Source: an uncultured Gammaproteobacteria bacterium (GTDB lineage Bacteria > Patescibacteriota > Patescibacteriia > Veblenbacterales > UBA10138). From it: a DNA stretch of 64,000 bases. Location: contig CAYVOI010000001.1 of NCBI GenBank assembly GCA_964453605.1, positions 804,095-868,094 on the forward strand, written 5' to 3'. How positions within the stretch are numbered: position 1 is the stretch's first letter; each line of letters opens with the position of its first letter. The notes beneath the pieces are model-generated. The model saw nothing but the letters and a program-made list of their open reading frames with translations. It ran no database searches and was not told the DNA's origin. Shown here piece after piece: positions 1 through 64,000 of the stretch. The position numbers were made by a program, and so were the translations under genes.

Positions 1-1351
1 TACCCCTGCTGGTTACCACAAATATGCGCTCAGGACTTGTACTCGTAACTGCCACGGCCACTTCAGTACCAACACCCCCACCTCCAGGCACGTTGCTGCT
101 AAAACTACCGCTGGCTAGGTCGTTAAAACTTCCGTTGGAGGTATCAAAATACCGGGGGGGGTCGCGTACGACTCCGCTCGCGACGGGTTGTAAACCATAG
201 ATATGCTGGACCGTGGCTGATACATTAATGCCTGATAAATTAGCATCCACAAACGAAGTAGAGCACGTACCGCCGAGGTATGCCCAGGAACTCGACGCCG
301 CCGTAAACTTCATGAGCTTATGACCGTTGCAGCTACCAACAGTTGTAGCCGGGTCTATGGAATACGCATTGCCCGAACTATCAACCCACAGCGCCGCGGT
401 GGCGCCGAAACTGGCTGAGGGGTTGGCAGACGTGGTCCAGCCAGGATTTGTTTTGCTGAGCAGCTGGCCCCCGGGGCCAATCGCCCTGCCGAAGCTGCCG
501 TCGGCCGTAAAAAATACCCGGTTTATGCTACCGCAGGCAGCGCTCCAGCTGGTGCCGGTGCAGCCGGCTAAGCTGATGGTGTTGCCCGCGGGCGAGGGCA
601 GGGGGGCGTCCAAGGTCCAGGTGCTTGGATTAATCAGGCCGGTAGTTTGTATGGTAATAGCCCGGTCTACAAACAGTTCGTTGGTTACTTCCACGTTGCC
701 GCTGGTGTTCAGGTTGTTGATGGGCCCAACGTGCAGGGTGTCGCCGCTCACGTAGTCCCACAGCGTGTTGCCCCCGGCGCCTTGGGGCCAGGCGGTAATG
801 CAGTTGCTAGGGCCCAGGCAGTACTGGCCGGCAATAAGGGTGGCCCAGCTGTTCAGGTGCTTGCTCCAAAAGCCGAACTGGTCCACGTTGTTAGCCACCA
901 ACCCCACCAGGTTGTTGGCCGAGCCGCCAATGGCTGCGGTGGTGACGTTGAAGATAATAGAGTCGCGCCCGGTGGTACCGCCTAGGGTGGAGGGGTCAAG
1001 GTACAGCGCGACGGGCGCCAGGGTTTTTATTTGCTGGCCCGTGCTGTCGATGTCCCACTGGAAGGGCGACACCCACTGGTTACTAAGCCAAGCGCGAAAG
1101 GTATTGGCGCAGCTGTTGTAGTAGAGCGCGCCGTTGGTAGCGCCCGGGGCCACCGCCGGATTAGCCGTGGTGCTGCAAGCCGCTTGCGCCGCCTCTACTG
1201 CCAATGGATTGGAAAACGAAACCAGCGTGCCGAGCTCACGCCACTGCAGCAGCGCGCCGTTGGTTTGCCACAAGCCTAGGCCAAAGGCGGCGGCCAGGGC
1301 CAGGGGCAGGGCGGTCAGTAGGTGGTAGGTAAAACGGCGCGGCCTAAACAT
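1..1351 (-). CDS. Secreted/surface protein, 3'-truncated by the window edge. ATG at complement 1349-1351 followed by a signal peptide (MFRPRRFTYHLLTALPLALAAAFGLGLW...). Gly/Thr/Ser/Asn-rich.
   Basis: Start codon and first ~20 codons were translated by hand from the reverse complement. The first ~180 nt checked by hand are stop-free. Overlapping plus-strand ORFs in two frames are the typical antisense shadow of a high-GC minus-strand gene. It sits 3 nt downstream of the 991-aa paralog-like gene. Confidence 0.5.
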   Translation of the reverse strand, partial: MFRPRRFTYHLLTALPLALAAAFGLGLWQTNGALLQWRELGTLVSFSNPLAVEAAQAACSTTANPAVAPGATNGALYYNSCANTFRAWLSNQWVSPFQWDIDSTGQQIKTLAPVALYLDPSTLGGTTGRDSIIFNVTTAAIGGSANNLVGLVANNVDQFGFWSKHLNSWATLIAGQYCLGPSNCITAWPQGAGGNTLWDYVSGDTLHVGPINNLNTSGNVEVTNELFVDRAITIQTTGLINPSTWTLDAPLPSPAGNTISLAGCTGTSWSAACGSINRVFFTADGSFGRAIGPGGQLLSKTNPGWTTSANPSASFGATAALWVDSSGNAYSIDPATTVGSCNGHKLMKFTAASSSWAYLGGTCSTSFVDANLSGINVSATVQHIYGLQPVASGVVRDPPRYFDTSNGSFNDLASGSFSSNVPGGGGVGTEVAVAVTSTSPERIFVVTSRG

Positions 1352-1354
1352 AGG

Positions 1355-4330
1355 TTACTGGTTAACCACAAAGTTAGCGGTGGCGGTGGCGTTGCTACCG
1401 GGCATGGTGAAGGTGCAGGTGGAGGAGGCGTTGTCGCCGGTTTCCTGGCAAACCTTGCCCGCCGGCAGAGTCCAATCTTGAAAGGCCCAGCTGATATCGG
1501 CCGGTGTGGCTACCAAGGTCAGGCTAGTGCCTGAGGTAAAGCTGCCGCTGGCGCTGGTGTAGCTAACGCCGCAGGTAACGCTGCCGGTAATAGAACCACG
1601 GTTCACGAGGTGGGTAACGGTTAAGGTGAAGCTGGCTAGGCTGCTAAAGTTGGCGGTTACCGTAGCTGAGCCGGTGCCGGTGATGGTAGCGGTGACGGGG
1701 TTAGCTGTGCCGGTGGCGCCGCTAATGCCGCCGCTCTGCGTCCAGCTGGCAAAGGCGAAGCCGCCGCTGGCTGAGGCGGTCAGCTGCACCGTGGCTCCGC
1801 TCACGTACTGGCCGCTGGGGCAGCCGGTGGAGCTGGTGGGGCTAGCGGCCACGCTGCCGGAGCCCGCGGGGGCCACGCTGGTGGTAAGCGTGTAGCAGGT
1901 CAGCACCGTGAAGTTTGAGGCGCTGGTACCGGTGCCGGCGGAAGTGGTAACGCTGACGGGGCCGGTGGTAGCACCGCTGGGGACGGTGGCGGTAATGGAG
2001 GTGGCAGAGTTTACGGTGTAGCTGACTGCGCTGGTGCCATTGAACTTCACCGCCGTGGCGCCGCCAAAGTTGGTGCCGGTCAGGGCCACCGAGGTGGCAA
2101 CGCTGCCGGAGGTGGGGCTGAAGCTGGTCACGGTGGGGGGGCTGGGCGCCGTAGTGGTTACCGAGCCCGTGCCAGAGTAGGCGCCGTCGCCCGTGGCGTT
2201 GGTGCCGCGCAGGCGGTAGCTGTAGCTGGTACTGGCAGTGAGGCCAGAGTCGTTATAGCTGGTGCCGGTGAGGCCAGCCGCCACTTGGCTAAACGCAGAG
2301 CAGCCCGCACCTTGGCAGCGCTCTAGCTTGTAGCTTGCTGCCCCGCCGGTCGGCGCTACCCAGTTCACAGTTAGGCTAGTTTGACCAACGCTGGTAAAGG
2401 TGGGCGTGCCGGGTGCCCCGGGCAGGGTGAGGAAGGTGCCGTCGGGCGAGTAGCCCGTGCCCGCGCTGGAGCTGGCGTAGCCGCGGTAGATGTAGGTAGT
2501 ATTGGCGCTCAAGCCTGAGCGCGCCTGGGTAAAGGCGCCGGTAGTAGTGCCACCTTCAGCCACGCAATTGGTAGTGGGCGCGGCCGAGGTGCCGTAGCAG
2601 GTGCCGCGCGCCGTAATGGCCGAGCCGCCGTTTGATGTAATGGTGGCCCCCAGCGTCGCGCTGCTCGCCGTAACGCTGCCAGCGGTAGGCGAGGTCAGCA
2701 CCGGCACGGCGCCCGTGGTGGTAAAGGTGAGGAAGGCAGGGTTAGCGCTGTAGTACTTGGTGTTGTCCACCGTGGTAACAACGACACAGTAATCGTAGGT
2801 GGTGCTCGGTGTCAGGGCGGTGCTGTTGGTGGCCGAAATAGAACTATCTATAAACCCTGTAGTACCACCCATAAAGCTGGTGACTGCCTGACCAAACGAG
2901 CTCCAGTAGTTCACGCTAGGTCCACAGACTGGCCGGCTGCTGTCATTGAGGCCTTTGTAGAACACCGCCTGCTTAAGCGGCGAGTTGGTGCCGTTGGGGT
3001 TCACCCTGGCGTGCAAGGTAGCTTGGGTACTGGTGATACCATCAGCTGGGTCGAGAGTGATGGTAGGACTACCCGGAATGGTAAAGGTGGCGGTGACGGT
3101 GAGTGAGCTGGCTGGCATGGTGACCGAGCAGGTGGCGCCGCTGGAGCTGGTGCAGCCAGTCCAGCTGACAAAGGCCGAGCCAGCCGCGGCGGTGGCGCTC
3201 AAGCTGACCTGCTGCCCGCTGCTGTAGCTGGCGCTGCAGCCAGAACCTGAACCGGTGGTGCAGTTGATGCCTAAGGCAGTCACCGTGCCTGAGCCGCTGC
3301 CCTGCGGGGTGACGGTTAGAACATAGCCCGTGGCTTGCCAGCCGCGGAACGTCATAACGCCGTCGAGGTCAAACGTCGACAAGGGCCCGGTGGGGGTGGC
3401 CGCGGTAGCATCGGCTACTGCTTGCGAGCCAAGCGCCAGCTGCCCCGATGACGTGAGCACTAACTGGTTGCCGCTGCTGCTTTGCCATAAGCGAAACTGC
3501 TTGGTGCTGTTGTCCGAGTATAAACCCCAGTGTGACTCCGTGGCCCCGACAGTGGTGCTAAGGTCGAGCTCGGGGTTACCCGTGGAGTTGCTGAGGTAGA
3601 GGCGCGGCCCGGCGCCGGTGTCCCCTACCAGCGCCAGCTTGGTGCCGGCCGGGAACCCGGCGGTGCTGGGCGTTAGCGTACCCACCGCCACAATGCCCGT
3701 AGCGGTAGTTTTGAAAATGTTCGGCCCCGCACCTTCGAGCGACCACAGGCTGCTGCCCGCACTGCCTGGTGGGGTATCGAAGTTGGTCCAGTTGGTACTG
3801 CAATCGTTAGAGTACTGCAACTTGCTGTTAACGCCGTCGTACCTGACGCAGCCAGCCAGACCGGCGGCAGGGTCGTTGTCAACGCGTAACAGCCCACTGG
3901 CCACTGACACGTTACCCTCAAAGTACCCGGCCCAGGTGCCCACCCAATTCGGGCTGACCCAGGCTGGGTTGTTGAGCGACTTGCCGTAGAGCGCCGCCAC
4001 GGGCACGGCCGCGGAGCCCGCCACGCCGTTCAGCGCTTTAACTGAACTGGTGCCAGCTAGGTTAGACCAAAAAAATCCCTGGTCAGCGTACACCCAGCCG
4101 CCTTGGCCGGTCGCTGGGTCTTTGGTCAGGGAAATGTTGCCGTACTGGTTATCGGGTGCGGCAGAAGGCTGCAGCCAAACTGGCCCAGCCAGGTTGTTGT
4201 CTGTGGGGCAGGTAGCGCCGTTGGGGCAGGGAGGAGGGTTTTGCCAAGCGGCCAGCGCCACCACGCCTACCGTAATAAACGGTAGGGCAAAGAGCGAGGC
4301 CAGAAATAAACGGCGGAAGCTTTGACCCAT
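1355..4330 (-). CDS. Large secreted surface protein (991 aa). N-terminal signal/TM segment. Gly/Ser/Thr-rich with repeated C-x-C containing Ig-like modules ending in 'VTATF / VTANF' (divergent InlB B-repeat-like).
   Basis: Complete ORF. N-terminus is MGQSFRRLFLASLFALPFITVGVVALAAW. Motifs such as FVSWTGCTSSSGATCSVTMPASSLTVTATF and FAFASWTQSGG...TVTANF are the same module that repeats about 25 times in the 3527-aa protein. Confidence 0.8.
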   Translation of the reverse strand: MGQSFRRLFLASLFALPFITVGVVALAAWQNPPPCPNGATCPTDNNLAGPVWLQPSAAPDNQYGNISLTKDPATGQGGWVYADQGFFWSNLAGTSSVKALNGVAGSAAVPVAALYGKSLNNPAWVSPNWVGTWAGYFEGNVSVASGLLRVDNDPAAGLAGCVRYDGVNSKLQYSNDCSTNWTNFDTPPGSAGSSLWSLEGAGPNIFKTTATGIVAVGTLTPSTAGFPAGTKLALVGDTGAGPRLYLSNSTGNPELDLSTTVGATESHWGLYSDNSTKQFRLWQSSSGNQLVLTSSGQLALGSQAVADATAATPTGPLSTFDLDGVMTFRGWQATGYVLTVTPQGSGSGTVTALGINCTTGSGSGCSASYSSGQQVSLSATAAAGSAFVSWTGCTSSSGATCSVTMPASSLTVTATFTIPGSPTITLDPADGITSTQATLHARVNPNGTNSPLKQAVFYKGLNDSSRPVCGPSVNYWSSFGQAVTSFMGGTTGFIDSSISATNSTALTPSTTYDYCVVVTTVDNTKYYSANPAFLTFTTTGAVPVLTSPTAGSVTASSATLGATITSNGGSAITARGTCYGTSAAPTTNCVAEGGTTTGAFTQARSGLSANTTYIYRGYASSSAGTGYSPDGTFLTLPGAPGTPTFTSVGQTSLTVNWVAPTGGAASYKLERCQGAGCSAFSQVAAGLTGTSYNDSGLTASTSYSYRLRGTNATGDGAYSGTGSVTTTAPSPPTVTSFSPTSGSVATSVALTGTNFGGATAVKFNGTSAVSYTVNSATSITATVPSGATTGPVSVTTSAGTGTSASNFTVLTCYTLTTSVAPAGSGSVAASPTSSTGCPSGQYVSGATVQLTASASGGFAFASWTQSGGISGATGTANPVTATITGTGSATVTANFSSLASFTLTVTHLVNRGSITGSVTCGVSYTSASGSFTSGTSLTLVATPADISWAFQDWTLPAGKVCQETGDNASSTCTFTMPGSNATATANFVVNQ

Positions 4331-4396
4331 GACAAGCCAGCGGGGTAAACGCTTTAGAGTTTATGTGTATTATGTGGAGGTGTAAAACACTTTTGA

Positions 4397-4426
4397 AACC
4401 TAAGCTTTACAGGCAGGCTACAAGTT
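4397..4426 (+). promoter_or_regulatory. Sigma70-like promoter candidate TTTACA-N18-TATACT, upstream of ORF 4503.
   Basis: tttacaggcaggctacaagtttcctatact, read directly. Position is appropriate, about 75 nt upstream of the ATG. Confidence 0.3.
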
Positions 4427-4502
4427 TCCTATACTAATTATAGCATAAACTTAGCCTTGGGGCAATGCCTCAAACCTAAACCTAGCTCTAGCTCACCGTT
4501 TT

Positions 4503-5063
4503 ATGGAACCTCAGGTACCACTGCCGATGTCGAGCAGCCCTAAGCTACCGCTACCATGGCTCGTGGCAGGGGTAGTGGTGGTGGCCGCAGCGATTGGCTA
4601 CTCCGTAGGCACGCTCAAACACCAAGGCACCGCCTCGCCCACCGCTGGCAGCGAGGTGAGCACGGTAGCGCCGACCAACCAGGAGGCAGTGGCGCCGTTC
4701 ATAGCTGAGGCGGTAACTGTGGGCGGTAAAACCGTTATCACCGGCACCATCAGCAGCCTCACCACCCAGGGCTTTGAGCTCCAGGTCACCAAACCCGTGG
4801 TGAACACGGCCACGCACGCGGTGGGCAGCGGCACCGTGTACTACAACGTTAAGCTTACCCCCCAAACCAAGCTCACGCAGTACGCCTTCGTGGGCGCCAT
4901 ACCGCCGCAGGGTGGCGAGCCCGAAATTAAACAAACGGTGACCAAGCTCACCGCCGCGGCGCTCAAAGAGGGCGAGGTCGCTACCGTAACCGGTAGCGAC
5001 AAGAGCAGTGGCGCCAACCTAGTAGCACTGGACGTGCGCATCACCAGCGTCGTAAAACAGTAA
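4503..5063 (+). CDS. Hypothetical membrane-anchored or secreted protein (186 aa). N-terminal hydrophobic helix and a Thr/Val-rich beta-type domain.
   Basis: Complete ORF with a candidate promoter upstream. A T-run hairpin follows at about 5085-5110. No recognisable family. Confidence 0.5.
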   Translation: MEPQVPLPMSSSPKLPLPWLVAGVVVVAAAIGYSVGTLKHQGTASPTAGSEVSTVAPTNQEAVAPFIAEAVTVGGKTVITGTISSLTTQGFELQVTKPVVNTATHAVGSGTVYYNVKLTPQTKLTQYAFVGAIPPQGGEPEIKQTVTKLTAAALKEGEVATVTGSDKSSGANLVALDVRITSVVKQ

Positions 5064-5180
5064 CCCGCGCTGGAGCGGAGAGGCTAGCCGAACTGTCGGT
5101 TTTTTTGTTTGGTAACACAGTGCTGACCTACTGCCTGCAAGCAGCGGGTCAGCACCTTGAAAACTACCACGCTCGGTGAG

Positions 5181-6482
5181 CTAGCTGGGCTGCTTGAACT
5201 CTTCTACGTGTACACTCACGTCTTTCGGCGCGCCCTTGTGGTAGACGCGCAAGGTTATGGTATCGCCCGGAACAAAGGGCGCTAGCAGGGTGGTGAGTGA
5301 GTGGTCGATGTCTACCTTTTGACCATTGAGGGAGAGAATAATGTCGTTCTCGACTAAGCCGGCTTTATCAGCCGGGCTACCCGGCACCACCGCCACCTCC
5401 GCCTGCGTGCTCCCTCGCACAATGAGCGCACCGTAGTCCACCGGCAGCTTCTGCGCCGCTGCCAGGTCGGGTGTTACGGTGACGTAGCGAATCCCGAGGT
5501 AGGGCCGCACAATGCGTCCGTTCTTCTGGTACGAGGCGAGCACGCGCTTGGCCACGTTCGAGGGAATAGCAAAGCCAATAAGCTGGCCCGATTGGTTGAC
5601 CGCCGTGTTAATACCAATCACCTGACCCGTCAGGTCCACCAGTGGACCACCTGAGTTGCCGGGGTTGATAGCCGCATCCGTCTGGAACACGCCCTCTAGA
5701 CTTTCAGACGAGCCTTGGTTGTCCCCTGCTACCACGTGACGGCTAAGCCCCGAGATAACACCTTTGGTAATGGTATTCCGGTACTCACCCAGCGCGTTAC
5801 CAATGGCAATAACCGTTTGCCCTAACACTACGCTGCTCGAGTCACCCAAGGTAACAGCCGGGAGTGTGGTGTCTTTCACCTGAACCAAGGCCAGGTCATT
5901 CACCGGGTCGCGGGCTACGACCGTGGCTGGCAGCTTTCGGCCGTCGTTGGTGAGCACCGTGTAGTCGGCCTCGGTATCACTGACCACGTGGCGGTTGGTA
6001 AGGATGAGGCCGGAACTTGTCTCCACCACAAACCCCGTACCGCCACCTATTTCCTGCTTGCCCTGGGGAGCTTGAGGCTGTTGCTGGGGCAATTGGCTCC
6101 CACCAAAGAAAAAGTTAAAGGGGGACTCAGGGCCGAAAAAATTATCAAATGGCATGGGGCCCGTGTTGTTGTACACCTTCGACAGGTCTTTCGAGATGAT
6201 GATGCTGACCACCGAGGGGGAAACTTTTTTGACTACATCAGCAGTGGCTGACTCTTCTTGTACTTTGACAGTGCTCCCAAGCGGCCGGTTAATGAGCAGC
6301 GTGCCGGCACCTGGAATTCCTTGGAGCACCGTGCCACCCCAGAGCAGCACCGCCGCTCCCCCTAAGGCGCCGCAGAGCAACGACACAATAACTGTTACCA
6401 CCAGCGAGCTGGTGGCAGCGCCGCGGGTATGCGAAGAGTGGGGCTTGCTGGCCTGATGTTCGCTTGGTTGATCGAGGAACAT
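5181..6482 (-). CDS. HtrA/DegP-family periplasmic-type serine protease: trypsin-like domain plus C-terminal PDZ, with an N-terminal membrane anchor.
   Basis: GNSGGPLVDLTGQVIGINTAV (active-site Ser in GNSGGP), HV..D catalytic His/Asp context, PDZ-like C-terminus (LGIRYVTVTPDLAA...), N-terminal TM helix. Confidence 0.9.
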   Translation of the reverse strand: MFLDQPSEHQASKPHSSHTRGAATSSLVVTVIVSLLCGALGGAAVLLWGGTVLQGIPGAGTLLINRPLGSTVKVQEESATADVVKKVSPSVVSIIISKDLSKVYNNTGPMPFDNFFGPESPFNFFFGGSQLPQQQPQAPQGKQEIGGGTGFVVETSSGLILTNRHVVSDTEADYTVLTNDGRKLPATVVARDPVNDLALVQVKDTTLPAVTLGDSSSVVLGQTVIAIGNALGEYRNTITKGVISGLSRHVVAGDNQGSSESLEGVFQTDAAINPGNSGGPLVDLTGQVIGINTAVNQSGQLIGFAIPSNVAKRVLASYQKNGRIVRPYLGIRYVTVTPDLAAAQKLPVDYGALIVRGSTQAEVAVVPGSPADKAGLVENDIILSLNGQKVDIDHSLTTLLAPFVPGDTITLRVYHKGAPKDVSVHVEEFKQPS

Positions 6483-6509
6483 AAAAATTCAAGCTAATGA
6501 GTGCGCACG

Positions 6510-6785
6510 CTACTTAAACAAGTCCTGTACATTGAACTTGTTGGGGTCTTTCATAATTTGTTGGTAGGTGCCCGTGAGCTGCTGGAGGTAGGGCTGCAGG
6601 TACCAATACGCTAACACCAGGGGAATAATAATGAGCAGCACCCGAACAAACCCAAAGACCTGCCCCCAAAAAATGTACCGCCGAGTTTTTTCCGTGGAGG
6701 TGTAGATAGCGCGGGCCAGGCGGAGGTTTTCCTCCAGCAGCGCTTTTACATCTGGGTTTTGGCTCTCGGCTGGGTTGAGTTCCAT
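6510..6785 (-). CDS. Small hypothetical membrane protein (91 aa, one TM helix).
   Basis: Complete ORF with a hydrophobic core FGFVRVLLIIIPLVLAYWYL. It lies immediately upstream of htrA on the same strand. Confidence 0.45.
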   Translation of the reverse strand: MELNPAESQNPDVKALLEENLRLARAIYTSTEKTRRYIFWGQVFGFVRVLLIIIPLVLAYWYLQPYLQQLTGTYQQIMKDPNKFNVQDLFK

Positions 6786-6804
6786 ACGTTAGTCACCACG
6801 CAGT

Positions 6805-7225
6805 ATACCATACGATGAGCGGGCTCTCAATGGTGCATTGCTTCACCACTTCTCTAGAGAAGTGGTGCAAGAGTCGCCACCCAGGCCTCCGCGGCTAGCA
6901 GTGCTCGTGTGCTCACGGGCTGGCGCTATGCAGAGCGGCCACAGCACGCGTCCAGCCTGACGTTCGCACCCTTCCGCTCTGCACGCCGCTCCGGCATGGT
7001 GGCAGAAAAATAAAAATTGTTAATAAAATTCCCCGCTCGCGAGAGCGAGGGTGGCACGACAAGTAAACGCCGTTGCTACCACTCTCCTCTCTCGCGAAGG
7101 AAGAGTCTTGCCCTCCCATCTTTTCGAAAAAAGATAGGAGGGTGAACCAGTATCCGGGCTCGCCCTCGGTTTACACCGAGAACACACCGTAGCGGGACTG
7201 CGCCGGACTCTCCACCCCTCGATTC
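6805..7225 (-). ncRNA. Candidate structured non-coding RNA. It may be an RNase P RNA (rnpB-like, minus-strand reading), but this is unresolved.
   Basis: A 500-bp GC-rich gap with no credible ORF between ridA and the 91-aa gene. Perfect hairpins: caccacttctc/tagag/gagaagtggtg, cgctcgcgagagcgag, ctcgg-tttaca-ccgag, ccctcc...ggaggg. Read 5'->3' on the minus strand, three motifs occur in the RNase P order. GGAGAGUCCGGCG resembles P4-5'/CR-I. GGAAGGGUGCGAACG resembles AGGGUGAAA (CR-II). GAGAGCCCGCUCAUCG resembles ACAGAACCCGGCUUAUCG (CR-V). A P5.1-like hairpin cucGGUGUAAACCGAGgg is also present. Confidence 0.3.
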
Positions 7226-7286
7226 GACTCGGGGTGAACCACCGTACTTCCCTGGTTTGCTGGCAAAAACTTACAAAAAACTGGAA

Positions 7287-7688
7287 CTACTTTTGTTTTA
7301 TTGCTAACACCTCAATCTCTACGTCGCAACCATCTTTAACCGTTTTTGAAATTTCCACCAATGTACTAACCGGTTTTGCTGTAGCAAAATATTTATTCCG
7401 TACCGCTGAAACCTCCGAGAACTTACTCATATCAGTTACATAAACCGTGGCTTTCACAACATCATCAAGAGCGGCCCCGCCCTCTTGCAGAATTTTCTGA
7501 ATGTTTTGAAAAATAAACTCGGTTTGAGCTGTAAAATTACCTGGCGCAACAGCGTTACCGTCCTTATCCATAGCAATCTGCCCCGTAACGAACGTGAGCT
7601 CGGCATCACCCACATCCACCTTAAGCCCGTGGGAATAGGCCCCTAGTACTTGGGTAAATTCCTTTGGACTGAGGGATGTTTTTTGCAT
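7287..7688 (-). CDS. ridA: RidA/YjgF/TdcF-family reactive-intermediate deaminase (133 aa).
   Basis: Typical Rid-family length and C-terminal block ATVYVTDMSKFSEVSAVRNKYF...VSTLVEISKTVKDGCDVEIEVLAI. Confidence 0.85.
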   Translation of the reverse strand: MQKTSLSPKEFTQVLGAYSHGLKVDVGDAELTFVTGQIAMDKDGNAVAPGNFTAQTEFIFQNIQKILQEGGAALDDVVKATVYVTDMSKFSEVSAVRNKYFATAKPVSTLVEISKTVKDGCDVEIEVLAIKQK

Positions 7689-7722
7689 ATGCGAGGGTAT
7701 TTAAAAACTTTACTCTGCATAC

Positions 7723-8223
7723 CTATACGTTACTTTTTGGTAGATAGGAAAGTATATCTGCAACGCAAGTGCCCAAGGGTTGAGCTGCGTCTATAGGCGC
7801 ACCAGCACTAAACTCGGTCGATTTTCTATACACTGCCCGAACAGCATCTTCGCCATGCGTTTTGCCCCTCTCACGGTCGCGCGCTATGCACATCTCTAAG
7901 GGCAGTTTGAGGGTAAAAACGAAATTTGGAAATTGCAACCGCTGTACTAAATCGTCCAGTTGTGACTGCCAGTAAAAGTTCCCATCAATAACTACCAACC
8001 TACCACGTTCTAAAACCTGTTGCGCTCGAGGGACCACGAGGGTATTAGCAGCAATAAAACTTTTTTGCGAAATGTACCCCGCCTCCAGGTCTTGTGTCCC
8101 TACCTCCGCATCAAGCACCCTATCGATAGAAATGTACTCTGCTTTAATTTCATCGGCAACTCTGTTGGCGATAGTCGTTTTTCCGGATGCTAGTGGACCA
8201 CGGACAATAACATAGTACGCCAT
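7723..8223 (-). CDS. P-loop NTPase / predicted small-molecule or nucleotide kinase (AAA_33-like), 166 aa.
   Basis: Walker A GPLASGKTT at the N-terminus. Walker B-like hhhhD block LVVIDGNFYW. About 170 aa is typical of the shikimate/gluconate/zeta-like kinase fold. Confidence 0.65.
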   Translation of the reverse strand: MAYYVIVRGPLASGKTTIANRVADEIKAEYISIDRVLDAEVGTQDLEAGYISQKSFIAANTLVVPRAQQVLERGRLVVIDGNFYWQSQLDDLVQRLQFPNFVFTLKLPLEMCIARDRERGKTHGEDAVRAVYRKSTEFSAGAPIDAAQPLGTCVADILSYLPKSNV

Positions 8224-8275
8224 ACGCCACTACCTCGGCTGCCACCTGATCTCTTTGCCTCCGGCTTTCATGACT

Positions 8276-9289
8276 TCAGGCCGCAGGACTGCTCGGCTGT
8301 GTATTTCCCCCACTGGCGCGGGCGTTTACCTCGTAGCTCGTGTTGGTAGCCTCAAAAAAGTTTACCAGTTCGTATACATCGGTAGCGGTGGACATCCACT
8401 TGGCCGGGTTCGTTACCTTAAAGTGTGGCGTGAGTCCCAGTTCTTCCAAACGCCTATCAGCCACGTACTGCACGTACTGGTTCACGTAGTCAGCATTGAG
8501 GCCCAAAATGCCGTTTGGAAAGAGGTCACGGTTGTAGGCGGTTTCCAGGCCCACGCCATCTATCACAATTTGCTTGATTTCGTCGGCAAACTCTTTCGAA
8601 ACCAGTTCACCATTCTCTTCCAACGTGGTGAGTACCAGCTGAATGCCGAACTTTAGGTGGAGCGACTCGTCGCGCAGCACCCAGTTGATCATGGAACCAA
8701 AATTCCTGAGCTTGTTGCGCTGCCGGAACGACAGCATGACCATAAACCCGCTGTAAAACCAAATGCCCTCCATAACAATGTTGTAGGCCACCAGGTTGCG
8801 AATGAAATCCTTTTTCCCTTCGGGGGTGGTGACATCATACGTATCCTCGGTCATACGCTTCATGTAGCGGCCAAGAAAATCCTCTTTGGCTTTCATGGTA
8901 GGGGTTTGCATGTGCGTGTCGTAGACTTTGCTACGATCAATCGGCAATGTTTCCAGCACATATTCGAACGCCACACAGTGGTTGGCTTCTTCCCACATTT
9001 GCTTAGCCAGGTACAGGTGGCACTCGGCTGACTTGAGGTAGGGGTACACGCCGAGTGCGAGTATGCGGTTCACAATGAGCTCAGCTGGGTTGAAGAACGA
9101 CATTACAAACTGCACGGCGAAACGCTCATCCTCCGTCATCTCGGCCCAGTCGTGCAAATCTTCTTTCAGCGGAATTTCATGCGGGTACCAGGTGTTGGCA
9201 ATCGCCTGGTCGTAGAGCTTCCTGGCCCACGGGTAGAGCGACGGGTGCAGGTTAAAGTCCTCAGGCGAAGCCTTGCCGATGAGTGCCAT
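8276..9289 (-). CDS. nrdB: Ribonucleotide reductase class I small (beta, R2) subunit, ferritin-like di-iron protein.
   Basis: Di-iron ligand blocks E...EERF..QFVMSFF and E..HCVAF (ExxH). Located directly downstream of the large subunit gene. Confidence 0.9.
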   Translation of the reverse strand: MALIGKASPEDFNLHPSLYPWARKLYDQAIANTWYPHEIPLKEDLHDWAEMTEDERFAVQFVMSFFNPAELIVNRILALGVYPYLKSAECHLYLAKQMWEEANHCVAFEYVLETLPIDRSKVYDTHMQTPTMKAKEDFLGRYMKRMTEDTYDVTTPEGKKDFIRNLVAYNIVMEGIWFYSGFMVMLSFRQRNKLRNFGSMINWVLRDESLHLKFGIQLVLTTLEENGELVSKEFADEIKQIVIDGVGLETAYNRDLFPNGILGLNADYVNQYVQYVADRRLEELGLTPHFKVTNPAKWMSTATDVYELVNFFEATNTSYEVNARASGGNTQPSSPAA

Positions 9290-9319
9290 AGGAGTGAAAT
9301 GAAGCTGTATCGGACGTTC

Positions 9320-12250
9320 CTACTGGCAGCTATCGCACAGCAGCCGCTCTTGTGGATCAACCGGGCAGGCCTTACCCATCATGTCAGGCTTCAACTCAGG
9401 AATAAGCTTGGGTTGTACTTCAGGCGAAGGTGCGGCGACTTCACGCACAGCGGCAAAGCCCACCTTGCCGAGCTGCGCGCGCTTGTTCACCGTCACCGTT
9501 GACTGCTCGGCCGTGTGCCGCGGTTTCATGTGCAGGTAGTAGGTGGTCTTCAAACCCTTTTGCCAGGCGGTGGTGTAAATTTTCAAAAGATCATCAATCT
9601 CACGAGTTTCCAGGTACATGTTCCTGGACAGTGCTTGGTCCACCCACTTTTGCGCTCGGGCTGCTACTTCAATAAAGGCGTAGGGCGAGGTGGTGAAGGC
9701 CGACTTATAGCGCGCCCTGATCTCTGCAGGAATAGCTTCAATGTCCGAAATATCACCCTGCCGTTCAATAATCTGCGCTCGCACCTGCTCCCACAGCCCT
9801 AAGGTTTTCAGTTCATTCACCAAGTTGTGGTTAATGTCGAGGTACTTGCCCGAAATTTTATTGCGCGAAAACACTTGCGCGAACCGAGGATCAATACCCG
9901 GGGTGGTGCCAGCCACCAGACCAATGTTCGCATTGGGCGCCACGGCCATCAAGGTCGCATTGCGCATGCCGCGCTTCACTTTTTGCCGGAGCGCGCCCCA
10001 GTTAAGCCCAAGCTCATCGGCGTGGCTCACCTTATTCACGGTCAGTGCACTCCCCCGCTCATGCTCCAAGCGCCCCACGGTATCAAACGGCACCTCGCCC
10101 TTTGACCAACCGGAGCCGGCAAAATTTTGGTAGCTGCCGCGCTCGCGGGCCAGGTTGGCGCTTTCATCAATCGCGCTGTAGCTAATGAATTCAAAAATTT
10201 TATCGGCCAGCTCGTAGGTAGCCTCGTCGTCGTAGGCCAACTTGAGCTGCTCGGCGGCCTCAGCAAAGCCCATGACCCCTAAACCCACCGCCCGGTTCTC
10301 TTTGTCTGACTTTATGGCTTCTGGAATCGGCAGCACGTTGATGTCAATCAGGTTATCCAGGTGCCGTACCACGGTACGCACGGTGGTGTTGAGCGTTTCC
10401 CAATCGATGGTGTTACCTTTCACGTGACGCGCTAAGTTGAGTGAGGCCAGGTTGCAGACAGCGATGTTGTCCCTGTCCTGCGGCAGGCAAATTTCCGTGC
10501 ACAGGTTCGACATGTGGATGGTACCGGTATTGCTGTTGAGCGCGCGCAGGTTTATAGGGTCTTTCCAGGTTAGCCAGGGGTGCGAAGTTGTTTCCAGCAT
10601 CACGAGAATTTGCCTGAACTGCTCTTCGGCTGGAACTTTTTTGAAGGTGCGTAGCTTACCCGCCTCGGCCAGCGCACAGTACTCCTGGTAGCGTTTAGCA
10701 AACGCTTCGCCGTACAGCTCGTCAAGATCGCCAACCTCCTTGGGGTCAAACATGTACCAATCTTGACCCCGCTCCACCCGGCGCATGAACTCATCGGAGA
10801 TAAAGACAGCGGTGTCGGCTGTGCGCATGCGCAGGTAATCGTCGCCCGCGTTGTGCCGCCACATCAAAAATTCAGAAAAATCGAGGTGCCAGTTTTCCAT
10901 GTAAAAGCACAGCGCGCCCACCTTTTTGCCGCCACGCTGAATGGCGCGAATGGCCGTGTCGATGATTTTGGCAAACGGCGTGGGGCCAGAAGACACCGTG
11001 TTGTTAGACGACAGCGGCGAGCCCGACGCGCGCAGCTTGGTGAGCGAGGCGCCAATGCCGCCAGTGGCTTTGGAAATTTTCATGACGTCCGCTACCGACT
11101 TGGCAATGTGGTCAATGTCATCTTGAATTTCCAGCAAGAAGCAGTTCGACAGGGCCGGGCGTACGGTGCCAGCGCCAATGTTGGTAGAACCGCCCGCTAT
11201 GTACTCCAGCCGTGACATTTTTTCGTAAAACGTAATCGCCTGCGCCGTAGGGTCGGCCTCGTGGTACGACAGACCCATAGCGACACGCATAAAAAAGTAC
11301 TGGGGGGTTTCAATGGGTTGCTGGTTTTTGCCCCGCATAGCGTAGCGGTCGAGCAGGGTGGAAAGTCCGGCGTAGGTGAACAGCTCATCGCGGCTCAGCG
11401 ACAGCGCCTGAGCCAGAGCTTTAAGATCAAACCGTTCGCTCATGGCTTTATCCAGTAGGCCCGTTGCTACCTGAGAGGTGATATAGTTCACGAACCCTTC
11501 ACGGTGCACCTCCGTAAGCGCGCCGCCGCTACTGTAGTCGCCCAGGACCTTTTTGTAAACAGTTTTGAGGAGCAGTCGGGTAGCAATTTTGTTGTAGGCG
11601 GTGTCGTCTTGCACATTCTGCAGGGCCGCGTTGATGGTAGCCTGGTCAAGCTCTTCGGTGGTGATGCCGTCATACAGCATGAGCTGTGTCTCACTGGCTA
11701 CCTGTACCACTTTGCCTACCGGATCATCAATCCCAAAGCACACCCGCTCAATGGCGCGGTTAATGCGATTGGCATTAAACGGCTCGTGCGTGCCGTCACG
11801 CTTGGTCACGGTGAGTATTTGACCAGGTGTAGGCGTTGACCGGGCGGCGGCGCTCACGGCGGCCGGTTGAGTTTGCAGCCGGGCTTGTACCTCGCGCCTG
11901 ACCCTGGCGTGCTCTTCACGGTAGAGAATGTACGCTTTGGCAGTCTTAAACCACTTGGAACGCATGAGGGTGAGCTCCACCACGTCCTGCACCTGCTCCA
12001 CGGTTGGGGTGGTGTGGCCGTCGTACAGGCGCTCGAGCCCTTCTGTTACCGTAAAGGCAAGTTTAGCTGCCTCGTCACGTCCAAACTCCTGGGTTTCTGA
12101 ACCTGCGCCAGCAATAGCTTGGATAACCTTCTTAGCATCAAAGGGCACCAGGCGACCATCGCGCTTTAAAACATTCTGGAGCTTACCTTCGGTCGAGGTA
12201 AGGTGGTTGGCAGTGAGTGTTGGTTTGACGGCAGAAGTAGGGGCAGGCAT
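9320..12250 (-). CDS. nrdA: Ribonucleotide reductase class I large (alpha, R1) subunit, with two N-terminal ATP-cone domains.
   Basis: Two ATP cones (VLKRDGRLVPFDAKKVIQAI and VTKRDGTHEPFNANRINRAIERV). Catalytic blocks LSNCFLLEIQDD, NLCTEI and the GxGxxG loop. C-terminal Cys pair LLCDSCQ. Confidence 0.92.
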   Translation of the reverse strand: MPAPTSAVKPTLTANHLTSTEGKLQNVLKRDGRLVPFDAKKVIQAIAGAGSETQEFGRDEAAKLAFTVTEGLERLYDGHTTPTVEQVQDVVELTLMRSKWFKTAKAYILYREEHARVRREVQARLQTQPAAVSAAARSTPTPGQILTVTKRDGTHEPFNANRINRAIERVCFGIDDPVGKVVQVASETQLMLYDGITTEELDQATINAALQNVQDDTAYNKIATRLLLKTVYKKVLGDYSSGGALTEVHREGFVNYITSQVATGLLDKAMSERFDLKALAQALSLSRDELFTYAGLSTLLDRYAMRGKNQQPIETPQYFFMRVAMGLSYHEADPTAQAITFYEKMSRLEYIAGGSTNIGAGTVRPALSNCFLLEIQDDIDHIAKSVADVMKISKATGGIGASLTKLRASGSPLSSNNTVSSGPTPFAKIIDTAIRAIQRGGKKVGALCFYMENWHLDFSEFLMWRHNAGDDYLRMRTADTAVFISDEFMRRVERGQDWYMFDPKEVGDLDELYGEAFAKRYQEYCALAEAGKLRTFKKVPAEEQFRQILVMLETTSHPWLTWKDPINLRALNSNTGTIHMSNLCTEICLPQDRDNIAVCNLASLNLARHVKGNTIDWETLNTTVRTVVRHLDNLIDINVLPIPEAIKSDKENRAVGLGVMGFAEAAEQLKLAYDDEATYELADKIFEFISYSAIDESANLARERGSYQNFAGSGWSKGEVPFDTVGRLEHERGSALTVNKVSHADELGLNWGALRQKVKRGMRNATLMAVAPNANIGLVAGTTPGIDPRFAQVFSRNKISGKYLDINHNLVNELKTLGLWEQVRAQIIERQGDISDIEAIPAEIRARYKSAFTTSPYAFIEVAARAQKWVDQALSRNMYLETREIDDLLKIYTTAWQKGLKTTYYLHMKPRHTAEQSTVTVNKRAQLGKVGFAAVREVAAPSPEVQPKLIPELKPDMMGKACPVDPQERLLCDSCQ

Positions 12251-12310
12251 ACACGGTGAGGTTAGTTTGTTTTTTCTAAATAGAGGGAATGAGGTCAGGT
12301 GCCCGCTGGC

Positions 12311-12778
12311 TCAGCGGCGGGACTTTGGTTCACGCTTCAAGCCTTTGAGCTCCCGGGTAAAGCTCGACACGTCTTGGAAACTCCGGTACACGCTGGCGAA
12401 GCGGATGTAGGCTACCTGGTCAAAGCCCTTGAGGCGCTTCATCACCACTTCACCAATCGCCTGGGAGGTAAGCTCGGGCTGGCGCTGGCGCTGGATGTCG
12501 CGCTCGATGCGCTGGACGAGCCCGCGAAACTGCTCGGCAGTAATGCTGCGCTTTTCTAAAGAGTGCTTGAGGCCTTGCGTGAGCTTGTCTTTGCTGTACG
12601 GCTCGCGGCGGCCGTCGCGCTTTATGACCGTGAGGTCCAAGATCTCGCTCTCCTCAACCGTGGAGAAACGGAAACTGCACTTGGTGCACTCGCGCCGGCG
12701 CCTGATGCTAAAGCCGTCGGTAGCGACACGTGAATCTGTTACTTTGGTGTCGTAGTAGTTGCAGGACGGGCAGTGCAT
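12311..12778 (-). CDS. nrdR: NrdR transcriptional repressor of ribonucleotide reductase genes (zinc ribbon plus ATP cone).
   Basis: MHCPSCNYYDTKVTDSR...CTKCSFRFST zinc ribbon followed by ATP-cone VIKRDGRREPYSKDKL. It heads the nrdR-nrdA-nrdB operon. Confidence 0.95.
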   Translation of the reverse strand: MHCPSCNYYDTKVTDSRVATDGFSIRRRRECTKCSFRFSTVEESEILDLTVIKRDGRREPYSKDKLTQGLKHSLEKRSITAEQFRGLVQRIERDIQRQRQPELTSQAIGEVVMKRLKGFDQVAYIRFASVYRSFQDVSSFTRELKGLKREPKSRR

Positions 12779-12792
12779 AGGGTTTTAGCCTA

Positions 12793-12808
12793 CTACTACA
12801 TCTAGTAG
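12793..12808. promoter_or_regulatory. 16-bp near-perfect palindrome CTACTACATCTAGTAG, a candidate NrdR box or operator upstream of nrdR.
   Basis: Read directly. 7 of 8 arm positions pair. The core CTACATCTAG resembles the NrdR-box core CwAtATaTwG. It lies 15-30 nt upstream of the nrdR start. Confidence 0.3.
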
Positions 12809-13032
12809 CAGCGCTACTAATTGTACCCCCACGTATAGTGTTGTCAAAGGTTAGGCCAGGGGCTTGTTTTGGGCCTTTTCTGGCACTCTGAGGCGACTGC
12901 AGGTACCAGAGATGTGGATAACGCTAGGGTGCTTAAAAACCCAAGCAAATACCCCTCTTGCCAAGCACCCTAAAGCAGGTTTTTGAGCGTCGCGAAATTC
13001 AGGAAATTATTTTTGGGGTGGGGCGGGAAACC

Positions 13033-13060
13033 AAAAACGGGGCTAAGCTGCCCCGTTTTT
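13033..13060. terminator. Bidirectional rho-independent terminator-like hairpin: A-run, CGGGGC-taagct-GCCCCG stem-loop, then T-run.
   Basis: aaaaacggggctaagctgccccgttttt. It lies just downstream of the minus-strand gene ending at 13107. Confidence 0.5.
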
Positions 13061-13106
13061 AAAATTCGGAAAATACCCTGGGGCCTAGCAACTGCTAATA
13101 GCAGGG

Positions 13107-13562
13107 CTATGGCGTAGTACCAACCCGGGTTGGAATTTTGCCTACCTCACTATTCTTTATACCCAACCCCAATTTTTGCATAATACGATATGCTTCATCG
13201 CCATTACGAAGGTAATAGCGCTTACCATTAACTGGATTTACATACCAAGCCTCACCTCTAGCTTGCACCTGTAGCAAAATACGGCCGGCTAAGCGACGCA
13301 CTAGGCCAACATCGCCCTTACTAGAACTGCCTTCAATCGGTATTTTCTGTAGATCGGCATTACTTATGCCAAGGCCAGCACTTCGCAGGAGAGAAAAGGC
13401 TGCTGTACCATTCGGCAGGTACGTCTTACTGCCAGTGCCAGGATCAACATACCAGGCCTCACCACGTGACTCTACCTGCAACAGTATGCGGCCGCGTAAC
13501 CGATTCACGAGCTTGATGTCAATCTTGGTGGTAGGCACAGTGGATAGGCCAGGGTTAGCCAA
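13107..13562 (-). CDS. Tandem-repeat module (2 x ~65 aa, 'RL.GRILLQVExxGEAWYV.P..GKRYYL...A...M..LGLGI....L.KIP'). It is probably the frameshifted C-terminal part of the upstream secreted protein rather than a stand-alone gene.
   Basis: The ORF begins with TTG in the track. The only in-frame alternative is a GTG at about 13538. Its first 58 nt overlap the 3' end of ORF 13505..14803 in another frame. The two internal repeats are visible by eye. Confidence 0.5.
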   Translation of the reverse strand: MANPGLSTVPTTKIDIKLVNRLRGRILLQVESRGEAWYVDPGTGSKTYLPNGTAAFSLLRSAGLGISNADLQKIPIEGSSSKGDVGLVRRLAGRILLQVQARGEAWYVNPVNGKRYYLRNGDEAYRIMQKLGLGIKNSEVGKIPTRVGTTP

Positions 13563-14803
13563 CGTGCCGCCACCTCGAGCGTTGAAGCATTACAACCAAG
13601 CCGAACCTCTACCCTACCGGATACATTATCTACCACACAGGCTAGCCCGGAGCTTTGGTAGGTGAAGCAGTACTTAGCGCCACCGTCGGTACAGCTAGCG
13701 GCTGACATAGTACCTAGGTTAAACCGTTCACACGCCTTGGCTAAACTTTGGGCGCGGGACATGGATTCACTGCCAGCGTTAGTCGGACACATGACGGCTG
13801 GCGGTGTGGTGGGAACAGGCGGCTGTGCCTGATTTACTACCGGTGGAATTGCAGCATTAGAAATTATAAACGGCTGACTAACGCCTGTTGCAGTACAACC
13901 TCCATATAGATTGACCCTTATACCATAGCTATTCCCCGACGGGAGCTTAACCCGTTCAAGATCTAGTAACGATTCCTTAACCATCATGGTCCCGTTGAGT
14001 CTGCGACCAAATGTGATAGATTCGTGAATACTAGTATAGGCTGGTTGGTTAAGCTCATTGTAGTACCACCGTGCATCGGTCGGCAGGGTAACTTGGTAGG
14101 AGCCGCTGTTAGAAATCGACGATTCGCTGGGAGAAATCCCAACAAGGTATTCGTGCACTACCTCATCACCCACTAAGTGTGTAAACACAAAATTCGATAG
14201 CGGTACGAGCACCTCTGTTCCCGAAGCATCGGTTGCCGCTACTAACCAGACATCTGCCTTTTCCGCTCGGCAACCAGACGACCACTGGACATCGTAATGG
14301 CCGCCGAACGTGTATGTACTACCTACTACTTGAACATTTACTGGCTGAACGAGGACGTCAGCAGCTGGGTTAACCTGGCTAGGATCGGTAACCGTAAAAA
14401 AACCATTACTCTCGCCTTGAACATACGGCTGGTTGCCTCCTGGATAACCAACTACCTGAATTTTTATCTGATTCGAAGCACCTTGGTTAGCAACGTACTT
14501 CGGAATAGTCCAAGTGTAGCTGCCCTCGCTGCCGTTGACCACAACACGCGATTGATCAAAACCACTAGCTTCAAGCTGGTTTTGATTACCAGGGCCAGTT
14601 GAATAATATAAGCTCACTATGCTCTCAATACCCTGCTGCTGCCAGCGAATAGTTAAGCTATCGCCAACATTAAATGATTCGCCACCGTTGGGATACGTTA
14701 CAGTTATAGCAGCAGCGTGAACTTTTCCCACTATGGCAAAAATGCCCAGGAGGGAAGTCACAAAAGCTGCGGCCAATAATTTCTGCCACGACACCTTCGT
14801 CAT
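13505..14803 (-). CDS. Secreted beta-rich protein (432 aa) with a signal peptide. It is possibly the N-terminal part of a frameshift-split gene that continues into 13107..13562.
   Basis: Signal peptide MTKVSWQKLLAAAFVTSLLGIFAIVGKVHAAA. Ig-like start ITVTYPNGGESFNVGDSLTIRWQ. Its last ~19 codons overlap the next ORF. Confidence 0.6.
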   Translation of the reverse strand: MTKVSWQKLLAAAFVTSLLGIFAIVGKVHAAAITVTYPNGGESFNVGDSLTIRWQQQGIESIVSLYYSTGPGNQNQLEASGFDQSRVVVNGSEGSYTWTIPKYVANQGASNQIKIQVVGYPGGNQPYVQGESNGFFTVTDPSQVNPAADVLVQPVNVQVVGSTYTFGGHYDVQWSSGCRAEKADVWLVAATDASGTEVLVPLSNFVFTHLVGDEVVHEYLVGISPSESSISNSGSYQVTLPTDARWYYNELNQPAYTSIHESITFGRRLNGTMMVKESLLDLERVKLPSGNSYGIRVNLYGGCTATGVSQPFIISNAAIPPVVNQAQPPVPTTPPAVMCPTNAGSESMSRAQSLAKACERFNLGTMSAASCTDGGAKYCFTYQSSGLACVVDNVSGRVEVRLGCNASTLEVAARWLTLAYPLCLPPRLTSSS

Positions 14804-14846
14804 GCTAACAAATTACGAATACGAGCTTATTCAGATGCCGGCGGCG

Positions 14847-15929
14847 TTAATTCTGGAAGCTAAACGAGGGGGCTATTACCTGAGTCAGTACGCTATCTAT
14901 GGAGGTTTTGCAATCCACGGTACTGGTAGCTTTCTCAGTACATATCGCGGCTATGGCTACACCTTTATCAGGGAAGCTGTCGCCGAGCGGCATGATTAGG
15001 TTGATTCCAAAGCTCTTATCTTGTGTTGAAAAAGCTGAGAAGGCGAGTGCTTGCTGACCCCCAACCGTGGTAGTACTCTCGGTACAACTCGGGTCTGATT
15101 TACACACTGTGTCAGCTTTTTGCAGCTGCGCTGCATCTTCAATGGTCACGGCGATGCGAACGTCGTTGTCTTGACCACTCGGTGAGTAAAAACCTACTGC
15201 CTCCGGGTCGTGCGCCAAGTTCTGGATATATGAAGTCGGGTAATTGAACGAGAACTTATACCTGCTGTTGACGTAGGTAGAATTGCCGGACTGTCGGTTC
15301 GGCTGACCAGATTCAGGCGTCACAAATTTTTGAGGCACGAGCGTTGCCGAACCAACCGCCCCCCATCCAAGTATCACCAATACAACAACAAACCACACGA
15401 CCTGTCGCTTACGCAGGGGTACTGCCTCTACCGAGGAGATAGCAAATTGCTTCTGCGGATCGTAGATGACCGCGGTTTTGCATACCATATCGCGCCACGT
15501 CTGGCGGCGGCGATTGATGAGCATCCACCAGGTGCCGAGGTTCAAAACCAAGGGATTGACGATGACGAAAAAAAGGTACCTTACCAGTGCCAAACCGAAG
15601 CCGATACCAGTTCGCTGTGGCTCAACCATGCGTATAACCCTCAAGCCAAACCAGCTCATGGCTAGTGTTTGTCCGCGCTTACCTACGAAGTAAACGGCGT
15701 AGAAAAATAGCCAAGCAATAGCGGCGATACCTAATAGACTATCGATAATCACGCCTAGCGGGCCAAGTAAGCCCAAGGGCACAAACAAAACGAGCACTAT
15801 AATGAGAGGAACAACATAAAAGAGCGCATCAAAAATGCTAACAAAAAACCGCCGCCAAACGCCGGCAAACTCAACAGTAACCCCTACACCCGAGCCTACC
15901 ACTGGACGGACTGTGTTTGGTTGCTCCAT
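14847..15929 (-). CDS. RDD-family integral membrane protein with a C-terminal extracytoplasmic domain.
   Basis: Three TM helices and the RDD-type block GQTLAMSWFGLRVI (compare GQTLGkklfGLRVv of PF06271). Soluble C-terminal ~170 aa. Confidence 0.65.
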   Translation of the reverse strand: MEQPNTVRPVVGSGVGVTVEFAGVWRRFFVSIFDALFYVVPLIIVLVLFVPLGLLGPLGVIIDSLLGIAAIAWLFFYAVYFVGKRGQTLAMSWFGLRVIRMVEPQRTGIGFGLALVRYLFFVIVNPLVLNLGTWWMLINRRRQTWRDMVCKTAVIYDPQKQFAISSVEAVPLRKRQVVWFVVVLVILGWGAVGSATLVPQKFVTPESGQPNRQSGNSTYVNSRYKFSFNYPTSYIQNLAHDPEAVGFYSPSGQDNDVRIAVTIEDAAQLQKADTVCKSDPSCTESTTTVGGQQALAFSAFSTQDKSFGINLIMPLGDSFPDKGVAIAAICTEKATSTVDCKTSIDSVLTQVIAPSFSFQN

Positions 15930-15963
15930 ATTTTTCCTTGAGTGGATTAACGCCCTGGATTCT

Positions 15964-17166
15964 CTAGCTCTTGAGCTTGCGCCGGATAAAGGCCGGAACC
16001 TCGTAGTCGTCTTCCACCTCGCTCACCTTGCTCCCACCCTTAGGCTCTTTGACTGAGCCGGTAGCTTTGGTGGCTGTGCCAAGGCTGCGCTCGTGAAACC
16101 CGCTCGACTGCTCTGCCAGTTCACGCTTCGGGGACGAGGGTACGCGTTCCTGCTTGAGAAAGGCTGGCGCCAGGTACGAGGCTTGCGGCGCCGGGGTAGC
16201 CTTCTTAACTGGCAGACCTTGCGAGAAGCCGGTGGCGATGACGGTTACCTTTACCTGGTCTTTCATGCCCTCATCAATCACTGCGCCGAAGATTATCTTG
16301 GCGTTGGGATCGGCTGAGGCGGTAATGATGCGTGCAGCTTCGTTGACCTCGTACATGGTAAGGTCTGGCCCCCCGGTAACGGTAAACAGTATGCCCTTAG
16401 CCCCGTCGATGCCGACTTCGAGCAGGGGCGACTCCACGGCCGCCTTGGCGGCGTCGACCGCGCGGTTCTCGCCTGTGCCTACACCTATACCCATGAGCGC
16501 CGAGCCGGTACCAGCCATAATGGCTTTGACGTCGGCAAAGTCTACGTTAATAAGCCCCGGCACCGTAACGAGCTCAGAAATTCCCTGCACCCCCTGCCGC
16601 AAGACCTCGTCGACAATAGAGAAGGCTTCTAAGAGCGACGTTTTCTTGTCAATGAGCTGCAAGAGCCGGTCGTTGTGAATGGTGATGATGGTATCTACCT
16701 TGTCGGCCAGCTCATCAAAACCGCGCTCGGCCACCTCCCGCCGCTGCGCGCCTTCGAAGCTAAACGGTTTGGTGACCACGGCAATGGTGAGGGCGCCGGC
16801 CTCGCGCGCCAGCTCGGCAATGAGGGGTGAGGCCCCGGTGCCGGTACCACCCCCCAGGCCACAGGTGAGGAACACCATGTCAGCACCTTTCAGCGCCTCT
16901 TTGACCTCGTCCCGGTTCTCCTCGGCCGCCTTGCGACCGAGGTCGGGGTCCATGCCAGCCCCTAAGCCCCGCGTGGTCGCAGGGCCGATGTGGAGCTTCA
17001 CGGGCGCACGCGAGTGGTGCAGGGCCTGGGCGTCGGTGTTCACGGCCAAAAACTCCACACCGCGGATTTTGGCCGAGACCATGCGGTTGATAGCGGCACC
17101 ACCGCTGCCACCCACGCCGACGACTTTGATTTTGGCAAAGGTTTCAATATCAGGCTTGACTTCCAT
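15964..17166 (-). CDS. ftsZ: Cell division GTPase FtsZ.
   Basis: [17 protein letters not shown]. Tubulin signature [18 protein letters not shown]-terminal linker and conserved tail ...[11 protein letters not shown]. Confidence 0.97.
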
Positions 17167-17241
17167 AGGTAGTTGAGGATTAAGAAGCTAGAAGCTAGAG
17201 GTAAGAGGGTGTCTTCGCTCTACGTTCTAAGTTCCTAACGC

Positions 17242-18483
17242 TTACGGTAAGAGTGCCTGGAACCACTTTTTAACCTTGCCGCCGACCTCACCCATGCTGG
17301 CAAGCTTGGGTAGCCGGAAGCCGGGCTCGTGGGCTGCGGCCGATTGCCTGATACCCCAGCGCACGAGCCCCAGAGCCGAGCTAAAGGCTGGATCTGACAC
17401 GCGCTCCAGGGGACTGGCTACCTCAAGCGGGTAGCCTAAGGTGGCGGGCAGCCGGAACTTACGCTTAGCCACGTCGAGGAGCCCTGAGAGCTTGGCACCA
17501 CCGCCGGTTATGACAACGCCGGCGGGGAGCTTCCCCGAGCGGTCGATTTTAGCGAGCTCTTTATCAACCAGGTCAAAAATTTCTTCCAGGCGAGCTTCGA
17601 TTATCTCACTAAGGTGCTTGCGCCCGACCATACCCTGCTCGTCTGAGAACTCATTGAGGTTTATTTCTTCGCGCTTGCCAATGTCCTCCGGGACAGCGTG
17701 ACCGTAGTTTATTTTCAGGTGTTCGGCAATATCGATGGAGGTCCTGAGGCCAATAGCTACGTCGTTGGTAATGTGCCCGGAGCCTACGGGTATAACCGCG
17801 GCGTGGAGCGCGTCGCCCTCTTCGCACACCAACAGGCTCGTGGTAGCACCACCCATGTTGACCACGACTACGCCAAGCTCCTTCTGCCGCTTAGAGAGCA
17901 CTGCCTCGGCCGTGGCGAGCACCGTGAGTACCAGGCTGTCGATGTCTACCCCGGTGCGGTACACACACTTAGTTAGGTTCTTCACCTGTGCCACCTGACC
18001 TTGGATAATTTGGGCCTCGACTTCTAACCTCACACCGGTCATGCCCACCGGGTCTTTGATACCCGGCTGGCTGTCGACGGTGAAGCTGCGGGGTAAGACG
18101 TGGAGAATTTCGTAGTTCGGCGGCGTAGCCACGGCTTGAGCCGCTTCGACCACGCGGTTTAAATCTTCCTCGCCGATCTCGCCGTTGGGTTTAGCTACCG
18201 CAATCACCCCATGGCTCGACTGCGCTACGATGTGACTGCCGTTGATGCCAACCCACGCGTGCTCCACCGGGGTGCCGGTCATGCGTTCGATCTTCTCTAG
18301 GGCACCCGAAATAGCTGACACCGCATCTTCGATGCTGGTGACCACCCCCTTGTGTATACCTTCGGAGGGGACTTCGGCTAACCCCAACACCTGGAGGTGT
18401 TCGTGGGCCGTACCTTGCGCTACCGCCACGCGAATGGCAGTTGAACCAATGTCTAAGCCGGTAACGAGGGGGTTGCGTGTCAT
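17242..18483 (-). CDS. ftsA: Cell division protein FtsA (actin-like ATPase).
   Basis: N-terminal phosphate-1 motif GLDIGSTAIRVAV. Actin-fold length (413 aa). Lies immediately upstream of ftsZ. Confidence 0.9.
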   Translation of the reverse strand: MTRNPLVTGLDIGSTAIRVAVAQGTAHEHLQVLGLAEVPSEGIHKGVVTSIEDAVSAISGALEKIERMTGTPVEHAWVGINGSHIVAQSSHGVIAVAKPNGEIGEEDLNRVVEAAQAVATPPNYEILHVLPRSFTVDSQPGIKDPVGMTGVRLEVEAQIIQGQVAQVKNLTKCVYRTGVDIDSLVLTVLATAEAVLSKRQKELGVVVVNMGGATTSLLVCEEGDALHAAVIPVGSGHITNDVAIGLRTSIDIAEHLKINYGHAVPEDIGKREEINLNEFSDEQGMVGRKHLSEIIEARLEEIFDLVDKELAKIDRSGKLPAGVVITGGGAKLSGLLDVAKRKFRLPATLGYPLEVASPLERVSDPAFSSALGLVRWGIRQSAAAHEPGFRLPKLASMGEVGGKVKKWFQALLP

Positions 18484-18612
18484 GGGTACTACAACACAGT
18501 AGTACTACAAAGTATACCCCCGAGGTGTGAACCTGCCAAGGGAAACAAACTGAATAATTTTATTGTTCACCCCGCACCACGTAGGCCGTTGGCAAAGTGG
18601 TGCGGGACTCAG

Positions 18613-18972
18613 CTAGGTGAAACGCGCAACCTGGAGCAGGAGCCAGGCAATCACCACCGCCGCGAGCCCCAAGAGGAGGAGGGCACCAGCCAGCATGTCT
18701 TTCAGGAGTGCGACGTGGAGGGAGAGCCGCGGCTCTATGAGGTCGAGCAAGCGCTCGAGCACCGTGTTGACCACCTCCGCCGCCAGCACGGCGGCTATGG
18801 TGAGGAGGAGCACAGCCCACCCGAGCGGTGGCAGGTGAAACCACCACCCACCACCGAGCACCACCAGCGCTACGGTAAGCTCGAGGCGAAACGAAAGCTC
18901 ACGCCGTGCCACGTAAGCTAGGCCCCGGAGTGCGTAGGTGAACTTGTGGCTAAGGGTACGGAGGTAGTTCAT
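18613..18972 (-). CDS. dgkA: Prokaryotic diacylglycerol/undecaprenol kinase (DgkA family) membrane protein.
   Basis: Three TM helices and the DgkA motif AEVVNTVLERLLDLI (compare AElLNSAIEavVDri). Follows ybeY as in many monoderm genomes. Confidence 0.8.
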   Translation of the reverse strand: MNYLRTLSHKFTYALRGLAYVARRELSFRLELTVALVVLGGGWWFHLPPLGWAVLLLTIAAVLAAEVVNTVLERLLDLIEPRLSLHVALLKDMLAGALLLLGLAAVVIAWLLLQVARFT

Positions 18973-18983
18973 AGGTGTACTGG

Positions 18984-19403
18984 TCAGCCTGAGGCCATGA
19001 GCGCGCGGTCTTCTAAGCGGCGCATGGTAGCGCGCTCCCCCTTCTGCACGTGGTCGTAGCCAGCCAGGTGGAGTAGCCCGTGCACCAGCAAGCGGTCAAG
19101 CTCGCGGCTGAGCGAGGTGCCGGCGCGGCGAGCTTGGCGCACGGCTTGCGACAGGCAAATGACGAGCTCACCCTTGATAGGAGCAGTTTGGTACGTAAAG
19201 GAGAGCACGTCGGTTGTCCAGTCGTGCCTCAGGTATCGGCGATTCAGGGAACGGCTCACGCTCGGCGTAACGTACGTCACACCCACGTCGGCAAAACGAA
19301 CCCGGCTCAACCGGCCCACGCGCTTAAGGAGCGTGCGCGTACGCGCGCCCGAGGCCCGGGGGAGCCTGAGGCCGCTCTCGTTCTTACACCAGAGGGCCGC
19401 CAT
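18984..19403 (-). CDS. ybeY: rRNA maturation endoribonuclease YbeY.
   Basis: Zn-binding signature VHGLLHLAGYDH (H-G-x-L-H-L-x-G-Y-D-H). Confidence 0.85.
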   Translation of the reverse strand: MAALWCKNESGLRLPRASGARTRTLLKRVGRLSRVRFADVGVTYVTPSVSRSLNRRYLRHDWTTDVLSFTYQTAPIKGELVICLSQAVRQARRAGTSLSRELDRLLVHGLLHLAGYDHVQKGERATMRRLEDRALMASG

Positions 19404-19412
19404 ACCGCACGC

Positions 19413-20771
19413 TTACCGGGTAGGGCTGGGGGTAGGCTGACTGGTGTTGGTGTTTACTGGCGCAGCCGGCGAGGTGAGCGTAAAGAGCTGCAGCATAGCT
19501 CTGAACAGGTGGTAGTAAGAGGCTTGGGTGTTCGTGCCGATGTTATAGCTTAAGGTGATGAGGTAGTGGTCGGTGGCCAGGTAAGCGTTTAAGCCGTCGA
19601 GCGACATAGCCCAGGTGGTACTACCCACGGTGACAGTGGGAACCTCAGCCGCCGTAAGCCCCGAGACCTGCTTAGCGTACCAGGCCGAAGCGCTGAGCTT
19701 CTCTGGGTTATCAACTACCAACACCTCCACGAACTCACTGGCGTCGGTACCGGTGAAGACTACCTCGGTGCCCTCTTTATCAGTGGCGCGCGCCAACCAG
19801 GCTTTGGGATACTTGAGGCTGTAGCCAAAGCGGTCACTCTGGTAGGTAGCGAGATAGCTCGAAGCTTCGAGCTTAGCCCCGCCGCCAACGGCGGGGTCAA
19901 ACCCGGCCGCCACCTCAGCGCCATCGGCGTAGGTATCACCATCGGTGTCAAGCTTGGCTGGGTCAGTGCCGAAGAGGTGCTCCTCGGCGTCAGTGAGGCC
20001 GTCCTGGTCAGCGTCGACGGTCGGCGAAGGCGGTGTTACCTGCCGTGGTGTACCTGGGCTGGTCGACGGTGTAGGTGTGCTGGCTGTGGCATCTACCCCT
20101 TGAGGCGTAGCCTGGTGATCGCCGGGCATAAGACCAGCCGCACCCTCTTCTAAGCGGAAGCTCAGGGTGTAGCTTGAACCATCACTGCTCAGGTAGAGGT
20201 AGTCGGCACCTCCCGGGGTGGGGTTAGCTGGCACCTGAGCCAGGTAGGTTGTACCCTGTGCCGCACTGGCGAAGCCGGCGCTCGAAAACGTTTTGGACGA
20301 TTCGCCACCAAGAACGAGGGGCAACGGACTCACCGGGTAGCGGCCACCGTTGTCAGCCGCGTAGAGCTTGAGCATAGACTGCAACGTACTCACGTCACCA
20401 TAGCGGATGCGGTCGCGCTCGGCTGGGGTGGTGCTCGGGGTGGCAGGTGCTGGTGCGGCTGGTTGGTTGGTGGTCGGGCTAACCACCGGGGTAGCCAGCG
20501 GCGAGGGTTCAGGCACTGACGGAGGAGCACTACGGAAGAAGGCGAGGTAGGTTCCACCCGCGCCAACGGCCACCAGTACTCCCACCATGAGCCACACCCA
20601 CCAGCGCTTCGGCTTACCGCCGCCCGGTTGAGGTACGGGGCCTGGCGTGGCCACGTTCCCACCTAAGGGCTGGGGCATGGTGTAAATTTCACCCCACGGT
20701 TCTGCTTTAGGCGCAAGGGGCGCTGGGTTTATCTCAGCCTCGGCGGGTTGCTTCTTAGCAAAACCAAACAT
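19413..20771 (-). CDS. Membrane-anchored Pro/Thr-rich protein with thrombospondin-type-3-like Ca-binding aspartate repeats (452 aa).
   Basis: Single TM helix (WWVWLMVGVLVAVGAGGTYLAFF). Long P/T/S-rich linker. DADQDGLTDAEEHLFGTDPAKLDTDGDTYADG (DxDxDG repeats). Globular C-terminal domain. Confidence 0.6.
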   Translation of the reverse strand: MFGFAKKQPAEAEINPAPLAPKAEPWGEIYTMPQPLGGNVATPGPVPQPGGGKPKRWWVWLMVGVLVAVGAGGTYLAFFRSAPPSVPEPSPLATPVVSPTTNQPAAPAPATPSTTPAERDRIRYGDVSTLQSMLKLYAADNGGRYPVSPLPLVLGGESSKTFSSAGFASAAQGTTYLAQVPANPTPGGADYLYLSSDGSSYTLSFRLEEGAAGLMPGDHQATPQGVDATASTPTPSTSPGTPRQVTPPSPTVDADQDGLTDAEEHLFGTDPAKLDTDGDTYADGAEVAAGFDPAVGGGAKLEASSYLATYQSDRFGYSLKYPKAWLARATDKEGTEVVFTGTDASEFVEVLVVDNPEKLSASAWYAKQVSGLTAAEVPTVTVGSTTWAMSLDGLNAYLATDHYLITLSYNIGTNTQASYYHLFRAMLQLFTLTSPAAPVNTNTSQPTPSPTR

Positions 20772-20776
20772 AAAGC

Positions 20777-21409
20777 TTAGGGCTGGGTGGTTGGCAGGTT
20801 CAAGAGTTTCCCGGGGCCCGCGGGGTTGTACCCGTTGTGCACTTCCACGCCGTCGGGGTAGCCATCGCCGTCACTATCAACCTTCAGCGGATTGCTGTGG
20901 TAGATGTTCACCTCTTCACCATCGAACAGGCCGTCGCCATCGGTATCAGGGTTGTGGGGGTCAGTACCCAAGGCTTGCTCCTGCTCGTCGCTCAGACCAT
21001 CGCCGTCACTGTCGGTACCGCTGGGGGCGGGTGAGGCGGTTACGGCCGCTGGTTCAGCCGAGGTGGGGGTAGGCTGAGGAGACTGCAGCGGCGGGTTGGT
21101 GGCCGTTGGCGCAGACGACTGCGCCGAGCTGCGGTGCGACCACCACCAGTAGCCCCCCGCTAGTACTGCCCCCGCCAGCACGAGACCGCCAACCACCGCC
21201 CAGCGCAGGCCGGGGCGAGGTTCTGCCAACGGAGGCATGATGGGTACGTTCGAGGGCTGCACAGGAGCAGCCGGCGTCAGGGGCGAGACCGTCGGGCGGG
21301 GAGTAGGCGCTGCCGGCGGCAGCGTGCTCGGGGCTGAAACTGGTTCAGGCCCGGCAAAAATGTCTTCCACACCTTGGTTCGTCGAGGTACTGCCAACGTT
21401 TTCAAACAT
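20777..21409 (-). CDS. Paralogous membrane-anchored TSP3-like Ca-repeat protein (210 aa).
   Basis: Same architecture as the neighbouring gene. It has a TM helix, a Pro-rich linker, and the repeats [39 protein letters not shown]. Confidence 0.6.
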
Positions 21410-21465
21410 AGGGGAATGGTGTAGTCGTACGTACTACCGTAGTATACAGCAAGAGAGGCCTGAAG

Positions 21466-24400
21466 TTAATTGCCTGGCGGAATAACGGCCGCAGTGGTAA
21501 AGCTCACCACGCTCCCGAAGCTCAGGCCCTGGCTATTCTGTGCCACGGCACAGTAGCGGTAGGTGGCGCTCGAGTTCAAACCGTTCAGGGTAAAGCTGAA
21601 GGGCAGTGATGAAGCGCCACTGCCAAGGTTAGCGCTTGGGCTAGTGACATTCGGTAAGCTCGTGCAGGCGACGTTCGCTGCACCCCAGCGGAACCAGGCG
21701 GTGGTGGCCAGGCCATTGGGATTACCCTGGCCGTTGAGCCGAGCACCGGAGGTGGTAATAGATGAGGCGGGCGAGGTAGTAACACTTGGTGGGGCAGGCT
21801 GCACAAAGGTAGCTGTCACCGTAGTGTTACTGTTCATAGTAATCGTGCAGGGGCTGGTGCTGCAGCCGCCACCGCTAAACCCGGCAAAGGTTACGCCTGA
21901 CCCGGGGTTAGCCGTGAGCACCACGGCGCTACCCGCAGGGTAGGGGCCGGGGGAGGGGTTCACGGTCACCGTACTCGTAGCCGCCCCCGAGCCCTGCAAG
22001 AAAACGGTTAAGCTATAGAGCGGCGTGCTGGTAAAGGTGGCGGTGACGGTGGTAGCCCCACTGATGGTGGTGGTGCAGGGGCTGGTGCTGCAGCCGCCAC
22101 CGCTAAACCCAGCAAAGGTAGAGCCGGGGTCGGGGTTAGCGGTCAGGCTAACACTCGTGCCGGGCGGGTAGGTGTAGGTACAGGCGGCCGCACTGCAGTT
22201 GGCGTTCGGCGGGTTCACATCAATAGTTCCAGTGCCGGTACTAGCAGAGCTGCGGTTGAGGGTGAGCGTTACCGCGGTAAAGGTAGCGGTCACGGTGAGC
22301 GTAGCGTTGGTGGTGTGGCTGGCGTCCAGAGTCACTTGGCATTGGCCGTTGCTCGGGCAACTGAAGCCTGGGTCAGTGGAGGACCAACTAACGAACCCAC
22401 CTTTACTTGCCACAGCGTTGAGGGTCACCGTGCCCGGGTTGTAGGTCGCACTACAGGTAGCACCGCAATCGATTTTCGTGTCAGTGCTCGACACCGTGCC
22501 ATCGGCTCCACCGTTCAGGGTCTTTTGTACCGTGAGCTGGTAAGCGGTAAAGGTAGCCGTCACGGTAGCGTCGGTGGTGCCCATGGTAACGGTGCACTGG
22601 GTACCGACTGAGCTGGTACAGCCGGTCCAGCCAGCAAAACTGCCCACACCTGTGGTAGTGGCAGTAAGGGTGAGGGTGGTGCCGTCTTGGTACTGTGCGT
22701 TGCAATCGGGGTCACAGTTTATACCGGGGTGCGAGGGGTCGCTCGCGACGTGGCCGCTCGTGGCACCGAGCCCCGACTTGGTAACCTTCAGAGCGTGCGA
22801 GGGCGCGACCTTGAACTTGGCCTGTACCACTACGTCACTGCTGGCAGTGAACGTACAGCTCTGGCTGCCCGCGGCCGCGCAGGTGGGGTCAGCCCAGCTA
22901 TCAAAAACGTAGCTCACGCCAGCGACAGTTTCTGCTGAGGGGCTCAACGTTACGCTCGAGCCAGCCACAAAGCGCCACAGGCAGTTGTTAGTTCCGCTGG
23001 GGCAGCTCTTGCCGCCCGGGGTTGAGGTCACGTTGTGGTTAGTGGTGTCAACGGTACCGACCAGCTTCTCCACCGTAACCTTGTGGGTAAGGGCAAAGGT
23101 GGCGGTGACGGTGGTATCGCTATCCATGGTCACGTTGCAGGTGTGCGGTGGCGGGGTGGATGGGGTTGGCTGGCAGGCGCTCAAGCTCCAGCCGGTAAAA
23201 ACGGAGTCCACGTCCTCGGCCGCCGTCAGCGTTACCACCACGCTGCCGCTCTTGGGGTACGCTTCAGTACACGAGGTGCCGCAGTTTATAGCCTCGCCGT
23301 AGGGGTTGCCCAAAACGGTCGGCTGGTTACCGGTCACCGTTCCCCCACCGGTGCCGCTCTTGCGCACGGTGAGTGTGGCCTTGAGGGCGAAGGTAGCAGT
23401 CACCCTAACCCCGGCCACGAAGGGGGGGCCTAGGGCGTCAGCCGTATTCATGGTTACGCTACAAGGATCGGTACCTGAGCACGCTGGCGAGCCGGCAACG
23501 GTCCAGCCAACGAAGAGCGAATCGGCATCTGGCGTAGCGGTGAGCTTGACGATGTCCGTAGGGCTTTTCTCATACGCCTGGTCGCAGTGCGAGCCCCCTA
23601 CGCCACAGCTGATAGGGTTAGTATCGGGTAGGTTACTGGTAACTGTACCGGCACCACACTTGCCTGTAACAGGGTCACAGGCCCCGTACATAGCTGTGCT
23701 GACGCTCAAACTGGAACGCAGAGCAAACGTAGCAGTAATAGTAGTGTTACTAGTGATATTTACTGTACACGTACCAGTACCACCGCAATCAGCCGCACTC
23801 GCCGGACTCGCCACCCAACCGACAAAGTAGTAGAGAGAAATGTCGCTATCCTTTGGGTAGTGGCCAAGCACTACGGTAGTGCCCCTGATGTAAGTAGTAG
23901 TAGCAGTCGTACAGGCTGAGCCACAGTTTATCTTCGGCGTAGATTCGTTACTCGTCACGGTGCCCTGTGACCCGTTGTTGAGTACCTTGTTCACCGTTAA
24001 CGTATACGTTACCGCGGTAAAGCTGGCAGTTACTGAACGCGCCTGGTCCATGGTTACGGGACAGGTGCCTACCCCAGGGCAGCTGAAGCCGGGGTCAGGG
24101 GAGGACCAACCAGTAAACGTTGAATCGGTATTGGCGCGCGCGGTCAGGGTAACAGAAGTTCCACCGCTGTAGCTGGCGGCACACGACGAACCGCAAGTAA
24201 TGCCGGGGTGGGCGGCATCGCTTGTTACCGTACCGCTGCCAACCCCGCCCTTTTGCACGGTGAGCGCGTAGCTGGGGCGGGCAAAGGTAGCGGCTACATT
24301 GGTAATGGCAGTTACGGTGACCGTGCAGCTCGAGCTACTACCCGTACAGGCTCCAGTCCAACCGGAGAACACTGAACCGGTGCCTGGGTTGGCGGTGAGG

Positions 24401-27400
24401 GTAACCTGGGTGCCACTGCTGAAGGACGCGCTACAGGGCGAAATAGCCGTGCCACAGCTGATGCCGGCGGGTGAACTCGTTACCGTGGCGCTGGCACCGG
24501 CGGCTATGGTGGCGGTGACGTTGAGCGCGTACTGCGGTACAAAGCTAGCTGTTACCTGCTGGTTGGCAGCTGGCATGGTGAACGTACAATCACCCAGTCC
24601 GCTACACAGGCTGCTGCTCCAACCGCTAAATACCTGCCCGCCGGTCGAGGACATGTGGAGCGTGACCGAACTACCGCTCACGTAGCTCTGGGTGCAGGGG
24701 CTGCTGCTGGTGCAGGGGGAGCCGTTGGCTGTTACCGTACCGGCACCCACTACCTTAACATTCAAGCTGTAAGAAATTTGTGCAAAGGTGGCGGAGACCG
24801 ACACCGTACTACCAGACAGCGTCAGTGGACAGGTAGCACTACTAGCAGCTGAAGCGCAAGCTCCACCCCAGCTCAAGAACCGGCTCCCTGGCTGCGGCGT
24901 GGCCGTGAGCGTTACCCGGCTCCCCGGCGTGTACTGCGCCAAGCAGGTTGAGCCACAGCTTATCTTGGGTGAGGCTTCACTGCTCGCTACCACACCAAAG
25001 GTCGAGGGTGTGCTGATGGAGAGGTTGGTGTACTGGTAGTTAATGGTACGCACCACGCTCTCACAAGCATCGCCCGGAGGAATGGTAATGGCATCGCCTG
25101 ACCCCTTCCACCAGGTGACGTTCTTGAACTCGGCGTTAAAGCTCAGGGTAGCGTTGGTTGAGCTTATAGCTTTATACTGGTACACGTGCGAACCGTCGGG
25201 GCACTCGAACGCTTTGGTGCTCTGGTTCCAGCAGGTGGACTGATCAAACCCAGCACTCGCACTGCACTGCGGCCCGGCCGGTGGAGCGGGTAGGTTAAAG
25301 GTATTAACGGGGTCAATTGGTAAGCTGCCGCCGAGATCGCTCGCCAGGTTTTGCTGCCACGACGACCAGCGACTCACGCTGCGCCCAGCCAGGAACGAAC
25401 CAGCGGTAAGCTGCGGCACGGTGTTGGTGTGCTGAGCAGTGTAGCCGTCGAGCCTGGCCTGCACCACGCTCATGTCGGTAAGGCGCCTGAGGTCGCGCTG
25501 AATTTCGTCCTTACTGGTAGACACATTGGTGTTGAACGTCCAGCTTGAAGCCAGCTCTTGGTAGAGTGCCGTGGTGGTGGGGCCGGCCCCCAGGCTGTAG
25601 CCAAAGACGTACAGATCAGTCTCAAAGTTGTCATCAGGTTGGCCAACGGTGTGGGGCTGACCAGTACGGCACCCTGGCCCCGACGAGAGATGACAAAAGT
25701 TGGTAGCCGACACGTAGAGCGTCGAGCCGTCTTGCCCCGCGGCGTAGCCATCCACCGTGGTATCGCTCAGGCTACCCTTAACAATGTCTGGCCGACTCAG
25801 GTACCACTGGCGGGGCGAAAGAGTTAAGAGCTGGTTCCGGTAGATTCTGAGGCCCAGCACGTCGCTATTCACGTCGTTGGTGAGAAAGTACTCGCGCGAC
25901 ACATCACCCGTACCGCTGCCACCGCCTACCACACTGAGCGACGGCAGCACGTTACCAGACGTGGCCTGGAGCACCACCGAGTCAAAGTAAATCGGGTTCA
26001 GGGTGGCGGGTTGAGCGCTGGCGTTGGCGTACAAGCAGATGGTGTAATCTTTCCTGGGGCCACTGTCGAACGCTACCTGGAGCTTCTGCCAGCCCACCGC
26101 GGGAGCGGACAGCGTGCTGGCGTAGCGAAAATCAGTCCGGCACGAGGTGTCGCTCGTCATAACCATGGTTGCACCAACTATCGGACTGTTGGCGGGCAGG
26201 TAGACCAAGGCGGAAGCTACGTAGCTGGTATGCTGTGTCAGCCCGGTAATTTGCCGAGTCAGGGTGTACTGGCCATTGGCTACGTCGGCCTGTGTTGCCA
26301 CGTGGGTAGCGGCCGCGCTCATAGTATCCCCGGCTGTACTCGGCCCAGGCGGAGACGGCGTCACCGCCGGCTGCCAGCCCGCTCCACCCTGCACCGTCCA
26401 CCCCGTTAAACCAGAACTAAAGCTGTCATTGCTCGTCACGAAGTTGCCACCCGTTGCTGCCACGGTACCTGCTCGGCAATAGCGCAGGCGGAAGTGGTAG
26501 TCGTCGTCCTTGAACTCCCAGGGCAGCTCGCACAGGTACACCTCGAGCGAAGCCTCCGCACGAGCAGACCCAATGGTAGGACCAGCGTCACCTGTCACCT
26601 TGAGCGTGGCTTGGCCGTTGCGCGCTGCCGCGCTGACCGTGGCTTGATTGGCTGAAGAGGTGTAGCCCACCACGTTGGCCGGGTCGTTCTTGCTCCAGGT
26701 GTAGGTGACCCCGCTCAGCAGGCTGCCATCAGGCGCTAGGGCTGAGGCGGTAAAGGTTTGGCTCTGACCGGCCGTACTAAACGTATAGCTAGCTGGCATT
26801 ATGCTGACGTGGTCAAGCTTGCAGATATTAGAGCCGGTGCCAAAGCTCAGCTGTGCATCGCTCGGCATGGTGCCACCGCTCGTAGTCTTCAAACCGCTGA
26901 CCCCGCCCACCATCGTCAGGGTGAAGTTTTGCAGTGGCAGTAGCGGAGAGTTTGGGCTGACCAGCACCACATTGGGCGAAGAAGCAGACACCCGAACGCT
27001 CACCGGTATAGGCAGCGATGTCAGGGGTGGCGGTTGGTTCACCATGTCAAGCCTGACGGTGGTAGCGGTCACGCTGGCGGCGCTCAGGGGTTGATCAAAA
27101 GTCAGCTGCAGCTCGACATTGCGACAGACGTTGGCAGCGCCTGCAGCAGGCACCGAGGAAACAAAATTGAGCGGCGCTGGCGGTAGCACCAGGCCTACAG
27201 TGTTGACGTTCAGGTAGAGTGGGTTGCTGACCAAGGGTACAGTTTGGTAGTTTGGTACCCAGCTACCAATACAGGTACTGCCGAGTTGGATGCCCGAACA
27301 CTTCAGCCCCACCTGCACCGTGGCTACGCGCTGCAGGGTGACGTCACCAGAACGGGTAGTTGGATTAGCATTCACAGTTACTTGAGTGGAGCTCCACGTA

Positions 27401-30400
27401 CCAACTGGCGCGGGATCAATGTTCGCGAGTACCACCTTGTGGCTTACATCCGGGGGTACGCTGCTGAACGCATCGCCGTAGAGCGTTACGGTGGTAGGTA
27501 AATTAGTGATGGGTCCGCTCAGATTATTCGGTGGTGCAAACGTAAGCTTACATAATCCCGGTATGAGCGGCAGGTTGCTATCATAATGGAAGGTCTGACT
27601 GTGAGTGACGTCAGTGGTAAGGCCAGCAGCAGTGGTAACGGTCACCAAAGCATCACCGCTACCCGCCGGGGCCTTAACCACAATTTCGGTATCAGTCCAG
27701 TGACCGCAGTAGAGCGGCAGTGGAGCAGAGAGTGTGCCAGCAAACGACACGGTACAAGGCGCACCTGAGGTGCTACCGAGTGAGGCACAAGTACCAAAGT
27801 TGCCTCCCCTCACTGTCACCCAAGTGCCCGCCGGGCCGGTTGAGGGCGTAAGGCTAGTAATGAACGGCTCGCCGGAGAAGGTAACGCCGTTTGAGGTTTG
27901 AAGGTCTGGCGACCCGATAGTGCCATAATTCACAGTCACCCTAAGGGGCCCCGTACGCACACTGGCCGGAATGTTGGGGGTAGTAATAGTAATTTGCTTG
28001 TCTGACCAATTTACTACCTGCCCCGCCCCCATGAGCTTAAACTTGTTGGGGTAGGTAACGTATGGTGGAACCGAACCGTCGGATGGGTTCTCGTTCAGGC
28101 TAGCGCTCGGCACACAGGGCGTAGAGCTACCGCCGCACACCAAGCTCGCAAAACTATTGGATATGACATCGGTATGGTTGTCGGTAAAATGACGTCCGGT
28201 GATGACAACGGTGGTATTAGCAGGCCCAGCCGTCGGGGCAATGGAACAAATGCCAGGGCGGATGGTTGAAGTAACGGTAAAGGTGGGATGGAGTGAGGCG
28301 GCGTTGGCGGCTGAAGAGCCCGCGCCATTTACTACCTCCACGGTCTTCGTGCCCGTAAGACCATCGGGCACCACCACCACAATTTCGGTATCAGTCCAGT
28401 GACCACAGTCAGCAATGGGAGCAACTACACCACCAAACTTTACCTGTCCCCCACCACCAAAATCCTGACCAGTTATGGTAACAACGGTTGCGGCGTCGCC
28501 CGTGGCGTTACCGTCCACTGGCGTCATGCCGGTTATCTTGGGTAGTGTCACCGGCCCAGGCGGCGTTCCAGGCTGGACACTATAAGGCGCAGTGTTAGAT
28601 TCAAGGTTACTTGAGTTGACAACCGTCACCAAGCTAGTTGGCACGCTGATGCTACTCGGGGTAGTAGCGGTAATTTGCTTATCTGCCCACGAACCAGCCA
28701 GCGGGGTAACGGCAGCGGTCTGGTTGGCTGGGCTAATGCTACCGTTGTAATACTTCACCTGGCCCACCGCGGCACCGAACTGGTTACCTTTCAAGGTAAC
28801 GAGTGCTTTTGTTGGATCAGTCAGGTCTGATTGATAGACCGAGCTCGGCGTGGCGCTGCAGAGCCCTGGTGGCTGTATGGCACTGTTGACTGTGTATAAA
28901 GCACTCGCATTACTCTGAACGCCATCTGTTCGCTTGACCCACAGGGGTCCGTTGGTAGCGTCGTCAGCTGTAGAGGCGGTAGAAGTATCTGGCACTTCGC
29001 TTAAGATATGTGTGTTGGTCCAGGTCGGCGCTGAACAAAGCGCTGGGTTAGGCCAGGTACCCGGCACGGGCGGGGTGCCGCTGTGGGTGTAGAGTACTGT
29101 GCCCTGGCTGTTGCCAAAGTAGCAACCGTCAATACCAACCCAGGTACCAATGGCGCCAGTAGTGGGGCCTATACTCTTAATAACCGGCGTACAGGTGCCA
29201 AGAGAGCAGACAGAGCCTGTGCACAGTCCTGCTTGCGTGCAATCTGGAGTACTGCTACAAGCCGTGTCGGAGAGGTACAGGCTATTAGTATCGCTAAAGC
29301 CTGCGGCAGCAGCCTTGATGGTGATAGGCGGCGAGGGGTCGGGGAAAGTGTTAGCCGCTACCTGCTTTTTTGAAGTATCAGCCGGTGCGGTGGGGGCAGG
29401 GTTAATAACAGCATACGAGTTATTGGTCCCCGACTTGGTCCAGCTCCAGCTGTATGATGCCGGGTTCAGCGCGTTACAGTTGTTAGCCTGAGGAAAAGCT
29501 TGGTAGTCTACAGTATCGGTGGGTGTACGGATATAGGCTGGCTGTGTACTCCCTGGGCTAAGTTGCACGCTAGAGAGGTTGCAGACACCCCCGCCAGTTT
29601 GGAAGTGCCATGTATAGGGGAAACCCATGGGCTCACTGGCTGGCGGCGCACTCTTTACCGTGCCGTCGATGGTTACCTGGAACCACTGGCTTGAGGCAAG
29701 CGAGGCGGGGGTAAAGGTAAAGCCCGAGTTAGCCGGGAAGCTGAAAGTCCCAGCCACATTGGTGGTGGGTGCGTTACAGGTAGTTTGATTGCTCCCTGGA
29801 CCACACTGCAACACATGAACACTAGAGCTGCTAATGGTGCTCTGGTCCATGGCGCGGTCGAACCGCGCCATAATGAGCGCGTTGGTACAGGCGGTGGCGG
29901 GGTTAGCAGGGTCGTAAGCCGGGGGACTTGGGCTCTGCAGGTTGGTACTGCAGGCTAAGTCTTGCACCACGCTCGGCGCCGGCTGACACGGCACGTTAAA
30001 GTAGAGTGGATTACTCGCGGGCAGGTTAGGAAGCTGCACGCTAATGGGGTAGGCACCGTTACCAAAAGAAGAGTCAATCACAAAACCACTAATGCTAACG
30101 TCTGACCACGGGCCAGATGGACTTAAAGTGCGTGACCCCACTACTACTGAATTGGGTACAGGCGATGTGTTGCCAAACCGAACGCCGGTGAGCGTCATAT
30201 TAGGAGTGGAACCGCTCATGGCCTTACACATCACCGGGCCAATCGAACATAAGCCCGGCCCCACCGGCGAGTTATCAACTATGAAAGTTTGGGTATTGCT
30301 CTTGTTGCCGCTGGCATCAACCACCTGCACTTTGTACGAACCCTGCGGCAGGGTGGTTGGTATGCGTATCACAATCTGCGAACTACCCCACGAAGTAGCA

Positions 30401-32049
30401 CACGGGAACTCTGCGTCGGTTGGGCCTCCAGAGTTGATGAGCTTCACCTTGGCCAGCCCAGTGTGGGTGCCAAACAGCGCGCCGTCCAAAGTTACAAACT
30501 GCCCTGGACCCCCATTGCCTGGACCCAAGCCCCTGAGGTACGGGCTCAGGGTATCGACATAGCCTGGGTTGCTGTAGTTGGCACCCACTTGTACTAGCAC
30601 CTGGGTGTTGGGGGGGACAAAGTAGCGAGACAACGGCACGCCGGCGGGAATGTTCACCTTGATCTGTTCAGGGGTAGGGTTCAACGAATTCAATTGGCCG
30701 CTACAGGCAGTTACGCCATCAAGCGTTTTTCCATTCCAACACAAAACATTAGGGTTACCACTAAGGCTGTTGCTGTCAGCGTCTAAACCATTGAACACCC
30801 CTTCACCAGTCGAGGCAAAGTTTTGGCCAGTGATGGTTATCCGATTACCATAGTAGCCAGAAGCTGGCGTTATGTTGCTAATCTCCGGCGTGCAGTACTC
30901 CGTGTCGCCAGTGGTAAAGGTCCAACTGGTCGCCGCCAACGCGTTGTTACAGGCATCGGTAATGCCGCTTGAGAGCTTGACGGTGTAGGTTTGGTTTTGC
31001 TGGAGCGGTGCTTGCGGGTACACGGTGAATGAATTGAAATTGCTCCCGGGCACTATCTGCCCCAAGGCCACGGGGTTGCCAGCGGCGTCAAACAGCTTTA
31101 TGTTGGCTGGAGTAAGGGTAGTTATGTTCATCTCAGCGGAGAAGGTGGCTTGAATAGCAGTGCGGAGGCAAGCGTTGGCACCCGTGGGCCACTGGCTTGT
31201 TACTGTTGGCGCGCTGGTAGAGGTTTGGCTACCAGTGGTAAAGCTCCACACCTTGTCTGAGCTCAGCACAGCAGCTGTAGCTGGGGGTGTTGGTATGTTC
31301 GTAACCCCACTCGAACCACTCACAATGGTGGCTTGGTAGGTAGTGTTTTTGTTAAAGTCCGGGTGTTGCAGGGAGAAGCCTGGGCCTACGGTGGCGCTAC
31401 CAAAATTGGTAAAGGTAACTGTGGCGTTGGTAGTGGTGTTCTTCACTACCACGGTGGAGCTGTTAACGCTCGCTGGGTCCACGTTCTGGTTGAAGAGCGC
31501 CTGCACATTAGCACACAGCATGACGTTGCTAGCATTGTCGCTTGGGTCAACCGCCTGAACCGTAAACCCAATGTTCCCTCCCCCCGGCAAACAGCCTGGC
31601 CCCGTACAACCTCCGCCAGGCCCGCCCCCACCACTCGTCGTACCAGTAGCGCTCGAGAGTAAACTGAAAATGAATGCCGCAATACCGTAGGCCGCGAAAA
31701 TAATCGCCAGACCAATAACACCTGCGCCCATCATGCGCTTGGCCCTCGCAATTTGCTCCTCGTTACCCCGGCTGGTCATCCAGATGTAGCCAGCGTAAAC
31801 AATAATGGCAATGGCGATAACACCTAAGAAGCCAAGGATGATGTTAATAACCTTGGCCACCGTCTGCACAATGGGTATGTTGGTGCCCAGGTTAGTTGCA
31901 CCACCAAAATTAGTAAAGCCGAAGTTAGCCTCACCACTAAAACCAGCCGAGAGTACTGGCCTCAAAGCCAACACCAAAAGCACCAGGGCGGCCGAAGTCA
32001 CCAACACCCTCTGGTGACTCTTGAACCACTGCCTGGCACTCTGGAACAT
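21466..32049 (-). CDS. Giant surface protein (3527 aa). N-terminal signal plus a two-helix hydrophobic hairpin, then about 25 repeats of a C-x-C Ig-like module (divergent InlB B-repeat type).
   Basis: Uninterrupted 10.6-kb ORF. N-terminus has TM helices flanking a charged loop RGNEEQIARAKRMM. Modules such as GSVFSGWTGACTGSSSSCTVTVTAITNVAATF, FTGWSSPDPGFSCPGVGTCPVTMDQARSVTASF and FAGFSGGGCSTSPCTTTISGATTVTATF repeat throughout. Confidence 0.85.
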   Translation of the reverse strand: MFQSARQWFKSHQRVLVTSAALVLLVLALRPVLSAGFSGEANFGFTNFGGATNLGTNIPIVQTVAKVINIILGFLGVIAIAIIVYAGYIWMTSRGNEEQIARAKRMMGAGVIGLAIIFAAYGIAAFIFSLLSSATGTTSGGGGPGGGCTGPGCLPGGGNIGFTVQAVDPSDNASNVMLCANVQALFNQNVDPASVNSSTVVVKNTTTNATVTFTNFGSATVGPGFSLQHPDFNKNTTYQATIVSGSSGVTNIPTPPATAAVLSSDKVWSFTTGSQTSTSAPTVTSQWPTGANACLRTAIQATFSAEMNITTLTPANIKLFDAAGNPVALGQIVPGSNFNSFTVYPQAPLQQNQTYTVKLSSGITDACNNALAATSWTFTTGDTEYCTPEISNITPASGYYGNRITITGQNFASTGEGVFNGLDADSNSLSGNPNVLCWNGKTLDGVTACSGQLNSLNPTPEQIKVNIPAGVPLSRYFVPPNTQVLVQVGANYSNPGYVDTLSPYLRGLGPGNGGPGQFVTLDGALFGTHTGLAKVKLINSGGPTDAEFPCATSWGSSQIVIRIPTTLPQGSYKVQVVDASGNKSNTQTFIVDNSPVGPGLCSIGPVMCKAMSGSTPNMTLTGVRFGNTSPVPNSVVVGSRTLSPSGPWSDVSISGFVIDSSFGNGAYPISVQLPNLPASNPLYFNVPCQPAPSVVQDLACSTNLQSPSPPAYDPANPATACTNALIMARFDRAMDQSTISSSSVHVLQCGPGSNQTTCNAPTTNVAGTFSFPANSGFTFTPASLASSQWFQVTIDGTVKSAPPASEPMGFPYTWHFQTGGGVCNLSSVQLSPGSTQPAYIRTPTDTVDYQAFPQANNCNALNPASYSWSWTKSGTNNSYAVINPAPTAPADTSKKQVAANTFPDPSPPITIKAAAAGFSDTNSLYLSDTACSSTPDCTQAGLCTGSVCSLGTCTPVIKSIGPTTGAIGTWVGIDGCYFGNSQGTVLYTHSGTPPVPGTWPNPALCSAPTWTNTHILSEVPDTSTASTADDATNGPLWVKRTDGVQSNASALYTVNSAIQPPGLCSATPSSVYQSDLTDPTKALVTLKGNQFGAAVGQVKYYNGSISPANQTAAVTPLAGSWADKQITATTPSSISVPTSLVTVVNSSNLESNTAPYSVQPGTPPGPVTLPKITGMTPVDGNATGDAATVVTITGQDFGGGGQVKFGGVVAPIADCGHWTDTEIVVVVPDGLTGTKTVEVVNGAGSSAANAASLHPTFTVTSTIRPGICSIAPTAGPANTTVVITGRHFTDNHTDVISNSFASLVCGGSSTPCVPSASLNENPSDGSVPPYVTYPNKFKLMGAGQVVNWSDKQITITTPNIPASVRTGPLRVTVNYGTIGSPDLQTSNGVTFSGEPFITSLTPSTGPAGTWVTVRGGNFGTCASLGSTSGAPCTVSFAGTLSAPLPLYCGHWTDTEIVVKAPAGSGDALVTVTTAAGLTTDVTHSQTFHYDSNLPLIPGLCKLTFAPPNNLSGPITNLPTTVTLYGDAFSSVPPDVSHKVVLANIDPAPVGTWSSTQVTVNANPTTRSGDVTLQRVATVQVGLKCSGIQLGSTCIGSWVPNYQTVPLVSNPLYLNVNTVGLVLPPAPLNFVSSVPAAGAANVCRNVELQLTFDQPLSAASVTATTVRLDMVNQPPPLTSLPIPVSVRVSASSPNVVLVSPNSPLLPLQNFTLTMVGGVSGLKTTSGGTMPSDAQLSFGTGSNICKLDHVSIMPASYTFSTAGQSQTFTASALAPDGSLLSGVTYTWSKNDPANVVGYTSSANQATVSAAARNGQATLKVTGDAGPTIGSARAEASLEVYLCELPWEFKDDDYHFRLRYCRAGTVAATGGNFVTSNDSFSSGLTGWTVQGGAGWQPAVTPSPPGPSTAGDTMSAAATHVATQADVANGQYTLTRQITGLTQHTSYVASALVYLPANSPIVGATMVMTSDTSCRTDFRYASTLSAPAVGWQKLQVAFDSGPRKDYTICLYANASAQPATLNPIYFDSVVLQATSGNVLPSLSVVGGGSGTGDVSREYFLTNDVNSDVLGLRIYRNQLLTLSPRQWYLSRPDIVKGSLSDTTVDGYAAGQDGSTLYVSATNFCHLSSGPGCRTGQPHTVGQPDDNFETDLYVFGYSLGAGPTTTALYQELASSWTFNTNVSTSKDEIQRDLRRLTDMSVVQARLDGYTAQHTNTVPQLTAGSFLAGRSVSRWSSWQQNLASDLGGSLPIDPVNTFNLPAPPAGPQCSASAGFDQSTCWNQSTKAFECPDGSHVYQYKAISSTNATLSFNAEFKNVTWWKGSGDAITIPPGDACESVVRTINYQYTNLSISTPSTFGVVASSEASPKISCGSTCLAQYTPGSRVTLTATPQPGSRFLSWGGACASAASSATCPLTLSGSTVSVSATFAQISYSLNVKVVGAGTVTANGSPCTSSSPCTQSYVSGSSVTLHMSSTGGQVFSGWSSSLCSGLGDCTFTMPAANQQVTASFVPQYALNVTATIAAGASATVTSSPAGISCGTAISPCSASFSSGTQVTLTANPGTGSVFSGWTGACTGSSSSCTVTVTAITNVAATFARPSYALTVQKGGVGSGTVTSDAAHPGITCGSSCAASYSGGTSVTLTARANTDSTFTGWSSPDPGFSCPGVGTCPVTMDQARSVTASFTAVTYTLTVNKVLNNGSQGTVTSNESTPKINCGSACTTATTTYIRGTTVVLGHYPKDSDISLYYFVGWVASPASAADCGGTGTCTVNITSNTTITATFALRSSLSVSTAMYGACDPVTGKCGAGTVTSNLPDTNPISCGVGGSHCDQAYEKSPTDIVKLTATPDADSLFVGWTVAGSPACSGTDPCSVTMNTADALGPPFVAGVRVTATFALKATLTVRKSGTGGGTVTGNQPTVLGNPYGEAINCGTSCTEAYPKSGSVVVTLTAAEDVDSVFTGWSLSACQPTPSTPPPHTCNVTMDSDTTVTATFALTHKVTVEKLVGTVDTTNHNVTSTPGGKSCPSGTNNCLWRFVAGSSVTLSPSAETVAGVSYVFDSWADPTCAAAGSQSCTFTASSDVVVQAKFKVAPSHALKVTKSGLGATSGHVASDPSHPGINCDPDCNAQYQDGTTLTLTATTTGVGSFAGWTGCTSSVGTQCTVTMGTTDATVTATFTAYQLTVQKTLNGGADGTVSSTDTKIDCGATCSATYNPGTVTLNAVASKGGFVSWSSTDPGFSCPSNGQCQVTLDASHTTNATLTVTATFTAVTLTLNRSSASTGTGTIDVNPPNANCSAAACTYTYPPGTSVSLTANPDPGSTFAGFSGGGCSTSPCTTTISGATTVTATFTSTPLYSLTVFLQGSGAATSTVTVNPSPGPYPAGSAVVLTANPGSGVTFAGFSGGGCSTSPCTITMNSNTTVTATFVQPAPPSVTTSPASSITTSGARLNGQGNPNGLATTAWFRWGAANVACTSLPNVTSPSANLGSGASSLPFSFTLNGLNSSATYRYCAVAQNSQGLSFGSVVSFTTAAVIPPGN

Positions 32050-32060
32050 AACGTTTTGTT

Positions 32061-32513
32061 TTAGGTGTTTAAGACTTGTTTGACGGCAGCACTTACTGTT
32101 CCACCATCGGCAGCGCCAGCGTAGTGCGCCAGTACTGCTTTGGTGAGCTGGCCCATGCCTTTCACGTCGGTAATGCCAAGCTCAGCTTGAAACTTTTTCA
32201 CCGTCGCGAGCACATCGTCGGGGCTCGGCGCTTGGGGCAGGTAACGTGCTACCACTTCAGCCTCAGCCTGCTCTTGGGCAGCGAGCTCAGCGCGGCCTCC
32301 CTGCGCATAGAGCTTCATGGCCTCCTGCCGCTTCTTAAGCTCGCGCCGGAACACGACCAGCACATCTGGCTCGCTGAGCTCTCCCTTAGGCCCTTTGGCT
32401 ATGGCCTCGTTACCAAGGGCAGACTTTATTAGCCTCAGCACGCCAAGTTCCGTGCTACGAGCACGCTGGGCGGCCGCAATGTCAGCCTCGAGGCGCTGCT
32501 CAAGTTTGGTCAT
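32061..32513 (-). CDS. GatB/YqeY-domain protein.
   Basis: 150 aa all-helical protein with a YqeY-like C-terminal block (ELGITDVKGMGQLTKAVL). Conserved rpsU-yqeY neighbourhood. Confidence 0.8.
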   Translation of the reverse strand: MTKLEQRLEADIAAAQRARSTELGVLRLIKSALGNEAIAKGPKGELSEPDVLVVFRRELKKRQEAMKLYAQGGRAELAAQEQAEAEVVARYLPQAPSPDDVLATVKKFQAELGITDVKGMGQLTKAVLAHYAGAADGGTVSAAVKQVLNT

Positions 32514-32535
32514 GGGTCCTCCTTACACGCCACGC

Positions 32536-32811
32536 CTAGCGCAGAGCGCGCTTGATCATGGCTATAACTTTAGGGTTGCGGCTGCGTAAATCTTCTTCTT
32601 CTACGAGCCCGGTTTTCCTAAGGTACTCTTTACGGTTCCGAATAGTCATGCGGCGCAGGGCATCCACGCGCTGCTCACGCTTGGTTTTGGCACCCTCGTA
32701 GAACCGCCGCTTCTTGGTTTGCAAAATCAAACCCGACTGCTGCACGCGTTTGGAGAACCGCCGCAGCATGCTTTCTACCGATTCGCCGTCTTTCCGTTTC
32801 ACTTCTATCAC
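32536..32811 (-). CDS. rpsU: 30S ribosomal protein S21 (with a C-terminal basic extension).
   Basis: IEVKRKDGESVESMLRRFSKRVQQSGLILQTKKRRFYEG matches the S21 pattern V.V...E....ALRRFKR...G.L.E.RRR.FYEKP. Confidence 0.8.
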   Translation of the reverse strand: MIEVKRKDGESVESMLRRFSKRVQQSGLILQTKKRRFYEGAKTKREQRVDALRRMTIRNRKEYLRKTGLVEEEDLRSRNPKVIAMIKRALR

Positions 32812-32963
32812 GGGGAAACACCTTCCTTTCTAGTAAGATGATGCTAATACAAGCTCTTATATTATAGCTTATTTTTACCCTCTCGTCAACTACAGAATAT
32901 CTTAACTCTACTTAAAGGAAAGCCACTCTCCGGCGAGAGTGGCTAGCTACCTAAAGCACTGCA

Positions 32964-34325
32964 CTAGCCCACCGTAGTCACGCTCTGAGCTTGAGCTTCG
33001 AGCCGTTTCTTAATTTCGTCCACCACCTTCTTAAAATCGACAATCTCCTGAATGCCGTTCTCCATGTCGCGCACGATGACCGTGCCGTCCATAAGCTCTT
33101 TCTGCCCGAGGACTAGGGCAAACTTTACCTTAAGGCGGTTAGCTATCTCGAGCTGGCTCTTTAACCCCTCTTTGGTAAAGCTCTCGGCCACCCTGACCCC
33201 TTGCCGCCGCAAATCCTCAAACAGCTTAAACGCTTTCTTGCGTGAAGCCTCGCCTAAAGAAGCTAAGAACACATCGGGTACAGCCGACGGTGGTACTGGT
33301 ACTCCCTTAGCCTTCAGTTCCCCAATGATGCGCTCAAGGCCAGAGCCAAAACCAACCGCCGGCGTTGGCTGGCCGCCCAAGTCCGCAATCAAGTTGTCGT
33401 AGCGGCCACCGCCGCCCAAGGCCGAGCGTTCACCCTCTTGCCCCCACAGTTCAAAGACGGTGCGGGTGTAGTAGTCTAACCCGCGGACCAGGTAGGGGTT
33501 CAGCTGGTAGGCCAGCCCCACTTCGTCCAGGTGCTCTAGCAGCCGCACAAAGTGTTGCCGACAAGCATCGTCTAAAAAGTCCACCATCTGCGGCGCTTGG
33601 CGCGCGAGCTCGCGGTCGGCCTCTACCTTGCAGTCCAGAATGCGCAGGGGGTTTTTGGTCAGGCGGCGTTTGCAATCTTCGCAGAGCACCGAGCGCTTGG
33701 TCTTGTAGTACTCAACCAGGGCCTGCTTGTAGGCCGGGCGGCAAACCGGGCAACCCACGCTATTAATCTGCACGGTCACGGGCAGCCCCAGGCTCTCGAA
33801 CAGGGCCGAGGCCAGCACGATGAGCTGGGCGTCGGCAATGGCTGAAGCCTCACCCAAAATTTCAAAATCGAGCTGCCAGTGCTGGCGAAAGCGGCCCGCC
33901 TGCGGACGCTCGTGCCGGAACAATGGTCCCACCGTAAAGAGTTTCACCGGCTGCGGCAAGCTGAGCATACCGTGTTCAATGTAGGCCCGAGCAATGCCGG
34001 CCGTGTGCTCGGGTCGTAAGCTCAGGTGGTCGTCTGACTGGTCGACGAAGGAGTACATTTCCTTTTCTACGATGTCGGTAGTGGCACCAATAGCGCGGGT
34101 GAAGAGGTTGGTTTTTTCCAAAATTGGCGTGTCAATGCGCTGAAAGCTGTAGGCAGCCGCGTACTCCTGCACCTTCGCTAACACAAAGCTCCACCAGGGA
34201 GCGTCCGGTGGCAGCACGTCGTGCATGCCACGAACGAGCTGGGGTGGCACAACTTTTTTCACCTTAGCAGCAGGCAGACTCTCAGCCACCGCGGCTTTGT
34301 CTTTTTCTTTGTCAGTGGTTGCCAT
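32964..34325 (-). CDS. hisS: Histidyl-tRNA synthetase (class II).
   Basis: HisRS N-terminal motif VRGMHDVLP. Class II motifs 2/3 context (FRHERPQAGRFRQHWQ, GGGRYDNL). Anticodon-binding C-terminal domain. Confidence 0.92.
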   Translation of the reverse strand: MATTDKEKDKAAVAESLPAAKVKKVVPPQLVRGMHDVLPPDAPWWSFVLAKVQEYAAAYSFQRIDTPILEKTNLFTRAIGATTDIVEKEMYSFVDQSDDHLSLRPEHTAGIARAYIEHGMLSLPQPVKLFTVGPLFRHERPQAGRFRQHWQLDFEILGEASAIADAQLIVLASALFESLGLPVTVQINSVGCPVCRPAYKQALVEYYKTKRSVLCEDCKRRLTKNPLRILDCKVEADRELARQAPQMVDFLDDACRQHFVRLLEHLDEVGLAYQLNPYLVRGLDYYTRTVFELWGQEGERSALGGGGRYDNLIADLGGQPTPAVGFGSGLERIIGELKAKGVPVPPSAVPDVFLASLGEASRKKAFKLFEDLRRQGVRVAESFTKEGLKSQLEIANRLKVKFALVLGQKELMDGTVIVRDMENGIQEIVDFKKVVDEIKKRLEAQAQSVTTVG

Positions 34326-34329
34326 AGGC

Positions 34330-34905
34330 TTACGGGGTCACCTGCTCACGGTGGTAGACGGTAAAACGGTCAAACGGCCAGCCGCGCACCCAGATGCGGC
34401 CGATGAGTTCATTAGCACTCACTGCACCAAAGCTCCGCGAGTCTAAACTGGCGGAACGGTTGTCGCCCATGACGTAGTACTGACCGGGCAGCAAAACAAT
34501 GTCATCGTTGTTCGGTGACTCAGGCTGTGTTCTAATAGTGTCGGCTAGGTAGGGTTCAGTTACCTTTTTGAGTTCACGGCCGCCCTCACCCACCCACACC
34601 GCGCCATCGCGAATAACCACCCTATCCCCTGGCAGCCCGATAACACGCTTAATAAAGTACTGCCGAGGGTCCCTGGGGTAGCGGAAGACTACCACTTCGC
34701 CACGTGCTGGCTCACGGAAACGGTAGGACAGCTCGTCGATCAAGAGGTAGTCGTGGTCGACGAAGTTGGGCTCCATGGAAGCGCCCTTGACGTAGAACGG
34801 CTGCACCAAGAAGTAACGAATGGGGAGGATGATGGCCAAACTGAGCACCGCTACCTTAATAACCTCCCACAAAAATTCGAGGAATGCTTTTAAGTACCTG
34901 AGCAT
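34330..34905 (-). CDS. lepB: Signal peptidase I (S26 family).
   Basis: N-terminal TM. Catalytic Ser box VKGASMEPNF and Lys box GLPGDRV. C-terminal box YYVMGDNRSASLDSR. Confidence 0.9.
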   Translation of the reverse strand: MLRYLKAFLEFLWEVIKVAVLSLAIILPIRYFLVQPFYVKGASMEPNFVDHDYLLIDELSYRFREPARGEVVVFRYPRDPRQYFIKRVIGLPGDRVVIRDGAVWVGEGGRELKKVTEPYLADTIRTQPESPNNDDIVLLPGQYYVMGDNRSASLDSRSFGAVSANELIGRIWVRGWPFDRFTVYHREQVTP

Positions 34906-34938
34906 GGTTGATAGATAAGTCTAAGAGCTGTAAAACAG

Positions 34939-35010
34939 TGGTGGATGATGCTGGATTCGAACCCTGAAGTACAGGCTTCGCTTGACTTCAGGGCCAGCCA
35001 GCAACCAAAC
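34939..35010 (-). other. tRNA-like fragment or decayed tRNA. It ends in ...CATCATCCACCA and has a GGTTCGAATCC T-loop, but the T-stem and acceptor stem cannot be paired.
   Basis: Plus strand tggtggatgatgctggattcgaaccctgaagt...acttcaggg contains a perfect 9-bp hairpin. Manual cloverleaf folding failed: T-stem pairs 2 of 5 and no acceptor partner was found. Confidence 0.25.
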
Positions 35011-35016
35011 ACGGTC

Positions 35017-35091
35017 TGGTGGACGGTATAGGATTTGAACCTATGACCCCTGCAATGTGAATGCAGTGCTCTACCGCTGAGCTAACCGTCC
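35017..35091 (-). tRNA. tRNA-Val (anticodon CAC), with CCA encoded.
   Basis: Manually folded GGACGGT-TA-GCTC-AGCGGTA-GAGC-A-CTGCA-TTCACAT-TGCAG-GGGTC-ATAGG-TTCAAAT-CCTAT-ACCGTCC-A-CCA. All stems are Watson-Crick. Confidence 0.85.
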
Positions 35092-35301
35092 AAGTGAAGG
35101 TCTCTAGCTTTAGTGCTCCTCATACCCCGTTATGAAGAAGCGGAGCGGGTTCTGCTAGGGGGTAACCAGCTGCGCGCCCCGTAGAGTTCCGCGTCAGCGG
35201 AAGTTCTTCGGGGAGCTAATCATCCCTAAAACTACTAAACCTTTATAAAAGAGGCTCGCACGGAGCCGATTTTAGGCTTCATTGACAGGGAAACAGAGCG
35301 A

Positions 35302-36684
35302 ATGCTACCATCTTTTATACCGGCTGTAAAGTCCGCTATGCCACTGCCCAATCCTGACCTCATTCTATCGCCCTCCGGAGCACAGGCCGCCAGGGGTAAA
35401 TTTTTTTTCTACGCCCTGGTAATCCTAGTGGCCGTAGTCTTTGTGTGGCTCGGGCGCCAGCCCCACGTGCAGGCTACCATTCTCGACTGGCCCAACCACA
35501 GCTTGTGGGAGAACGTCAAGCGCCTGGTGGGGGGGTCGGACAAAAAACTCCAGGGCGAAGACGAAGACCGCATAAACTTCTTGCTCTTGGGGCAAGGCGG
35601 CGCACTCCACGACGGGCCGTACCTCACCGACACTATCATCCTAGCCTCCCTGAAACCGAGCACCAACCAGGTGGCACTGCTCTCTATTCCCCGCGACCTG
35701 TCAGTGGAGGTGCCCGGCCACGGTTTCCGTAAGATAAACAGCGTCAACGCCTTTGGCGAGGAGGCCGGCCCAGGCAAAGGCGCCGAGCTGGCTACGCAGG
35801 TGGTGGGGAAAATTTTTAACTTGCCGATACACTACTACGTGCGCCTGGAGTTCAATGGTTTTAGCAAGCTCATCGACCAGGTAGGCGGCGTGGGGGTAAA
35901 CGTTCAACATGGGTTTACCGACCCAGAGTACCCTGACAACGATGACGGCTACCAAACTGTGACGTTCAACCCTGGCTGGCAGACTATGAATGGCGAACGG
36001 GCCTTAGAGTACGTTCGCTCGCGCCATGGCTCAAACGGTGAAGGCTCAGACTTTGCCCGTTCGAAACGGCAGGAACAGGTGCTCCTAGCGCTCAAAGAAA
36101 AACTACTCTCACCTTCTACCTTCCTCAACCCCGCGCTCGTTATTAAGCTCTACCGCACGGTGAGCGAGAGCCTCACCACCAACCTAGCGGCCGACGAAGC
36201 GGTACAGCTCGCTCACCTGGCCCGCAAGGTGAGTCAGGAAAACATCACGAGCCGGGTACTGGACGCTAACCCCGGCGGCCTACTCCACGAGACTACCGGA
36301 GTGGATAATGCCTACCTCCTACTCCCGAACGCCGGCGACTACAGCGAGCTCCGGGCGCTGGCGCAGAACCTGTTTGAGATAAACCGGGTGGAGGCCGAGG
36401 GTGCTAAGGTAGAGCTCCAAAACGGCACACCAACCACGGGCCTGGGGGAAGCCACGGCCCTCTCACTCAAGGCCCAGGGGTTTAACGTGGTAAACGTCAG
36501 CAACGCCGCCCACCAAGATTTCCCCCACACCCTACTCTACGACTACACGGGCGGCGGTAAAACCTTAACCCGGGGAGTGCTAGAATCACTCTTCCACACC
36601 CAGGCGGTGAGCCTGGAGCGCGGGTCGAGTGAGCCTGATTTTCGCATTATCTTAGGCGCTGACTACGTCAAACCTAAAACCTGA
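35302..36684 (+). CDS. LytR-CpsA-Psr (LCP) family cell-envelope phosphotransferase with a C-terminal LytR_C-like domain.
   Basis: N-terminal TM. LCP core LLLGQGGALHDGPYLTDTIILASL...ALLSIPRDL...G..KIN. Confidence 0.85.
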   Translation: MLPSFIPAVKSAMPLPNPDLILSPSGAQAARGKFFFYALVILVAVVFVWLGRQPHVQATILDWPNHSLWENVKRLVGGSDKKLQGEDEDRINFLLLGQGGALHDGPYLTDTIILASLKPSTNQVALLSIPRDLSVEVPGHGFRKINSVNAFGEEAGPGKGAELATQVVGKIFNLPIHYYVRLEFNGFSKLIDQVGGVGVNVQHGFTDPEYPDNDDGYQTVTFNPGWQTMNGERALEYVRSRHGSNGEGSDFARSKRQEQVLLALKEKLLSPSTFLNPALVIKLYRTVSESLTTNLAADEAVQLAHLARKVSQENITSRVLDANPGGLLHETTGVDNAYLLLPNAGDYSELRALAQNLFEINRVEAEGAKVELQNGTPTTGLGEATALSLKAQGFNVVNVSNAAHQDFPHTLLYDYTGGGKTLTRGVLESLFHTQAVSLERGSSEPDFRIILGADYVKPKT

Positions 36685-36687
36685 CCT

Positions 36688-37974
36688 ATGACCCCACGTT
36701 TCGTGGTGCTGGCGGGGAGAACTAACGTTGGTAAATCGACGCTCTTTAACCGACTACTAGGCAGACCGCGGGCGATTGTATCAACTGAGGCTGGTACCAC
36801 CCGCGACCGTAACCAAGGGTTAGTCGACTGGCAGGGCAAACAGTTCTGGCTCATGGATACGCCCGGTTTTGACGTACCCAAAACAGACGCTACAGCTCGC
36901 GCCAGCTTAGAGCAAATGGAGCGGGCACTCAGGGAGGCACAGGTGGTCTTGTTCGTGGTCGACGGCCAGGTCGGCATTACCCCGGCTGAACGCAGCTTTA
37001 TCAAACGGGTACGGCAGTGGGCACCGCATGCCCTACTGGTAGTGAACAAACTCGACAGCCAGTTCAAACGTGCCCGCGCCGAAGACATTTCCCTAGGCTT
37101 TAAAGATACGGTGCTGGTCTCAGCCAAAACAGGTTCGGGCCTCGGGGATCTGCTGGACTTGATGATGCCCTACCTCGAGGGCGAGAGCGTACCCACACCA
37201 GAGCTCAGGCTAGCCTTCTTAGGACAAACCAATGTCGGGAAGTCATCACTCTTCAACCGCCTGCTTGGTAGCGAACGCAGTATTGTGCTCGCCACCCCCC
37301 ACACCACTCGTGACAAGCTACACGGTTTCCTAGAAACAGGCGGGGTAGCTATCGAAATCGTGGACACGGCCGGTATACGCCGGCAGCTCATTAAGAGCCC
37401 TCGGCTAGAACAACAGAGCGTAGCCCAGAGCCTACAAGCACTTAAGGAAACCAACGTGGCCGCGCTAGTAGTTGACGCTAGCCAAACCCCAAGCTGGCAA
37501 GACCAGCGCCTAGGCAGCTTAGTAGCTGAGGCTGGCATTGCAGCCCTGGTGCTCATGAACAAAGCTGACCTCGTGCCATTCGATGAGCGCAAAGCGGCGC
37601 TCGCGCGCATCCGCCGGGCGTTGCCCATGCTCCCCTTTGCCAGAAACCTCTGGGTGTCAGCCAAAACTGGTGAAGGTGCAGAGGCTATTCTACCAGCTGG
37701 TCAGGACGCCCTACGTGCCTGGGGAACACAGCTTAGCCCCAGTGAGCTCGACCGGTTCTTTGGGTTCCTCAAACGTAACAAAGCCACACGGGACTTGCCT
37801 ATCAACGGCTTTACCCAAACCAGCGCTGAGCCTCCCCGTTTCGTACTGCACCTCAAAACCAAAGAGAACCTGCCCTCCGCCATGAAGGGCTGGATCGAGA
37901 ACAAGCTCCGTGAAACCTACCATCTCGAGGGTAGCCCGGTGACGGTACGGCTCAAGGGCTTACGTAAAGGCTAG
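36688..37974 (+). CDS. der: Ribosome-associated GTPase Der/EngA (two GTPase domains plus a KH-like domain).
   Basis: Two G1 motifs GRTNVGKSTLFNRL and GQTNVGKSSLFNRL. Two DTPG/DTAG G3 motifs. C-terminal KH-like domain. Confidence 0.92.
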   Translation: MTPRFVVLAGRTNVGKSTLFNRLLGRPRAIVSTEAGTTRDRNQGLVDWQGKQFWLMDTPGFDVPKTDATARASLEQMERALREAQVVLFVVDGQVGITPAERSFIKRVRQWAPHALLVVNKLDSQFKRARAEDISLGFKDTVLVSAKTGSGLGDLLDLMMPYLEGESVPTPELRLAFLGQTNVGKSSLFNRLLGSERSIVLATPHTTRDKLHGFLETGGVAIEIVDTAGIRRQLIKSPRLEQQSVAQSLQALKETNVAALVVDASQTPSWQDQRLGSLVAEAGIAALVLMNKADLVPFDERKAALARIRRALPMLPFARNLWVSAKTGEGAEAILPAGQDALRAWGTQLSPSELDRFFGFLKRNKATRDLPINGFTQTSAEPPRFVLHLKTKENLPSAMKGWIENKLRETYHLEGSPVTVRLKGLRKG

Positions 37975-37996
37975 GCTCAGGGTTACTATTATATAT

Positions 37997-38524
37997 ATGA
38001 AGCTCATTGTAGGGTTAGGTAACCCTGGGTCAAAGTACGACTCGACCCGTCACAACCTTGGGTTTATGGTGGTGGACAAATTAATATCAGAGCAGCGGGG
38101 TCTCATGGGTAAACTTATCTCCGTAGAAACTCCGCTAAAACTTATACTAGGGAAAGAAGAGGTGCTATTCCTCAAACCGAAAACCTTTATGAACGAATCG
38201 GGCGCTAGTGTGGCTCAGACGATTAATTTCTATAAAGTTAACCCAACTGACCTGTGGGTGGTACACGACGACCTTGACCTACCGTTCGGTACAGTACGCG
38301 TTTCGTTTAATTCATCTTCTGCTGGGCACCGCGGCGTGGAGAGTATCATTGAGCGCTTAGGCACCAAAGAGTTCCACCGCCTGCGCCTAGGTGTAGGCCG
38401 CCCACCAGAACCTATTCCCGCTGAAGCGTTTGTGCTGCAACCGTTTAGTGCCGAGGAGCAGAAAGCCCTACCTGAAATACTTTCCCAAGCAGTTGCAACA
38501 CTCAAAACGACATTCTCAACCTAA
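37997..38524 (+). CDS. pth: Peptidyl-tRNA hydrolase.
   Basis: MKLIVGLGNPGSKYDSTRHNLGF with the catalytic His in TRHN. Classic pth-mfd order. Confidence 0.95.
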   Translation: MKLIVGLGNPGSKYDSTRHNLGFMVVDKLISEQRGLMGKLISVETPLKLILGKEEVLFLKPKTFMNESGASVAQTINFYKVNPTDLWVVHDDLDLPFGTVRVSFNSSSAGHRGVESIIERLGTKEFHRLRLGVGRPPEPIPAEAFVLQPFSAEEQKALPEILSQAVATLKTTFST

Positions 38525-38710
38525 AACAAAAACGCCCCCTAGGGGGCGGACTCTGTGCTTAAGCCTACTTACCAGCGCCTTTGTTTACCGGTAAACCGGC
38601 ACAACGTCGGGCTTTGCAGATTACTCTCGTTAAGGAGGGGTCACAAGAGAACCACTGGCACGTAGGCTCAAACACAGAGTTGTAACCTTATTTCTGTTGA
38701 GTTTTTAAAC

Positions 38711-41700
38711 GTGAGTACGCACATCTTAGCAGCAGAGCCTGGTCTTGTCAAGGCTAAACCCCTAAAGACAGCGGGGGGCCTCGGTGACTACCTCAAGCCA
38801 AGTAAGCTCGCTGCTACCCTTACCTCCAACTTGAGCGCGCAAGCGTTCCTCATCTCTAAGCTCCCTGCCGAGGCCTTCAAGGCCGGGGTGGTGTGGTTTG
38901 TACCCTCGACCCGTGAATTAGCACGCGTCCACACGCTGCTCCGGTTTTTTCTAACATCAAGCAACAGCGTTAGCACCTATACCTTCCCCGAAGACTTCAC
39001 GCCGTGGGTGGTGGCAGGTAGTGAACATAAGCCACGGCTACTCTTGGTGGTGCCCGACCACCTGGACCTAGCGCTGCCGCGGGCAATTACTATCAAACAA
39101 CACAGCAGCACACTTACGGTGGGTGAAGAGTGTACTCCCATGCAGCTACTTAGGCAGCTCGAGGCCGCTGGCTACCAACCTGGGCCGCTGCCTGACAGCA
39201 CGGGGTGGTTTATAAAACAGGGCGGCATGGTGGTGGTGGCGAGTGTAGTTGGGGCTTGGCGCCTAACGTGGAATGGCAACTCGCTTGAGGAAGCTGTACC
39301 TTTAAACCTCGTAAGTAACTTAGCTGGAGCACCACTCCAAGACCTCACCATTCCACCCCACAAGCTAGAACCTGATCCCAAGAGTACCTTGAAGCACTTC
39401 CTCACCCCTGAGCAAACCCTGGTCGCGCTGCCACCTGCGACCAAGGTTACCAGCCACCGGTCGTTCCCCGTTGACCTCATGAGGCCGAGTAAACTCTTTG
39501 GTAGCGTGCCGCTGTTTGGCCGGCAGTGGCTTGAGCTCAAGGGCTACCTCACTACCGAACGAGCCGGAGGGTACGGCCTAAGGGTGCTTACCAGTGAACC
39601 CGGGTTTGTACGAACAAACCTAGGCAGTGAGGTGCAAGGTCTTGAGCTCACCGACGTGCCTCAAGCAGTGGCAGCTGAGCTCGAAGGTTTTCGCGATACG
39701 TTGGGTAAAACCGTTTACCTCACTGACCGCGAACTGGGCTTAGTGGTGAGGCGCCGGCCACGGGCTTCTCTGGCGGCCTTTGAAAGGCTTACCCCTGGCG
39801 ACTACCTGGTGCACATTGACCACGGCATTGGTCGCTTTGCCGGCCTCACCCAGCAGGCTATCGACGGAGTGACCCGCGACTACTTCCAGGTCGCCTACGC
39901 TGATGAGGACAAGCTCTACGTTCCGATTGAACACACTGACCGGCTGTCGCGGTACCTCGGGAGCCCACACCCAAAAATCGAGCGGCTCCACAATGCGAGC
40001 TGGTTTCAGGTCACCAAAAAGGTAAAGCTCGAAACTGCGGCGGTTGCTAAAGAGCTGCTGGCACTCTATGCCAAGCGCCAGGTGGAGCGTGCCACACCCT
40101 GGGCCGGGCAACCAGAAGAAGCGGTGCTGGCAGGGAGCTTCCCCTGGCCCTTAACACCCGACCAACTTAAAGCGTGGGCGGAAATTTGTGCTGACCTCGA
40201 GCGCACCCTGCCCATGGACAGGCTCATCTGCGGCGATGTGGGCTTTGGTAAAACCGAACTGGCGGTGCGCACCGCCGCGCGTGCGGTCTTAAACGGCCAC
40301 CAGGTGGCACTCCTCGCCCCCACTACCATTCTGGCGCAGCAGCACTTCGACACCTTTTCCGAACGCCTCAAAACCATTGGCCTTAACGTCGGCCTTGTCT
40401 CACGCGCCCAAGACCCTAAAACCATACGCGCTACCCTAAAACAAGTGCAGGAGGGCAAGCTCAACGTAGTAGTAGGCACACATCGGCTCCTCGCGCGCGA
40501 TGTTCACTTCCACAACCTTGGACTCTTGATTGTAGATGAGGAACAACGCTTCGGTGTGAAGCAGAAAGAGGAGCTTAGGGCGCTAAAGCCTGCGCTCCAC
40601 GTGCTGTCACTGTCTGCCACCCCCATTCCCCGTACCTTAAACCTGGCGGTGTCGGCACTTCGGGACCTCTCTATTATTTCTACGCCGCCGACTGGCAGGC
40701 AACGGGTGGCTACCACCTTCTGCCCTGACGACCCGTCCACCATCAAACGCGCCGTGACATTTGAACTCGAACGCCAGGGCCAGGTCTACTACCTCGTGAA
40801 CCACGTGGCCGACCTCCCCGCGACTGAGGTACGCCTTAAAAAACTGTTGCCCAAGCTCAAGGTCGGCACCATCCACGGCCGCATGGCGCCAAAAGAAGTG
40901 GCCAAAACTATGCACGCCTTTGACCAGGGCGAGCTCGAGCTGCTACTCGCTACCACTATTATTGAAAACGGCATCGACCTGCCGAACGTGAACACCCTAA
41001 TTGTCGAGGGCGCCGAAAACTTTGGCCTGTCGGACCTGTACCAACTCAAGGGCAGGGTGGGACGAGGTGACACGAGGGCTTTTGCCTACTTCCTAGTTTC
41101 AGACAAGCACAGCGACGCGGCCGCTAAACGCCTCGAGGCACTTTCCCAAGCTGAAGACCTGGGCAGTGGCCTGACCGTGGCCCTGAAAGACCTAGAGCTC
41201 CGGGGGGCAGGCGCCATCTTAGGTAAAGAGCAGCACGGTCAAGTTTCAGCCGTGGGTTTACACCTCTACGGTCAGCTCTTGGCCCAAGCCGTGGAAGAAC
41301 TGCGCACAGGACTCCCTACACCAACTACTCCGGAGGTGCTGCTCCGTCTTCCCCTTGAGGGCAGAATTCATCCAAGTCTTATTCCTGAAGAGCAGGCGCG
41401 GATTCAGGTGTACCAGCGCCTGGCGCACGTGCACGAGCCCAGTGAGCTCAAACCATTGGCAGAAGAACTCATTGAACGGCCATTAGGCCAAGAACCAGAA
41501 GACCGCCTGCTTCTTAACCTGCTCACCCTACTCCAGCTCAAGCTCTACGCTGAGCGCGCGAGGCTTAGGGAAGTGTCTGCCCAAGTCGCAGGAGCCGAAG
41601 GACAGTTCACCTTACGCTTCTTAGAGGCGCCTAAGCCCGAAACCATTGAGCGCCTAACAGCGTTCGACGACCGCTGGCATCAAGTGGAAGGTAGCTGGCA

Positions 41701-41773
41701 AGCCAGCCACCCCTTAGCCGCCGGAGCGTGGATTCCTTGGCTTGAGGAGTGCCTCAAGCAGCTCGCGCGGTAG
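38711..41773 (+). CDS. mfd: Transcription-repair coupling factor Mfd (1020 aa, a somewhat short N-terminal region).
   Basis: RNAP-interaction/CarD-like block DYLVHIDHGIGRF. SF2 helicase motifs GDVGFGKTE, DEEQRFG, SATPIPRT, QLKGRVGR. TRG motif region. Confidence 0.9.
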   Translation: MSTHILAAEPGLVKAKPLKTAGGLGDYLKPSKLAATLTSNLSAQAFLISKLPAEAFKAGVVWFVPSTRELARVHTLLRFFLTSSNSVSTYTFPEDFTPWVVAGSEHKPRLLLVVPDHLDLALPRAITIKQHSSTLTVGEECTPMQLLRQLEAAGYQPGPLPDSTGWFIKQGGMVVVASVVGAWRLTWNGNSLEEAVPLNLVSNLAGAPLQDLTIPPHKLEPDPKSTLKHFLTPEQTLVALPPATKVTSHRSFPVDLMRPSKLFGSVPLFGRQWLELKGYLTTERAGGYGLRVLTSEPGFVRTNLGSEVQGLELTDVPQAVAAELEGFRDTLGKTVYLTDRELGLVVRRRPRASLAAFERLTPGDYLVHIDHGIGRFAGLTQQAIDGVTRDYFQVAYADEDKLYVPIEHTDRLSRYLGSPHPKIERLHNASWFQVTKKVKLETAAVAKELLALYAKRQVERATPWAGQPEEAVLAGSFPWPLTPDQLKAWAEICADLERTLPMDRLICGDVGFGKTELAVRTAARAVLNGHQVALLAPTTILAQQHFDTFSERLKTIGLNVGLVSRAQDPKTIRATLKQVQEGKLNVVVGTHRLLARDVHFHNLGLLIVDEEQRFGVKQKEELRALKPALHVLSLSATPIPRTLNLAVSALRDLSIISTPPTGRQRVATTFCPDDPSTIKRAVTFELERQGQVYYLVNHVADLPATEVRLKKLLPKLKVGTIHGRMAPKEVAKTMHAFDQGELELLLATTIIENGIDLPNVNTLIVEGAENFGLSDLYQLKGRVGRGDTRAFAYFLVSDKHSDAAAKRLEALSQAEDLGSGLTVALKDLELRGAGAILGKEQHGQVSAVGLHLYGQLLAQAVEELRTGLPTPTTPEVLLRLPLEGRIHPSLIPEEQARIQVYQRLAHVHEPSELKPLAEELIERPLGQEPEDRLLLNLLTLLQLKLYAERARLREVSAQVAGAEGQFTLRFLEAPKPETIERLTAFDDRWHQVEGSWQASHPLAAGAWIPWLEECLKQLAR

Positions 41774-42113
41774 GTGGTTGCTCAGCTTCCCGCTCCCCCG
41801 AAAACAGCTCAATCTGTTTGCCTGACCCAGGCTGCTTGGCAAATTTTTTATGCTGCTCAAGTAAACGCTCGTAAGCGGCGGCGAGACCTGGTGGCACGGG
41901 TAGCTGCTGCTTTTCGAATTCACGAATAGCATCTCGCAGGGGCTCCAACCGACTTTCTACTTCAGCTTTCTGTTCTTTGGCGCTCGCGGTATAGAACTCA
42001 GGCGAGCTTGCCGTATAAAACTCAGGTGGCGGTTCGTGTGGTACGCGATTATCCACCGGTTCAAGAAGTCCGGGGTCTGCTGCGTAGGGTTGCTCAAACG
42101 TTTCCTTGCTCAT
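41754..42113 (-). CDS. Hypothetical protein (119 aa), convergent with mfd and overlapping it by 20 nt.
   Basis: ORF only. Internal tandem duplication PEFYTAS-PEFYTAS. No recognisable family. Could be spurious. Confidence 0.3.
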   Translation of the reverse strand: MSKETFEQPYAADPGLLEPVDNRVPHEPPPEFYTASSPEFYTASAKEQKAEVESRLEPLRDAIREFEKQQLPVPPGLAAAYERLLEQHKKFAKQPGSGKQIELFSGEREAEQPPTARAA

Positions 42114-42177
42114 AGAGTAATATAAGCCGCGCTTGACTACATTATACTACTTGTTCTAAGAATACCCTAGCAGCACT

Positions 42178-43281
42178 ATGCCAAACAATGGTACAACCCG
42201 AGCCAGCCAAGCCGACCTTCCCTACTGGGTAGCGCTGGCGCGCTGTTTAAAACTCGGGCCAACGCGATTTGCTAGCCTGCGTGGCGCTTTTGCTACTATG
42301 GCAGAGGCTTGGGCAGCGCCAGCTACCACGCTCAAGCGAGCTGGACTAGACGAAAGCACTGTGCAAGCCCTGCGCGAGCACCGTGAAAAAACCAACGTTG
42401 ACGAAAGTATAGCTGAACTTGAACGCTTGGGGATAAACGCACTCACTATCGCAGACGAACGCTATCCCAAACTCTTAAGCCAAATTTTTGACCCACCCGC
42501 CGTACTCTTTTACCGTGGCAACTTAGAGGCACTCAAAAACAGTGCACTGGCAGTGGTCGGCACGCGCGTATGCACTGCCTACGGCCGCCGCGCTGCGCAC
42601 GAGCTCACCTTAGAGCTAGCACGAAGCGGCCTTGCCATTGTGTCAGGCTTAGCCTATGGCATAGACACCGAAGCTCACCGCGCCGCGCTCGAGGCGGGCG
42701 GCACAACCATTGCGGTACTCGCTGGTGGTTTAGACGACATCTACCCAACGGCCAACCAGGGGCTGGCGCAGAACATAGTAGAGCACGCTGGATTGCTCCT
42801 TAGCGAGTATGCACCAGGCGTGGCCTCCCTGAAACAAAACTTTCCCTACCGTAACCGCATTATTGCCGGGCTCACGCGCGGTACGTTGGTAGTGGAGGGT
42901 GCGCCTGACTCTGGCTCGCTCATTACTGCCAAGCACGCGCTGGAAGCAAACCGCGAGGTGTTTGCGGTGCCTGGGAGTGTGTTCTCCGAGCAGTCAGCCG
43001 GCACTAACGCGCTCCTCAAACTGGGCGCCCACCTGGTTACAAGCGCGCAAGATATTCTGAACGTTTTTGGGCTCGAAGCCACAGTAAAAACAAAACTCCC
43101 CGCCCCAACCGCTGAGCAAGAAGTGTTCCTTAAGCACCTCTCGCACGAACCCATACACATCGACGAGCTGGTGCGGAAGCTTGGCAGGCAGGCCGCCCAA
43201 GTTATGGCCGACATCACCCTGCTCGAAGTGGCAGGATACGTTAAAGACGTTGGCGGACAGAAGTATGTACGTGTTGGCTAA
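42178..43281 (+). CDS. dprA: DNA processing protein DprA/Smf.
   Basis: Rossmann-like DprA core LAVVGTRVCTAYGRRAAHELTLELARSGLAIVSGLAYGIDTEAHRAALEAGGTTIAVLAGGLDDIYP. Confidence 0.9.
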   Translation: MPNNGTTRASQADLPYWVALARCLKLGPTRFASLRGAFATMAEAWAAPATTLKRAGLDESTVQALREHREKTNVDESIAELERLGINALTIADERYPKLLSQIFDPPAVLFYRGNLEALKNSALAVVGTRVCTAYGRRAAHELTLELARSGLAIVSGLAYGIDTEAHRAALEAGGTTIAVLAGGLDDIYPTANQGLAQNIVEHAGLLLSEYAPGVASLKQNFPYRNRIIAGLTRGTLVVEGAPDSGSLITAKHALEANREVFAVPGSVFSEQSAGTNALLKLGAHLVTSAQDILNVFGLEATVKTKLPAPTAEQEVFLKHLSHEPIHIDELVRKLGRQAAQVMADITLLEVAGYVKDVGGQKYVRVG

Positions 43282-43451
43282 ACCCCGCACCACTTCAGCT
43301 AACGGTATGCAAGGAAATAAGAATGATGAGTTTACAGTCGGGAGCCGAAAAATTGTCCCCTGATGGTAGAAGTGGTGCGGGGTACATTTGCCAAACTTCT
43401 TGTGGTTATGCTATAACCAACACTGTTTAGTTCAAACGAAATCTTGTACTA

Positions 43452-45674
43452 ATGCCAAAACATAACCTTGTTATTGTAGAGTCCCCCACCAAAGCCAAAA
43501 CCATTGGCCGGTTTTTGGGTTCTGATTTCCAAGTAACCTCGTCCTACGGTCACGTCAGAGACCTGCCTAAATCAAAGCTCGGGGTAGATGTCGACAAAGA
43601 CTTCGCCCCAACCTACGTAGTGCCAGTAAAAGCCAAAAAGGTAGTGGCTGAGCTCAAAGCTGCCGCCAAAAAAGCGCAAACCATTTACCTCGCCACTGAT
43701 GAGGACCGCGAAGGCGAGGCTATTTCCTGGCACCTGGTAGAGCTCTTGGAACCCGCGCCGGACAAAGTGAAGCGCATTACCTTCCATGAAATTACGGAAA
43801 GCGCCATTACCGAGGCGCTCCAAAACCCCCGGGCACTTGACCACCACCTCGTAGACGCGCAGCAAGCCCGGCGCGTGCTGGACCGGCTAGTGGGCTACGA
43901 GCTTTCTCCCTTCCTCTGGAAAAAGGTGGCTAAGGGCCTTTCAGCCGGACGTGTGCAGTCGGTGGCAGTCAGGCTCATTGTGGAGCGTGAGCGCGAAATT
44001 CAAAAGTTCCAGGCGCAAGAGTACTGGACTATCGCTGGGTTATTTAGCAAAGGCAGCGACGAGTTTTCAGCTGAGCTAGTAAAACGTGGGGGGGAAACGC
44101 TCGACAAGTTTGCGCTTGGCAGCGAAGCGCAAGCTACAGCTACAGTTGAGGAGCTGAAGAAGGTAGCGGCCTGGGCCATTTCTAAACTCGAGACCAAAGA
44201 GGTTAAGCGCTCGCCCTCCGCCCCCCACACCACCTCCACCCTGCAGCAAGATGCCAACCGTTCTCTAGGGTTCTCCGCCAAGCAAACCATGACGCTGGCG
44301 CAGCGCCTGTACGAAGGTATGGAGCTGTCGGAAGGCTCGGTCGGTCTTATTACCTACATGCGTACCGACTCCACCAACCTAGCCGACAAGTTCCTCCAAG
44401 AAGCACAAAGCTATATTAAGGAAGAGTTAGGAGAGTCTTATGCCGTTGGCCCGCGCCGCTTTGCCACCAAGAGCAAAAACGCGCAAGAAGCGCACGAGGC
44501 CATACGCCCAACCGACGTACGCCGGCACCCTGACAGTTTAAAAACTATTCTACCATCAGGCGAGTGGCGGCTCTACAACCTTATCTGGCGCCGGGCCGTG
44601 GCGAGTCAGCTGCCAGAAGCCCGCTTTGCCTCTACTACACTCGAGGTAAGTGGCGAAGGTGAAACAGCCACCTTCCGCGCCAACGGCTCCAGGCTCACCT
44701 TTGATGGGTTCCTCAAGGTGCTACAAGAGAAACGCGAAGACCAGGTCTTGCCTGAGCTTACCCAAGGTGACGCTGTGGAGCTTAAAACCTTAACGCCTGA
44801 CCAGCACTTTACCGAACCTCCAGCTCGCTATTCCGAAGCCACACTAGTGAAGGAGCTCGAGAGCTATGGCATTGGTAGGCCCTCAACCTACGCCCCTACC
44901 ATTAGCACTATTATTGACCGTGGCTACGTAGAGCGGCTGGAGCGCCGCCTAAAACCTACCGACCTGGCCATGGTGGTCAACGACCTGCTGGTGGAGCACT
45001 TCCCAGAAATTGTCGACTACGAGTTCACCGCCAAAATGGAAGGCGAACTCGACGATATTGCCGAGGGCAAGGGTGAGTGGGTCCCAATCATACGAGCCTT
45101 CTACCAACCGTTCAAAGGCCACCTCACCGCCAAGTACGAAGAGGTGAACAAGAAAGACGTTACGGAAACAGCTACTGACCAGGTGTGTGAAAAGTGCGGC
45201 AGCCCCATGGTCATAAAAATTGGCCGCTTTGGGAAGTTTATGGCCTGCTCCAACTACCCCACCTGCAAGAACACCAAGAACCTCACTGCGACCGGAGAAG
45301 TGGAAGCTCCCGAAACCACAGACGAAAAATGCCCCGAGTGCCAGAGCCCCATGGTGGTAAAGCGTGGACGCTTTGGTAAATTCTTGGCCTGCTCCAGGTA
45401 CCCTGAGTGTAAGGGGGTAAAAAAGATTGTGAAGTCTACTGGGGTAAAGTGCCCCGAGTGTAAAGAGGGCGATATTGTAGAGAAGCGCAGTAAGCGCGGC
45501 CGCAATTTCTACTCCTGCTCACGTTATCCTGACTGCAAGTTTGCCCTCTGGAGCAAGCCCACCGGCGAGACTTGCCCCAAATGCCAATCACTTTTGGTCT
45601 ACGGTAAAAAAGGTACGGTGGTCTGTTCCAGTAAAACCTGCGACTTTAGTAAAGAGATAGTGACTAACGAGTAG
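43452..45674 (+). CDS. topA: DNA topoisomerase I with C-terminal C4 zinc ribbons.
   Basis: Toprim start LVIVESPTKAKTI. Active-site Tyr region. Four CxxC...CxxC ribbons in the C-terminus (CEKCGSPM..CSNYPTC, CPECQSPM..CSRYPEC, CPECKEG..CSRYPDC, CPKCQS..). Confidence 0.95.
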   Translation: MPKHNLVIVESPTKAKTIGRFLGSDFQVTSSYGHVRDLPKSKLGVDVDKDFAPTYVVPVKAKKVVAELKAAAKKAQTIYLATDEDREGEAISWHLVELLEPAPDKVKRITFHEITESAITEALQNPRALDHHLVDAQQARRVLDRLVGYELSPFLWKKVAKGLSAGRVQSVAVRLIVEREREIQKFQAQEYWTIAGLFSKGSDEFSAELVKRGGETLDKFALGSEAQATATVEELKKVAAWAISKLETKEVKRSPSAPHTTSTLQQDANRSLGFSAKQTMTLAQRLYEGMELSEGSVGLITYMRTDSTNLADKFLQEAQSYIKEELGESYAVGPRRFATKSKNAQEAHEAIRPTDVRRHPDSLKTILPSGEWRLYNLIWRRAVASQLPEARFASTTLEVSGEGETATFRANGSRLTFDGFLKVLQEKREDQVLPELTQGDAVELKTLTPDQHFTEPPARYSEATLVKELESYGIGRPSTYAPTISTIIDRGYVERLERRLKPTDLAMVVNDLLVEHFPEIVDYEFTAKMEGELDDIAEGKGEWVPIIRAFYQPFKGHLTAKYEEVNKKDVTETATDQVCEKCGSPMVIKIGRFGKFMACSNYPTCKNTKNLTATGEVEAPETTDEKCPECQSPMVVKRGRFGKFLACSRYPECKGVKKIVKSTGVKCPECKEGDIVEKRSKRGRNFYSCSRYPDCKFALWSKPTGETCPKCQSLLVYGKKGTVVCSSKTCDFSKEIVTNE

Positions 45675-45828
45675 GCAGGTCGTTTCAAGAGCCCCGCCGT
45701 GAGGCGGGCTGGCTTTATGCACAGCGCGCAATTGACAGCCAGAACTAGAGGGTGTTACGTAAGAGAAAAGACCTTGGGGCAGCAACCGAAACACACAACC
45801 ACCAGCAACTTTATAAAGGAACGACACT

Positions 45829-46026
45829 ATGACAAACGCCGAGATTTTTGAGGCCGAGATACAACAAGAAATTCGTAAAAAGCGAATTCGCTATGTCACC
45901 TTCGGGATTATCGTTGTAATCATCGTGGTCGTACTGGGCTTACTCACCTACCAAAAAACACAGCACAAAAAGAAAGCTTCATACCTCAAGCCCCAGCGCG
46001 ACACTGCGAGCCTCTACCTCTCATAG
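45829..46026 (+). CDS. Small single-TM protein (65 aa), hypothetical.
   Basis: ORF with hydrophobic core VTFGIIVVIIVVVLGLLTY. Followed 25 nt later by a strong intrinsic terminator. Confidence 0.35.
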   Translation: MTNAEIFEAEIQQEIRKKRIRYVTFGIIVVIIVVVLGLLTYQKTQHKKKASYLKPQRDTASLYLS

Positions 46027-46054
46027 GGGCAAACGAATTTGCAAATCTATCGGA

Positions 46055-46084
46055 GCGAGGAATACACATTCCTCGCTTTTTGTT
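46055..46084 (+). terminator. Rho-independent terminator (7-bp GC-rich stem, 8-nt loop, T-run).
   Basis: gcgagga-atacacat-tcctcgc-tttttgtt, read directly. Confidence 0.6.
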
Positions 46085-46454
46085 CGTGGAACAAAATGTT
46101 TCGTGCCACTTTAAGCCTAAAGTTAGCCAAAACCGCAGGACTACTGTTCCACAACCCTTGACAAATAGGGGGGTTGGGAGTATGTTTAATAGTTCTTTAA
46201 CAATAGCTGCTTCGTCAGCCACCCCGACGGTCATCGGGGTGAGCGCGGAGCGCTCAACAGTCGTACTTCATTCCCACTACCCTGGGGAGGGAGGAGAGTG
46301 CTAAGCAGTAGCAGTTGTTCCGGTGCAAACTGGTACCTGCCACGGGTCTTAGTACTTGGTACGTTCGGGCTTAGGCCCTAAAGTGTACCGTCTCCTGCTC
46401 AGGTTTGTGGGAATGAAAATAACTAATGTTAAACAAAAAGCAAAGGGTACTACC

Positions 46455-46820
46455 ATGAATATCGTAGATAAAATATTGCTCGTTGCCCAAGACCTCAAAA
46501 GTGTAACAAATTGCAACATCAAGGATCTGGAAGCAATCCACAGCCGTGTTATTAGCCTGATTCCCGAGGCTGCCAGAGCCTACGCCTCAGAAGAGGCCGC
46601 CATAAGGGAGTGGGCGTCGGAGTGGATCGTCTATAAGTTAGTTACAGCTGCGACCGACCTCCAAAGTGCTAAGCGGCACCAAGAAGGCCGTACACATATC
46701 GACGGCAACGCTCAGTGGAAGGTAGACTCGGCTCATGACAACTTGTTGCGAGCAATGGCTGCGGCCACACAATTGGAATCGCCATCTATCAAAAACATGG
46801 CGAAACTAATCCTCAACTAA
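46455..46820 (+). CDS. Hypothetical protein (~121 aa from MNIVDKILL; the track ORF starts at 46356).
   Basis: ORF of moderately lower GC. No family recognised. A TTGACA-N17-TATGTT promoter-like element sits at about 46159-46190 and a ~150-nt leader contains the hairpin ccccga-cggtca-tcgggg. Confidence 0.4.
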   Translation: MNIVDKILLVAQDLKSVTNCNIKDLEAIHSRVISLIPEAARAYASEEAAIREWASEWIVYKLVTAATDLQSAKRHQEGRTHIDGNAQWKVDSAHDNLLRAMAAATQLESPSIKNMAKLILN

Positions 46821-47023
46821 CAAGGCACCACGCCGCAAGTGGAAAAAGATACGAGTCTGGTGCTGGCTCGGAATCCAGAATCTCAATCTAATCGTCGAGG
46901 AACCCAAGTTCCAAGTCACCCCAGGTGTCAGTGTCAAAACGAAAAGCCCCATCTATAATCGATGAGGGCTTTTTCTGTTCCTTGAAAATATTCCCTCATT
47001 ATGCTAGGGTGAAGCGTAACCTT

Positions 47024-48505
47024 ATGGCTACTATTGAAGGCATAAAAGCCTTGGTGCTAAAGAATAATCCCGCGGCTGACGTCAGCGTGCTGGACCGCGC
47101 CTTTGCGTTCGCGGCTAAAGCGCACACTGGGCAGAAACGCCTCGACGGCACAAACTACATTCAGCACGCGCTGGAGACCACCTACACCTTGGCGCACATG
47201 AACCTGGACCTAGCCACCATAACCGCCGGGCTACTCCACGATGTACCCGAGGACACCAGCGTAACGTTGGAGGAAATTGAGCAGGAGTTTGGCGCCGAGG
47301 TGGCGAAGCTCGTCCGCGGTATAACCAAGCTTGGGAAACTGAAGTACCGCGGGCTAGAGCGCTACGCTGAGAACTTGCGCAAAATGTTCGTGGCCATGGC
47401 CGAGGACGTCCGGGTGATTTTGATCAAACTTGCCGACCGGCTCCACAACCTCAGCACTTTGGCCTCGCTCCCACCAGTCAAGCAACAGCGCATTGCCCGA
47501 GAAACTTTGGAAATCTACGCGCCTATAGCTAACCGCTTAGGCATGGGCGAACTCAAGGGTCGCTTAGAGGACATGGCCTTTCAGTACGTGTACCCCGAGG
47601 AGTACGCCTGGGTCGTCAAGAACGTTAAGGAACGTTTAGAAGAACAGTTAGCCTACGTTAACGCTATGACCGGGGAGCTGCAGAAATTCCTCACTGACAA
47701 TGGTGTGAAGGTGCTCTCTATCCATGGGCGGGCCAAGCACTACTACTCGCTCTACAAAAAGCTGCTACGTAAAGACATGGACCTTGCTAAGGTGTACGAC
47801 CTGGTGGCGCTGCGCGTGATTGTGCCCGACGTGGCGAGCTGTTACCAAGCTCTGGGGTTCATCCACCAAAAATTCAGACCACTGCCTGGGCGCATTAAAG
47901 ACTACATCGCCCAGCCCAAACCTAACGGCTACCGCAGCCTCCACACCACCGTGTTCGGCAACGACGGGCGTATTTTCGAGCTCCAAATTCGAGACCAACA
48001 GATGCACGACCACGCCGAGTACGGTATCGCGGCCCACTGGCACTACAAAGAGGGTGGCAAAAAGCCAGAGCTCAAGCTACCCCCCTCACAGCTCAAGTGG
48101 ATAACCGAGCTTCTCGAGTGGCAAAAGGATATTAAAGATAACGAACAGTACCTGCATGCCCTGAAGATCGACATTTTTCAGAACCGCATCTTTGTTTTTA
48201 CCCCAAAAGGTGACGTTATCGACCTGCCCGAGCACGCCACACCCGTGGACTTTGCCTACCACATTCACTCCGACATTGGCGACCGCTGTACCGGGTGTAA
48301 GGTGAACGAAAAAATAGCCACGCTCAATACCCAACTGGTAAGTGGCGACATGGTAGAAATTTTAACCGACAAAAATCGGCCCGGCCCCAGCGAAGACTGG
48401 CTGGAGTTCGTAAAAACGAACATGGCCAAGGCCCACATCAAAGCCTACCTCAAGCACAAGCGGGGTAAGCTGCTCTCGCTCTTCCGCAAGAAGAAGGGCG
48501 AGTAG
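47024..48505 (+). CDS. Short RelA/SpoT-homolog (p)ppGpp synthetase/hydrolase (HD, synthetase and TGS domains, with no long ACT/RRM tail).
   Basis: HD hydrolase block HTGQKRLDGTNYIQHALE...HDVPED. Synthetase block RVIVPDVASCYQALGFIHQKFRPLPGRIKDYIAQPKPNGYRSLHTTV. TGS-like C-terminus. The true start is probably ATGGCTACTATT at 47024; the track start at 46925 would run over a terminator-like hairpin. Confidence 0.88.
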   Translation: MATIEGIKALVLKNNPAADVSVLDRAFAFAAKAHTGQKRLDGTNYIQHALETTYTLAHMNLDLATITAGLLHDVPEDTSVTLEEIEQEFGAEVAKLVRGITKLGKLKYRGLERYAENLRKMFVAMAEDVRVILIKLADRLHNLSTLASLPPVKQQRIARETLEIYAPIANRLGMGELKGRLEDMAFQYVYPEEYAWVVKNVKERLEEQLAYVNAMTGELQKFLTDNGVKVLSIHGRAKHYYSLYKKLLRKDMDLAKVYDLVALRVIVPDVASCYQALGFIHQKFRPLPGRIKDYIAQPKPNGYRSLHTTVFGNDGRIFELQIRDQQMHDHAEYGIAAHWHYKEGGKKPELKLPPSQLKWITELLEWQKDIKDNEQYLHALKIDIFQNRIFVFTPKGDVIDLPEHATPVDFAYHIHSDIGDRCTGCKVNEKIATLNTQLVSGDMVEILTDKNRPGPSEDWLEFVKTNMAKAHIKAYLKHKRGKLLSLFRKKKGE

Positions 48506-48513
48506 AAGTTTTC

Positions 48514-48885
48514 TCAGTTCGAAGGGCGAAGAACGTGTTTAACGATTTCGTACACGTTACCGTCGGGTGCGCGAAAGTGAACCCACTGTGTTCGTCCAGG
48601 CTCACCCATAACGTCACTCAGTAGTTCAACACCTGCTGCCTCAAGGGCTACCCGAGCGGCGACTATGTCATCAACTTCAAAACCGCAGACTGGCCCAGTA
48701 GTAAAGTGCTGGTGGTTTTGCTCTGCTGGACCAAAAAACTCCAACCGGTCCCCGTTCGGTGCAGCAAAGGCGAGAAAACCTGGTTTCTCATGCACGAGCT
48801 TGGCCCCAAGAACGGTGGCACAAAAGACTTTCATTGGTTCAAGCGCTTCTGTACGCACACCAACAAATGAAATGCCCTTGATCAT
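48514..48885 (-). CDS. VOC/glyoxalase-bleomycin-resistance family protein.
   Basis: Paired beta-alpha-beta-beta-beta modules (ISFVGVRTEALEPMKVF..., ...VHFRAPDGNVYEIV). The internal Met start MIKGISF avoids an overlap with parB. Confidence 0.65.
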   Translation of the reverse strand: MIKGISFVGVRTEALEPMKVFCATVLGAKLVHEKPGFLAFAAPNGDRLEFFGPAEQNHQHFTTGPVCGFEVDDIVAARVALEAAGVELLSDVMGEPGRTQWVHFRAPDGNVYEIVKHVLRPSN

Positions 48886-48898
48886 GGATTTACAGGGC

Positions 48899-49795
48899 CT
48901 ACGAGCGGCCAAGTAACTTACGCACCAACGCAGCAAGCTCGGCGCCCGAGTAGAACACCACTTCCACCACACCGCGCTCCCTAGTACCGCGAACTTTCAC
49001 CTTGGTACCCAAAGCCTGCATGAGCTCTTGCTCGTAAGCCCTGAGTTCTGGTGCGGCCACACGGCGCTCGTGGCTGCGCACTTTAACGTTCCCCGCCTTA
49101 GCTTCGGCAAAACGGACGGGTAAGCCTTCTTTTACTATAAGGTCAAACAACTTTTCCTGTTCGGCTTTATCCTCCACACCCAAGATAACTTTGGCGTGGC
49201 CCATGGTGATAGTACCCGCTCGCAAAGCGTCCTGAATTCGTTTCGGAAGTGCCAGGAGTCGCTCAGTATTAGCCACCTGAGCCCTCGACTTCCCAACTCG
49301 CTCGGCCACCTTGGCCTGCGTCAGGCCAAACTCATCTTGTAGCTTGCGGTAAGCAAGGGCCTCTTCCAGCGGGTTCAGGTTTTGGCGCTGCAGGTTTTCT
49401 ACCAGCGCCAGTTCCAAACGCTGCTGCTCGGAGGCTTCACGAACAATAGCCGGCACTTGTGCTAGCCCGGCCACCCCAGCGGCCCTCAAGCGTCGCTCGC
49501 CGGCAATAAGCTCAAACTTCCCAGGTGCTAGCGGCCGAACAATCAGAGGTTGCAGAATACCGTGCGCCTTAATAGATGCCACCAGCTCGTCCAGGCTTGT
49601 CTGCTCAAAGTGCTGGCGGGGCTGGTGCTGGTTCGGTGTTATGGCGCTAAGCGACAGCTGCTGCACCTGTTCGGCAGAACTAGCACTTACCGGTGAAGCA
49701 GGTGCGCCTGAGCCACCCCAAAAGTTCGTGCCCTCTACTTTTTTAGGCTGGATTAGAGAGCTCAGGCCTTTTCCAAGTTGGAATGGTTTGGCCAT
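48899..49795 (-). CDS. parB: Chromosome partitioning protein ParB.
   Basis: ParB box LSAITPNQHQPRQHFEQTSLDELVASIKAHGILQPLIVRP. HTH GLTQAKVAERVGKSRAQVANTERLL. Confidence 0.9.
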   Translation of the reverse strand: MAKPFQLGKGLSSLIQPKKVEGTNFWGGSGAPASPVSASSAEQVQQLSLSAITPNQHQPRQHFEQTSLDELVASIKAHGILQPLIVRPLAPGKFELIAGERRLRAAGVAGLAQVPAIVREASEQQRLELALVENLQRQNLNPLEEALAYRKLQDEFGLTQAKVAERVGKSRAQVANTERLLALPKRIQDALRAGTITMGHAKVILGVEDKAEQEKLFDLIVKEGLPVRFAEAKAGNVKVRSHERRVAAPELRAYEQELMQALGTKVKVRGTRERGVVEVVFYSGAELAALVRKLLGRS

Positions 49796-49798
49796 AAG

Positions 49799-50560
49799 TT
49801 AGAGTTGTGCCAGGAGTTCTTGGGCTAGGGCGGCGTAGGCCTCTGCCCCGCGAGAACGCGGGTCGTAGCTGGTTATGGGCTTACCATAGCTTGGGGCTTC
49901 GGCTAAGCGCACGTTCCTGGGGACCATGGTCTGAAATAATTTGTTCGGAAAATGCTTCTTGAGCTCTTCTAGCACCGCACCACTTAAACGGCTGCGACCG
50001 TCGTACATGGTGACCACCGCGCCCAATACCGTAAGCTCAGGCTTCAAGTGAGTTTGAATGAGGTTTAAGGTGTTCATAAGCTGCCCCAAACCCTCCAGCG
50101 CATAGTACTCGGCTTGCAGGGGGATGAGTACCTGGTCAGCAGCCACCAGCGCGTTCACCGTGAGGAGCCCCAAAGAGGGAGGGCAGTCTATAAGTATAAT
50201 ATCATAGTCCTCGGCTACCGCAGTGAGCGCCTTGCTCAACCGAAACTCGCGGTTCTCTAAGTTAACCAGCTCAACCGCTGCCCCAGCCAGGTCAGCCTGT
50301 GCGGGAATAGCTGACAAACCATCTACGGCGGTGGGGCGCACGGTTTCACGCACCACCTCAGGCTCTAGCAGCACGTGGTAAATGTGCTTAGCCTCGGCTG
50401 GAACCTCTACGCCCACCCCCGCCGAAGCGTTGGCTTGTGGGTCTACATCAACCAGCAGCACTCGCTTACCTAAAACAGCAAAGTTAGCAGCCACATTTAC
50501 GGCGGTAGTAGTTTTACCTACCCCGCCTTTCTGATTTACTACCGCAATAACACGCGCCAT
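49799..50560 (-). CDS. parA: Chromosome partitioning ATPase ParA/Soj.
   Basis: Deviant Walker A VVNQKGGVGKTTTAVNVAA. Walker A' and B blocks. Confidence 0.95.
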   Translation of the reverse strand: MARVIAVVNQKGGVGKTTTAVNVAANFAVLGKRVLLVDVDPQANASAGVGVEVPAEAKHIYHVLLEPEVVRETVRPTAVDGLSAIPAQADLAGAAVELVNLENREFRLSKALTAVAEDYDIILIDCPPSLGLLTVNALVAADQVLIPLQAEYYALEGLGQLMNTLNLIQTHLKPELTVLGAVVTMYDGRSRLSGAVLEELKKHFPNKLFQTMVPRNVRLAEAPSYGKPITSYDPRSRGAEAYAALAQELLAQL

Positions 50561-50752
50561 ACCCGGTAGTAGAACCTGAGATAATACTGTGCACTCATCA
50601 TGGTGGCTAAAGAAATGACACTAGCCTAAGCAGTGAACCTACTGTGGTAGTTTCACTACCGGGATAGCCACTTTAGTATACGGTGCAGAACAGCCTTTGA
50701 CAATTCTCTACTCTATACCTATGATGAGATGTGCCTTATGCGTTGTTAGTGA

Positions 50753-50839
50753 GGGCGAGTGGCGGAACTGGCATACGCACAGGACTCAAAATCCTGGGCC
50801 CGCAAGGGATTGAGGGTTCGACTCCCTCCTCGCCCACCA
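50753..50839 (+). tRNA. tRNA-Leu (anticodon CAA), class II with long variable arm, CCA encoded.
   Basis: Manually folded GGGCGAG-TG-GCG-GAACTGGCATA-CGC-A-CAGGA-CTCAAAA-TCCTG-[GCCCGCAAGGGAT]-TGAGGG-TTCGACT-CCCTC-CTCGCCC-A-CCA. The ORF-track N-terminus of ORF 50731 runs through it and is spurious. Confidence 0.85.
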
Positions 50840-50844
50840 ACTAT

Positions 50845-51426
50845 ATGAAAAGCAACATTCTTATATTTCATGGCACTGAGGGCCACCCAGGAGAGAACTG
50901 GTTCCCGTGGATGAAGGACGAGTTGGAAGGGAGAGGCTATACGGTGTTAGTACCACAATTCCCTTCTCCGCCAATTGTCCCGGCAAAAATAGCGGAGTGG
51001 TTTGAGGTACTTAAAAACTACAAGCAATTCATAAACGAGGAAACAATTTTGATTGGCCATAGTTTGGGGGGAATTTTTGTTCTGCGTGTATTAGAAAAAT
51101 TATCTCACCCAGTTAAAGCAGCCTTTCTCGTGGGCACCCCCATTGGCGTCAGCCCGATCAAGAACTATGACCGAGATAATAGTTTCAGTGGCTTTAACTT
51201 TGACTGGGACACTATTAAAACAAAGGCTGGTCGTTTTGTAGTTTTCCAGTCTGATGATGACCCCTACGTAGGCCTAGCTAACGGCAAGGTACTCGCAAAA
51301 AATTTAGGCACTGAGCTCTCTTTTATACCTAACGCTGGACATTTTAATACGAAAGCCGGCTATGTGAAATTTGAAAAGTTGCGGGATATGGTAGTTAAAA
51401 GTTTACAAGGCGACTTGCAACATTAA
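50845..51426 (+). CDS. Alpha/beta-fold serine hydrolase of the RBBP9/YdeN type.
   Basis: ILIFHGTEGHPGENWFPWM...ILIGHSLGG (GxSxG nucleophile)...D..V in a ~190 aa protein. The ATG lies 6 nt after the tRNA-Leu CCA. Confidence 0.7.
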   Translation: MKSNILIFHGTEGHPGENWFPWMKDELEGRGYTVLVPQFPSPPIVPAKIAEWFEVLKNYKQFINEETILIGHSLGGIFVLRVLEKLSHPVKAAFLVGTPIGVSPIKNYDRDNSFSGFNFDWDTIKTKAGRFVVFQSDDDPYVGLANGKVLAKNLGTELSFIPNAGHFNTKAGYVKFEKLRDMVVKSLQGDLQH

Positions 51427-51567
51427 AGCAACTCCTGTATTCTAAGGTAGTTTCAAACGACGCGGGGTGGAGCCCGTAAAGCTCACTCCGCTCGCCACGG
51501 GCCTGAAACACTAGACACGCTTCCTACCACGATGTAACGTGTGGTGAGCGAAGCGAACTTTACACGT

Positions 51568-51642
51568 CGCGGGGTGGAGAAGTGGCATCTCGCCTGGCTC
51601 ATAACCAGGAGGTCGTGGGTTCGAATCCCACCCCCGCAACCA
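51568..51642 (+). tRNA. Initiator tRNA-fMet (anticodon CAT) with the C1xA72 mismatch, CCA encoded.
   Basis: CGCGGGG-TG-GAGA-AGTGGCA-TCTC-G-CCTGG-CTCATAA-CCAGG-AGGTC-GTGGG-TTCGAAT-CCCAC-CCCCGCA-A-CCA. Very similar to E. coli tRNA-fMet (CGCGGGGTGGAGCAG...CTCATAACC...CCCCCGCAACCA). Confidence 0.85.
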
Positions 51643-53140
51643 AATTTTTTTCTTGGGCAGTAGAAGCCCTGTTAAGCTCAAAGATTAGCCCCAGCTTGGC
51701 GGTTCCAAAACCTTGACCGTGGCGATACCGCACTCCCTCAGGAAAAACCAGCTTTTGGAACTGGTACTTGAGGGGGTCCGGCACGCTACGCCACCCAAAG
51801 GACAGGTTAGTCAGGAACTGCTCACCAAACGACAAGGCGCCGGCCAAGTCGTGTTTTTGTATATTAGCTTCACTCATGGAAATCTTAACGGCGGCTAGCT
51901 CATTGTCCACCTGCTGTTTACGTGCGATAAACTCCTCTTTAGTGTACGAACCCTCCTCGCGCATTTCATAAATCCGCTGTCTGCGCTCCTCCAGCACGTC
52001 AAGCTGCCGCTTGTAGGTTTCAGCTTCAGAATTGTAGGCTCTGTACTTCGCCTGCCAAACTGTTATCACCTTGGCCTTCAAAGCCTCAATGAAGTCAGGC
52101 CTGGCTGAAACAGCTCGCAATGCCCTATCAAAATCGTTCTCTACGTCTTTTTTGAGTAAACTGGCATAGAGCAACTGACAACCTGGGGTATAACAGCGGT
52201 AGTAGGCAAACCGCTTGCCTCGACTGCTGCTCCACGCGCCGGTCAGTGGCCCACCACAAGCATCGCAGAGCGCCGTACGGCGTAACGGAAAATCAGGGTG
52301 CGTACGCAATCGCTTCGGCGAGTGATTGTAGCCTCGATCTTGACGTATAAGCTGCACTCGCTGAAATTGCTCGTGAGTAATCAACGGCTCGTGCTTGCCC
52401 CGTATCTCTTTTCTGGTCCATGGATTCACGAGAATACCTGCGTAGTAGGGGTTCTGTAACATCCGATCGACAAACTGGATGTTTGTTTTTGTTTTACGAT
52501 ATCTGCTCAGCCCCCATTCCTCTAGCATGGCGGCTATAGCTTTCTGCGTGTACAAACCAGTTAGATACTCCTTAAACGCCCGACTAATCAGCGGCCCTGC
52601 CTCAGGGTCAATGGTATCCGGCGTCGTTTTACGCTCACCGCGCCGCTTTGAGCCCGATGACAAATACCCTACGGGCGGCTTCCACGGCCAAAAGCCCTGA
52701 TCAACCTTTTTGATAAGGCCATCAGTACATCTAATCTTACGAATATCATTCTCAAACTGCGCTGCGCCTGCCAGCACTGTTTCTATAAACTTCTCTGCTG
52801 GGCCAGAGCCAATCGGCTCCGTAACAGAATGCAAGGCTACGCCGTAGTCAGTCAGGATTTTACGCACGCTAAAGTGATCCTCAGTATTGCGGGCAAACCT
52901 ATCCAGACGTAACACGACAAAAGCCTGCGCCTTGCCCTTGTTTTTCCGTAGGTACTCTAAGGCACGCAGGAACTCAGTTCTATTCGTCGTTTTGGCAGAC
53001 TCGCCTTCATCTCTAAAAATCGCCACTACCTCAATACCCTTCTGATCACAGTAGGTACGACACTGCTGCTCCTGAGACTCCAAAGAGGTGCCCTTGACCT
53101 GCTCATCGCTTGATACCCTTGTGTAGATTATGCCTCGCAT
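51599..53140 (-). CDS. Large serine recombinase (resolvase/invertase N-terminal catalytic domain, recombinase domain, zinc ribbon and coiled coil). Its 3' end overlaps the 3' half of tRNA-fMet.
   Basis: MRGIIYTRVSSDEQ (catalytic Ser in YTRVSS). LRLDRFARN. C-x2-C...C-x2-C ribbon. The C-terminal ...VGFEPTTSWL is the antisense translation of the tRNA T-arm. Confidence 0.9.
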   Translation of the reverse strand: MRGIIYTRVSSDEQVKGTSLESQEQQCRTYCDQKGIEVVAIFRDEGESAKTTNRTEFLRALEYLRKNKGKAQAFVVLRLDRFARNTEDHFSVRKILTDYGVALHSVTEPIGSGPAEKFIETVLAGAAQFENDIRKIRCTDGLIKKVDQGFWPWKPPVGYLSSGSKRRGERKTTPDTIDPEAGPLISRAFKEYLTGLYTQKAIAAMLEEWGLSRYRKTKTNIQFVDRMLQNPYYAGILVNPWTRKEIRGKHEPLITHEQFQRVQLIRQDRGYNHSPKRLRTHPDFPLRRTALCDACGGPLTGAWSSSRGKRFAYYRCYTPGCQLLYASLLKKDVENDFDRALRAVSARPDFIEALKAKVITVWQAKYRAYNSEAETYKRQLDVLEERRQRIYEMREEGSYTKEEFIARKQQVDNELAAVKISMSEANIQKHDLAGALSFGEQFLTNLSFGWRSVPDPLKYQFQKLVFPEGVRYRHGQGFGTAKLGLIFELNRASTAQEKNLVAGVGFEPTTSWL

Positions 53141-53486
53141 AGGTAATACCTAAAAGGGACGACCTGGTTGTCCCAACTCCACTAGCCCAAGAAGGATTAG
53201 CTTTGTTGGCAGGCCGCCCCTTTAGAGCAACAACGCCAATAAAAAACTTCTTGGATTCGCCTTGGGAGTGGGACAACACCATAAGTATAGCAAAATATGC
53301 CCTACGGCACAATACTAACGTCATTTTGGTTAAGGTAGGCCTCGATTACTATCTCAGCCAAAGCCAATAGCACCTCCTCAACCTCCGTAGAGCCAGTGGC
53401 AGACCTTAGATCAATTGTTGGGCGTAGTGCCGGTGCTTGCATAAGTTAGCCCCAAAATAGCTTTGACAATGAATAAAACGAGAAAC

Positions 53487-53846
53487 TTACGTAAAGTTTT
53501 GGTTTTTCCTGCGGTAGTACGATGCCAGGGCTATCTGCCGACGGCGTTCTGGATGTGCTACAACCCACTTCAGCCAACCCCTATACTCGTTTACAGCCCA
53601 ACGTGGCCTAGAGGCCCTTGTACGGCGTTTGTAGGCCAGCACGGATTGATACCACTGCTGGTAGTTGGCCTTTATCCACCGTGCGGTCTTTTTCTGCCGG
53701 CAGCGTATACAAAAGTGGCTATGTAGGTCGGCATAGGTAGTGGTCCAGGGGTACAAGACTTCTGTGCGACCACAGCGACCAAAGCATTCTCTTGTGACTT
53801 TCATTAACACATCGCGCATAGGGATACCAAAAATATCATTTGCCAA
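53487..53846 (-). CDS. Small basic Cys/His-containing protein (119 aa). Possible Zn-ribbon DNA-binding regulator of the element.
   Basis: ECFGRCGR...HSHFCIRC plus a very Arg/Lys/Trp-rich C-terminus. It lies directly downstream of the repeat array at 53840-53966. Confidence 0.4.
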   Translation of the reverse strand: MANDIFGIPMRDVLMKVTRECFGRCGRTEVLYPWTTTYADLHSHFCIRCRQKKTARWIKANYQQWYQSVLAYKRRTRASRPRWAVNEYRGWLKWVVAHPERRRQIALASYYRRKNQNFT

Positions 53847-53966
53847 ATGTCAAAACATAGTTTTGACATTTATCAACCAACAGGCATCCAGGCTTGCCAA
53901 AATGCCACCCTATAAGGGTGGTGGCATTTGGCAAGCTGGTTCTGAATGCCATAGCGCTATTTGGCA
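53840..53966. repeat. Iteron or operator-like array: four TTGCCAAA(A)TG motifs (two direct, two inverted) organised into two long palindromes.
   Basis: The first is a perfect palindrome 53845-53871, AAATGTCAAAAC-ata-GTTTTGACATTT. The second is near-perfect, about 53893-53935, CTTGCCAAAATGCCACCC-tataa-GGGTGGTGGCATTTGGCAAG. A further inverted copy lies at about 53959-53966. Confidence 0.5.
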
Positions 53967-53968
53967 AC

Positions 53969-55777
53969 CTAAAATGGCAGCTCATCTTTGGTATGGCCGT
54001 CGCCCCGTTTAAGGAAGTAGAACCTAGTTGATGTTCCGCCGTCCCCCTTATCAATACCCTCCTTGCGTAACTGGCTGAGGGTTTTTGAGCAAATTACGCC
54101 AGCTGCGACTAACTCATCCCGGGCCGCCCTCATAGAAGTGGAGCCAGCTACATCCTTTAGGGCCTTTACCAACTGCTTGTGTGAGAGCCCACTGTCATCC
54201 TTGCCAAGGATTTCTAGCAGTCGCTCTTTAGCTTCTTGAGCGGCATAGGCTTCATCATCATATTCACCCCCGCCCTCAAAATTCACCCTACCTGGTTCGG
54301 ATATGACTTTGACGACGAACGGCTTGAGCAGCTCATCGTCTCTCTGCTTAGTCTGCACGAGTACCAACTGTCTAGTATTCCCCTCGTCCTCCTTACTGAC
54401 TATCGCAAGGTGAGAATCAACCATCCCCAAGATATCACTGGACCCCCGCATGGCCTCAGCCTGCGCCATTATGTCGGTTACCTTAATCTTAAATGTGCCC
54501 TGCTTCCGGTGGTGATGTGCCAGCACAACCGTCATACCGGCTTCGGTAAACTTCCTAAGCGCCAGGTAGACCTGGTTCATAGCCGTGGCGCTGTTCTCGT
54601 CTTGATTGTGAATGCGCACCAAGGTGTCGAACATGATGAGTCCAATGCTCTTACGTTTTGCCTCAGCCAACAGTGCCTCTGCCTGTTGTTCGTTGTCAAC
54701 CCTAAAACCATCCCCGATGTGGTAATAGATTGGGAGATCGAGTTGGTCGGTCAGTAACTTGATGCGTCGGGCTAATCTGTTCTTGTGGTTCTCCTCATCC
54801 ACGATCATCACGGCCTGCTGTTGCGTTCCATATTCACCAAGTACCTTAGTGCCTAGGGCACAGGCAATTGCTATGTGGCTCAGCAAGAATGACTTATACA
54901 ACCCGGGCGGGCTTGAAATCACCGTAATTCCCCCCTTTGGTATCAAACGATGCACGGTCCATTCGGGCTCAGCAACTTCCATCAAGGCCAGGTCTTGAAA
55001 GGCCACGGCTTCACCTAGGGGGCGTGTCTGGTGGCTACTAGTAGCTCTAGGCTGATTGAGCTGTCGAGCTGCTATGCTTTCGAAAGTACGACGCAATTCC
55101 TCTGTAGCCAAAGGCGGGCTACAACGCGAATTCCACGCCAAGGCAGCGTCCCAGGCTGCGGTAGGCCACAGTTCCTGCGGTAAGGCGTGAACCAGCTCAC
55201 CGATAAAGCTGGCGGCCGACATATTACGTTCACCCTCACCCACACCTTCTGCTATATGTTCCCACTTTTTCGCTGTAGCAGGTCGAATAGATGACAGTTC
55301 GGGCAATGGCTGAGGATCCGTTTCGCCAGGGGGTATAAGCCACTCGTAGGCTTTGCCTGACCTATGAACGGAAGGTGGTACGACAATGTAACCACCATCG
55401 CCCCGGACATCGGTAAGTTTCACCTTATTCGTGCTGTTAGGAACCGGGTGACCGGGCCATTGGTAAATGAAGTGCTGGCCACCACCGCCGGTCTGCGAGG
55501 TAATAGTTTGTGGGTAGCAGGTAAAGTCGCCATTGCGCTCGACGTCAATCGCTACTATGCCTGATACCTTGCCTGTAGCTATACCAATATTGGCCTCTGG
55601 GTACCGCCCCCACCACTGATTGATTTGCTCCTCGCTCGCTTTTTCGGTTTGGTATAGCTTCCAATCTACCAGGGGAGCTTTATCCCCGCCGACGGGGAAA
55701 GGACTCCAACCGATGCTGCGGTAGTAGAGGGCCCAATCCATCATTTTCTTGTGTGACGCCGAAGTCATAGTATTCAT
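53969..55777 (-). CDS. Bifunctional primase-polymerase (Prim-Pol N-terminal domain) fused to a RepA/DnaB-like P-loop ATPase (AAA_25-like). Replication protein of phage or plasmid type.
   Basis: N-terminus LYYRSIGWSPFPVGGDKAPLVDWKLYQ...GIATG (Prim-Pol pattern). Central P-loop ISSPPGLYKSFLL and Walker B IVDEE. Confidence 0.8.
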   Translation of the reverse strand: MNTMTSASHKKMMDWALYYRSIGWSPFPVGGDKAPLVDWKLYQTEKASEEQINQWWGRYPEANIGIATGKVSGIVAIDVERNGDFTCYPQTITSQTGGGGQHFIYQWPGHPVPNSTNKVKLTDVRGDGGYIVVPPSVHRSGKAYEWLIPPGETDPQPLPELSSIRPATAKKWEHIAEGVGEGERNMSAASFIGELVHALPQELWPTAAWDAALAWNSRCSPPLATEELRRTFESIAARQLNQPRATSSHQTRPLGEAVAFQDLALMEVAEPEWTVHRLIPKGGITVISSPPGLYKSFLLSHIAIACALGTKVLGEYGTQQQAVMIVDEENHKNRLARRIKLLTDQLDLPIYYHIGDGFRVDNEQQAEALLAEAKRKSIGLIMFDTLVRIHNQDENSATAMNQVYLALRKFTEAGMTVVLAHHHRKQGTFKIKVTDIMAQAEAMRGSSDILGMVDSHLAIVSKEDEGNTRQLVLVQTKQRDDELLKPFVVKVISEPGRVNFEGGGEYDDEAYAAQEAKERLLEILGKDDSGLSHKQLVKALKDVAGSTSMRAARDELVAAGVICSKTLSQLRKEGIDKGDGGTSTRFYFLKRGDGHTKDELPF

Positions 55778-55939
55778 TGACTATCAGTGCTTAATAAATC
55801 CACCCCGGTGAAACGGTTCGCGGCGAGCCGTCGCACAGAGGCGGATGCATGCCGCGAAACAAAAAACTGGAGGGTGACTCCAGTGTAAACGCTGCGGTCC
55901 GAGCAGTCGTAACCGATGATATTTTTTTATCCGTAACTT

Positions 55940-56581
55940 TTATCCAGTGCGCAGATTTCTAACCCTCATGGAGGGGGGAAGTCTGAGTTTTTTGGGATAG
56001 TCGGAAACAATTTTTTTTATGTGTCCATAGTCCAAATCATCCCCAAACTCAGACAAAATAATCGCAGCTATCTCTTTTATGGTTTTCCCTTTTCTCGCTA
56101 AATTATATACTGCCTTATCGCGTTGCAATGTCTGCCAAGGTTTATTTATTAACCTCCGCCCCCTCAGATCAGAGTACTTATAGGTAGACTTGATGTGCTC
56201 AGTAACGGCCTCACCGTTATTTTGTTCGTCATCTCCAGCCAGTCGAATACGCTCACCTTTATCGGGGTCAATTGAGCTACTACCGGTAAGCACATATTCC
56301 TCTAAAAACCAAGTCCATCCCCTATGCAGCTTAAATTTTTTCCTCAACTCAGCGATGTCATTGGTAAAGCTAACGTCATTCATCATGCGCTCAAGGTAAC
56401 TATCATAGGATTCATCATTTCCTCTTTCATACTCGTCTGGGTTAATTGACCGATCAATATTCCAAGTCACTCTTATTTTATCAACTTCAACGTCAAAAAA
56501 GGGATTGGCTAAAAGTATCTGTACCCTTGGGTTGGATACCGCTCGTTGATCCCTGTGTGGCCATTTTAATTCGCCGCGCAT
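55940..56581 (-). CDS. Hypothetical protein (213 aa) with a C-terminal helix-turn-helix-like segment. AT-rich gene.
   Basis: ORF only. KGKTIKEIAAIILSEFG resembles an HTH recognition region. No family recognised. Confidence 0.45.
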   Translation of the reverse strand: MRGELKWPHRDQRAVSNPRVQILLANPFFDVEVDKIRVTWNIDRSINPDEYERGNDESYDSYLERMMNDVSFTNDIAELRKKFKLHRGWTWFLEEYVLTGSSSIDPDKGERIRLAGDDEQNNGEAVTEHIKSTYKYSDLRGRRLINKPWQTLQRDKAVYNLARKGKTIKEIAAIILSEFGDDLDYGHIKKIVSDYPKKLRLPPSMRVRNLRTG

Positions 56582-56791
56582 GATTGTATTTTAGCTCAAA
56601 AATAGTATAATACAACCACAACTAAATAATTCTAGCAGTAGCCTAAACTCAGCCGCCTGGCTGGGCATGGCTCAAAAGCCTTTCCAGATATTAAGCTCTC
56701 CGTTCAGAGCCCTGGAAAGGTCATGCGCCGAAAGGTGCATGGGGTCGCAAGACTCACTGGCGGGGAGCTTTGTGTATTCCTCTCACAATCT

Positions 56792-57655
56792 ATGTACAAA
56801 TTGTTAACAATTCTTACCCTTGTGATGCTATTAGGAGCGGGCTGCGCCTCACCGGTTTCAGAAGAAAACCCTTCAATTGGTCTAGTCAATCAGCAACAGG
56901 TATCAAACGAGCCAGCAATTGGGTCAACGTTATTTCAAAATCCACAAACAGATAAAAAAATCCAGGCACTTCAAGAACAACTTGATGCTACTAAGAAAGA
57001 GCTTGACTCGCTGAAAAAAAACAGCGCAGACAACAATAACACCTCGGCGGTGGTGGCAAAGTGGCGGCCGCAAGTAGCACTAATTACATGTAGCTGGTTT
57101 TACGCGGGTACAGCCCAATATCTAGTTCAAAGTGGTTCGGGTCTGTTATATAGGGTTCCACCAACCGATACAATTGTTGTGGCAACAAATCGTCATGTGT
57201 TCACTGATCCGTATGGTAATAGCCCAACAAAATGTTCAGTAAAGTTTCCCGATGATGTAAACTTTTTCGATGTATCGAGTGCTACGCCAAGTGAAAACGG
57301 TACGGACTTTGGTTTACTCGGAATAAAGCAGCCCGATGAATATCTGATAAGTATTGCTTCCCGTTTAGACAGCAAATCTTTTCTATGTATAGATAAACCG
57401 GAAATTGGTGATAGTGTTGTTATACTAGGTTACCCTGTTAATGGTTCATCAACAGATATTACCGCAACCGAAGGTATAATATCCGGATTTGACGGTGATT
57501 ATTATATTACGTCGGCGAAAGTTGAACACGGAGACTCAGGTGGTGCAGCAATATTAACAAGTAAGAATTGTTCGCTGGGATTACCAACCTCAGTCGTTCC
57601 AGGACAGCTTGAGTCGTTGGCACGAATCCTGCCTTGGCAAATTACTGCGAAATAA
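56792..57655 (+). CDS. Lipoprotein with a coiled-coil segment and a C-terminal trypsin-like (S1) serine protease domain.
   Basis: Lipobox LLGAGC after MYKLLTILTLVML (the track ORF starts earlier at 56723). Coiled coil KKIQALQEQLDATKKELDSLKK. Protease motifs TNRHV (His) and EHGDSGGAAIL (GDSGG Ser). Confidence 0.7.
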   Translation: MYKLLTILTLVMLLGAGCASPVSEENPSIGLVNQQQVSNEPAIGSTLFQNPQTDKKIQALQEQLDATKKELDSLKKNSADNNNTSAVVAKWRPQVALITCSWFYAGTAQYLVQSGSGLLYRVPPTDTIVVATNRHVFTDPYGNSPTKCSVKFPDDVNFFDVSSATPSENGTDFGLLGIKQPDEYLISIASRLDSKSFLCIDKPEIGDSVVILGYPVNGSSTDITATEGIISGFDGDYYITSAKVEHGDSGGAAILTSKNCSLGLPTSVVPGQLESLARILPWQITAK

Positions 57656-57728
57656 CAACCTATCCAAAATACCTGGGGCGAAAGTCCCGACCTAGCGGCG
57701 AGCTTTGTGTATTTAGTGGGGTACGACT

Positions 57729-58493
57729 ATGAAAAAACTATTATTTATTCTACCGGTTTTGATTCTGGTTGGTGCTGGCTGTACTGAGCAGTCTCTCGGC
57801 ACTCTGGATCACAACACAAATGGAATAAGCAATGCTTTAACCCATAGTATTTCTATACAACCCGGCACAGTAGGTTATGAACTAAGTCACCAATCGGACT
57901 ATCCGAGGAAGCAAAACACATCAATAGAAACTGCTACACCAGTGAGTAAATCAACGAGACAAACTATAAAGAAAGTTTACAAATCACCAACTGTACCCGC
58001 CACAGATAACGACGTTTACTGTAATGGTTCATCCTGGACTCCTTGCCCACCTGGACAACAGTTTTACTGCCCACCAGCCGGCAGTGCCCAATGTATAACG
58101 CCACAAGCCATCCAAGCGCCAACGGTAAGTTACCAAGAGAGGTGTATCGAGGACGGCATGAAGTTAATAAAATATCCGGACTATGATCGGTTAAATAAGC
58201 AACAGAGCGCATTGACTAAAGTATCCGAGGGGAAGAAGGCGGACATCACCGCCGACGAGTGGGCTGCACTTACATCGACACAACTTAATGCTATCAATAG
58301 TGGCGACCTAAAATTACTTGAATCTGCTGGTGATGAAGTCGCAGCTGGGGAGAAGTATGCAGATGTCCAGCTTGGACAAATTTCAAATATGACTGAGCAG
58401 ATTGGGGTGATGTGTGGCGCAATCTCAACAGAGGGTCAGATGGTATATGAATTACAGCAGATACAGCAAGCTATAAACAGATTGTCACAATAG
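57729..58493 (+). CDS. Lipoprotein (254 aa) with a Cys-rich segment and a C-terminal coiled coil. Hypothetical.
   Basis: Signal plus lipobox MKKLLFILPVLILVGAGC. YCNGSSWTPCPPGQQFYCPPAGSAQC. Confidence 0.55.
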   Translation: MKKLLFILPVLILVGAGCTEQSLGTLDHNTNGISNALTHSISIQPGTVGYELSHQSDYPRKQNTSIETATPVSKSTRQTIKKVYKSPTVPATDNDVYCNGSSWTPCPPGQQFYCPPAGSAQCITPQAIQAPTVSYQERCIEDGMKLIKYPDYDRLNKQQSALTKVSEGKKADITADEWAALTSTQLNAINSGDLKLLESAGDEVAAGEKYADVQLGQISNMTEQIGVMCGAISTEGQMVYELQQIQQAINRLSQ

Positions 58494-58526
58494 GGTTTAC
58501 TTATTTCACTCTTTTACCACAATCTT

Positions 58527-58790
58527 ATGGGTTACATAGAAGAAAACGGCGAGTACAAGTACAAGCGAACATCGGTTGACGCTTGGGGGTTTGTCATATA
58601 CCTCATACCAGGTGTTATCCTCTACTTCAGTTTCAATCAGTCACTACTCGCCATGTTGGTTTGGTTGGTGGGGTTAGTGGCTTACGGCATATTTTACTGC
58701 ATTGATTACATTGGATTTGTCGGTAGAGACATACATGAGATAAGAAAAACGTTAGATACTATAGCAAATGGTTTGAAGGATAAAAGTTGA
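58527..58790 (+). CDS. Small two-TM membrane protein (87 aa).
   Basis: ORF with two hydrophobic helices. Follows the two lipoprotein genes. Confidence 0.4.
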   Translation: MGYIEENGEYKYKRTSVDAWGFVIYLIPGVILYFSFNQSLLAMLVWLVGLVAYGIFYCIDYIGFVGRDIHEIRKTLDTIANGLKDKS

Positions 58791-58862
58791 GTAGTCTAGG
58801 TGAGTTATCAAAAAACGAGCCTTTGCTCGTTTTTTGATAGCCTCATCGAGGCTACTAAAACA

Positions 58863-59525
58863 TCAGCTAAACGGTCGGGCGCTACCATCACCTGAGTATG
58901 AGAGGTTCTGCATATCCCATAATAGATACGGTATAGCAGACCTCTGCTCATTTGTTGAAACAGAAGTCACTAGATCGGAGATATTACGTGAAAATTCTGA
59001 TCTCCCCTTACCTATAGCCTCGTCTACTGAGTGATCTTTTAGAAGTGAGGTCATGATTAAATTAGATGGACCGAGAAATAGATCTGCTAGTTGGTCCACC
59101 TCAGGACGCGTCCTCTTCTCGAGGGTATAACTCAGGATAAAAGGTTGTTGATAGCCAATATATGCGAAGGCACCTTTAGCTGTACAATTTGGCCCTAAGA
59201 TACTCATTGAACTACAAGCTAATGCATATACAATTTTACCTTCGAGTAAATTCTCATTATCATCAGATACCACCAAAGGTTCGTTATCGTGACCCGTAAC
59301 ACACGTTTCATTGCCATGCCCGTTTAAAAAAACAAGCGACGGCCGCTGTTTAATCAACATACTTTCGAAAGTTTTTCTATTTGCTTTTTTCTTTTCCAAA
59401 TCTAGAACAGTCTTACCCTTCTGCTCTGCAAAATCGACAATCTTTTTTGCCCAAGTTGATAAGTAACGAGTCGCATAATCGTAATCAGGTCTAGTAACAA
59501 GTAAAATACCTCTCATATCATACAT
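58863..59525 (-). CDS. Hypothetical protein with a clan-CD (caspase, metacaspase or CHAT-like) His-Gly...Ala-Cys dyad signature (220 aa).
   Basis: Beta-strand GILLVTRP. LVFLNGHGNETCVTGHD has His in a GHG context after a hydrophobic strand. GKIVYALACSSMS has Cys in an A-C after a hydrophobic strand. The spacing is consistent with the caspase fold. Very AT-rich. Confidence 0.5.
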   Translation of the reverse strand: MYDMRGILLVTRPDYDYATRYLSTWAKKIVDFAEQKGKTVLDLEKKKANRKTFESMLIKQRPSLVFLNGHGNETCVTGHDNEPLVVSDDNENLLEGKIVYALACSSMSILGPNCTAKGAFAYIGYQQPFILSYTLEKRTRPEVDQLADLFLGPSNLIMTSLLKDHSVDEAIGKGRSEFSRNISDLVTSVSTNEQRSAIPYLLWDMQNLSYSGDGSARPFS

Positions 59526-59739
59526 CTTGGTTTTGATACATGAATCCTTCTTTAAGCGCTCTTAGGTAATTTAATTGAACCTCAATGATCTTTTTACCAA
59601 TTTCATCACCTATCCGAATATGCTCAATGATCTGCTCCTTGCTCAAGTCACCATGATCACCAAAAGAAACACCAACCCCTTCCGGCGTGGCTTCAATTCG
59701 AGCTATCACTATCTCTTTTACCTCTTCTTCCCTAGCCAT
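59518..59739 (-). CDS. Small acidic protein (73 aa), translationally coupled to the caspase-like gene.
   Basis: 8-nt overlap with the downstream gene. No family recognised. Confidence 0.45.
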   Translation of the reverse strand: MAREEEVKEIVIARIEATPEGVGVSFGDHGDLSKEQIIEHIRIGDEIGKKIIEVQLNYLRALKEGFMYQNQDV

Positions 59740-59741
59740 AC

Positions 59742-59927
59742 CTATATAAAATTCAACTCGATGAGTTTATTAAATATTTCCTGACCCGAGGGAGTCTCCG
59801 CCTTAATCTCTAAATAAGCAGCATTCCAGGTTATGGGTCCTTTGTCAGGTAAAACCAAGATGACCTCATCCCTTGTGCCAAGGGGTAAGTTCGAGTATAC
59901 CTTCAGAAACCTATCTTTATTCTCCAT
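59742..59927 (-). CDS. Small protein (61 aa), first gene of the three-gene module.
   Basis: The stop is 2 nt before the next start (TAG gt ATG). No family recognised. Confidence 0.45.
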   Translation of the reverse strand: MENKDRFLKVYSNLPLGTRDEVILVLPDKGPITWNAAYLEIKAETPSGQEIFNKLIELNFI

Positions 59928-60300
59928 CGTAGGTTTATCTAAGTATCCTTCCTAGTCTCACCGCAGCCGTTATTATGTAACATTATTATAGAGGTTTTAT
60001 GAAACACTGTCAATCAAATTTCTGCTCGTAGAGTTTGGGGGATTTACAAAAAAATCACAAAATTCCGTCTCACGTCCTCCGGATGAGGAGGGCTGAAAAG
60101 ACGATCGTTTTCATTTTCCACCCACCAACGAGAGGGTTCCAAAATTTTTAGACAACTTTACAACTTAGACCGCTGGTCTGAGGTCACAGGCCTGGAATAT
60201 AGCCTGAAAGGCTAGTATCTCCTGGACTAAGGCGTTCCAGTTTGCTATCATTAGGTCAACCAAATTAAAATCTTCCACATAGACCTAGGTACCTAGGCCA

Positions 60301-61095
60301 ATGTCACCAACGCCCCGCAAGGGGCGTTTGTGTTATGATAGCTGTATGGATTCGATAACTGAAAAAAATCAACAAGCATACGATGATCGCGCCGATGCAT
60401 GGCAGGCGGCTTTAAGCACCAATGTTAGCCATTGGTATTTAGAGAAACCTGCAATGGTTGATCTGCTGCCGCCAACGCTTGTGGGCAAACGGGTGCTCTG
60501 TATAGGTGTCGGTACGGGCGACGAACTAGAGGAGATCTTTCAACGTCACCCCGATTCTGTTGTCGGAATCGATATGTCCGTGAAACTCATGGACATAGCA
60601 AGGGTTAAATTTCCAACTACGGAATTTCAGCAAATGGACATGCTACAGCTAAGATTCCCGGATAAAAGTTTTGACTTCATATACTCAAGCTTAACATTTC
60701 ACTATACAAGAGACTGGGACATACTTCTCGGAGAAGTAAATCGCGTGCTCGTGGATAATGGCGAATTACTTTTTTCTACGCACCATCCGGGGTATTGGGG
60801 TCTCAAGCCAGCGACAGGCAATACTTTTGTTAATCCCCGCGAGGTGCGCACGACCGAGCACACGGCGATTTTACCTGGGCAGGTAGGGATTACTTATTAC
60901 AATCACAAAAATGAAGAAGCCATCAAAGATGCTGTCGAGCATGCTGGTTTTAAGATAGAAGAGGCTTTCGTCCCACTTGTTGTTGAAGTTGCGCTAAGCG
61001 ACTTACCACCTGAACACATCGAGGGTTATAAGGTTTTAAAGACAAGGAACGAGAAAACTCCACTTTTTTATATAGTGAAAGCTCAAAAATTGTAA
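60301..61095 (+). CDS. Class I SAM-dependent methyltransferase.
   Basis: Motif I VLCIGVGTGDELEEIF. Post-I acidic residue (GIDMS). Motif DFIYSSLTFHY. Confidence 0.8.
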   Translation: MSPTPRKGRLCYDSCMDSITEKNQQAYDDRADAWQAALSTNVSHWYLEKPAMVDLLPPTLVGKRVLCIGVGTGDELEEIFQRHPDSVVGIDMSVKLMDIARVKFPTTEFQQMDMLQLRFPDKSFDFIYSSLTFHYTRDWDILLGEVNRVLVDNGELLFSTHHPGYWGLKPATGNTFVNPREVRTTEHTAILPGQVGITYYNHKNEEAIKDAVEHAGFKIEEAFVPLVVEVALSDLPPEHIEGYKVLKTRNEKTPLFYIVKAQKL

Positions 61096-61464
61096 GCATC
61101 ACTCGAATCCGTACAATCGCTATCGTTCATTGCAGCCATTGAGTTGGAATCACAATTTTTCCGGGGCCTTTCATAATCCTGGTTGCAATAACGTCCACGA
61201 TGCCCAACCAAAGCAAAGCGCCTCACCGCATGGTGGGGCGGTTTGCTTTCTGGTGTGCTAGAGTGAGCGAGTGAACTGCTTCACTCGCGTTGGGATTCGA
61301 ACGCCGGAGCGATGCCCAGCCAGCTGGCGGGGCCGCGAGGCGGTGGCTAGCCCGACGAGCACGGCGGTGCGAGGAGAGGCAAAGCCGAAGCCCCTAAAAT
61401 AAAACCTTTCACTGGATAGTCTGGACGTAGCAAGCATCATATGGTATAAGCAATAGGCAACTAT

Positions 61465-61541
61465 GGCAGGGTAGCTCAGTTGGTTAGAGCGAGGGACTCA
61501 TAAGCCCTAGGTCGTGGGTTCGATTCCCACCCCTGCTACCA
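61465..61541 (+). tRNA. tRNA-Met (anticodon CAT; elongator Met or Ile2 type), CCA encoded.
   Basis: GGCAGGG-TA-GCTC-AGTTGGTTA-GAGC-G-AGGGA-CTCATAA-GCCCT-AGGTC-GTGGG-TTCGATT-CCCAC-CCCTGCT-A-CCA. G1-U72 wobble. One A-G at 31:39. Confidence 0.8.
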
Positions 61542-61706
61542 GAGCACAGAACCTCATGGCACACGCTATGGGGTTGTGTGCTGTTATTAATGGCTAAGTT
61601 GAGGCACAAAGTACTACCTTTCAACAGCTACCAGTAGCACCAGGCCGGAAAAATTGCTATCCTAAAGCCACCTGAAACTGAAGGTATCTGAAAGGAGGTG
61701 ACGAGT

Positions 61707-61970
61707 ATGATGGCACACAACAAAGGTCTCCACATGGTAACGTGGATTCTCATCATCGTCGGAGGTCTGAACTGGCTCCTGGTTGGGCTGTTCAACTGGG
61801 GTATTGGTAACCTCTTCACCGGATCAGCCATGTGGGTAGCACAGCTTATCTACATCTTGGTGGGACTCTCCGCAATTTACGAAATCGCCACCCACGGTGG
61901 CCGCTGCAAGGAGTGCGAACAAATGGGTAGCAAGCCGATGGGCGGTATGGGTACACCCATGAACTCCTAA
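61707..61970 (+). CDS. DUF378-family small membrane protein.
   Basis: VGGLNWLLVGLFNWGIGNLF...LIYILVGLSAIYEI matches DUF378 (YuzA-like). Perfect SD AAAGGAGG 8 nt upstream of the ATG at 61707 (the track start is a GTG at 61698). Confidence 0.8.
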   Translation: MMAHNKGLHMVTWILIIVGGLNWLLVGLFNWGIGNLFTGSAMWVAQLIYILVGLSAIYEIATHGGRCKECEQMGSKPMGGMGTPMNS

Positions 61971-62061
61971 ACTTGAACTAACTACACCTAACCAGTCCGC
62001 CTCGGGCGGACTGGTTTTGTATAGCGGCCATGCATGGTACCATAGCAAATAACGCGAGCAT

Positions 62062-62511
62062 ATGTACCTGAGCGTTCACACCACTGCCGGCCTCCTCATA
62101 GCGGGTACTACCCAAAACCCAATCTTGGGGTTTGTTGCTGGTTTGGCCTCACACGTCGTGCTCGACCTGGTACCCCACGGTGACGAACTACCGACCCACT
62201 TCACTAGACCACAAGTTCTACGGCGTCTCTTGGGGGCAGCCGTGCTCGATACCACAGTGGCCGCAGTGCTCCTCTTGGTGTACGCAACGGCCGGCCACGC
62301 CTTTAACGTAACCACGCTGGCTACACTGGCCGGCTGCCTGCTACCTGACGCACTTGAAGGCACCTACCTTATCACACAAACCAAGTGGCTGAGCTGGTTC
62401 TCACACCTGCACGGCAAGCTCCACAACTTCACCAAGGTCAAACTCCGCTGGCAAACAGGCATGCTCATCCAGTGCCTCACCCTTACGGCTCTGTGGCTCC
62501 TGGCACTCTAG
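62062..62511 (+). CDS. Membrane-bound metal-dependent hydrolase-like protein (DUF457/YdjM-like).
   Basis: Multi-TM protein with conserved His/Asp (HVVLDLVPHGDE...H..H). The family assignment is tentative. Confidence 0.45.
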   Translation: MYLSVHTTAGLLIAGTTQNPILGFVAGLASHVVLDLVPHGDELPTHFTRPQVLRRLLGAAVLDTTVAAVLLLVYATAGHAFNVTTLATLAGCLLPDALEGTYLITQTKWLSWFSHLHGKLHNFTKVKLRWQTGMLIQCLTLTALWLLAL

Positions 62512-62548
62512 CGTAAGCGAGCAAAGCGGAATCTGGTATACTACACGT

Positions 62549-63883
62549 ATGAAATTGAACCACGCCCCCAAAGCCTGGGTTGTAGCTGTGGACATGGGCT
62601 ACGGCCATGAACGCGCGGCCTATGGCCTTAAAGAACTCTCCTACGGCCCGGTACTCATCGCCAACAACTACCCCGGCATTCCCAAAGCGGAACGCCAGCA
62701 CTGGACTGAGCTCAGGAAGCTCTACGAAACGGTATCGCGCTTTAAGTCCGTACCAGTAGTTGGAAATTTGCTGTTCGACGCCATGGACCAGTTCCAGCAG
62801 ATTGAGCTGTTCTACCCCAGGCGCGACCTCAGTGCCCCCAACCTGCAGCTCAAGCAAACCTACAGCCTCATTCGCAAAGGCTTGGGCCGTCACCTCATCG
62901 AGCTCGCCCAAAAACACCCCCTACCCCTAGTAGCTACGTTCTTCCAAGCTGCCTTCGCCGCCGAGGAGCTCGACTACCCGAACGACATTTACTGCGTGAT
63001 TTGTGACGCTGACTGCAGCCGCACCTGGGCGCCCCTGAACCCCCACCAGAGCCGTATTAAGTACTTCGCACCGAACGGCAGAGTGGTCGAACGCCTGAAG
63101 CTCTACGGTGTCAGGCCCGAGAACATCTACCTCACTGGTTTTCCCCTCCCCAAGGAGCTCATCGGCGGGCCCAAAATACCGGTTATCAAGCGCGACCTGT
63201 CCCGGAGGCTTCAGAACTTGGACCCGAAAGGTATTTTCGATGATAAATATGGCAGCACGGTAGCAAGGTACCTTGGGAAAAATTGGCGGAACCTAGACCA
63301 CAAGCACCCACTAACCGTAACCTTTTCTTTAGGTGGGGCTGGTGCGCAGCGCAACCTGGCCCTCCAGGTAGCCGAAAGCCTTGGCACTAAAATAGCCCAG
63401 GGGAAAATTCGCCTGAACATTGTAACCGGCACACACCACGACGCGCTGCTCTACTACCGCCAGGGTATCAAAGACCTGCATCTCAACAAGTACCTCGGTG
63501 GCTACCTAAACATTGTGCACCAAAAAAGTAGGAACGAGTACTTCCTGCAGTTTAGTGAACTACTCCACACTACCGATATTCTCTGGACCAAACCGTCAGA
63601 ACTTTCCTTCTACACTGGCCTTGGGCTCCCCATTATCGTTGCTCCACCCATAGGCAGCCAAGAGCAGTTCAACAAACTGTGGCTGCAGAACGTGGGCGGT
63701 GGCATAACCCAGAACGACCCCCGCTACACCGACGAATGGCTCTTCGACTGGGTGGAATCAGGTGGTCTGGCTCGCACGGCTTGGAACGGTTTTCTCGAGG
63801 CCCCCACTCACGGCGCTTACCGCATAGATAGCCTGATCACGGGTAAAAAGGTTGAGCTTGAACAACTGCCGCTAATTGTGTAA
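62549..63883 (+). CDS. GT-B fold glycosyltransferase of the GT28 (MurG / MGDG-synthase-like) type.
   Basis: N-terminal VAVDMGYGHERAA (G.GH..AA as in MurG/MGDG synthase). C-domain TFSLGGAGAQ (compare MurG GGSQGA) and TGLGLPIIVAPP. Confidence 0.5.
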   Translation: MKLNHAPKAWVVAVDMGYGHERAAYGLKELSYGPVLIANNYPGIPKAERQHWTELRKLYETVSRFKSVPVVGNLLFDAMDQFQQIELFYPRRDLSAPNLQLKQTYSLIRKGLGRHLIELAQKHPLPLVATFFQAAFAAEELDYPNDIYCVICDADCSRTWAPLNPHQSRIKYFAPNGRVVERLKLYGVRPENIYLTGFPLPKELIGGPKIPVIKRDLSRRLQNLDPKGIFDDKYGSTVARYLGKNWRNLDHKHPLTVTFSLGGAGAQRNLALQVAESLGTKIAQGKIRLNIVTGTHHDALLYYRQGIKDLHLNKYLGGYLNIVHQKSRNEYFLQFSELLHTTDILWTKPSELSFYTGLGLPIIVAPPIGSQEQFNKLWLQNVGGGITQNDPRYTDEWLFDWVESGGLARTAWNGFLEAPTHGAYRIDSLITGKKVELEQLPLIV

Positions 63884-64000
63884 TGTGGGAAATAAAAAAC
63901 TCAACCGGAATTGTCCAGTTGAGTTCTTAATTTCTTTGACCAAGCTAGATAAAGGCTAAACCGGTGGCTAGTAAAACAAGTTCGAGCATTGATAAGCTGT

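Follow-up and report, generated by a model that had tools for sequence, protein, structure and literature searches.

The window, a 64,000-nt stretch of DNA analysed here over its whole length, carries a gene for a 3527-aa protein (hereafter the giant) whose N-terminus is a complete mature VirB2-type pilin module and whose remainder is a long array of β-sandwich modules. We think it probable that the giant is an extracellular fibre held to the cell by this pilin module. Together with two adjoining genes for TSP3-repeat membrane proteins, it forms a vertically inherited core feature of the Patescibacteria clade concerned. In the searchable literature, we found no description of such pilin-giant fusions. 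Table 1 lists the features of the locus.

Table 1 Features of the giant gene and its surroundings, in window coordinates.
Feature	Position	Strand	Basis
Whole giant gene, 3527 aa plus stop	21466-32049	-	ORF list, translation; full-length orthologue P0136
Signal peptide, aa 1-35	31945-32049	-	hydrophobic segment aa 11-39; AF2 helix 6-28
Complete mature VirB2-like pilin module (PF18895), aa 36-138	31636-31944	-	Pfam, gapless alignment, hhalign
Gly/Ser/Thr-rich linker with CTGPGC, aa 139-165	31555-31635	-	sequence; pLDDT about 50
Two Big_5 Ig-like domains, aa 166-385	30895-31554	-	PF13205, 90.9 bits, two stretches
Three TIG/IPT-like modules, aa 388-700	29950-30888	-	PF01833 and in-house HMM
Third Big_5 and unassigned Cys-rich segment, aa 701-954	29188-29949	-	PF13205, E 2.2e-9
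Six TIG/IPT-like modules, aa 955-1625	27175-29187	-	PF01833 and in-house HMM
Fourth Big_5 and unassigned Ig-like segment, aa 1626-1865	26455-27174	-	PF13205, E 1.9e-5
Unassigned β-rich region, aa 1866-2030	25960-26454	-	sequence pattern
Domain X (310 aa, conserved, non-repeat), aa 2031-2340	25030-25959	-	alignment A1, AF2 model
Twelve InlB B-repeat (Flg_new_2) modules, two Cys pairs each, aa 2348-3418	21796-25008	-	PF18998 and in-house HMM
C-terminal Fn3-like domain, aa 3421-3527	21469-21789	-	weak PF16656 match, E 0.009
TSP3a, single-pass membrane protein, three Ca-binding TSP3 repeats outside	20777-21409	-	PF18884, 83.7 bits; membrane helix in sequence
TSP3b, single-pass membrane protein, one TSP3 repeat	19413-20771	-	PF18884, 26.6 bits; weak PsbP match
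rpsU	32536-32811	-	S21 ORF
yqeY	32061-32513	-	PF09424; 11 nt from giant
ybeY	18984-19403	-	PF02130
dgkA	18613-18972	-	PF01219
σ70-like promoter match TTGACG-17-TATAAT (11/12), upstream of rpsU	32861-32889	-	consensus scan only

The ORF list and the translation agree on a single intact reading frame (21466-32049, minus strand), as had been described in an earlier, sequence-only reading of this DNA. The encoded protein contains 2.8% Cys and 25% Ser plus Thr, and its only hydrophobic segments are aa 11-39, 58-93 and 105-135, with nothing hydrophobic past aa 135. Neither a sorting signal nor a membrane anchor was found at the C-terminus (...TTAAVIPPGN), which lacks an LPXTG motif, a hydrophobic segment and a charged tail and so falls outside the LPXTG/sortase class. 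Signs of RTX/T1SS adhesins (HemolysinCabind or related) were absent from Pfam scans of the whole giant and of pieces of it, and T1SS genes were not found adjoining it. The N-terminal sequence is likewise devoid of the class III signal peptide motif G↓F/M-x-x-x-E of modular type IV pilins (T4P), and the junction sequence ahead of the ATG holds no obvious Shine-Dalgarno element. Exact-sequence look-up returned no exact copy of the giant, or of P0004, in the assembly collection. A full-length orthologue, P0136, shares 50% identity with the giant across 3415 aa. Tandem Repeats Finder reported nothing in the giant gene, whose longest near-identical DNA repeat measures 34 nt (at 97% identity). With no near-identical DNA repeats, repeat collapse during assembly is unlikely.

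The N-terminus shows the layout of PF18895 pilins, namely a leader and, after it, a pair of hydrophobic helices separated by a short charged loop. This arrangement had been noticed from the sequence, and an AF2 model (helices 6-28, 60-92 and 97-134) agrees with it. The signal peptide is poorly conserved (15-30%, closest orthologue excepted), and alignment with the A-x-A↓Q site of small pilins predicts cleavage at VLSA↓G. The module itself consists, in order, of a pre-helix segment, helix 1, the loop RGNEEQIARAKR and helix 2, with WMTxxGNEE..AK as the hairpin loop motif. Residues 40-138 align without a gap to the whole mature part of a free-standing 124-aa PF18895 pilin at 69% identity; identity to free-standing Patescibacteria pilins ranges from 60 to 69%, the hairpins of other giants are equally close, and no residue that is invariant in the small-pilin alignment (A2) has been lost. 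Scanned alone, the N-terminal 135 aa score 28.7 bits with PF18895 (T4SS_pilin), above the gathering score of 26.6; within the full-length giant the match falls below this threshold, at 22.9 bits. A profile built from 57 small pilins yields 143 bits on the giant ORF. Together, the Pfam match and the gapless alignment bear out the earlier comparison of the N-terminus to VirB2/TrbC pilins.

More distant pilin families match below threshold. The N-terminal 135 aa reach 26.6 bits with PF04956 (TrbC/VirB2; E 7.2e-6) against a gathering score of 27.9, and NCBIfam NF045849 (Mbov_0395 pilin-like conjugal transfer protein) scores 26.5 bits against a curated cut-off of 40. Comparing alignment A2 with Agrobacterium tumefaciens VirB2, hhalign aligned the ILG...WM helix with 66% probability and an E-value of 5.5e-5, consistent with remote homology rather than PF04956 membership. 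A profile search with the small-pilin alignment matched neither VirB2 nor TraA among PDB sequences, and a fold search of the PDB with the hairpin model returned only generic helical hairpins (E above 2), a result uninformative on pilin membership.

Size and genomic context depart from the PF18895 pattern. The giant's 3527 aa compare with about 100-170 aa for the small free-standing pilins, and its locus offers neither a pilin array nor a virB4 neighbour: the giant's is the sole pilin module in the window, no T4SS gene (virB4, virB6, virD4) occurs among the window's proteins, and none lies within 10 kb of the giant in 19 related loci. That the small pilins most like the giant's module might be neighbours of virB4 was ruled out within 10 kb, as neither virB4 nor other T4SS genes were found at that distance from the most similar small-pilin arrays. 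An exhaustive search with the pilin module returned 21,529 family representatives. Among the best 150 of these, 18 exceed 1000 aa and bear a single N-terminal hairpin, showing that the giant is not alone in joining a pilin to Ig-type domains, and only 54 are 200 aa or shorter. The family also holds 'poly-pilins' with 4 to 14 hairpins per chain as well as N-terminal pilin fusions of 600-3700 aa. The closest small pilins and the closest orthologous giant stem from one common groundwater sample.

Beyond the linker, 25 modules could be assigned in the ectodomain (four Big_5, nine TIG-like and twelve InlB-B), the TIG-like and InlB-B modules being found with an in-house HMM built from the giant's own repeat units. 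This total equals the roughly 25 C-x-C Ig-like modules counted previously; Cys-pair InlB B-repeats make up only twelve of them, however, the rest being Big_5 or TIG-like, and the InlB-B label is right for the C-terminal third of the giant only. PF18998 (Flg_new_2) membership is clear, with 218.7 bits in eight stretches, and the twelve InlB-B units delimited by the in-house HMM share a mean pairwise identity of 37% (maximum 61%). A recent repeat expansion, which the sequence-only reading had proposed to look for, is ruled out by this divergence and by the lack of tandem DNA repeats. For aa 1866-2030, Pfam returned no match; as a guess from sequence, this region could possibly be a carbohydrate-binding jelly roll. 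A relative, P0152, has a CBM_4_9 domain (PF02018) somewhere in its sequence, which does not align to aa 1866-2030 of the giant.

Domain X, which the sequence-only reading did not mention, is the mark of the pilin-fused giant family and was found in the giants of 19 related loci. Its homologues came out of the exhaustive pilin-module search, and a 5-sequence alignment served as the query of a genome scan. Alignment A1 contains 24 invariant columns, and the AF2 model has a pLDDT of 82 and a pTM of 0.80. Searches of Pfam, of PDB sequences and of PDB and BFVD folds left the domain without a match. LpqN and Mtc28, its best fold matches, are too weak to be accepted (E 0.03-0.1, TM 0.2-0.3); they are loosely echoed by the weak PsbP match in TSP3b. 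The C-terminal domain of TSP3b is related to the N-subdomain of domain X (domain X HMM match, E 1.5e-4). A suspected resemblance of domain X (second half) and of a TSP3b segment to the head of type IV pilins or GspG (motif RD..R..D...L..Y...P) was dropped as a claim, since no tool backed it.

The genes flanking the giant (rpsU, yqeY, the two TSP3 genes, ybeY and dgkA) are those named in the sequence-only reading. Their order, rpsU-yqeY-giant-TSP3-TSP3-ybeY-dgkA-ftsA-ftsZ, is conserved. In every related locus examined (20 assemblies of Uhrbacteria, Veblenbacteria, Falkowbacteria, Kerfeldbacteria and relatives), the giant and the TSP3 genes occupy the slot between yqeY and ybeY, with TSP3a directly after the giant and TSP3b syntenic; in one locus (L019) the giant is split. 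The slot is also kept in relatives whose FtsZ is only 53-73% identical to that of the window, and pilin and ectodomain remain fused in 18 of the 19 giants with their N-terminus on the contig. Related giants range from 1803 to 3692 aa and contain VWA domains in some lineages and InlB-B arrays in others. The promoter match ahead of rpsU is preceded by a terminator-like hairpin (32921-32944) and may mark where transcription of the unit that includes the giant begins; the giant is probably co-transcribed with rpsU-yqeY. Elsewhere in the window, a 991-aa protein carries three InlB-B modules behind an ordinary signal anchor and lacks both a pilin module and domain X, and a partial ORF (2-1354, minus strand; 451 aa visible) has no detectable similarity to the giant or to the 991-aa protein. 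The paralogous family previously assumed from these genes thus comes down to the InlB-B module shared with the 991-aa gene. In a look for att-like repeats around a recombinase island, the two tRNA-Met 3′ parts proved to be only 84% alike and so did not define the boundaries of the island.

Across six orthologue comparisons, the pilin hairpin is the best-conserved region of the giant (51-79%), and domain X (39-63%) ranks second in four of the six. Compared with its orthologue in a genome whose FtsZ and FtsA are 95% and 88% identical, the whole giant is only 50% identical. Fast divergence of the ectodomain is the pattern that would be expected for a surface protein under diversifying pressure.

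In the tethered-fibre reading that we favour, the giant would be exported by Sec, and signal peptidase I would remove residues 1-35. The pilin helices would then insert as a hairpin with the positive loop RGNEEQIARAKR toward the cytoplasm, as suggested by the positive-inside rule and by VirB2/TraA topology; a cytoplasmic location of RGNEEQIARAKR would place the C-terminal 3390 residues outside the cell. There, the Gly-rich linker and at least 25 β-sandwich modules could form a stalk of roughly 100 nm, assuming about 4 nm per Ig-like domain. Domain X, possibly joined by the carbohydrate-binding-like region, would sit about two thirds along this stalk, and these would be the likely ligand-binding parts; as domain X is without a recognisable fold, any binding by it is conjecture. 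The TSP3 membrane proteins, always encoded beside the giant, may provide a Ca-dependent base or partner. In an epibiotic way of life, the giant would likely serve to contact host cells or other surfaces. The complete pilin at the N-terminus, the confinement of hydrophobic segments to that end, the conserved gene order and an ectodomain of modules common in surface proteins (Big_5, TIG, InlB-B) speak for a tethered fibre. The absence of T4SS genes from the window and the related loci speaks against it. As to the role of the pilin module, anchoring alone is the likeliest answer, albeit far from assured; incorporation into a pilus is a substantial possibility, and any other role a smaller one. 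Since a pilin of a T4SS stands at its N-terminus, the giant may be the missing adhesin of the essential T4SS of Patescibacteria.

This last thought leads to an alternative in which the giant is a modular VirB2-type pilin: a VirB4-dependent T4SS would extract the hairpin from the membrane and co-polymerise it with small PF18895 pilins, displaying the ectodomain on the pilus. The giant would most plausibly sit at the pilus tip, if it primes assembly, and would supply the adhesin that the Patescibacteria T4SS seems to lack. We regard this as rather unlikely, though several observations argue for it. The giant holds a full mature pilin, as close to free-standing pilins as to the hairpins of other giants and with every invariant small-pilin residue in place, and its hairpin, including WMTxxGNEE..AK, is better conserved than any other region of the giant, which a mere membrane anchor would not need. 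The shared groundwater sample of the closest small pilins and the closest orthologous giant also fits. A C-terminal extension is topologically permitted, given that VirB2/TraA pilins expose their C-terminus on the outside of the pilus, and the modular minor pilins of type IV pili provide a precedent (PMC8179133). Against this, a 3390-aa appendage is impossible on every subunit of a helical pilus, head-to-tail cyclisation as in VirB2/TrbC is impossible for a fusion, and T4SS genes are absent near the giant in 19 assemblies as well as near the most similar small-pilin arrays. Moreover, we know of no characterised VirB2-type pilin with an appended domain. We are similarly doubtful about the broader version of this proposal, in which the giant is a clade-wide, vertically inherited 'modular pilin' that the T4SS incorporates, probably as a priming or tip subunit, and that would act as the host-recognition adhesin.

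A structural role in the envelope would also suit a gene so strictly linked to ribosomal and cell-division genes. The giant might then be an S-layer-like coat or a cell-wall-spanning scaffold, made constitutively with its neighbours. Its constant position between rpsU-yqeY and ybeY-dgkA-ftsA-ftsZ throughout the related loci examined, the tight same-strand gene spacing behind the promoter-like site ahead of rpsU, the Ca-binding TSP3 partners and the Ser/Thr-rich composition would all suit such a component. Yet we consider it improbable: the ectodomain diverges far faster than the adjoining genes, domain content (VWA or InlB-B arrays) and length vary by lineage, and S-layer proteins are much smaller and lattice-forming, not long Ig-like arrays. 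Far less credit still is due to a proposal derived from the sequence-only reading, in which the giant belongs to a local paralogous adhesin family and was recently inserted, replacing phoH, in an rpsU-yqeY...ybeY-dgkA cluster of Firmicutes type. The flanking genes are indeed as described, the giant and the 991-aa gene have InlB-B modules in common, and in Bacillus phoH lies between yqeY and ybeY. However, all named relatives are Patescibacteria (which upholds the suggested link to episymbiotic, streamlined bacteria), the module is syntenic down to relatives with FtsZ 53% identical, the 991-aa protein is without pilin module and domain X, and the partial ORF shows no similarity to either. The term 'inserted' gives a wrong picture of a module that is syntenic as a whole throughout a clade of Patescibacteria, and the supposed phoH slot is held by giant and TSP3 genes in all 20 related assemblies. 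An assembly artefact, be it a misjoin of a small pilin gene with a large downstream gene or a collapse or expansion of repeats, we hold to be scarcely conceivable. Metagenome assemblies are error-prone at long repeat-rich ORFs, and the L019 giant comprises two ORFs (1712 aa and 1534 aa); nevertheless, hairpin and domain X reside in one ORF in 18 independent assemblies from different studies, P0136 is collinear with the giant over 3415 aa, the gene has no tandem DNA repeats and no repeat above 34 nt at 97% identity, and the twelve InlB-B units have a mean identity of only 37%.

A central question about ultra-small Patescibacteria is how they recognise their hosts and attach to them, and a conserved gene that joins a genuine pilin of their T4SS to a 100-nm array of binding modules makes a concrete, testable adhesin candidate. 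The three-gene module of the giant and the two TSP3 proteins is a defined target for cryo-ET, metaproteomics and genetics. The VirB2 hairpin emerges as a modular building block of which both long fusions and tandem poly-pilins exist, and annotation of the PF18895 family would change, because matches are now simply counted as 'VirB2 homologues'. Should the hairpin serve only as an anchor, it would still represent a novel way of anchoring giant surface proteins in monoderm bacteria; should a T4SS incorporate the giant, then VirB2-type pilins, so far regarded as small single-domain subunits, would exist as 'modular pilins'.

Among known systems, the canonical VirB2/TrbC/TraA pilins (PF04956) follow the same helix-loop-helix plan after a long leader as the giant. 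They belong to diderm systems and are cyclised or N-acetylated; to our knowledge, they never bear appended domains. Closer to the giant are the PF18895 pilins of the Southlakia epibionticum and Nanosynbacter lyticus TM7x arrays, with which it shares leader, pre-helix segment, two helices and the GNEE..AK loop. Described members measure about 120-170 aa and are encoded in arrays of 2-11 genes, often near virB4 (PMC12102498), whereas the giant has 3390 extra residues and is a single gene in a housekeeping cluster with no T4SS gene within reach. Published work assigns these pilins to a T4SS that Southlakia requires for growth as an epibiont, and reports that an adhesin for the Patescibacteria T4SS has not been found (PMC10633639, PMC12102498); a 2025 survey detected neither an adhesin nor a PrgB homologue in Patescibacteria. 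PrgB/Asc10 is the contact adhesin of Gram-positive conjugative T4SSs, a role that the giant could share for a monoderm-type T4SS, but PrgB is LPXTG-anchored, encoded in the T4SS operon and without sequence relationship to the giant. The modular minor pilins of T4P, such as PilB and PilC of Streptococcus sanguinis, embody the same principle of an adhesive module on the C-terminus of a polymerisable pilin (PMC8179133, PMC9934059). They differ in their class III signal peptide, single α-1 helix and unrelated machinery, and carry one grafted domain as opposed to 3390 residues. Finally, SiiE, LapA/MpIBP, Ebh and a 7651-aa Mobiluncus adhesin resemble the giant in projecting a binding region on long strings of Ig-like domains and in their Ca-binding elements. 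Whereas giant repeat adhesins of this kind stay on the cell through T1SS retention modules or LPXTG/sortase anchors, the sole anchor of the giant is its N-terminal pilin hairpin.

The giant gene of the window is a single, unbroken ORF, essentially as a sequence-only reading had described it, and the N-terminus of its product is a complete VirB2-like pilin. A Kyte-Doolittle scan placed the hydrophobic segments of the protein at aa 11-39, 58-93 and 105-135, with none further C-terminal. When the whole protein was scanned against Pfam, Flg_new_2 (InlB B-repeat; 218.7 bits) and Big_5 (106.6 bits) were matched, while TrbC/VirB2 (23.2 bits) and T4SS_pilin (22.9 bits) stayed below threshold, as did the sole NCBIfam match, to the Mbov_0395 pilin-like family. 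Scanned alone, however, aa 1-135 passed the gathering score of PF18895 (T4SS_pilin; 28.7 vs 26.6) and narrowly missed that of PF04956 (TrbC; 26.6 vs 27.9), and a word-indexed search with aa 1-158 hit nothing but Patescibacteria PF18895 proteins of 124-167 aa, at ≤69% identity. Residues 40-138 aligned without gaps to residues 25-123 of a 124-aa groundwater-metagenome pilin (69% identity, 85% similarity); since this match reaches the last residue of that pilin, the entire mature pilin is covered. The pilin-like N-terminus proposed earlier is thus firmly borne out.

The giant keeps every position that is invariant or nearly so in a 57-sequence alignment of small pilins. In an AlphaFold2 model computed with this alignment, a leader helix (6-28) precedes a helix-loop-helix, hereafter the hairpin (60-92/97-134; pLDDT 81-90 over residues 61-130), and the Gly-rich linker after it is disordered. 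Aligned by hhalign to a VirB2 sequence of Agrobacterium tumefaciens not drawn from a database record, the small-pilin alignment scored E 5.5e-5 (probability 66%), with both the ILG...WM helix and helix 2 paired. For so short a hairpin, neither Foldseek nor a sequence search of the PDB was informative, and no further pilin module was found in the window.

Fused to this pilin is a 3390-aa ectodomain of surface-protein modules, whose order was established with Pfam on pieces and with HMMs built from the giant's own units. The previous estimate of about 25 modules agrees with the total assigned (4 + 9 + 12), of which only twelve are InlB B-repeats. These twelve units share a mean identity of 37% (maximum 61%), Tandem Repeats Finder reported no tandem DNA repeats, and the longest near-identical DNA repeat measures 34 nt, which argues against both recent expansion and repeat collapse. 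Of two genes at the window start said to carry the same module, the 991-aa protein gene does so, whereas the truncated ORF upstream of it lacks any Pfam match and any similarity to the 991-aa protein or the giant.

Coordinates of the features discussed
Feature	Position	Strand	Remarks
Truncated ORF	2-1354	-	451 aa visible, membrane helix
991-aa protein gene	1355-4330	-	signal anchor, 3 InlB-B modules, Fn3 domains
dgkA	18613-18972	-	
ybeY	18984-19403	-	
TSP3b	19413-20771	-	
TSP3a	20777-21409	-	
Giant	21466-32049	-	3527 aa
Two Big_5 domains	aa 166-385		in giant
Three TIG-like modules	aa 388-700		in giant
Third Big_5, Cys-rich segment	aa 701-954		in giant
Six TIG-like modules	aa 955-1625		in giant
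Fourth Big_5, Ig-like segment without family	aa 1626-1865		in giant
Beta-rich region without family	aa 1866-2030		in giant
Domain X	aa 2031-2340		in giant; conserved, non-repeat
Twelve InlB-B modules	aa 2348-3418		in giant; two Cys pairs in each
Fn3-like end	aa 3421-3527		in giant
yqeY	32061-32513	-	
rpsU	32536-32811	-	
tRNA-Met	51568-51642		
Large serine recombinase	51599-53140		abuts tRNA-Met
Prim-Pol/AAA_25 primase-helicase	53969-55777		in probable mobile element
LOOT RNA	56640-56755	+	full-length; RF03000, 85.9 bits vs gathering score 46.4
Second tRNA-Met	61465-61541		in probable mobile element
Second, shorter pilin fusion	L005 2904-5015; L006 7923-10004; L014-L019 equivalent positions		related loci

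With the 135-aa module as query, phmmer searched 1.84 billion representatives exhaustively and found 21,529 proteins at E ≤1e-3 and 4,408 at E ≤1e-10. Giant fusions and tandem 'poly-pilins' explain why only 54 of the best 150 of these 21,529 measure ≤200 aa: 18 of the 150 exceed 1000 aa and have just one hairpin, at the N-terminus, and many are poly-pilins. In five such relatives (P0137, P0138, P0144, P0176, P0265), one signal peptide heads a run of 4 to about 14 PF18895 hairpins, all of them with a GNEE..AK loop (checked residue by residue in P0137, 427 aa). The closest relative of the giant, P0136 (3473 aa), is collinear with it over 3415 aa at 50% identity; its domain order, domain X included, is common to P0152, P0188, P0154, P0161, P0149, P0205 and P0180, and shorter giants carry domain X at their C-terminal end.

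Five exact-sequence look-ups and a domain X scan of GTDB species genomes yielded 20 loci from Uhrbacteria, Veblenbacteria, Falkowbacteria, Kerfeldbacteria and other Patescibacteria, 19 of them with the giant gene itself. Where the contig allows, the order is (lepB-hisS-)rpsU-yqeY-[optional pilin+Big_5, 600-700 aa]-[giant]-TSP3a(-TSP3a)-TSP3b-ybeY-dgkA-ftsA-ftsZ, and giants in this slot have the N-terminal hairpin and domain X. The order is kept even for VWA-bearing, otherwise barely alignable giants (P0195, P0244) and in genomes where FtsZ shares no more than 53-73% identity with that of the window. Together with its two TSP3 neighbours, the fusion is therefore conserved in place across a clade as an old, vertically inherited module, and recurrence at the same place rules out an artefactual fusion. 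The sequence-only reading had seen an insertion into a Firmicutes-type cluster; neither part survives, as the module occupies the same place throughout the clade and the related loci are all from Patescibacteria. Some members of the clade have, between yqeY and the giant, the second and smaller pilin fusion (a hairpin with Big_5, about 590-700 aa), which is missing from the window's lineage. L019 has its giant in two pieces, ORFs of 1712 and 1534 aa.

In the window, rpsU through dgkA lie on one strand with gaps of 5-56 nt, with a strong sigma-70-like match (consensus match only) ahead of rpsU, lepB and hisS further upstream, and, downstream of dgkA, ftsA and ftsZ followed by nrdR and an RNR operon. 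After ftsZ come, at 8276-12778 on the minus strand, nrdR, a class I RNR large subunit (976 aa, two ATP-cone stretches) and the small subunit; at this position L004 has an NrdD-type reductase with a radical-SAM activase and L003 a 764-aa RNR_Alpha-type enzyme, indicating that the RNR class was swapped inside a conserved neighbourhood. Elsewhere, 51568-61541 is a probable integrated mobile element with several ORFs without Pfam match and a low-GC stretch at 56-60 kb; the two tRNA-Met, only 84% alike over their 45-nt 3′ parts, do not define its attachment sites. The end of the LOOT RNA overlaps the beginning of a trypsin-like peptidase ORF (56723-57655), and the stretch containing the RNA has about 42% G+C, compared with 50-63% for the remainder of the window.

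TSP3a and TSP3b share one plan: the N-terminus is rich in proline, positive charges come before the only membrane helix, and the Ca-binding TSP3 repeats, C-terminal to this helix, presumably lie outside the cell. Domain X shows 24 invariant columns across 14 giants and was modelled confidently (pLDDT 82, pTM 0.80), with no Pfam family, PDB sequence or PDB/BFVD fold at E < 0.001; its best, insignificant fold matches were LpqN and Mtc28. Weak similarity (E 1.5e-4) links the N-subdomain of domain X (giant aa 2045-2145) to the C-terminal domain of TSP3b (aa about 330-420), which has a weak PsbP match; this hints at an alpha/beta module common to both proteins.

Constraint is strongest on the hairpin, and the ectodomain evolves fast. 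In 6/6 global alignments with orthologues the hairpin was the most conserved region (51-79%), with domain X second in 4/6 (39-63%). Conservation was lower for most Ig arrays (about 30-48% in the majority of comparisons) and for the signal peptide (15-30%, the closest orthologue excepted). Between the window and the closest genome, L002, identity is 95% for FtsZ, 88% for FtsA and 93% for S21, yet only 50% for the giant. Its hairpin is as close to free-standing pilins (60-67% identity) as to those of other giants. L002 shares its groundwater sample with these closest small pilins, which form arrays of 3-4 genes, with no virB4 found within 10 kb. One such array, of three 124-aa pilin genes, directly precedes 4.4 kb without any ORF ≥90 aa (L022/L023, about 3540-7930), which may be an rRNA operon.

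On balance, we favour a pilin-tethered giant fibre with an adhesive or host-contact function. The protein would be exported by Sec, with predicted cleavage after A35, and the hairpin would adopt an N-out/C-out topology, as suggested by its positive loop and by known VirB2/TraA. The ectodomain could then extend as a fibre of about 100 nm, with domain X and the Ca-dependent TSP3 partners mediating contact. The hairpin might serve solely as the membrane anchor of this fibre, consistent with the bulk of the ectodomain and with the lack of any T4SS component among the window's proteins. That a T4SS also polymerises it together with small pilins seems to us less likely than not, even if its strong conservation and near-identity to real pilins point that way.

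Patescibacteria T4SS are related to monoderm conjugation systems; the survey in question found VirB2-like pilins (PF04956, PF18895) in 1,948 assemblies as well as arrays of 2-11 pilin genes, reports having detected no adhesins of the PrgB kind, and makes no mention of fused or giant pilins in its text (Quinonero-Coronel et al. 2025, PMC12102498). In Southlakia, epibiotic growth requires both the T4SS and its array of pilins (Wang et al. 2023, PMC10633639), and a 2025 review emphasises that a monoderm could potentially elaborate conjugative pili. Beyond these papers, literature searches on the pilin family yielded a structure-clustering preprint and no others. The giant is a modular member of this Patescibacteria VirB2-like pilin family, set in a conserved three-gene module, and as far as the openly searchable literature goes, such a modular giant pilin fusion is undescribed. 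Modular design is known from the minor pilins of type IV pili (PMC8179133); in contrast, we found no description of it for VirB2-type pilins in that literature.

Follow-up and report, generated by a model that had tools for sequence, protein, structure and literature searches.

Tyrosine integrases of the SSV1 type, found in Sulfolobales and Thermococcales viruses and in integrative plasmids, have attP within the integrase ORF and a tRNA gene as their target, and the integrase gene is partitioned. Plasmids that replicate by PrimPol are among the hosts of this system. A related arrangement underlies integration-dependent immunity in the cluster G, N and P mycobacteriophages, where attP lies in the 3' end of a gene and integration alters both the C-terminus and the behavior of its product. 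Serine integrases are the chief tools for inserting large DNA into genomes, and a separate protein normally decides in which direction they react. In the large serine recombinases (LSRs) known to us, attP lies outside the int ORF, the targets are protein-coding or intergenic, and there is a separate directionality factor. A 2015 article (PMC4383910) states that serine integrases were not known to target conserved tRNA 3' ends. We found no published description of an LSR with an att site in its own last codons.

The window, a 64,000-nucleotide stretch of DNA, contains an element of 8,620 bp (8.62 kb) at the 3' end of a tRNA-fMet gene (51647–60266), which is very likely an integrative, plasmid-like element in a CPR/Patescibacteria genome. 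Its nearest relatives are Kaiserbacteria-like. It encodes a large serine recombinase, a Prim-Pol/helicase, a LOOT RNA, and a cargo made up of small ORFs, a peptidase of caspase fold and two putative lipoproteins, one of them trypsin-like. The features of the region are as follows.

51568–51642, plus: tRNA-fMet, the integration target (ARAGORN; Rfam tRNA, 65.1 bits; same sequence in relative L236, 9016–9090)
51599–53140, minus: LSR, integrated form, 513 aa (Pfam, PHROG, homologues)
51637–51646, plus: attL core CAACCAAATT, tRNA C71–A76 plus AATT (identical 10-mer at 60257–60266)
53103–53324, minus: 73-aa ORF, upstream of and overlapping the LSR start (62–65% identical copies at the corresponding position in L074, L075, L234 and L235; no Pfam or PHROG match)
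53969–55777, minus: Prim-Pol/PriCT_1/AAA_25 primase-helicase (Pfam; PHROG DNA polymerase/primase families)
55940–56581, minus: 213-aa protein (ORF; no family match in Pfam, PHROG and further family searches)
56640–56755, plus: LOOT RNA, Rfam RF03000, full length (85.9 bits, gathering threshold 46.4; E 1.8e-15)
56723–57655, plus: trypsin-like (PF13365) putative lipoprotein (Pfam; homologues in elements L097 and L136)
57729–58493, plus: 254-aa putative lipoprotein (signal peptide ending ...LVGAGC; no family match)
58527–58790, plus: 87-aa small hydrophobic protein (ORF; no family match in PHROG and a further search)
58863–59525, minus: caspase-fold (clan CD-like) cysteine peptidase, 220 aa
59518–59927, minus: pair of small ORFs, 73 and 61 aa, preceding the peptidase gene (no family match in PHROG and a further search)
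60165–60263, minus: detached native LSR C-terminal tail LVDLMIANWNALVQEILAFQAIFQACDLRPAV, then stop (tail HMM; translation)
60257–60266, plus: attR core CAACCAAATT, 8,620 bp from the attL core
60309–60334, plus: terminator-like hairpin with T-rich tail, 42 nt past attR (8 pairs, 6 of them G-C)
60346–61095, plus: class I SAM methyltransferase (Pfam), outside the element and without a counterpart in L236
61465–61541, plus: elongator-type tRNA(CAT) (ARAGORN, Rfam; 100% identical to L236, 9155–9231)

Comparison with a syntenic relative, L236, defined the left end of the element. L236 is collinear with window positions 41348–51643 and 61464–63884 at 77–80% DNA identity, the collinearity breaking off at 51643. 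It has the genes for tRNA-Leu, tRNA-fMet and tRNA-Met, the last two being identical to those of the window and only 64 nt apart, with neither recombinase nor primase between them. Judged by its sequence, the L236 locus is the empty site, with tRNA-fMet and tRNA-Met adjacent, that the initial annotation had predicted, and together with the perfect direct repeats at the two cores it bears out the proposal of integration at the tRNA-fMet 3' end. L236 also lacks the methyltransferase block and a 253-nt spacer, so that L236 alone leaves the right end unfixed; this end was placed because of the 10-bp repeat and the detached tail. The attR core lies 1.2 kb ahead of tRNA-Met, which is outside the element, and the elongator-type tRNA(CAT) is a host neighbor, not an att site, contrary to the earlier suggestion that two tRNAs bracket the element. 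The primase-helicase, lipoproteins and caspase-like gene that had been assigned to the block do belong to the element, and the methyltransferase lies outside it. GC content agrees with the AT-richness reported before, at 46.7% in the element versus 54–56.5% in the flanks.

The tRNA-fMet gene is intact, with its nucleotides C71–A76 forming part of the att core. By reading, it has the initiator traits of a 1x72 mismatch (C1xA72) and A11:U24, but only two of the three anticodon-stem G-C pairs, 29:41 being U-A. At attR, no displaced tRNA fragment longer than 6 nt was found with up to 3 mismatches, only the C71–A76 repeat. The hairpin past attR is probably the terminator that tRNA-fMet had before insertion. 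The deduced junctions are attP = gctatcattaggtCAACCAAATTtttttcttgggcag and attB = cccccgCAACCAAATTaaaatcttccac; dyad symmetry around the core, as expected for an LSR attP, was not detectable. Three public contigs carry the element, all in the integrated form and all identical to the window, and no circular junction or empty site of exactly this 8.62-kb element was found.

As had been described, the LSR gene ends within tRNA-fMet, where its last 44 nt are antisense. Its product matches PF00239 (2.3e-31), PF07508 (3.6e-12) and the PHROG_95 integrase family (2e-82), and has all the family-invariant residues; among 34 homologues, R8, S10 and R65 of the N-terminal resolvase catalytic domain are invariant, as are Cys 292, 295, 316 and 321 of the zinc ribbon, for which the PF13408 score (19.5 bits) is under the 25.3 cut-off. 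Residues 1–501 are native and the final 12 (AGVGFEPTTSWL) are read from the strand opposite the tRNA. A search of the six-frame-translated window with a tail HMM built from 60 sequences gave one significant match, at 60165–60263 (E 8.5e-4), and this displaced native tail, beginning LVDLMIANWNALVQEILAFQ, sits at attR. Joining it to residues 1–501 restores the conserved C-terminus of the family in a protein of 531 aa, which is absent from a collection of 15 billion proteins. The core overlaps the invariant Leu-Val codons of the LSR, about 30 codons ahead of the native stop, and these are the antisense of tRNA A73-CCA. We are confident that attP lies inside the recombinase gene and that the LSR ORF crosses attL. 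The initial annotation overlooked this crossing, which arises because attP is inside the gene.

The native tail has the consensus LVD......WNxh[IV]xELxxWxxL and is predicted to be helical. An AF2 model of a native-tail homologue (P0014) has helices at 500–509 and 511–529 (pLDDT 80–86) following the coiled coil (351–398 and 404–428). The model fits the cryo-EM structures of the Bxb1, PhiC31 and A118 LSRs (Foldseek against full-length structures 9dxh, 9iu2 and 9rah, E 5e-15 to 3e-12). The tail counterpart in L075 and L234 is LVDLVTQNWNQLVQDIIAFQALL, and when the window and L234 are read side by side, roughly half of the codons that differ between them in the tail helix do so synonymously, which points to selection acting on the translated tail.

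The layout was also searched for across relatives of the LSR, of which 1,462 were collected at E<=1e-20. After the motif GFGTAKLGLIxELN..KSxLV, homologues end either in a native tail or in a peptide antisense to tRNA-Ala, Glu, Arg or fMet. A tRNA antisense was present at the ORF end in 39 of 80 metagenome loci, and the 33 non-redundant tRNA-ended loci comprised 21 Ala, 9 Glu, 2 Arg and 1 fMet. Among the non-redundant loci, 15 encode the CCA, and in every one of them C74-A73-N72 supplies the invariant Val codon in frame. Cores vary from 4–10 nt, the shortest common to the family being GTNN (C74-A73-N72-N71), consistent with a 2-bp crossover and little att identity; the exact crossover dinucleotide would probably be A73-C74. 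An attL with a detached tail was found in 10 non-identical relatives, so that, as read from these loci, the arrangement of a site in the last codons of the LSR recurs in related elements. In nine loci representing eight non-identical elements (L075, L078/79, which are duplicates, L081, L096, L097, L116, L130, L136 and L147), the tail is 8–11.5 kb upstream on the same strand and the cores are 4–9 nt, each with the Val codon and 1 nt more. L105 has a weaker tail match (18 bits), and tail matches in 82 loci were all on the recombinase strand. A further instance is L234, with core CAACCAAGA, whose LSR is 79% identical and which occupies the same host locus (tRNA-Leu, hydrolase, tRNA-fMet::LSR, then the tail, tRNA-Met and DUF378).

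An intact native-tail gene was present on L099, a circular 7,239-bp (7.2-kb) contig with a 127-nt terminal repeat. Some other native-tail genes are on 40–97 kb contigs with no tRNA nearby, and the equation of a native tail with a free circle is therefore proven for L099 only. That native-tail and tRNA-tail forms are separate lineages is argued against by L089 and L104, whose upstream sequences are near-identical and whose tails differ. Multi-tail arrays adjoin the recombinase genes of some relatives.

The primase-helicase, with 53% identical proteins in L075, L234 and L235, is probably the replicase of the excised form. The LOOT RNA heads the rightward cargo genes, its region is 84.7% identical in L075 and L234, and it was found in 8 further integrated elements; overall, roughly half of the elements that are integrated have it. 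The main text of Weinberg et al. 2017 does not discuss this RNA, and it now gains a genomic context, the integrative recombinase elements of CPR bacteria. The true start of the trypsin-like lipoprotein is probably the MYKLL... methionine near 56783. The 220-aa cargo protein has the caspase-hemoglobinase fold and conserved His...Cys dyad of clan CD (caspase/gingipain/CHAT), and a perfect match to the -35/-10 consensus lies at 60013–59985, ahead of the small ORFs. For the 73-aa ORF that overlaps the LSR start, a role in regulation or as a directionality factor is no more than conjecture.

We propose that the LSR inserted the element at the very 3' terminus of tRNA-fMet. The exchange point must fall within N71–C74 across the family, leaving the tRNA whole and replacing its 3' flank. 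In the free circle the LSR gene would encode the 531-aa protein with its conserved, predicted-helical tail; after insertion it would read into the antisense strand of the tRNA and end in 12 unrelated residues, with the tail coding sequence left at the far end, attR. This mechanism as a whole, in which an LSR inserts the element, attP lies in the LSR gene and the tail is exchanged, appears to us highly probable. The empty site, direct repeats, split gene, recurring layout in relatives and one circular contig were computed directly, and from them we infer that the LSR of the element would perform the reaction, that the circle would replicate by means of its Prim-Pol/helicase, and that exchanging the tail would alter recombinase activity, for example by leaving the circle form able to integrate and the chromosomal form changed or without activity.

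Several other explanations of the locus were considered. The tRNAs of the window share a 25-nt segment (24 of 25 identical, in direct orientation), and the DNA that the window has in excess of L236 fills precisely the interval between the tRNA-fMet end and the tRNA-Met start, which would fit the initial proposal of a ~10-kb element bracketed by the two genes, with the T-arm segment reflecting tRNA-to-tRNA targeting or past recombination. However, both tRNAs and the same T-arm identity are present 64 nt apart in the empty-site L236, and the segment therefore belongs to the tRNAs themselves and is no att site. The acceptor stems are self-consistent (CGCGGGG/CCCCGCA versus GGCAGGG/CCCTGCT), so neither tRNA is chimeric; in L234 a related element occupies the locus in the same arrangement even though the T-arms there are unlike each other; and the detached tail and second core are at 60165–60266, not at tRNA-Met. 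We give this account practically no credence. A composite island is a possibility that we think rather unlikely: the 9.82 kb missing from L236 would be the 8.62-kb element plus an older insertion remnant (60267–61211), the methyltransferase block, ending in a decayed attR. The GC content of that block is low (45.3%, GC3 0.44) and L236 has no counterpart of it, and the multi-tail arrays of relatives indicate that accretion happens. At 61205–61211 there is AACCAAA, after which the minus strand reads LV + 6 aa + CNQ, the spacing of the native LV + 6 aa + WNQ, and the plus strand has the strongest terminator-like hairpin of the region (61219–61240). The tail HMM scores nothing there, though, no recombinase remnant adjoins attR, and the hairpin may be no more than the terminator of the methyltransferase gene. 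Such a block is also missing from L234, and in L044 a methyltransferase homologue lies beside a Ser_hydrolase homologue, suggesting an unrelated history.

It is improbable that the element has become immobile, a fixed remnant whose recombinase reads into the tRNA as a gene truncated by decay. Only integrated copies and no circular form are on record, and the integrated-form protein is without the conserved tail, but all ORFs are intact, as is the tail sequence that is no longer translated, the two 10-bp repeats match perfectly and Ser10 is retained with every other invariant residue. The same truncation is the norm in 33 independent integrated relatives, which makes it a state and not decay. 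A prophage or phage satellite we regard as very improbable. A serine integrase with a primase-helicase is a common module of both, and the database comparison suggested in the initial annotation did return PHROG matches for the two genes; its IMG/VR part, however, gave only relatives at 31% identity or less. There is no capsid, terminase or virion gene, the eight other tested ORFs have no PHROG match, and 8.6 kb is too small for a tailed phage.

The element inserted through its own LSR gene, as we propose, shares traits with several described systems. With the PhiC31, Bxb1, A118/LI and TP901-1 LSRs it has in common the enzyme family, the domain order (catalytic Ser10, recombinase domain, four-Cys zinc ribbon, long coiled coil) and very short att identity, and by analogy unidirectional integration logic would be expected. 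It differs from them in having attP in its last ~30 codons, a tRNA A73-CCA end as target and a protein altered by insertion, and the modeled homologue has an extra, predicted-helical C-terminal region of ~95 residues past the coiled coil. As in the SSV type, attP lies inside the integrase ORF and insertion splits the gene, but there the recombinase is a tyrosine enzyme, with ~44 bp of tRNA identity and two large fragments, whereas here it is a serine enzyme with a 4–10 bp core and only the C-terminal tail is exchanged. In the cluster G/N/P phages the altered gene is the repressor and the integrase is of the tyrosine type; here the altered gene is the serine integrase itself. Islander-type tDNA islands and tycheposons are likewise small, sit at tRNA 3' ends, keep the tRNA functional and often carry a primase or helicase. 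Islanders are defined by a tyrosine integrase, none of which was found at 51.6–60.3 kb with Pfam and PHROG, the integrase here being of the serine family; among 937 tycheposon-like elements, 27 carry an LSR. The tRNA duplication made by classical islands extends over tens of nucleotides; that made by this element covers six.

For annotation, these data explain the apparent ending of hundreds of recombinase genes in "GFEPTT"-like peptides, and give a rule for element ends, a Leu-Val codon core and a detached WNQII tail. We suggest, tentatively and as something we think rather unlikely, that the tail swap is a built-in state sensor in place of a separate directionality factor. Were this so, full-length recombinase, competent for attP x attB, would come from the free circle only, and the tail-less chromosomal isoform would be excision-prone or silent until needed. 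The family would then be a large undescribed class of serine integrases recognizing the universal A73-CCA tRNA end, the multi-tail arrays a record of integron-like cassette accretion at the site, and the LOOT RNA a functional component with a role in replicating or regulating the elements. If the proposed mechanism is true, an att site inside the enzyme's own frame would be a new form of direction control, in which the enzyme changes form on insertion; the family would target the conserved tRNA 3' end, unlike the prior statement in PMC4383910; the orphan LOOT RNA would have its first genomic context; and a common type of mobile element would have been described in the poorly known CPR bacteria.

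Comparison of the window with a syntenic relative, locus L236 (L-numbers denote metagenome loci or contigs carrying relatives), revealed the empty site that the initial annotation had predicted. L236 was reached via the DUF378 gene on the other flank, whose protein is 92% identical, and is collinear with window positions 41348-51643 and 61464-63884 at 77-80% DNA identity. In L236, tRNA-Leu(CAA), tRNA-fMet and tRNA-Met all lie inside 350 nt, the latter two identical in sequence to those of the window and separated by a 64-nt, hairpin-containing spacer, and the locus is without the recombinase, primase and cargo. Relative to it, the window has 9,820 additional bases (51644-61463). This comparison confirms that insertion took place at the 3' end of tRNA-fMet.

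Features of the tRNA pair, the recombinase gene and the element ends
51568-51642, tRNA(CAT), initiator type (ARAGORN and Rfam)
61465-61541, second tRNA(CAT) (ARAGORN and Rfam)
51599..53140, minus strand, recombinase ORF of 513 aa with Resolvase, Recombinase and, weakly, Zn_ribbon_recom matches
51637-51646, attL core at the tRNA, DNA ...cccccgCAACCAAATTtttttc...
60257-60266, attR core, DNA ...cattaggtCAACCAAATTaaaatc...

Initiator hallmarks of the first tRNA are the mismatched pair C1xA72 and A11:U24, and its acceptor stem is CGCGGGG/CCCCGCA; of the three G-C pairs typical of the anticodon stem of initiators it has two, 29:41 being U-A. As was noted from the sequence at the outset, the recombinase ORF ends within it, its last 44 nt being tRNA-antisense and giving the C-terminus ...EKNLVAGVGFEPTTSWL. 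The two tRNAs have 24 of 25 nt in common (84% identity over 45 nt), and this T-arm segment had been put forward as a possible trace of tRNA-to-tRNA targeting or of a past recombination between the two genes. The segment is real, but an interpretation as att is wrong, since it is already present in L236 and so is older than the insertion.

The ends of the element were located with a profile of 60 native tails (the conserved C-terminus of the recombinase family) searched against the six-frame translated window. There was a single significant match (E 8.5e-4) on the minus strand at 60284-60168, which reads ...DFN LVDLMIANWNALVQEILAFQAIFQACDLRPAV and then a stop. The attL and attR cores form a direct repeat of 10 bp without mismatch at a distance of 8,620 bp, and joining recombinase residues 1-501 to the tail yields a 531-aa protein with the canonical end of the family. 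The predicted junctions are ...gtttgctatcattaggtCAACCAAATTtttttcttgggcagtagaag... for attP and ...gaatcccacccccgCAACCAAATTaaaatcttccacatagacc... for attB. A terminator-like hairpin at 60309-60334, 3' of attR, fits the old 3' flank of the tRNA. With the ends at these cores, the methyltransferase gene (probable start 60346) lies outside the element. Exact-protein look-ups with the recombinase, the DUF378 protein, the methyltransferase and the reconstituted 531-aa protein returned no alternative context, no circular form and no excision product of the window's own element. Logan contigs break at tRNA-Leu (50810) and within tRNA-Met (61485-61512); as a possible sign of population heterogeneity these breaks are uninformative, because metagenome graphs often break at conserved tRNAs. 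Contigs L070, L071 and L073, independent assemblies from two SRA runs, end inside tRNA-Leu and tRNA-Met; the breaks are probably caused by tRNA sequences common to co-occurring relatives, and argue neither for nor against excision.

With the recombinase as query, 1,462 homologues were retrieved at E<=1e-20, the best 120 of which are 47-79% identical over their full length. Their C-termini diverge abruptly past a conserved motif, ...GFGTAKLGLIxELN..KSxLV. One type of ending consists of peptides typical of translated tRNA antisense (GFEPTT, GIEPLL, RIELLT..., MPWRRSTN and CECSVLPLYYRP), and the other is the conserved tail LVDxxxxxWNQIIxELxxWxxL. Antisense tRNA was present at the end of the recombinase ORF in 39 of 80 metagenome loci (33 when non-redundant: 21 Ala, 9 Glu, 2 Arg and 1 fMet), and about 35 of the 80 have a native tail with no tRNA nearby. 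The codon for an invariant Val (V501 of the window's recombinase) is the complement of tRNA C74-A73-N72 in each of the 15 non-redundant loci where the CCA is encoded; the tRNA-Ala version of the core is GTCCACCA. In nine loci with enough upstream DNA, representing eight non-identical elements because L078 duplicates L079, the native tail was found detached, 8-11.5 kb upstream on the same strand, and attL and attR have a common core of 4-9 nt that always includes the Val codon and one base. A further, weaker match to a detached tail (18 bits) was found in L105, and the tail matches in 82 loci are all on the recombinase strand. Contig L099, of 7,366 nt with a 127-nt terminal repeat, represents a 7,239-bp circle with an intact native-tail recombinase gene.

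Some native-tail genes are on long contigs that lack tRNAs, and an array of extra tails often follows the gene. The extra tails lie downstream of the intact recombinase gene, on the same strand, at a spacing of 0.1-2.3 kb.

Loci with arrays of extra tails
L117: 11495, 12453, 13898, 15037, 16386
L146: 7562, 7680, 9918, 10054, 11668
further loci: L103, L144, L089/L090, L143, L151, L133

In L117, a tRNA-end-like core, a hairpin and a T-run precede each extra tail on the reverse strand, and each interval between tails has one ORF on the opposite strand. The arrays look like accreted attR-type junctions or cassettes.

The Kaiserbacteria-like contig L234 has a recombinase with 79% identity to the window's. 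Its host layout is the same as in the window (tRNA-Leu, hydrolase, tRNA-fMet::recombinase ... tRNA-Met, DUF378), the recombinase being followed after ~9.3 kb by the detached tail LVDLVTQNWNQLVQDIIAFQALL... and, ~210 nt further, by tRNA-Met; the core is CAACCAAGA. When the tail of the window is read directly against that of L234, roughly half of the codons that differ in the helical part do so synonymously, which argues that the tail is under protein-level selection although it is detached in every copy seen. An AlphaFold model of P0014, a native-tail homologue, places the crossover point inside a helix (500-509) and renders the tail as a helix of its own (511-529), both with pLDDT 80-86. As a whole, the model matches serine integrases solved by cryo-EM, namely Bxb1, PhiC31 and one other. 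The window enzyme is a genuine member of the large serine recombinases.

To the right of the recombinase are a Prim-Pol/PriCT_1/AAA_25 protein, a 220-aa protein, small ORFs and a class I SAM methyltransferase, together with a trypsin-like protein and a second protein that both have lipobox-like N-termini. Computed GC content bears out the AT-richer block described initially, with 46.7% for the element (42.3% for the cargo) versus 54-56.5% for the flanks; GC3 is 0.34-0.48 versus 0.59-0.69 in the flanks. PADLOC detected no defence system, only weak protease-domain and methyltransferase-domain matches, and scans of IMG/VR returned no close relatives. The 220-aa protein (58863-59525, minus strand) has a caspase fold. 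Its family, with >150 members of ~215 aa in many CPR lineages, has an invariant His and Cys and is not represented by a model in Pfam, PHROG, NCBIfam or PADLOC. Directly upstream of each putative lipoprotein gene (56757-56778 and 57692-57713) is a copy of a 22-nt direct repeat, CTGGCGGGGAGCTTTGTGTATT; the two copies are 91% identical, and the first abuts the 3' end of an orphan RNA, LOOT.

LOOT copies in the window and other loci
56640-56755, plus strand, full-length LOOT RNA (Rfam RF03000, 85.9 bits), opposite the recombinase strand at the head of the cargo genes
L075, 3792-3903
L078, 7970-8082
L081, 6559-6669
L097, 4795-4909
L116, 7873-7989
L118, 5190-5319
L130, 6811-6932
L136, 7927-8045 and 1112-1216

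The LOOT region is 84.7% identical in L075 and L234. LOOT scored above threshold in 8 of the 18 other tRNA-integrated loci tested, always opposite the recombinase, and was found in none of nine long native-tail loci nor in the circular L099. It is a recurrent, non-universal part of tRNA-integrated recombinase elements; LOOT is not discussed in the main text of the paper that reported it. In L136, the detached tail (3018-3100) retains the upstream recombinase residues DGKKSHLV and the second LOOT copy lies beyond it, which suggests two tandem elements at one tRNA-Glu.

The 1.2 kb between attR and tRNA-Met (60267-61464), comprising the low-GC methyltransferase block and a 58%-GC spacer, is missing from L236 and may be an older acquisition. 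AACCAAA at 61205-61211, in a frame resembling LV + 6 aa + [W/C]NQ and near a strong hairpin (61219-61240), was at first taken for attR because of its LV...CNQ frame, a placement that the tail HMM corrected to 60257-66. The sequence hints at a decayed earlier attR; the tail profile gave no score there. An inverted repeat had also hinted at a second, inverted LOOT copy at ~61307-61328, where a permissive Rfam scan was empty. In L044 (188-1443), a methyltransferase homologue is found 36 nt past a Ser_hydrolase homologue; in the window the two genes flank tRNA-fMet.

The Ser_hydrolase gene (PF06821, 50857-51426) begins 17 nt past tRNA-Leu, has a low GC content of 43.5% and is missing from L236. 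When it was tried as a synteny marker, 69 loci were retrieved from 185k genomes; they are spread over many phyla of the CPR and DPANN, at 65-82% amino-acid identity and with no synteny, which indicates horizontal mobility of the gene itself. It resembles a single-gene cassette that has been transferred widely. Adjacency to a tRNA is not a general rule, as a tRNA lay within 400 nt in only 9 of 50 homologue loci. Past this gene, the window has two copies (51451-51472 and 51558-51579) of a 22-nt stretch that runs from the upstream flank into tRNA-fMet and includes the first 12 nt of the tRNA (cttcaaacgacgcggggtggag in L236). An 85-nt insert, whose ends are imperfect inverted repeats, separates the copies; in L236 the stretch is single and the insert is missing. 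The duplication is possibly the scar of another insertion, on the 5' side of tRNA-fMet.

The element has thus inserted site-specifically at the 3' end of tRNA-fMet, with a short core and with attP inside the recombinase ORF; the recombinase has two alternative C-termini according to state, and one relative (L099) is a free circle. We hypothesize that the recombinase would catalyse attP x attB recombination and that the strands would cross over between N71 and C74, most simply at the dinucleotide A73-C74. The complement of that dinucleotide, GT, does not vary among the attL and attR sites examined. Once excised, the circle would replicate via the Prim-Pol/AAA_25 protein, and loss of the terminal helix would alter recombinase activity. 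Dyad symmetry around the core, used as a guide to the crossover position, had no clear centre in 28 attP sequences (best 7.5/20 versus ~5 expected). Conserved Lys-Lys or Glu-Lys codons directly upstream of Leu-Val place a T-run 1-8 nt (5-8 nt in a narrower count) past the tRNA CCA on the tRNA strand, as in the window (51643-51652, CCAAATTTTTTTC) and in attL of L074 (3089-3075). Judging from these sequences, the inserted element may give the tRNA a new terminator-like T-tract.

Within our incomplete coverage of the literature, we found described neither a serine integrase that specifies tRNA genes or the tRNA CCA end nor one with attP in its own ORF and a C-terminal swap. The nearest analogues, SSV1-type partitioned integrases and the integration-dependent immunity of mycobacteriophages, use tyrosine recombinases. 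A minority of tycheposons carry serine recombinases, but a layout of the window type was not found described for them. The element behaves like a tRNA-integrating, plasmid-like island, and its corrected anatomy represents an unusual and widespread recombinase design.

Follow-up and report, generated by a model that had tools for sequence, protein, structure and literature searches.

Three short genes follow one another on the reverse strand at positions 58863-59927 of the window, by which we mean the whole 64,000-nucleotide stretch of DNA that was analysed. A preliminary description had singled them out as a coupled module of two very small proteins and a caspase-like protein on a mobile element, and had proposed that they might represent an undescribed defence or toxin-antitoxin-like system. 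Is the trio a genuine unit, what do its products resemble, and what might such a unit do?

A compact gene unit with putative expression signals of its own

The arrangement of the three genes described earlier, with a 2-nt gap at one junction and an overlap at the other, was confirmed (Table 1). The stop of the 61-aa gene (ATA TAG) is followed by the two nucleotides gt and then by the ATG of the 73-aa gene. The TGA of the 73-aa gene lies within ATGTATGATATG, and its overlap with the start of the 220-aa gene is 8 nt; if the alternative start at Met4 is used, a 1-nt gap takes the place of the overlap. With tight or overlapping junctions of this kind, which imply translational coupling, the three proteins are expected to be made in fixed proportion.

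Table 1. Positions of the genes and putative expression signals of the locus, in window coordinates.
Feature	Position	Strand	Basis
Gene 1, 61-aa ORF	59742..59927	(-)	ORF list and sequence
Gene 2, 73-aa ORF	59518..59739	(-)	ORF list and sequence
Gene 3, 220-aa ORF	58863..59525	(-)	ORF list and sequence
Promoter-like site, TTGACA-17 nt-TATAAT	59985..60013	(-)	12/12 sigma-70 consensus matches
Perfect 15-nt inverted repeat, 4-nt loop	58806..58839		Inverted-repeat scan and sequence

Upstream of gene 1 lies the only site between positions 58400 and 60400 that matches the sigma-70 consensus completely; 58 nt separate the end of its -10 hexamer from the 61-aa start codon. Beyond the other end of the trio the inverted repeat reads TATCAAAAAACGAGC cttt GCTCGTTTTTTGATA and is flanked by runs of A and T. 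This hairpin looks like a bidirectional intrinsic terminator shared by the protease gene and a convergent 87-aa gene, and by these signals the trio looks like an autonomous transcription unit with its own promoter and terminator. The 1-kb bin 59001-60000 has a GC content of 0.395, against 0.55-0.64 in most of the window, and is indeed the window minimum, as had been noticed before. The protein collection contains the 73-aa and 220-aa sequences from NCBI as well as from Logan gene calls, and the 61-aa sequence from Logan gene calls only, so that gene 1 was probably overlooked when the deposited record was annotated.

The largest product is a predicted minimal clan-CD protease

The assignment of the 220-aa protein to clan CD had been based on two motifs, LVFLNGHG and IVYALACSS, and both are present, at residues 63-71 and 98-106, respectively. 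His70 occupies an N-G-H-G turn that follows strand 64-68 (LVFLN), and Cys104 comes after A103 and strand 98-102 (IVYAL). The protein thus has the clan-CD order of His before Cys, each behind a hydrophobic strand. H70, G71 and C104 are invariant in all 303 relatives and D144 is kept in 301 of them, with no degenerate members. Structure prediction produced the alpha/beta/alpha sandwich of the caspase/hemoglobinase fold that defines the clan, in line with the caspase-like character suggested earlier, and in a fold search the nearest structural relatives were gingipains and CHAT proteases. Sequence identity to the gingipains RgpB and Kgp is 12-17%. His70 and Cys104 are the predicted catalytic dyad, as judged from topology and motif position. 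Asp144 is a candidate S1 residue on account of its near-invariance.

No signal peptide, transmembrane segment, hydrophobic N-terminus or extra domain was found in the 220-aa protein, and the catalytic fold covers its whole length. The same holds on a larger scale: when clustered at 50% identity the family comprises 1,227 clusters, nearly all of them bare proteins of about 215 aa, and of the 150 top-ranking representatives nearly all measure 200-220 aa and have one match stretch each. The fusion to, or operonic pairing with, a sensor or adaptor (SAVED, TPR, STAND) that marks such proteases in prokaryotic conflict systems is thus not a feature of the family, and no such gene is conserved nearby. 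Gene 3 is predicted to encode a minimal, single-domain, cytoplasmic clan-CD cysteine protease.

The preliminary description could name no family for any of the three proteins, and searches of Pfam, NCBIfam, PADLOC and PHROG models left all three unmatched. At E<=1 the 220-aa protein gave no Pfam match beyond DUF6727, whose score was below the cutoff and uninformative, and neither CHAT (PF12770) nor Peptidase_C14 (PF00656) matched it in Pfam and NCBIfam at the same threshold. A profile of the protease family, compared with PDB sequences at E<=10, retrieved no gingipain of the Peptidase_C25 family. The 220-aa protein is therefore a member of clan CD by predicted fold and active-site layout that stands outside the C25, C14, CHAT and C11 sequence families. 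Identity with CPR-C4, an earlier "novel CPR protease" whose structure is called remotely homologous to vasohibins in the title of its paper (PMC9108980), was also considered; PDB sequences searched with the family profile yielded no entry of this kind, and the two are different proteins.

Two small partner proteins, probably distant paralogs

The 61-aa protein was predicted to be a compact, soluble protein with the order of elements alpha-alpha-beta-beta-alpha-alpha (pLDDT 93.7). A fold search found no structural relatives of this model, including any with a DNA-binding, known inhibitor, beta-grasp or other tag-like fold. Throughout the 61-aa family F7, P15, W34 and E40 do not vary and R19 hardly does, and 49 of 60 loci share the alignment column at which the protein ends. 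Its mean pairwise identity of 0.44 makes it the most conserved protein of the trio (0.36-0.37 for the other two). Sequences of the 73-aa family vary more; R14, G27 and G48 are its invariant positions. The 73-aa protein is acidic, as had been stated (pI 4.8, net charge -6.3), and across loci the median pI of this acidic partner is 5.3 as against 8.7 for the typically basic protease. The maximal Kyte-Doolittle hydropathy over 19 residues is 0.65 and 0.69 for the two small proteins, values that indicate no transmembrane-like segment; amphipathic C-terminal helices are conserved in both families.

Profile searches of the 61-aa and 73-aa families, the route to their identity that had been suggested, yielded no credible match among PDB sequences or in Pfam. 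Profile scans of both families and the fold search with the 61-aa model detected no RHH, HTH or other DNA-binding signature. The Pfam and PADLOC models of EACC1, Trypco and CATASP did not match the small proteins of the window at E<=1. When 33 members of each family were scanned, only weak and unrelated DUFs appeared; DUF3892 (2/33) and DUF7713 (4/33) were set aside as uninformative. A match of the 73-aa family to a designed double-psi barrel (PDB 7dww, E 7e-4) turned out to be made of two internal-repeat matches with E 2-3 each and was attributed to chance. The partners appear to have a fold unseen in solved structures, as judged from the model for the 61-aa protein and from profile searches for the 73-aa protein.

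The two small families were also aligned with each other using hhalign. Residues 22-53 of one were placed on residues 22-53 of the other with a score of 19.9. Column-shuffled controls scored 10.0 +/- 2.1 (maximum 17.9, with 0 of 150 reaching 19.9), and the reversed control scored 8.3. A score above both kinds of control suggests, short of proof, that genes 1 and 2 are probably distant paralogs with a common core.

The trio is conserved as a unit in CPR and DPANN genomes

A pattern-based scan in which each GTDB species was represented by a single genome (185,579 species genomes) gave at least 65 confirmed protease loci. In about 60 of the 65 species-representative loci listed, both small ORFs lie directly upstream of the protease gene in identical order and on the same strand, with junctions that are mostly -4, -1, -8 or a few nucleotides; the loci without the full trio are either cut by a contig end or among the most divergent members. 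The small ORFs are thus conserved together with the 220-aa gene. Homologs for all three ORFs and recurrence in so many genomes place the arrangement far beyond chance. Pairwise divergences of the three proteins correlate with one another (Spearman 0.54-0.68).

According to submitter labels, 26 of the 65 listed loci come from CPR/Patescibacteria and 21 from DPANN archaea (Woese-, Nano-, Pace-, Micr- and Aenigmatarchaeota), 47 together, and the remaining 18 bear generic or other labels. A neighbour-joining tree of the concatenated trio, built without support values, contains a large DPANN clade apart from a CPR clade. DPANN-labelled loci L017 and L038/L056 nest among CPR sequences, and oddly labelled MAGs fall inside either clade. 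This topology would fit long residence in both radiations combined with occasional cross-domain transfer. Occurrence is patchy, given 65 confirmed loci among the matches listed from 185,579 species genomes. A viral origin of the trio was considered and rejected: a pattern scan of IMG/VR, limited to what the pattern can detect, found no viral relative of the protease, and a BFVD fold search returned only remote clan-CD folds with 8-12% identity.

The trio occupies unrelated genomic contexts

Apart from the three genes themselves no neighbour is conserved, the most frequent neighbour cluster being found in no more than 4 of 64 loci. In the window a large serine recombinase (51599..53140) and a Prim-Pol/AAA_25 protein (53969..55777) are encoded within about 7 kb of the trio, and a Trypsin_2 lipoprotein and a methyltransferase also sit beside it in the low-GC segment. 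With its recombinase, Prim-Pol/AAA_25 gene and GC drop the region looks like an integrated element, which agrees with the mobile-element setting proposed before. The tRNA-Met genes at 51568 and 61465 were considered as an att duplication and dismissed; they are different tRNAs with only the T-arm and the 3' part of the acceptor in common.

Other copies have settings of quite different kinds. In locus L067 the trio and one unrelated gene form a lower-GC insertion of about 2.2 kb in the ribosomal spc operon, between rplE (L5) and rpsZ (S14) and on the same strand. The additional gene, which encodes 210 aa and follows the trio, was considered as a second protease and discarded for lack of similarity and of any Pfam match. 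One trio (L068) lies in a glycosyltransferase cluster, and another (L069) adjoins a glycosyl hydrolase gene and two-component regulators. Two contigs of a single MAG (L015 and L018) have in common a 1,240-bp segment of 98.4% identity that contains the trio only, with flanks that are arranged differently.

Across loci the flanks comprised 147 ORFs and 126 Pfam families, with many housekeeping genes. Recurrent neighbours were MNT-type nucleotidyltransferases (5), AAA_14/DUF4143 ATPases (5/4), ResIII/DEAD helicases (3), NYN proteins (2) and recombinases (2), along with a TOTE primase and a DNA methylase. Roughly 10-15% of flanking ORFs matched PADLOC models, mostly of candidate systems with generic domains, a share that has no background control; enrichment of conflict genes near the trio is thus loose and uncontrolled. 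The best reading of these contexts is that the trio is a self-contained, horizontally mobile cassette that lands at unrelated sites. Spread in the manner of integron cassettes (PMC9668308) was considered as well and rejected, since a general inverted-repeat search of five loci, rather than an attC-specific model, revealed no recurring attC-like inverted repeat flanking the trio.

A possible protease-based conflict module

What could such a cassette be for? We infer, tentatively and at slightly less than an even chance, that the trio is a protease-based tripartite module of the toxin-antitoxin or abortive-infection kind. Since the protease has no regulatory domain, control would most plausibly reside in its two partners. 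By binding the protease, the small proteins would hold it in an inactive state or confine it to certain targets, in the manner of a trans-acting pro-domain or an antitoxin, perhaps as a heterodimer of paralogs that masks the active site or limits what can be cleaved. Were the balance upset by infection, by stress or because the cassette or its element had been lost, the freed protease would cleave proteins of the cell or of the invader and growth would be arrested. When gingipains are inhibited by their prodomains, a basic P1 residue enters the S1 pocket of the protease. The conservation of Asp144, of R19 in the 61-aa protein and of R14 in the 73-aa protein suggests similar docking of a basic P1 residue, R19 or R14, in an S1 pocket with Asp144, a lead rather than a result.

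Several features are consistent with a conflict module. The dyad is intact family-wide, the three genes are inherited together, the cassette is mobile and occurs in varied contexts, and it has a promoter and terminator of its own. An acidic partner stands against a basic protease, and conflict-type genes recur among the neighbours, in numbers that are uncontrolled against background. The layout is that of toxin-antitoxin loci, i.e. a compact operon with small genes upstream of a larger one and tight or overlapping junctions, and so is the distribution, which is patchy and horizontally spread, with variable contexts and, in the window, a mobile element. Small proteins encoded beside caspase-like proteases are known to work in defence (PMC12642450, PMC7159879).

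Other features argue against it. None of the three components has a match in PADLOC, Pfam or NCBIfam, and the protease is without a sensor domain, unlike every characterised defence caspase or CHAT protein. The fold of the 61-aa protein is neither DNA-binding nor that of a known inhibitor, and it is unusual for an antitoxin to be the most conserved member of its system. Many neighbours are housekeeping genes, and neighbour enrichment has no background control. To our knowledge, protease toxins form no established toxin-antitoxin class. Of the role that had been proposed, the word "undescribed" stands; a defence or toxin-antitoxin function is not established, in view of the missing PADLOC match, the missing sensor and the housekeeping contexts.

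The main rival, in our judgement an unlikely one, holds that one or both small proteins are a latent toxin, for example a membrane-active one, licensed by site-specific cleavage according to the logic of EACC1-caspase and Pepco-protease modules. Small non-enzymatic proteins encoded upstream of caspase-like proteases are indeed cleaved to pore-forming toxins (PMC12642450), and the partners here are strictly co-conserved and translationally coupled with the protease; in each of them one Arg varies little or not at all, and the amphipathic helices at the C-terminus are conserved. Activation of this type is opposed by the absence of EACC1, Trypco or CATASP matches in Pfam or PADLOC, by hydropathy maxima of 0.65-0.69 with no transmembrane-like segment, as compared with the conserved transmembrane helix of EACC1 (PMC7159879), and by the size of the partners, half that of EACC1, together with the compact globular structure predicted for the 61-aa protein. 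A sensor-less protease would also leave no obvious block on constitutive activation. We consider distinctly unlikely a role outside conflict, in which a regulatory or maturation protease complex would serve the episymbiosis of CPR and DPANN organisms and the small proteins would be adaptor or specificity subunits. The strong conservation of the 61-aa subunit would suit such a role, as would the 47 of 65 listed loci labelled CPR or DPANN, the oddly labelled MAGs that nest in these clades and the largely separate DPANN and CPR clades, which fit long residence in each lineage; some copies, moreover, are found within gene clusters for ribosomal proteins or for glycosylation of the cell envelope, in the orientation of the genes around them. 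Neighbourhoods that are not conserved, GC dips at insertion sites that point to acquisition, the integrated-element-like region around the trio of the window and the patchy occurrence (65 confirmed among the listed matches from 185,579 species genomes) all speak against it.

Protease-repressor pairs of the ImmA/ImmR type offer a further comparison: the protease might cleave a regulator of the element or the host that controls induction, transfer or maintenance. The recombinase and Prim-Pol/AAA_25 genes within about 7 kb of the trio, in a low-GC segment of the window, and the recombinase or primase genes that recur near a few other copies prompt this idea, which is made improbable by the absence of recombinase and replication genes from the 4 kb around most copies, by the copies that sit in core operons and by the lack of an HTH or other DNA-binding signature in either small protein. 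Some clan-CD enzymes, such as legumain/butelase and the GPI transamidase, ligate rather than hydrolyse, and the fixed C-terminus of the 61-aa protein could mark it as the donor or tag of a transpeptidase. We hold this to be very improbable: a core helix that ends at the C-terminus is the simpler explanation of the hydrophobic residues there, the fold search gave neither a beta-grasp nor another fold typical of tags, the gingipain and CHAT hydrolases are structurally closer, and evidence for targets is lacking. A bolder picture, which we regard as quite doubtful, would make the trio an autonomous proteolytic switch of ultra-small episymbionts, exchanged between bacteria and archaea, of a kind not known before, in which a heterodimer of paralogous mini-proteins of new fold alone sets the activity and the targets of a sensor-less, minimal caspase-like enzyme; it would act as an immune or addiction mechanism or, alternatively, in transpeptidase tagging based on the 61-aa protein.

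Significance

With its scale, a large cross-domain family of CPR and DPANN, the trio goes beyond a local oddity. These two groups hold a large share of microbial diversity, with mostly uncharacterised genes and small known defence repertoires, and a module of about 1.1 kb that is very widespread in both domains is annotated there as hypothetical or not at all. It consists of a new caspase-like sequence family cut down to the catalytic domain and two mini-proteins for which no structural relative was found. If a conflict module is what the trio encodes, protease-gated immunity or addiction would reach the smallest known cells, and the trio would illustrate a way of controlling a caspase-like enzyme that needs no fused sensor. 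If not, it would point to some conserved role of proteolysis that is peculiar to episymbionts. For structural work on clan CD, the minimal protease would serve well as a reference.

Comparison with known systems

The gingipains of family C25 are secreted, multidomain enzymes with a signal peptide, a prodomain, an Ig-like domain and a secretion CTD. The trio protease is set apart from RgpB and Kgp (MEROPS C25; RgpB-prodomain complex, PDB 4ief) by low identity and the lack of a Pfam Peptidase_C25 match, and it carries none of these additional parts, a covalent prodomain included. In place of the gingipain prodomain there are two separately encoded proteins with an unrelated, unmatched fold. The CHAT proteases of CBASS and of type III-E CRISPR (SAVED-CHAT, 8tl0; TPR-CHAT/Csx29 of Craspase, 7y83) are SAVED or TPR fusions whose activation depends on nucleotide signals or target RNA, whereas the trio protease has no extra domain and no PF12770 match, and no CBASS or CRISPR genes are conserved nearby.

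In the two-gene EACC1-caspase and Pepco/Trypco-protease modules, cleavage of a small protein unleashes toxicity (PMC12642450), and EACC1 has a single conserved transmembrane helix (PMC7159879). The trio has two partners instead of one, about half the size of EACC1 and with no conserved transmembrane helix, and the negative Pfam and PADLOC scans separate it from EACC1, Trypco and CATASP. Its protease carries no fused sensor, whether Avs/STAND, DGR or another. The EACC1/Pepco modules are enriched in multicellular bacteria, whereas the trio is found in CPR and DPANN.

Two further systems resemble the trio in organisation. The omega-epsilon-zeta operon is a tripartite toxin-antitoxin system with a small-small-large gene order and a kinase toxin. 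It has in common with the trio this order, tight coupling, an own promoter (a putative one here), mobile or scattered sites and patchy horizontal spread; the trio differs in that its putative toxin is a clan-CD protease and not a kinase, no RHH or HTH is detectable and the small proteins look paralogous. In the staphopain-staphostatin and SpeB-Spi pairs a cysteine protease is co-transcribed with a dedicated cytoplasmic inhibitor. Here, too, an operon combines a cysteine protease with small partners that likely silence it in the producer. Staphopain and SpeB are papain-like (clan CA) and secreted, with inhibitors that are beta-barrel or propeptide-like, while the trio protease is predicted to be a cytoplasmic clan-CD enzyme whose partners have an alpha/beta fold without a match.

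Searches of the literature on such proteins found no published description of a caspase-like trio in CPR or DPANN. Modules that combine a protease with a small partner are already known; what is new here is the pair of novel partners, the bare catalytic domain, the distribution centred on CPR and DPANN and the spread across domains.

The putative trio-bearing element

The region of the window around 51568-61541, which carries the trio, the minus-strand genes for proteins of 61, 73 and 220 aa (the last a clan-CD protease), looks like an integrated element. It is flanked on both sides by tRNA-Met(CAT) genes, two different ones, and the left one is overlapped by ~44 nt by the 3′ end of a serine recombinase ORF. 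Beyond the Prim-Pol gene, GC content is 0.40-0.46 across the 56-61 kb segment. The low-GC segment that holds the trio also has two co-directional genes (56723-58493) that encode apparent lipoproteins with lipobox-like motifs LLGAGC and LVGAGC at the N-termini. One product is a Trypsin_2 serine protease of 310 aa; the other, of 254 aa, had no family match.

Features of the trio-bearing region and of related loci in other genomes
Locus	Feature	Coordinates	Strand	Remark
Window	tRNA-Met(CAT), left	51568-51642
Window	Large serine recombinase	51599..53140	minus
Window	Two tiny ORFs			between serine recombinase and Prim-Pol gene
Window	Prim-Pol/PriCT/AAA_25 replication protein	53969..55777	minus
Window	87-aa protein, two hydrophobic stretches	58527..58790		convergent gene, next after the lipoprotein genes
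Window	tRNA-Met(CAT), right	61465-61541
L015	~400-bp sequence copies	1070-1530, 2893-3320, 7832-8110
L018	~400-bp sequence copies	1376-1827, 3217-3612
L067	Zinc-type S14 gene	9692..9877		overlooked by source gene calls

The small proteins

Of the three proteins, the one of 61 aa (window 59742-59927) is represented in the protein collection by Logan gene calls only, without an NCBI entry, and the 73-aa and 220-aa proteins come from both NCBI and Logan calls. The gene for the 61-aa protein, which is more conserved than the other two, thus appears to lack annotation in the deposited genome. The motif gDe.GkkIi.vq..fLr.l, at residues 42-62 of the profile for the 73-aa family (window 59518-59739), is similar to a half-repeat of the designed double-psi beta-barrel 7dww (EDDVGKNIVRMDEELMRLL). 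Since the profile matched each 7dww repeat with an E-value of only 2-3, this likeness is probably due to chance; it is the sole lead that sequence offers on a putative fold of the protein.

Trio relatives in other genomes

Several copies of a ~400-bp sequence, 94-98% identical, were observed around the trio in L015 and L018, two contigs of one MAG; in L015 the trio segment has one copy immediately upstream. The sequence may represent a small gene family, a MITE-like element or strain variants in the assembly.

The trio of a Patescibacteria contig from groundwater (L067 7538-9877), together with an unrelated 210-aa ORF, is inserted into the ribosomal spc operon between rplE (L5) and the S14 gene, on the same strand as the operon genes and with a dip in GC.

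The closest trio homolog (54% identity) was found in Magasanikbacteria (L002). Immediately upstream of it lies a gene (L002 3417-5561) whose 715-aa product combines an AEP-TOTE primase and a ResIII/DEAD helicase in one fusion protein (Pfam TOTE conflict system, E 1e-73); this gene echoes the Prim-Pol gene near the trio of the window.
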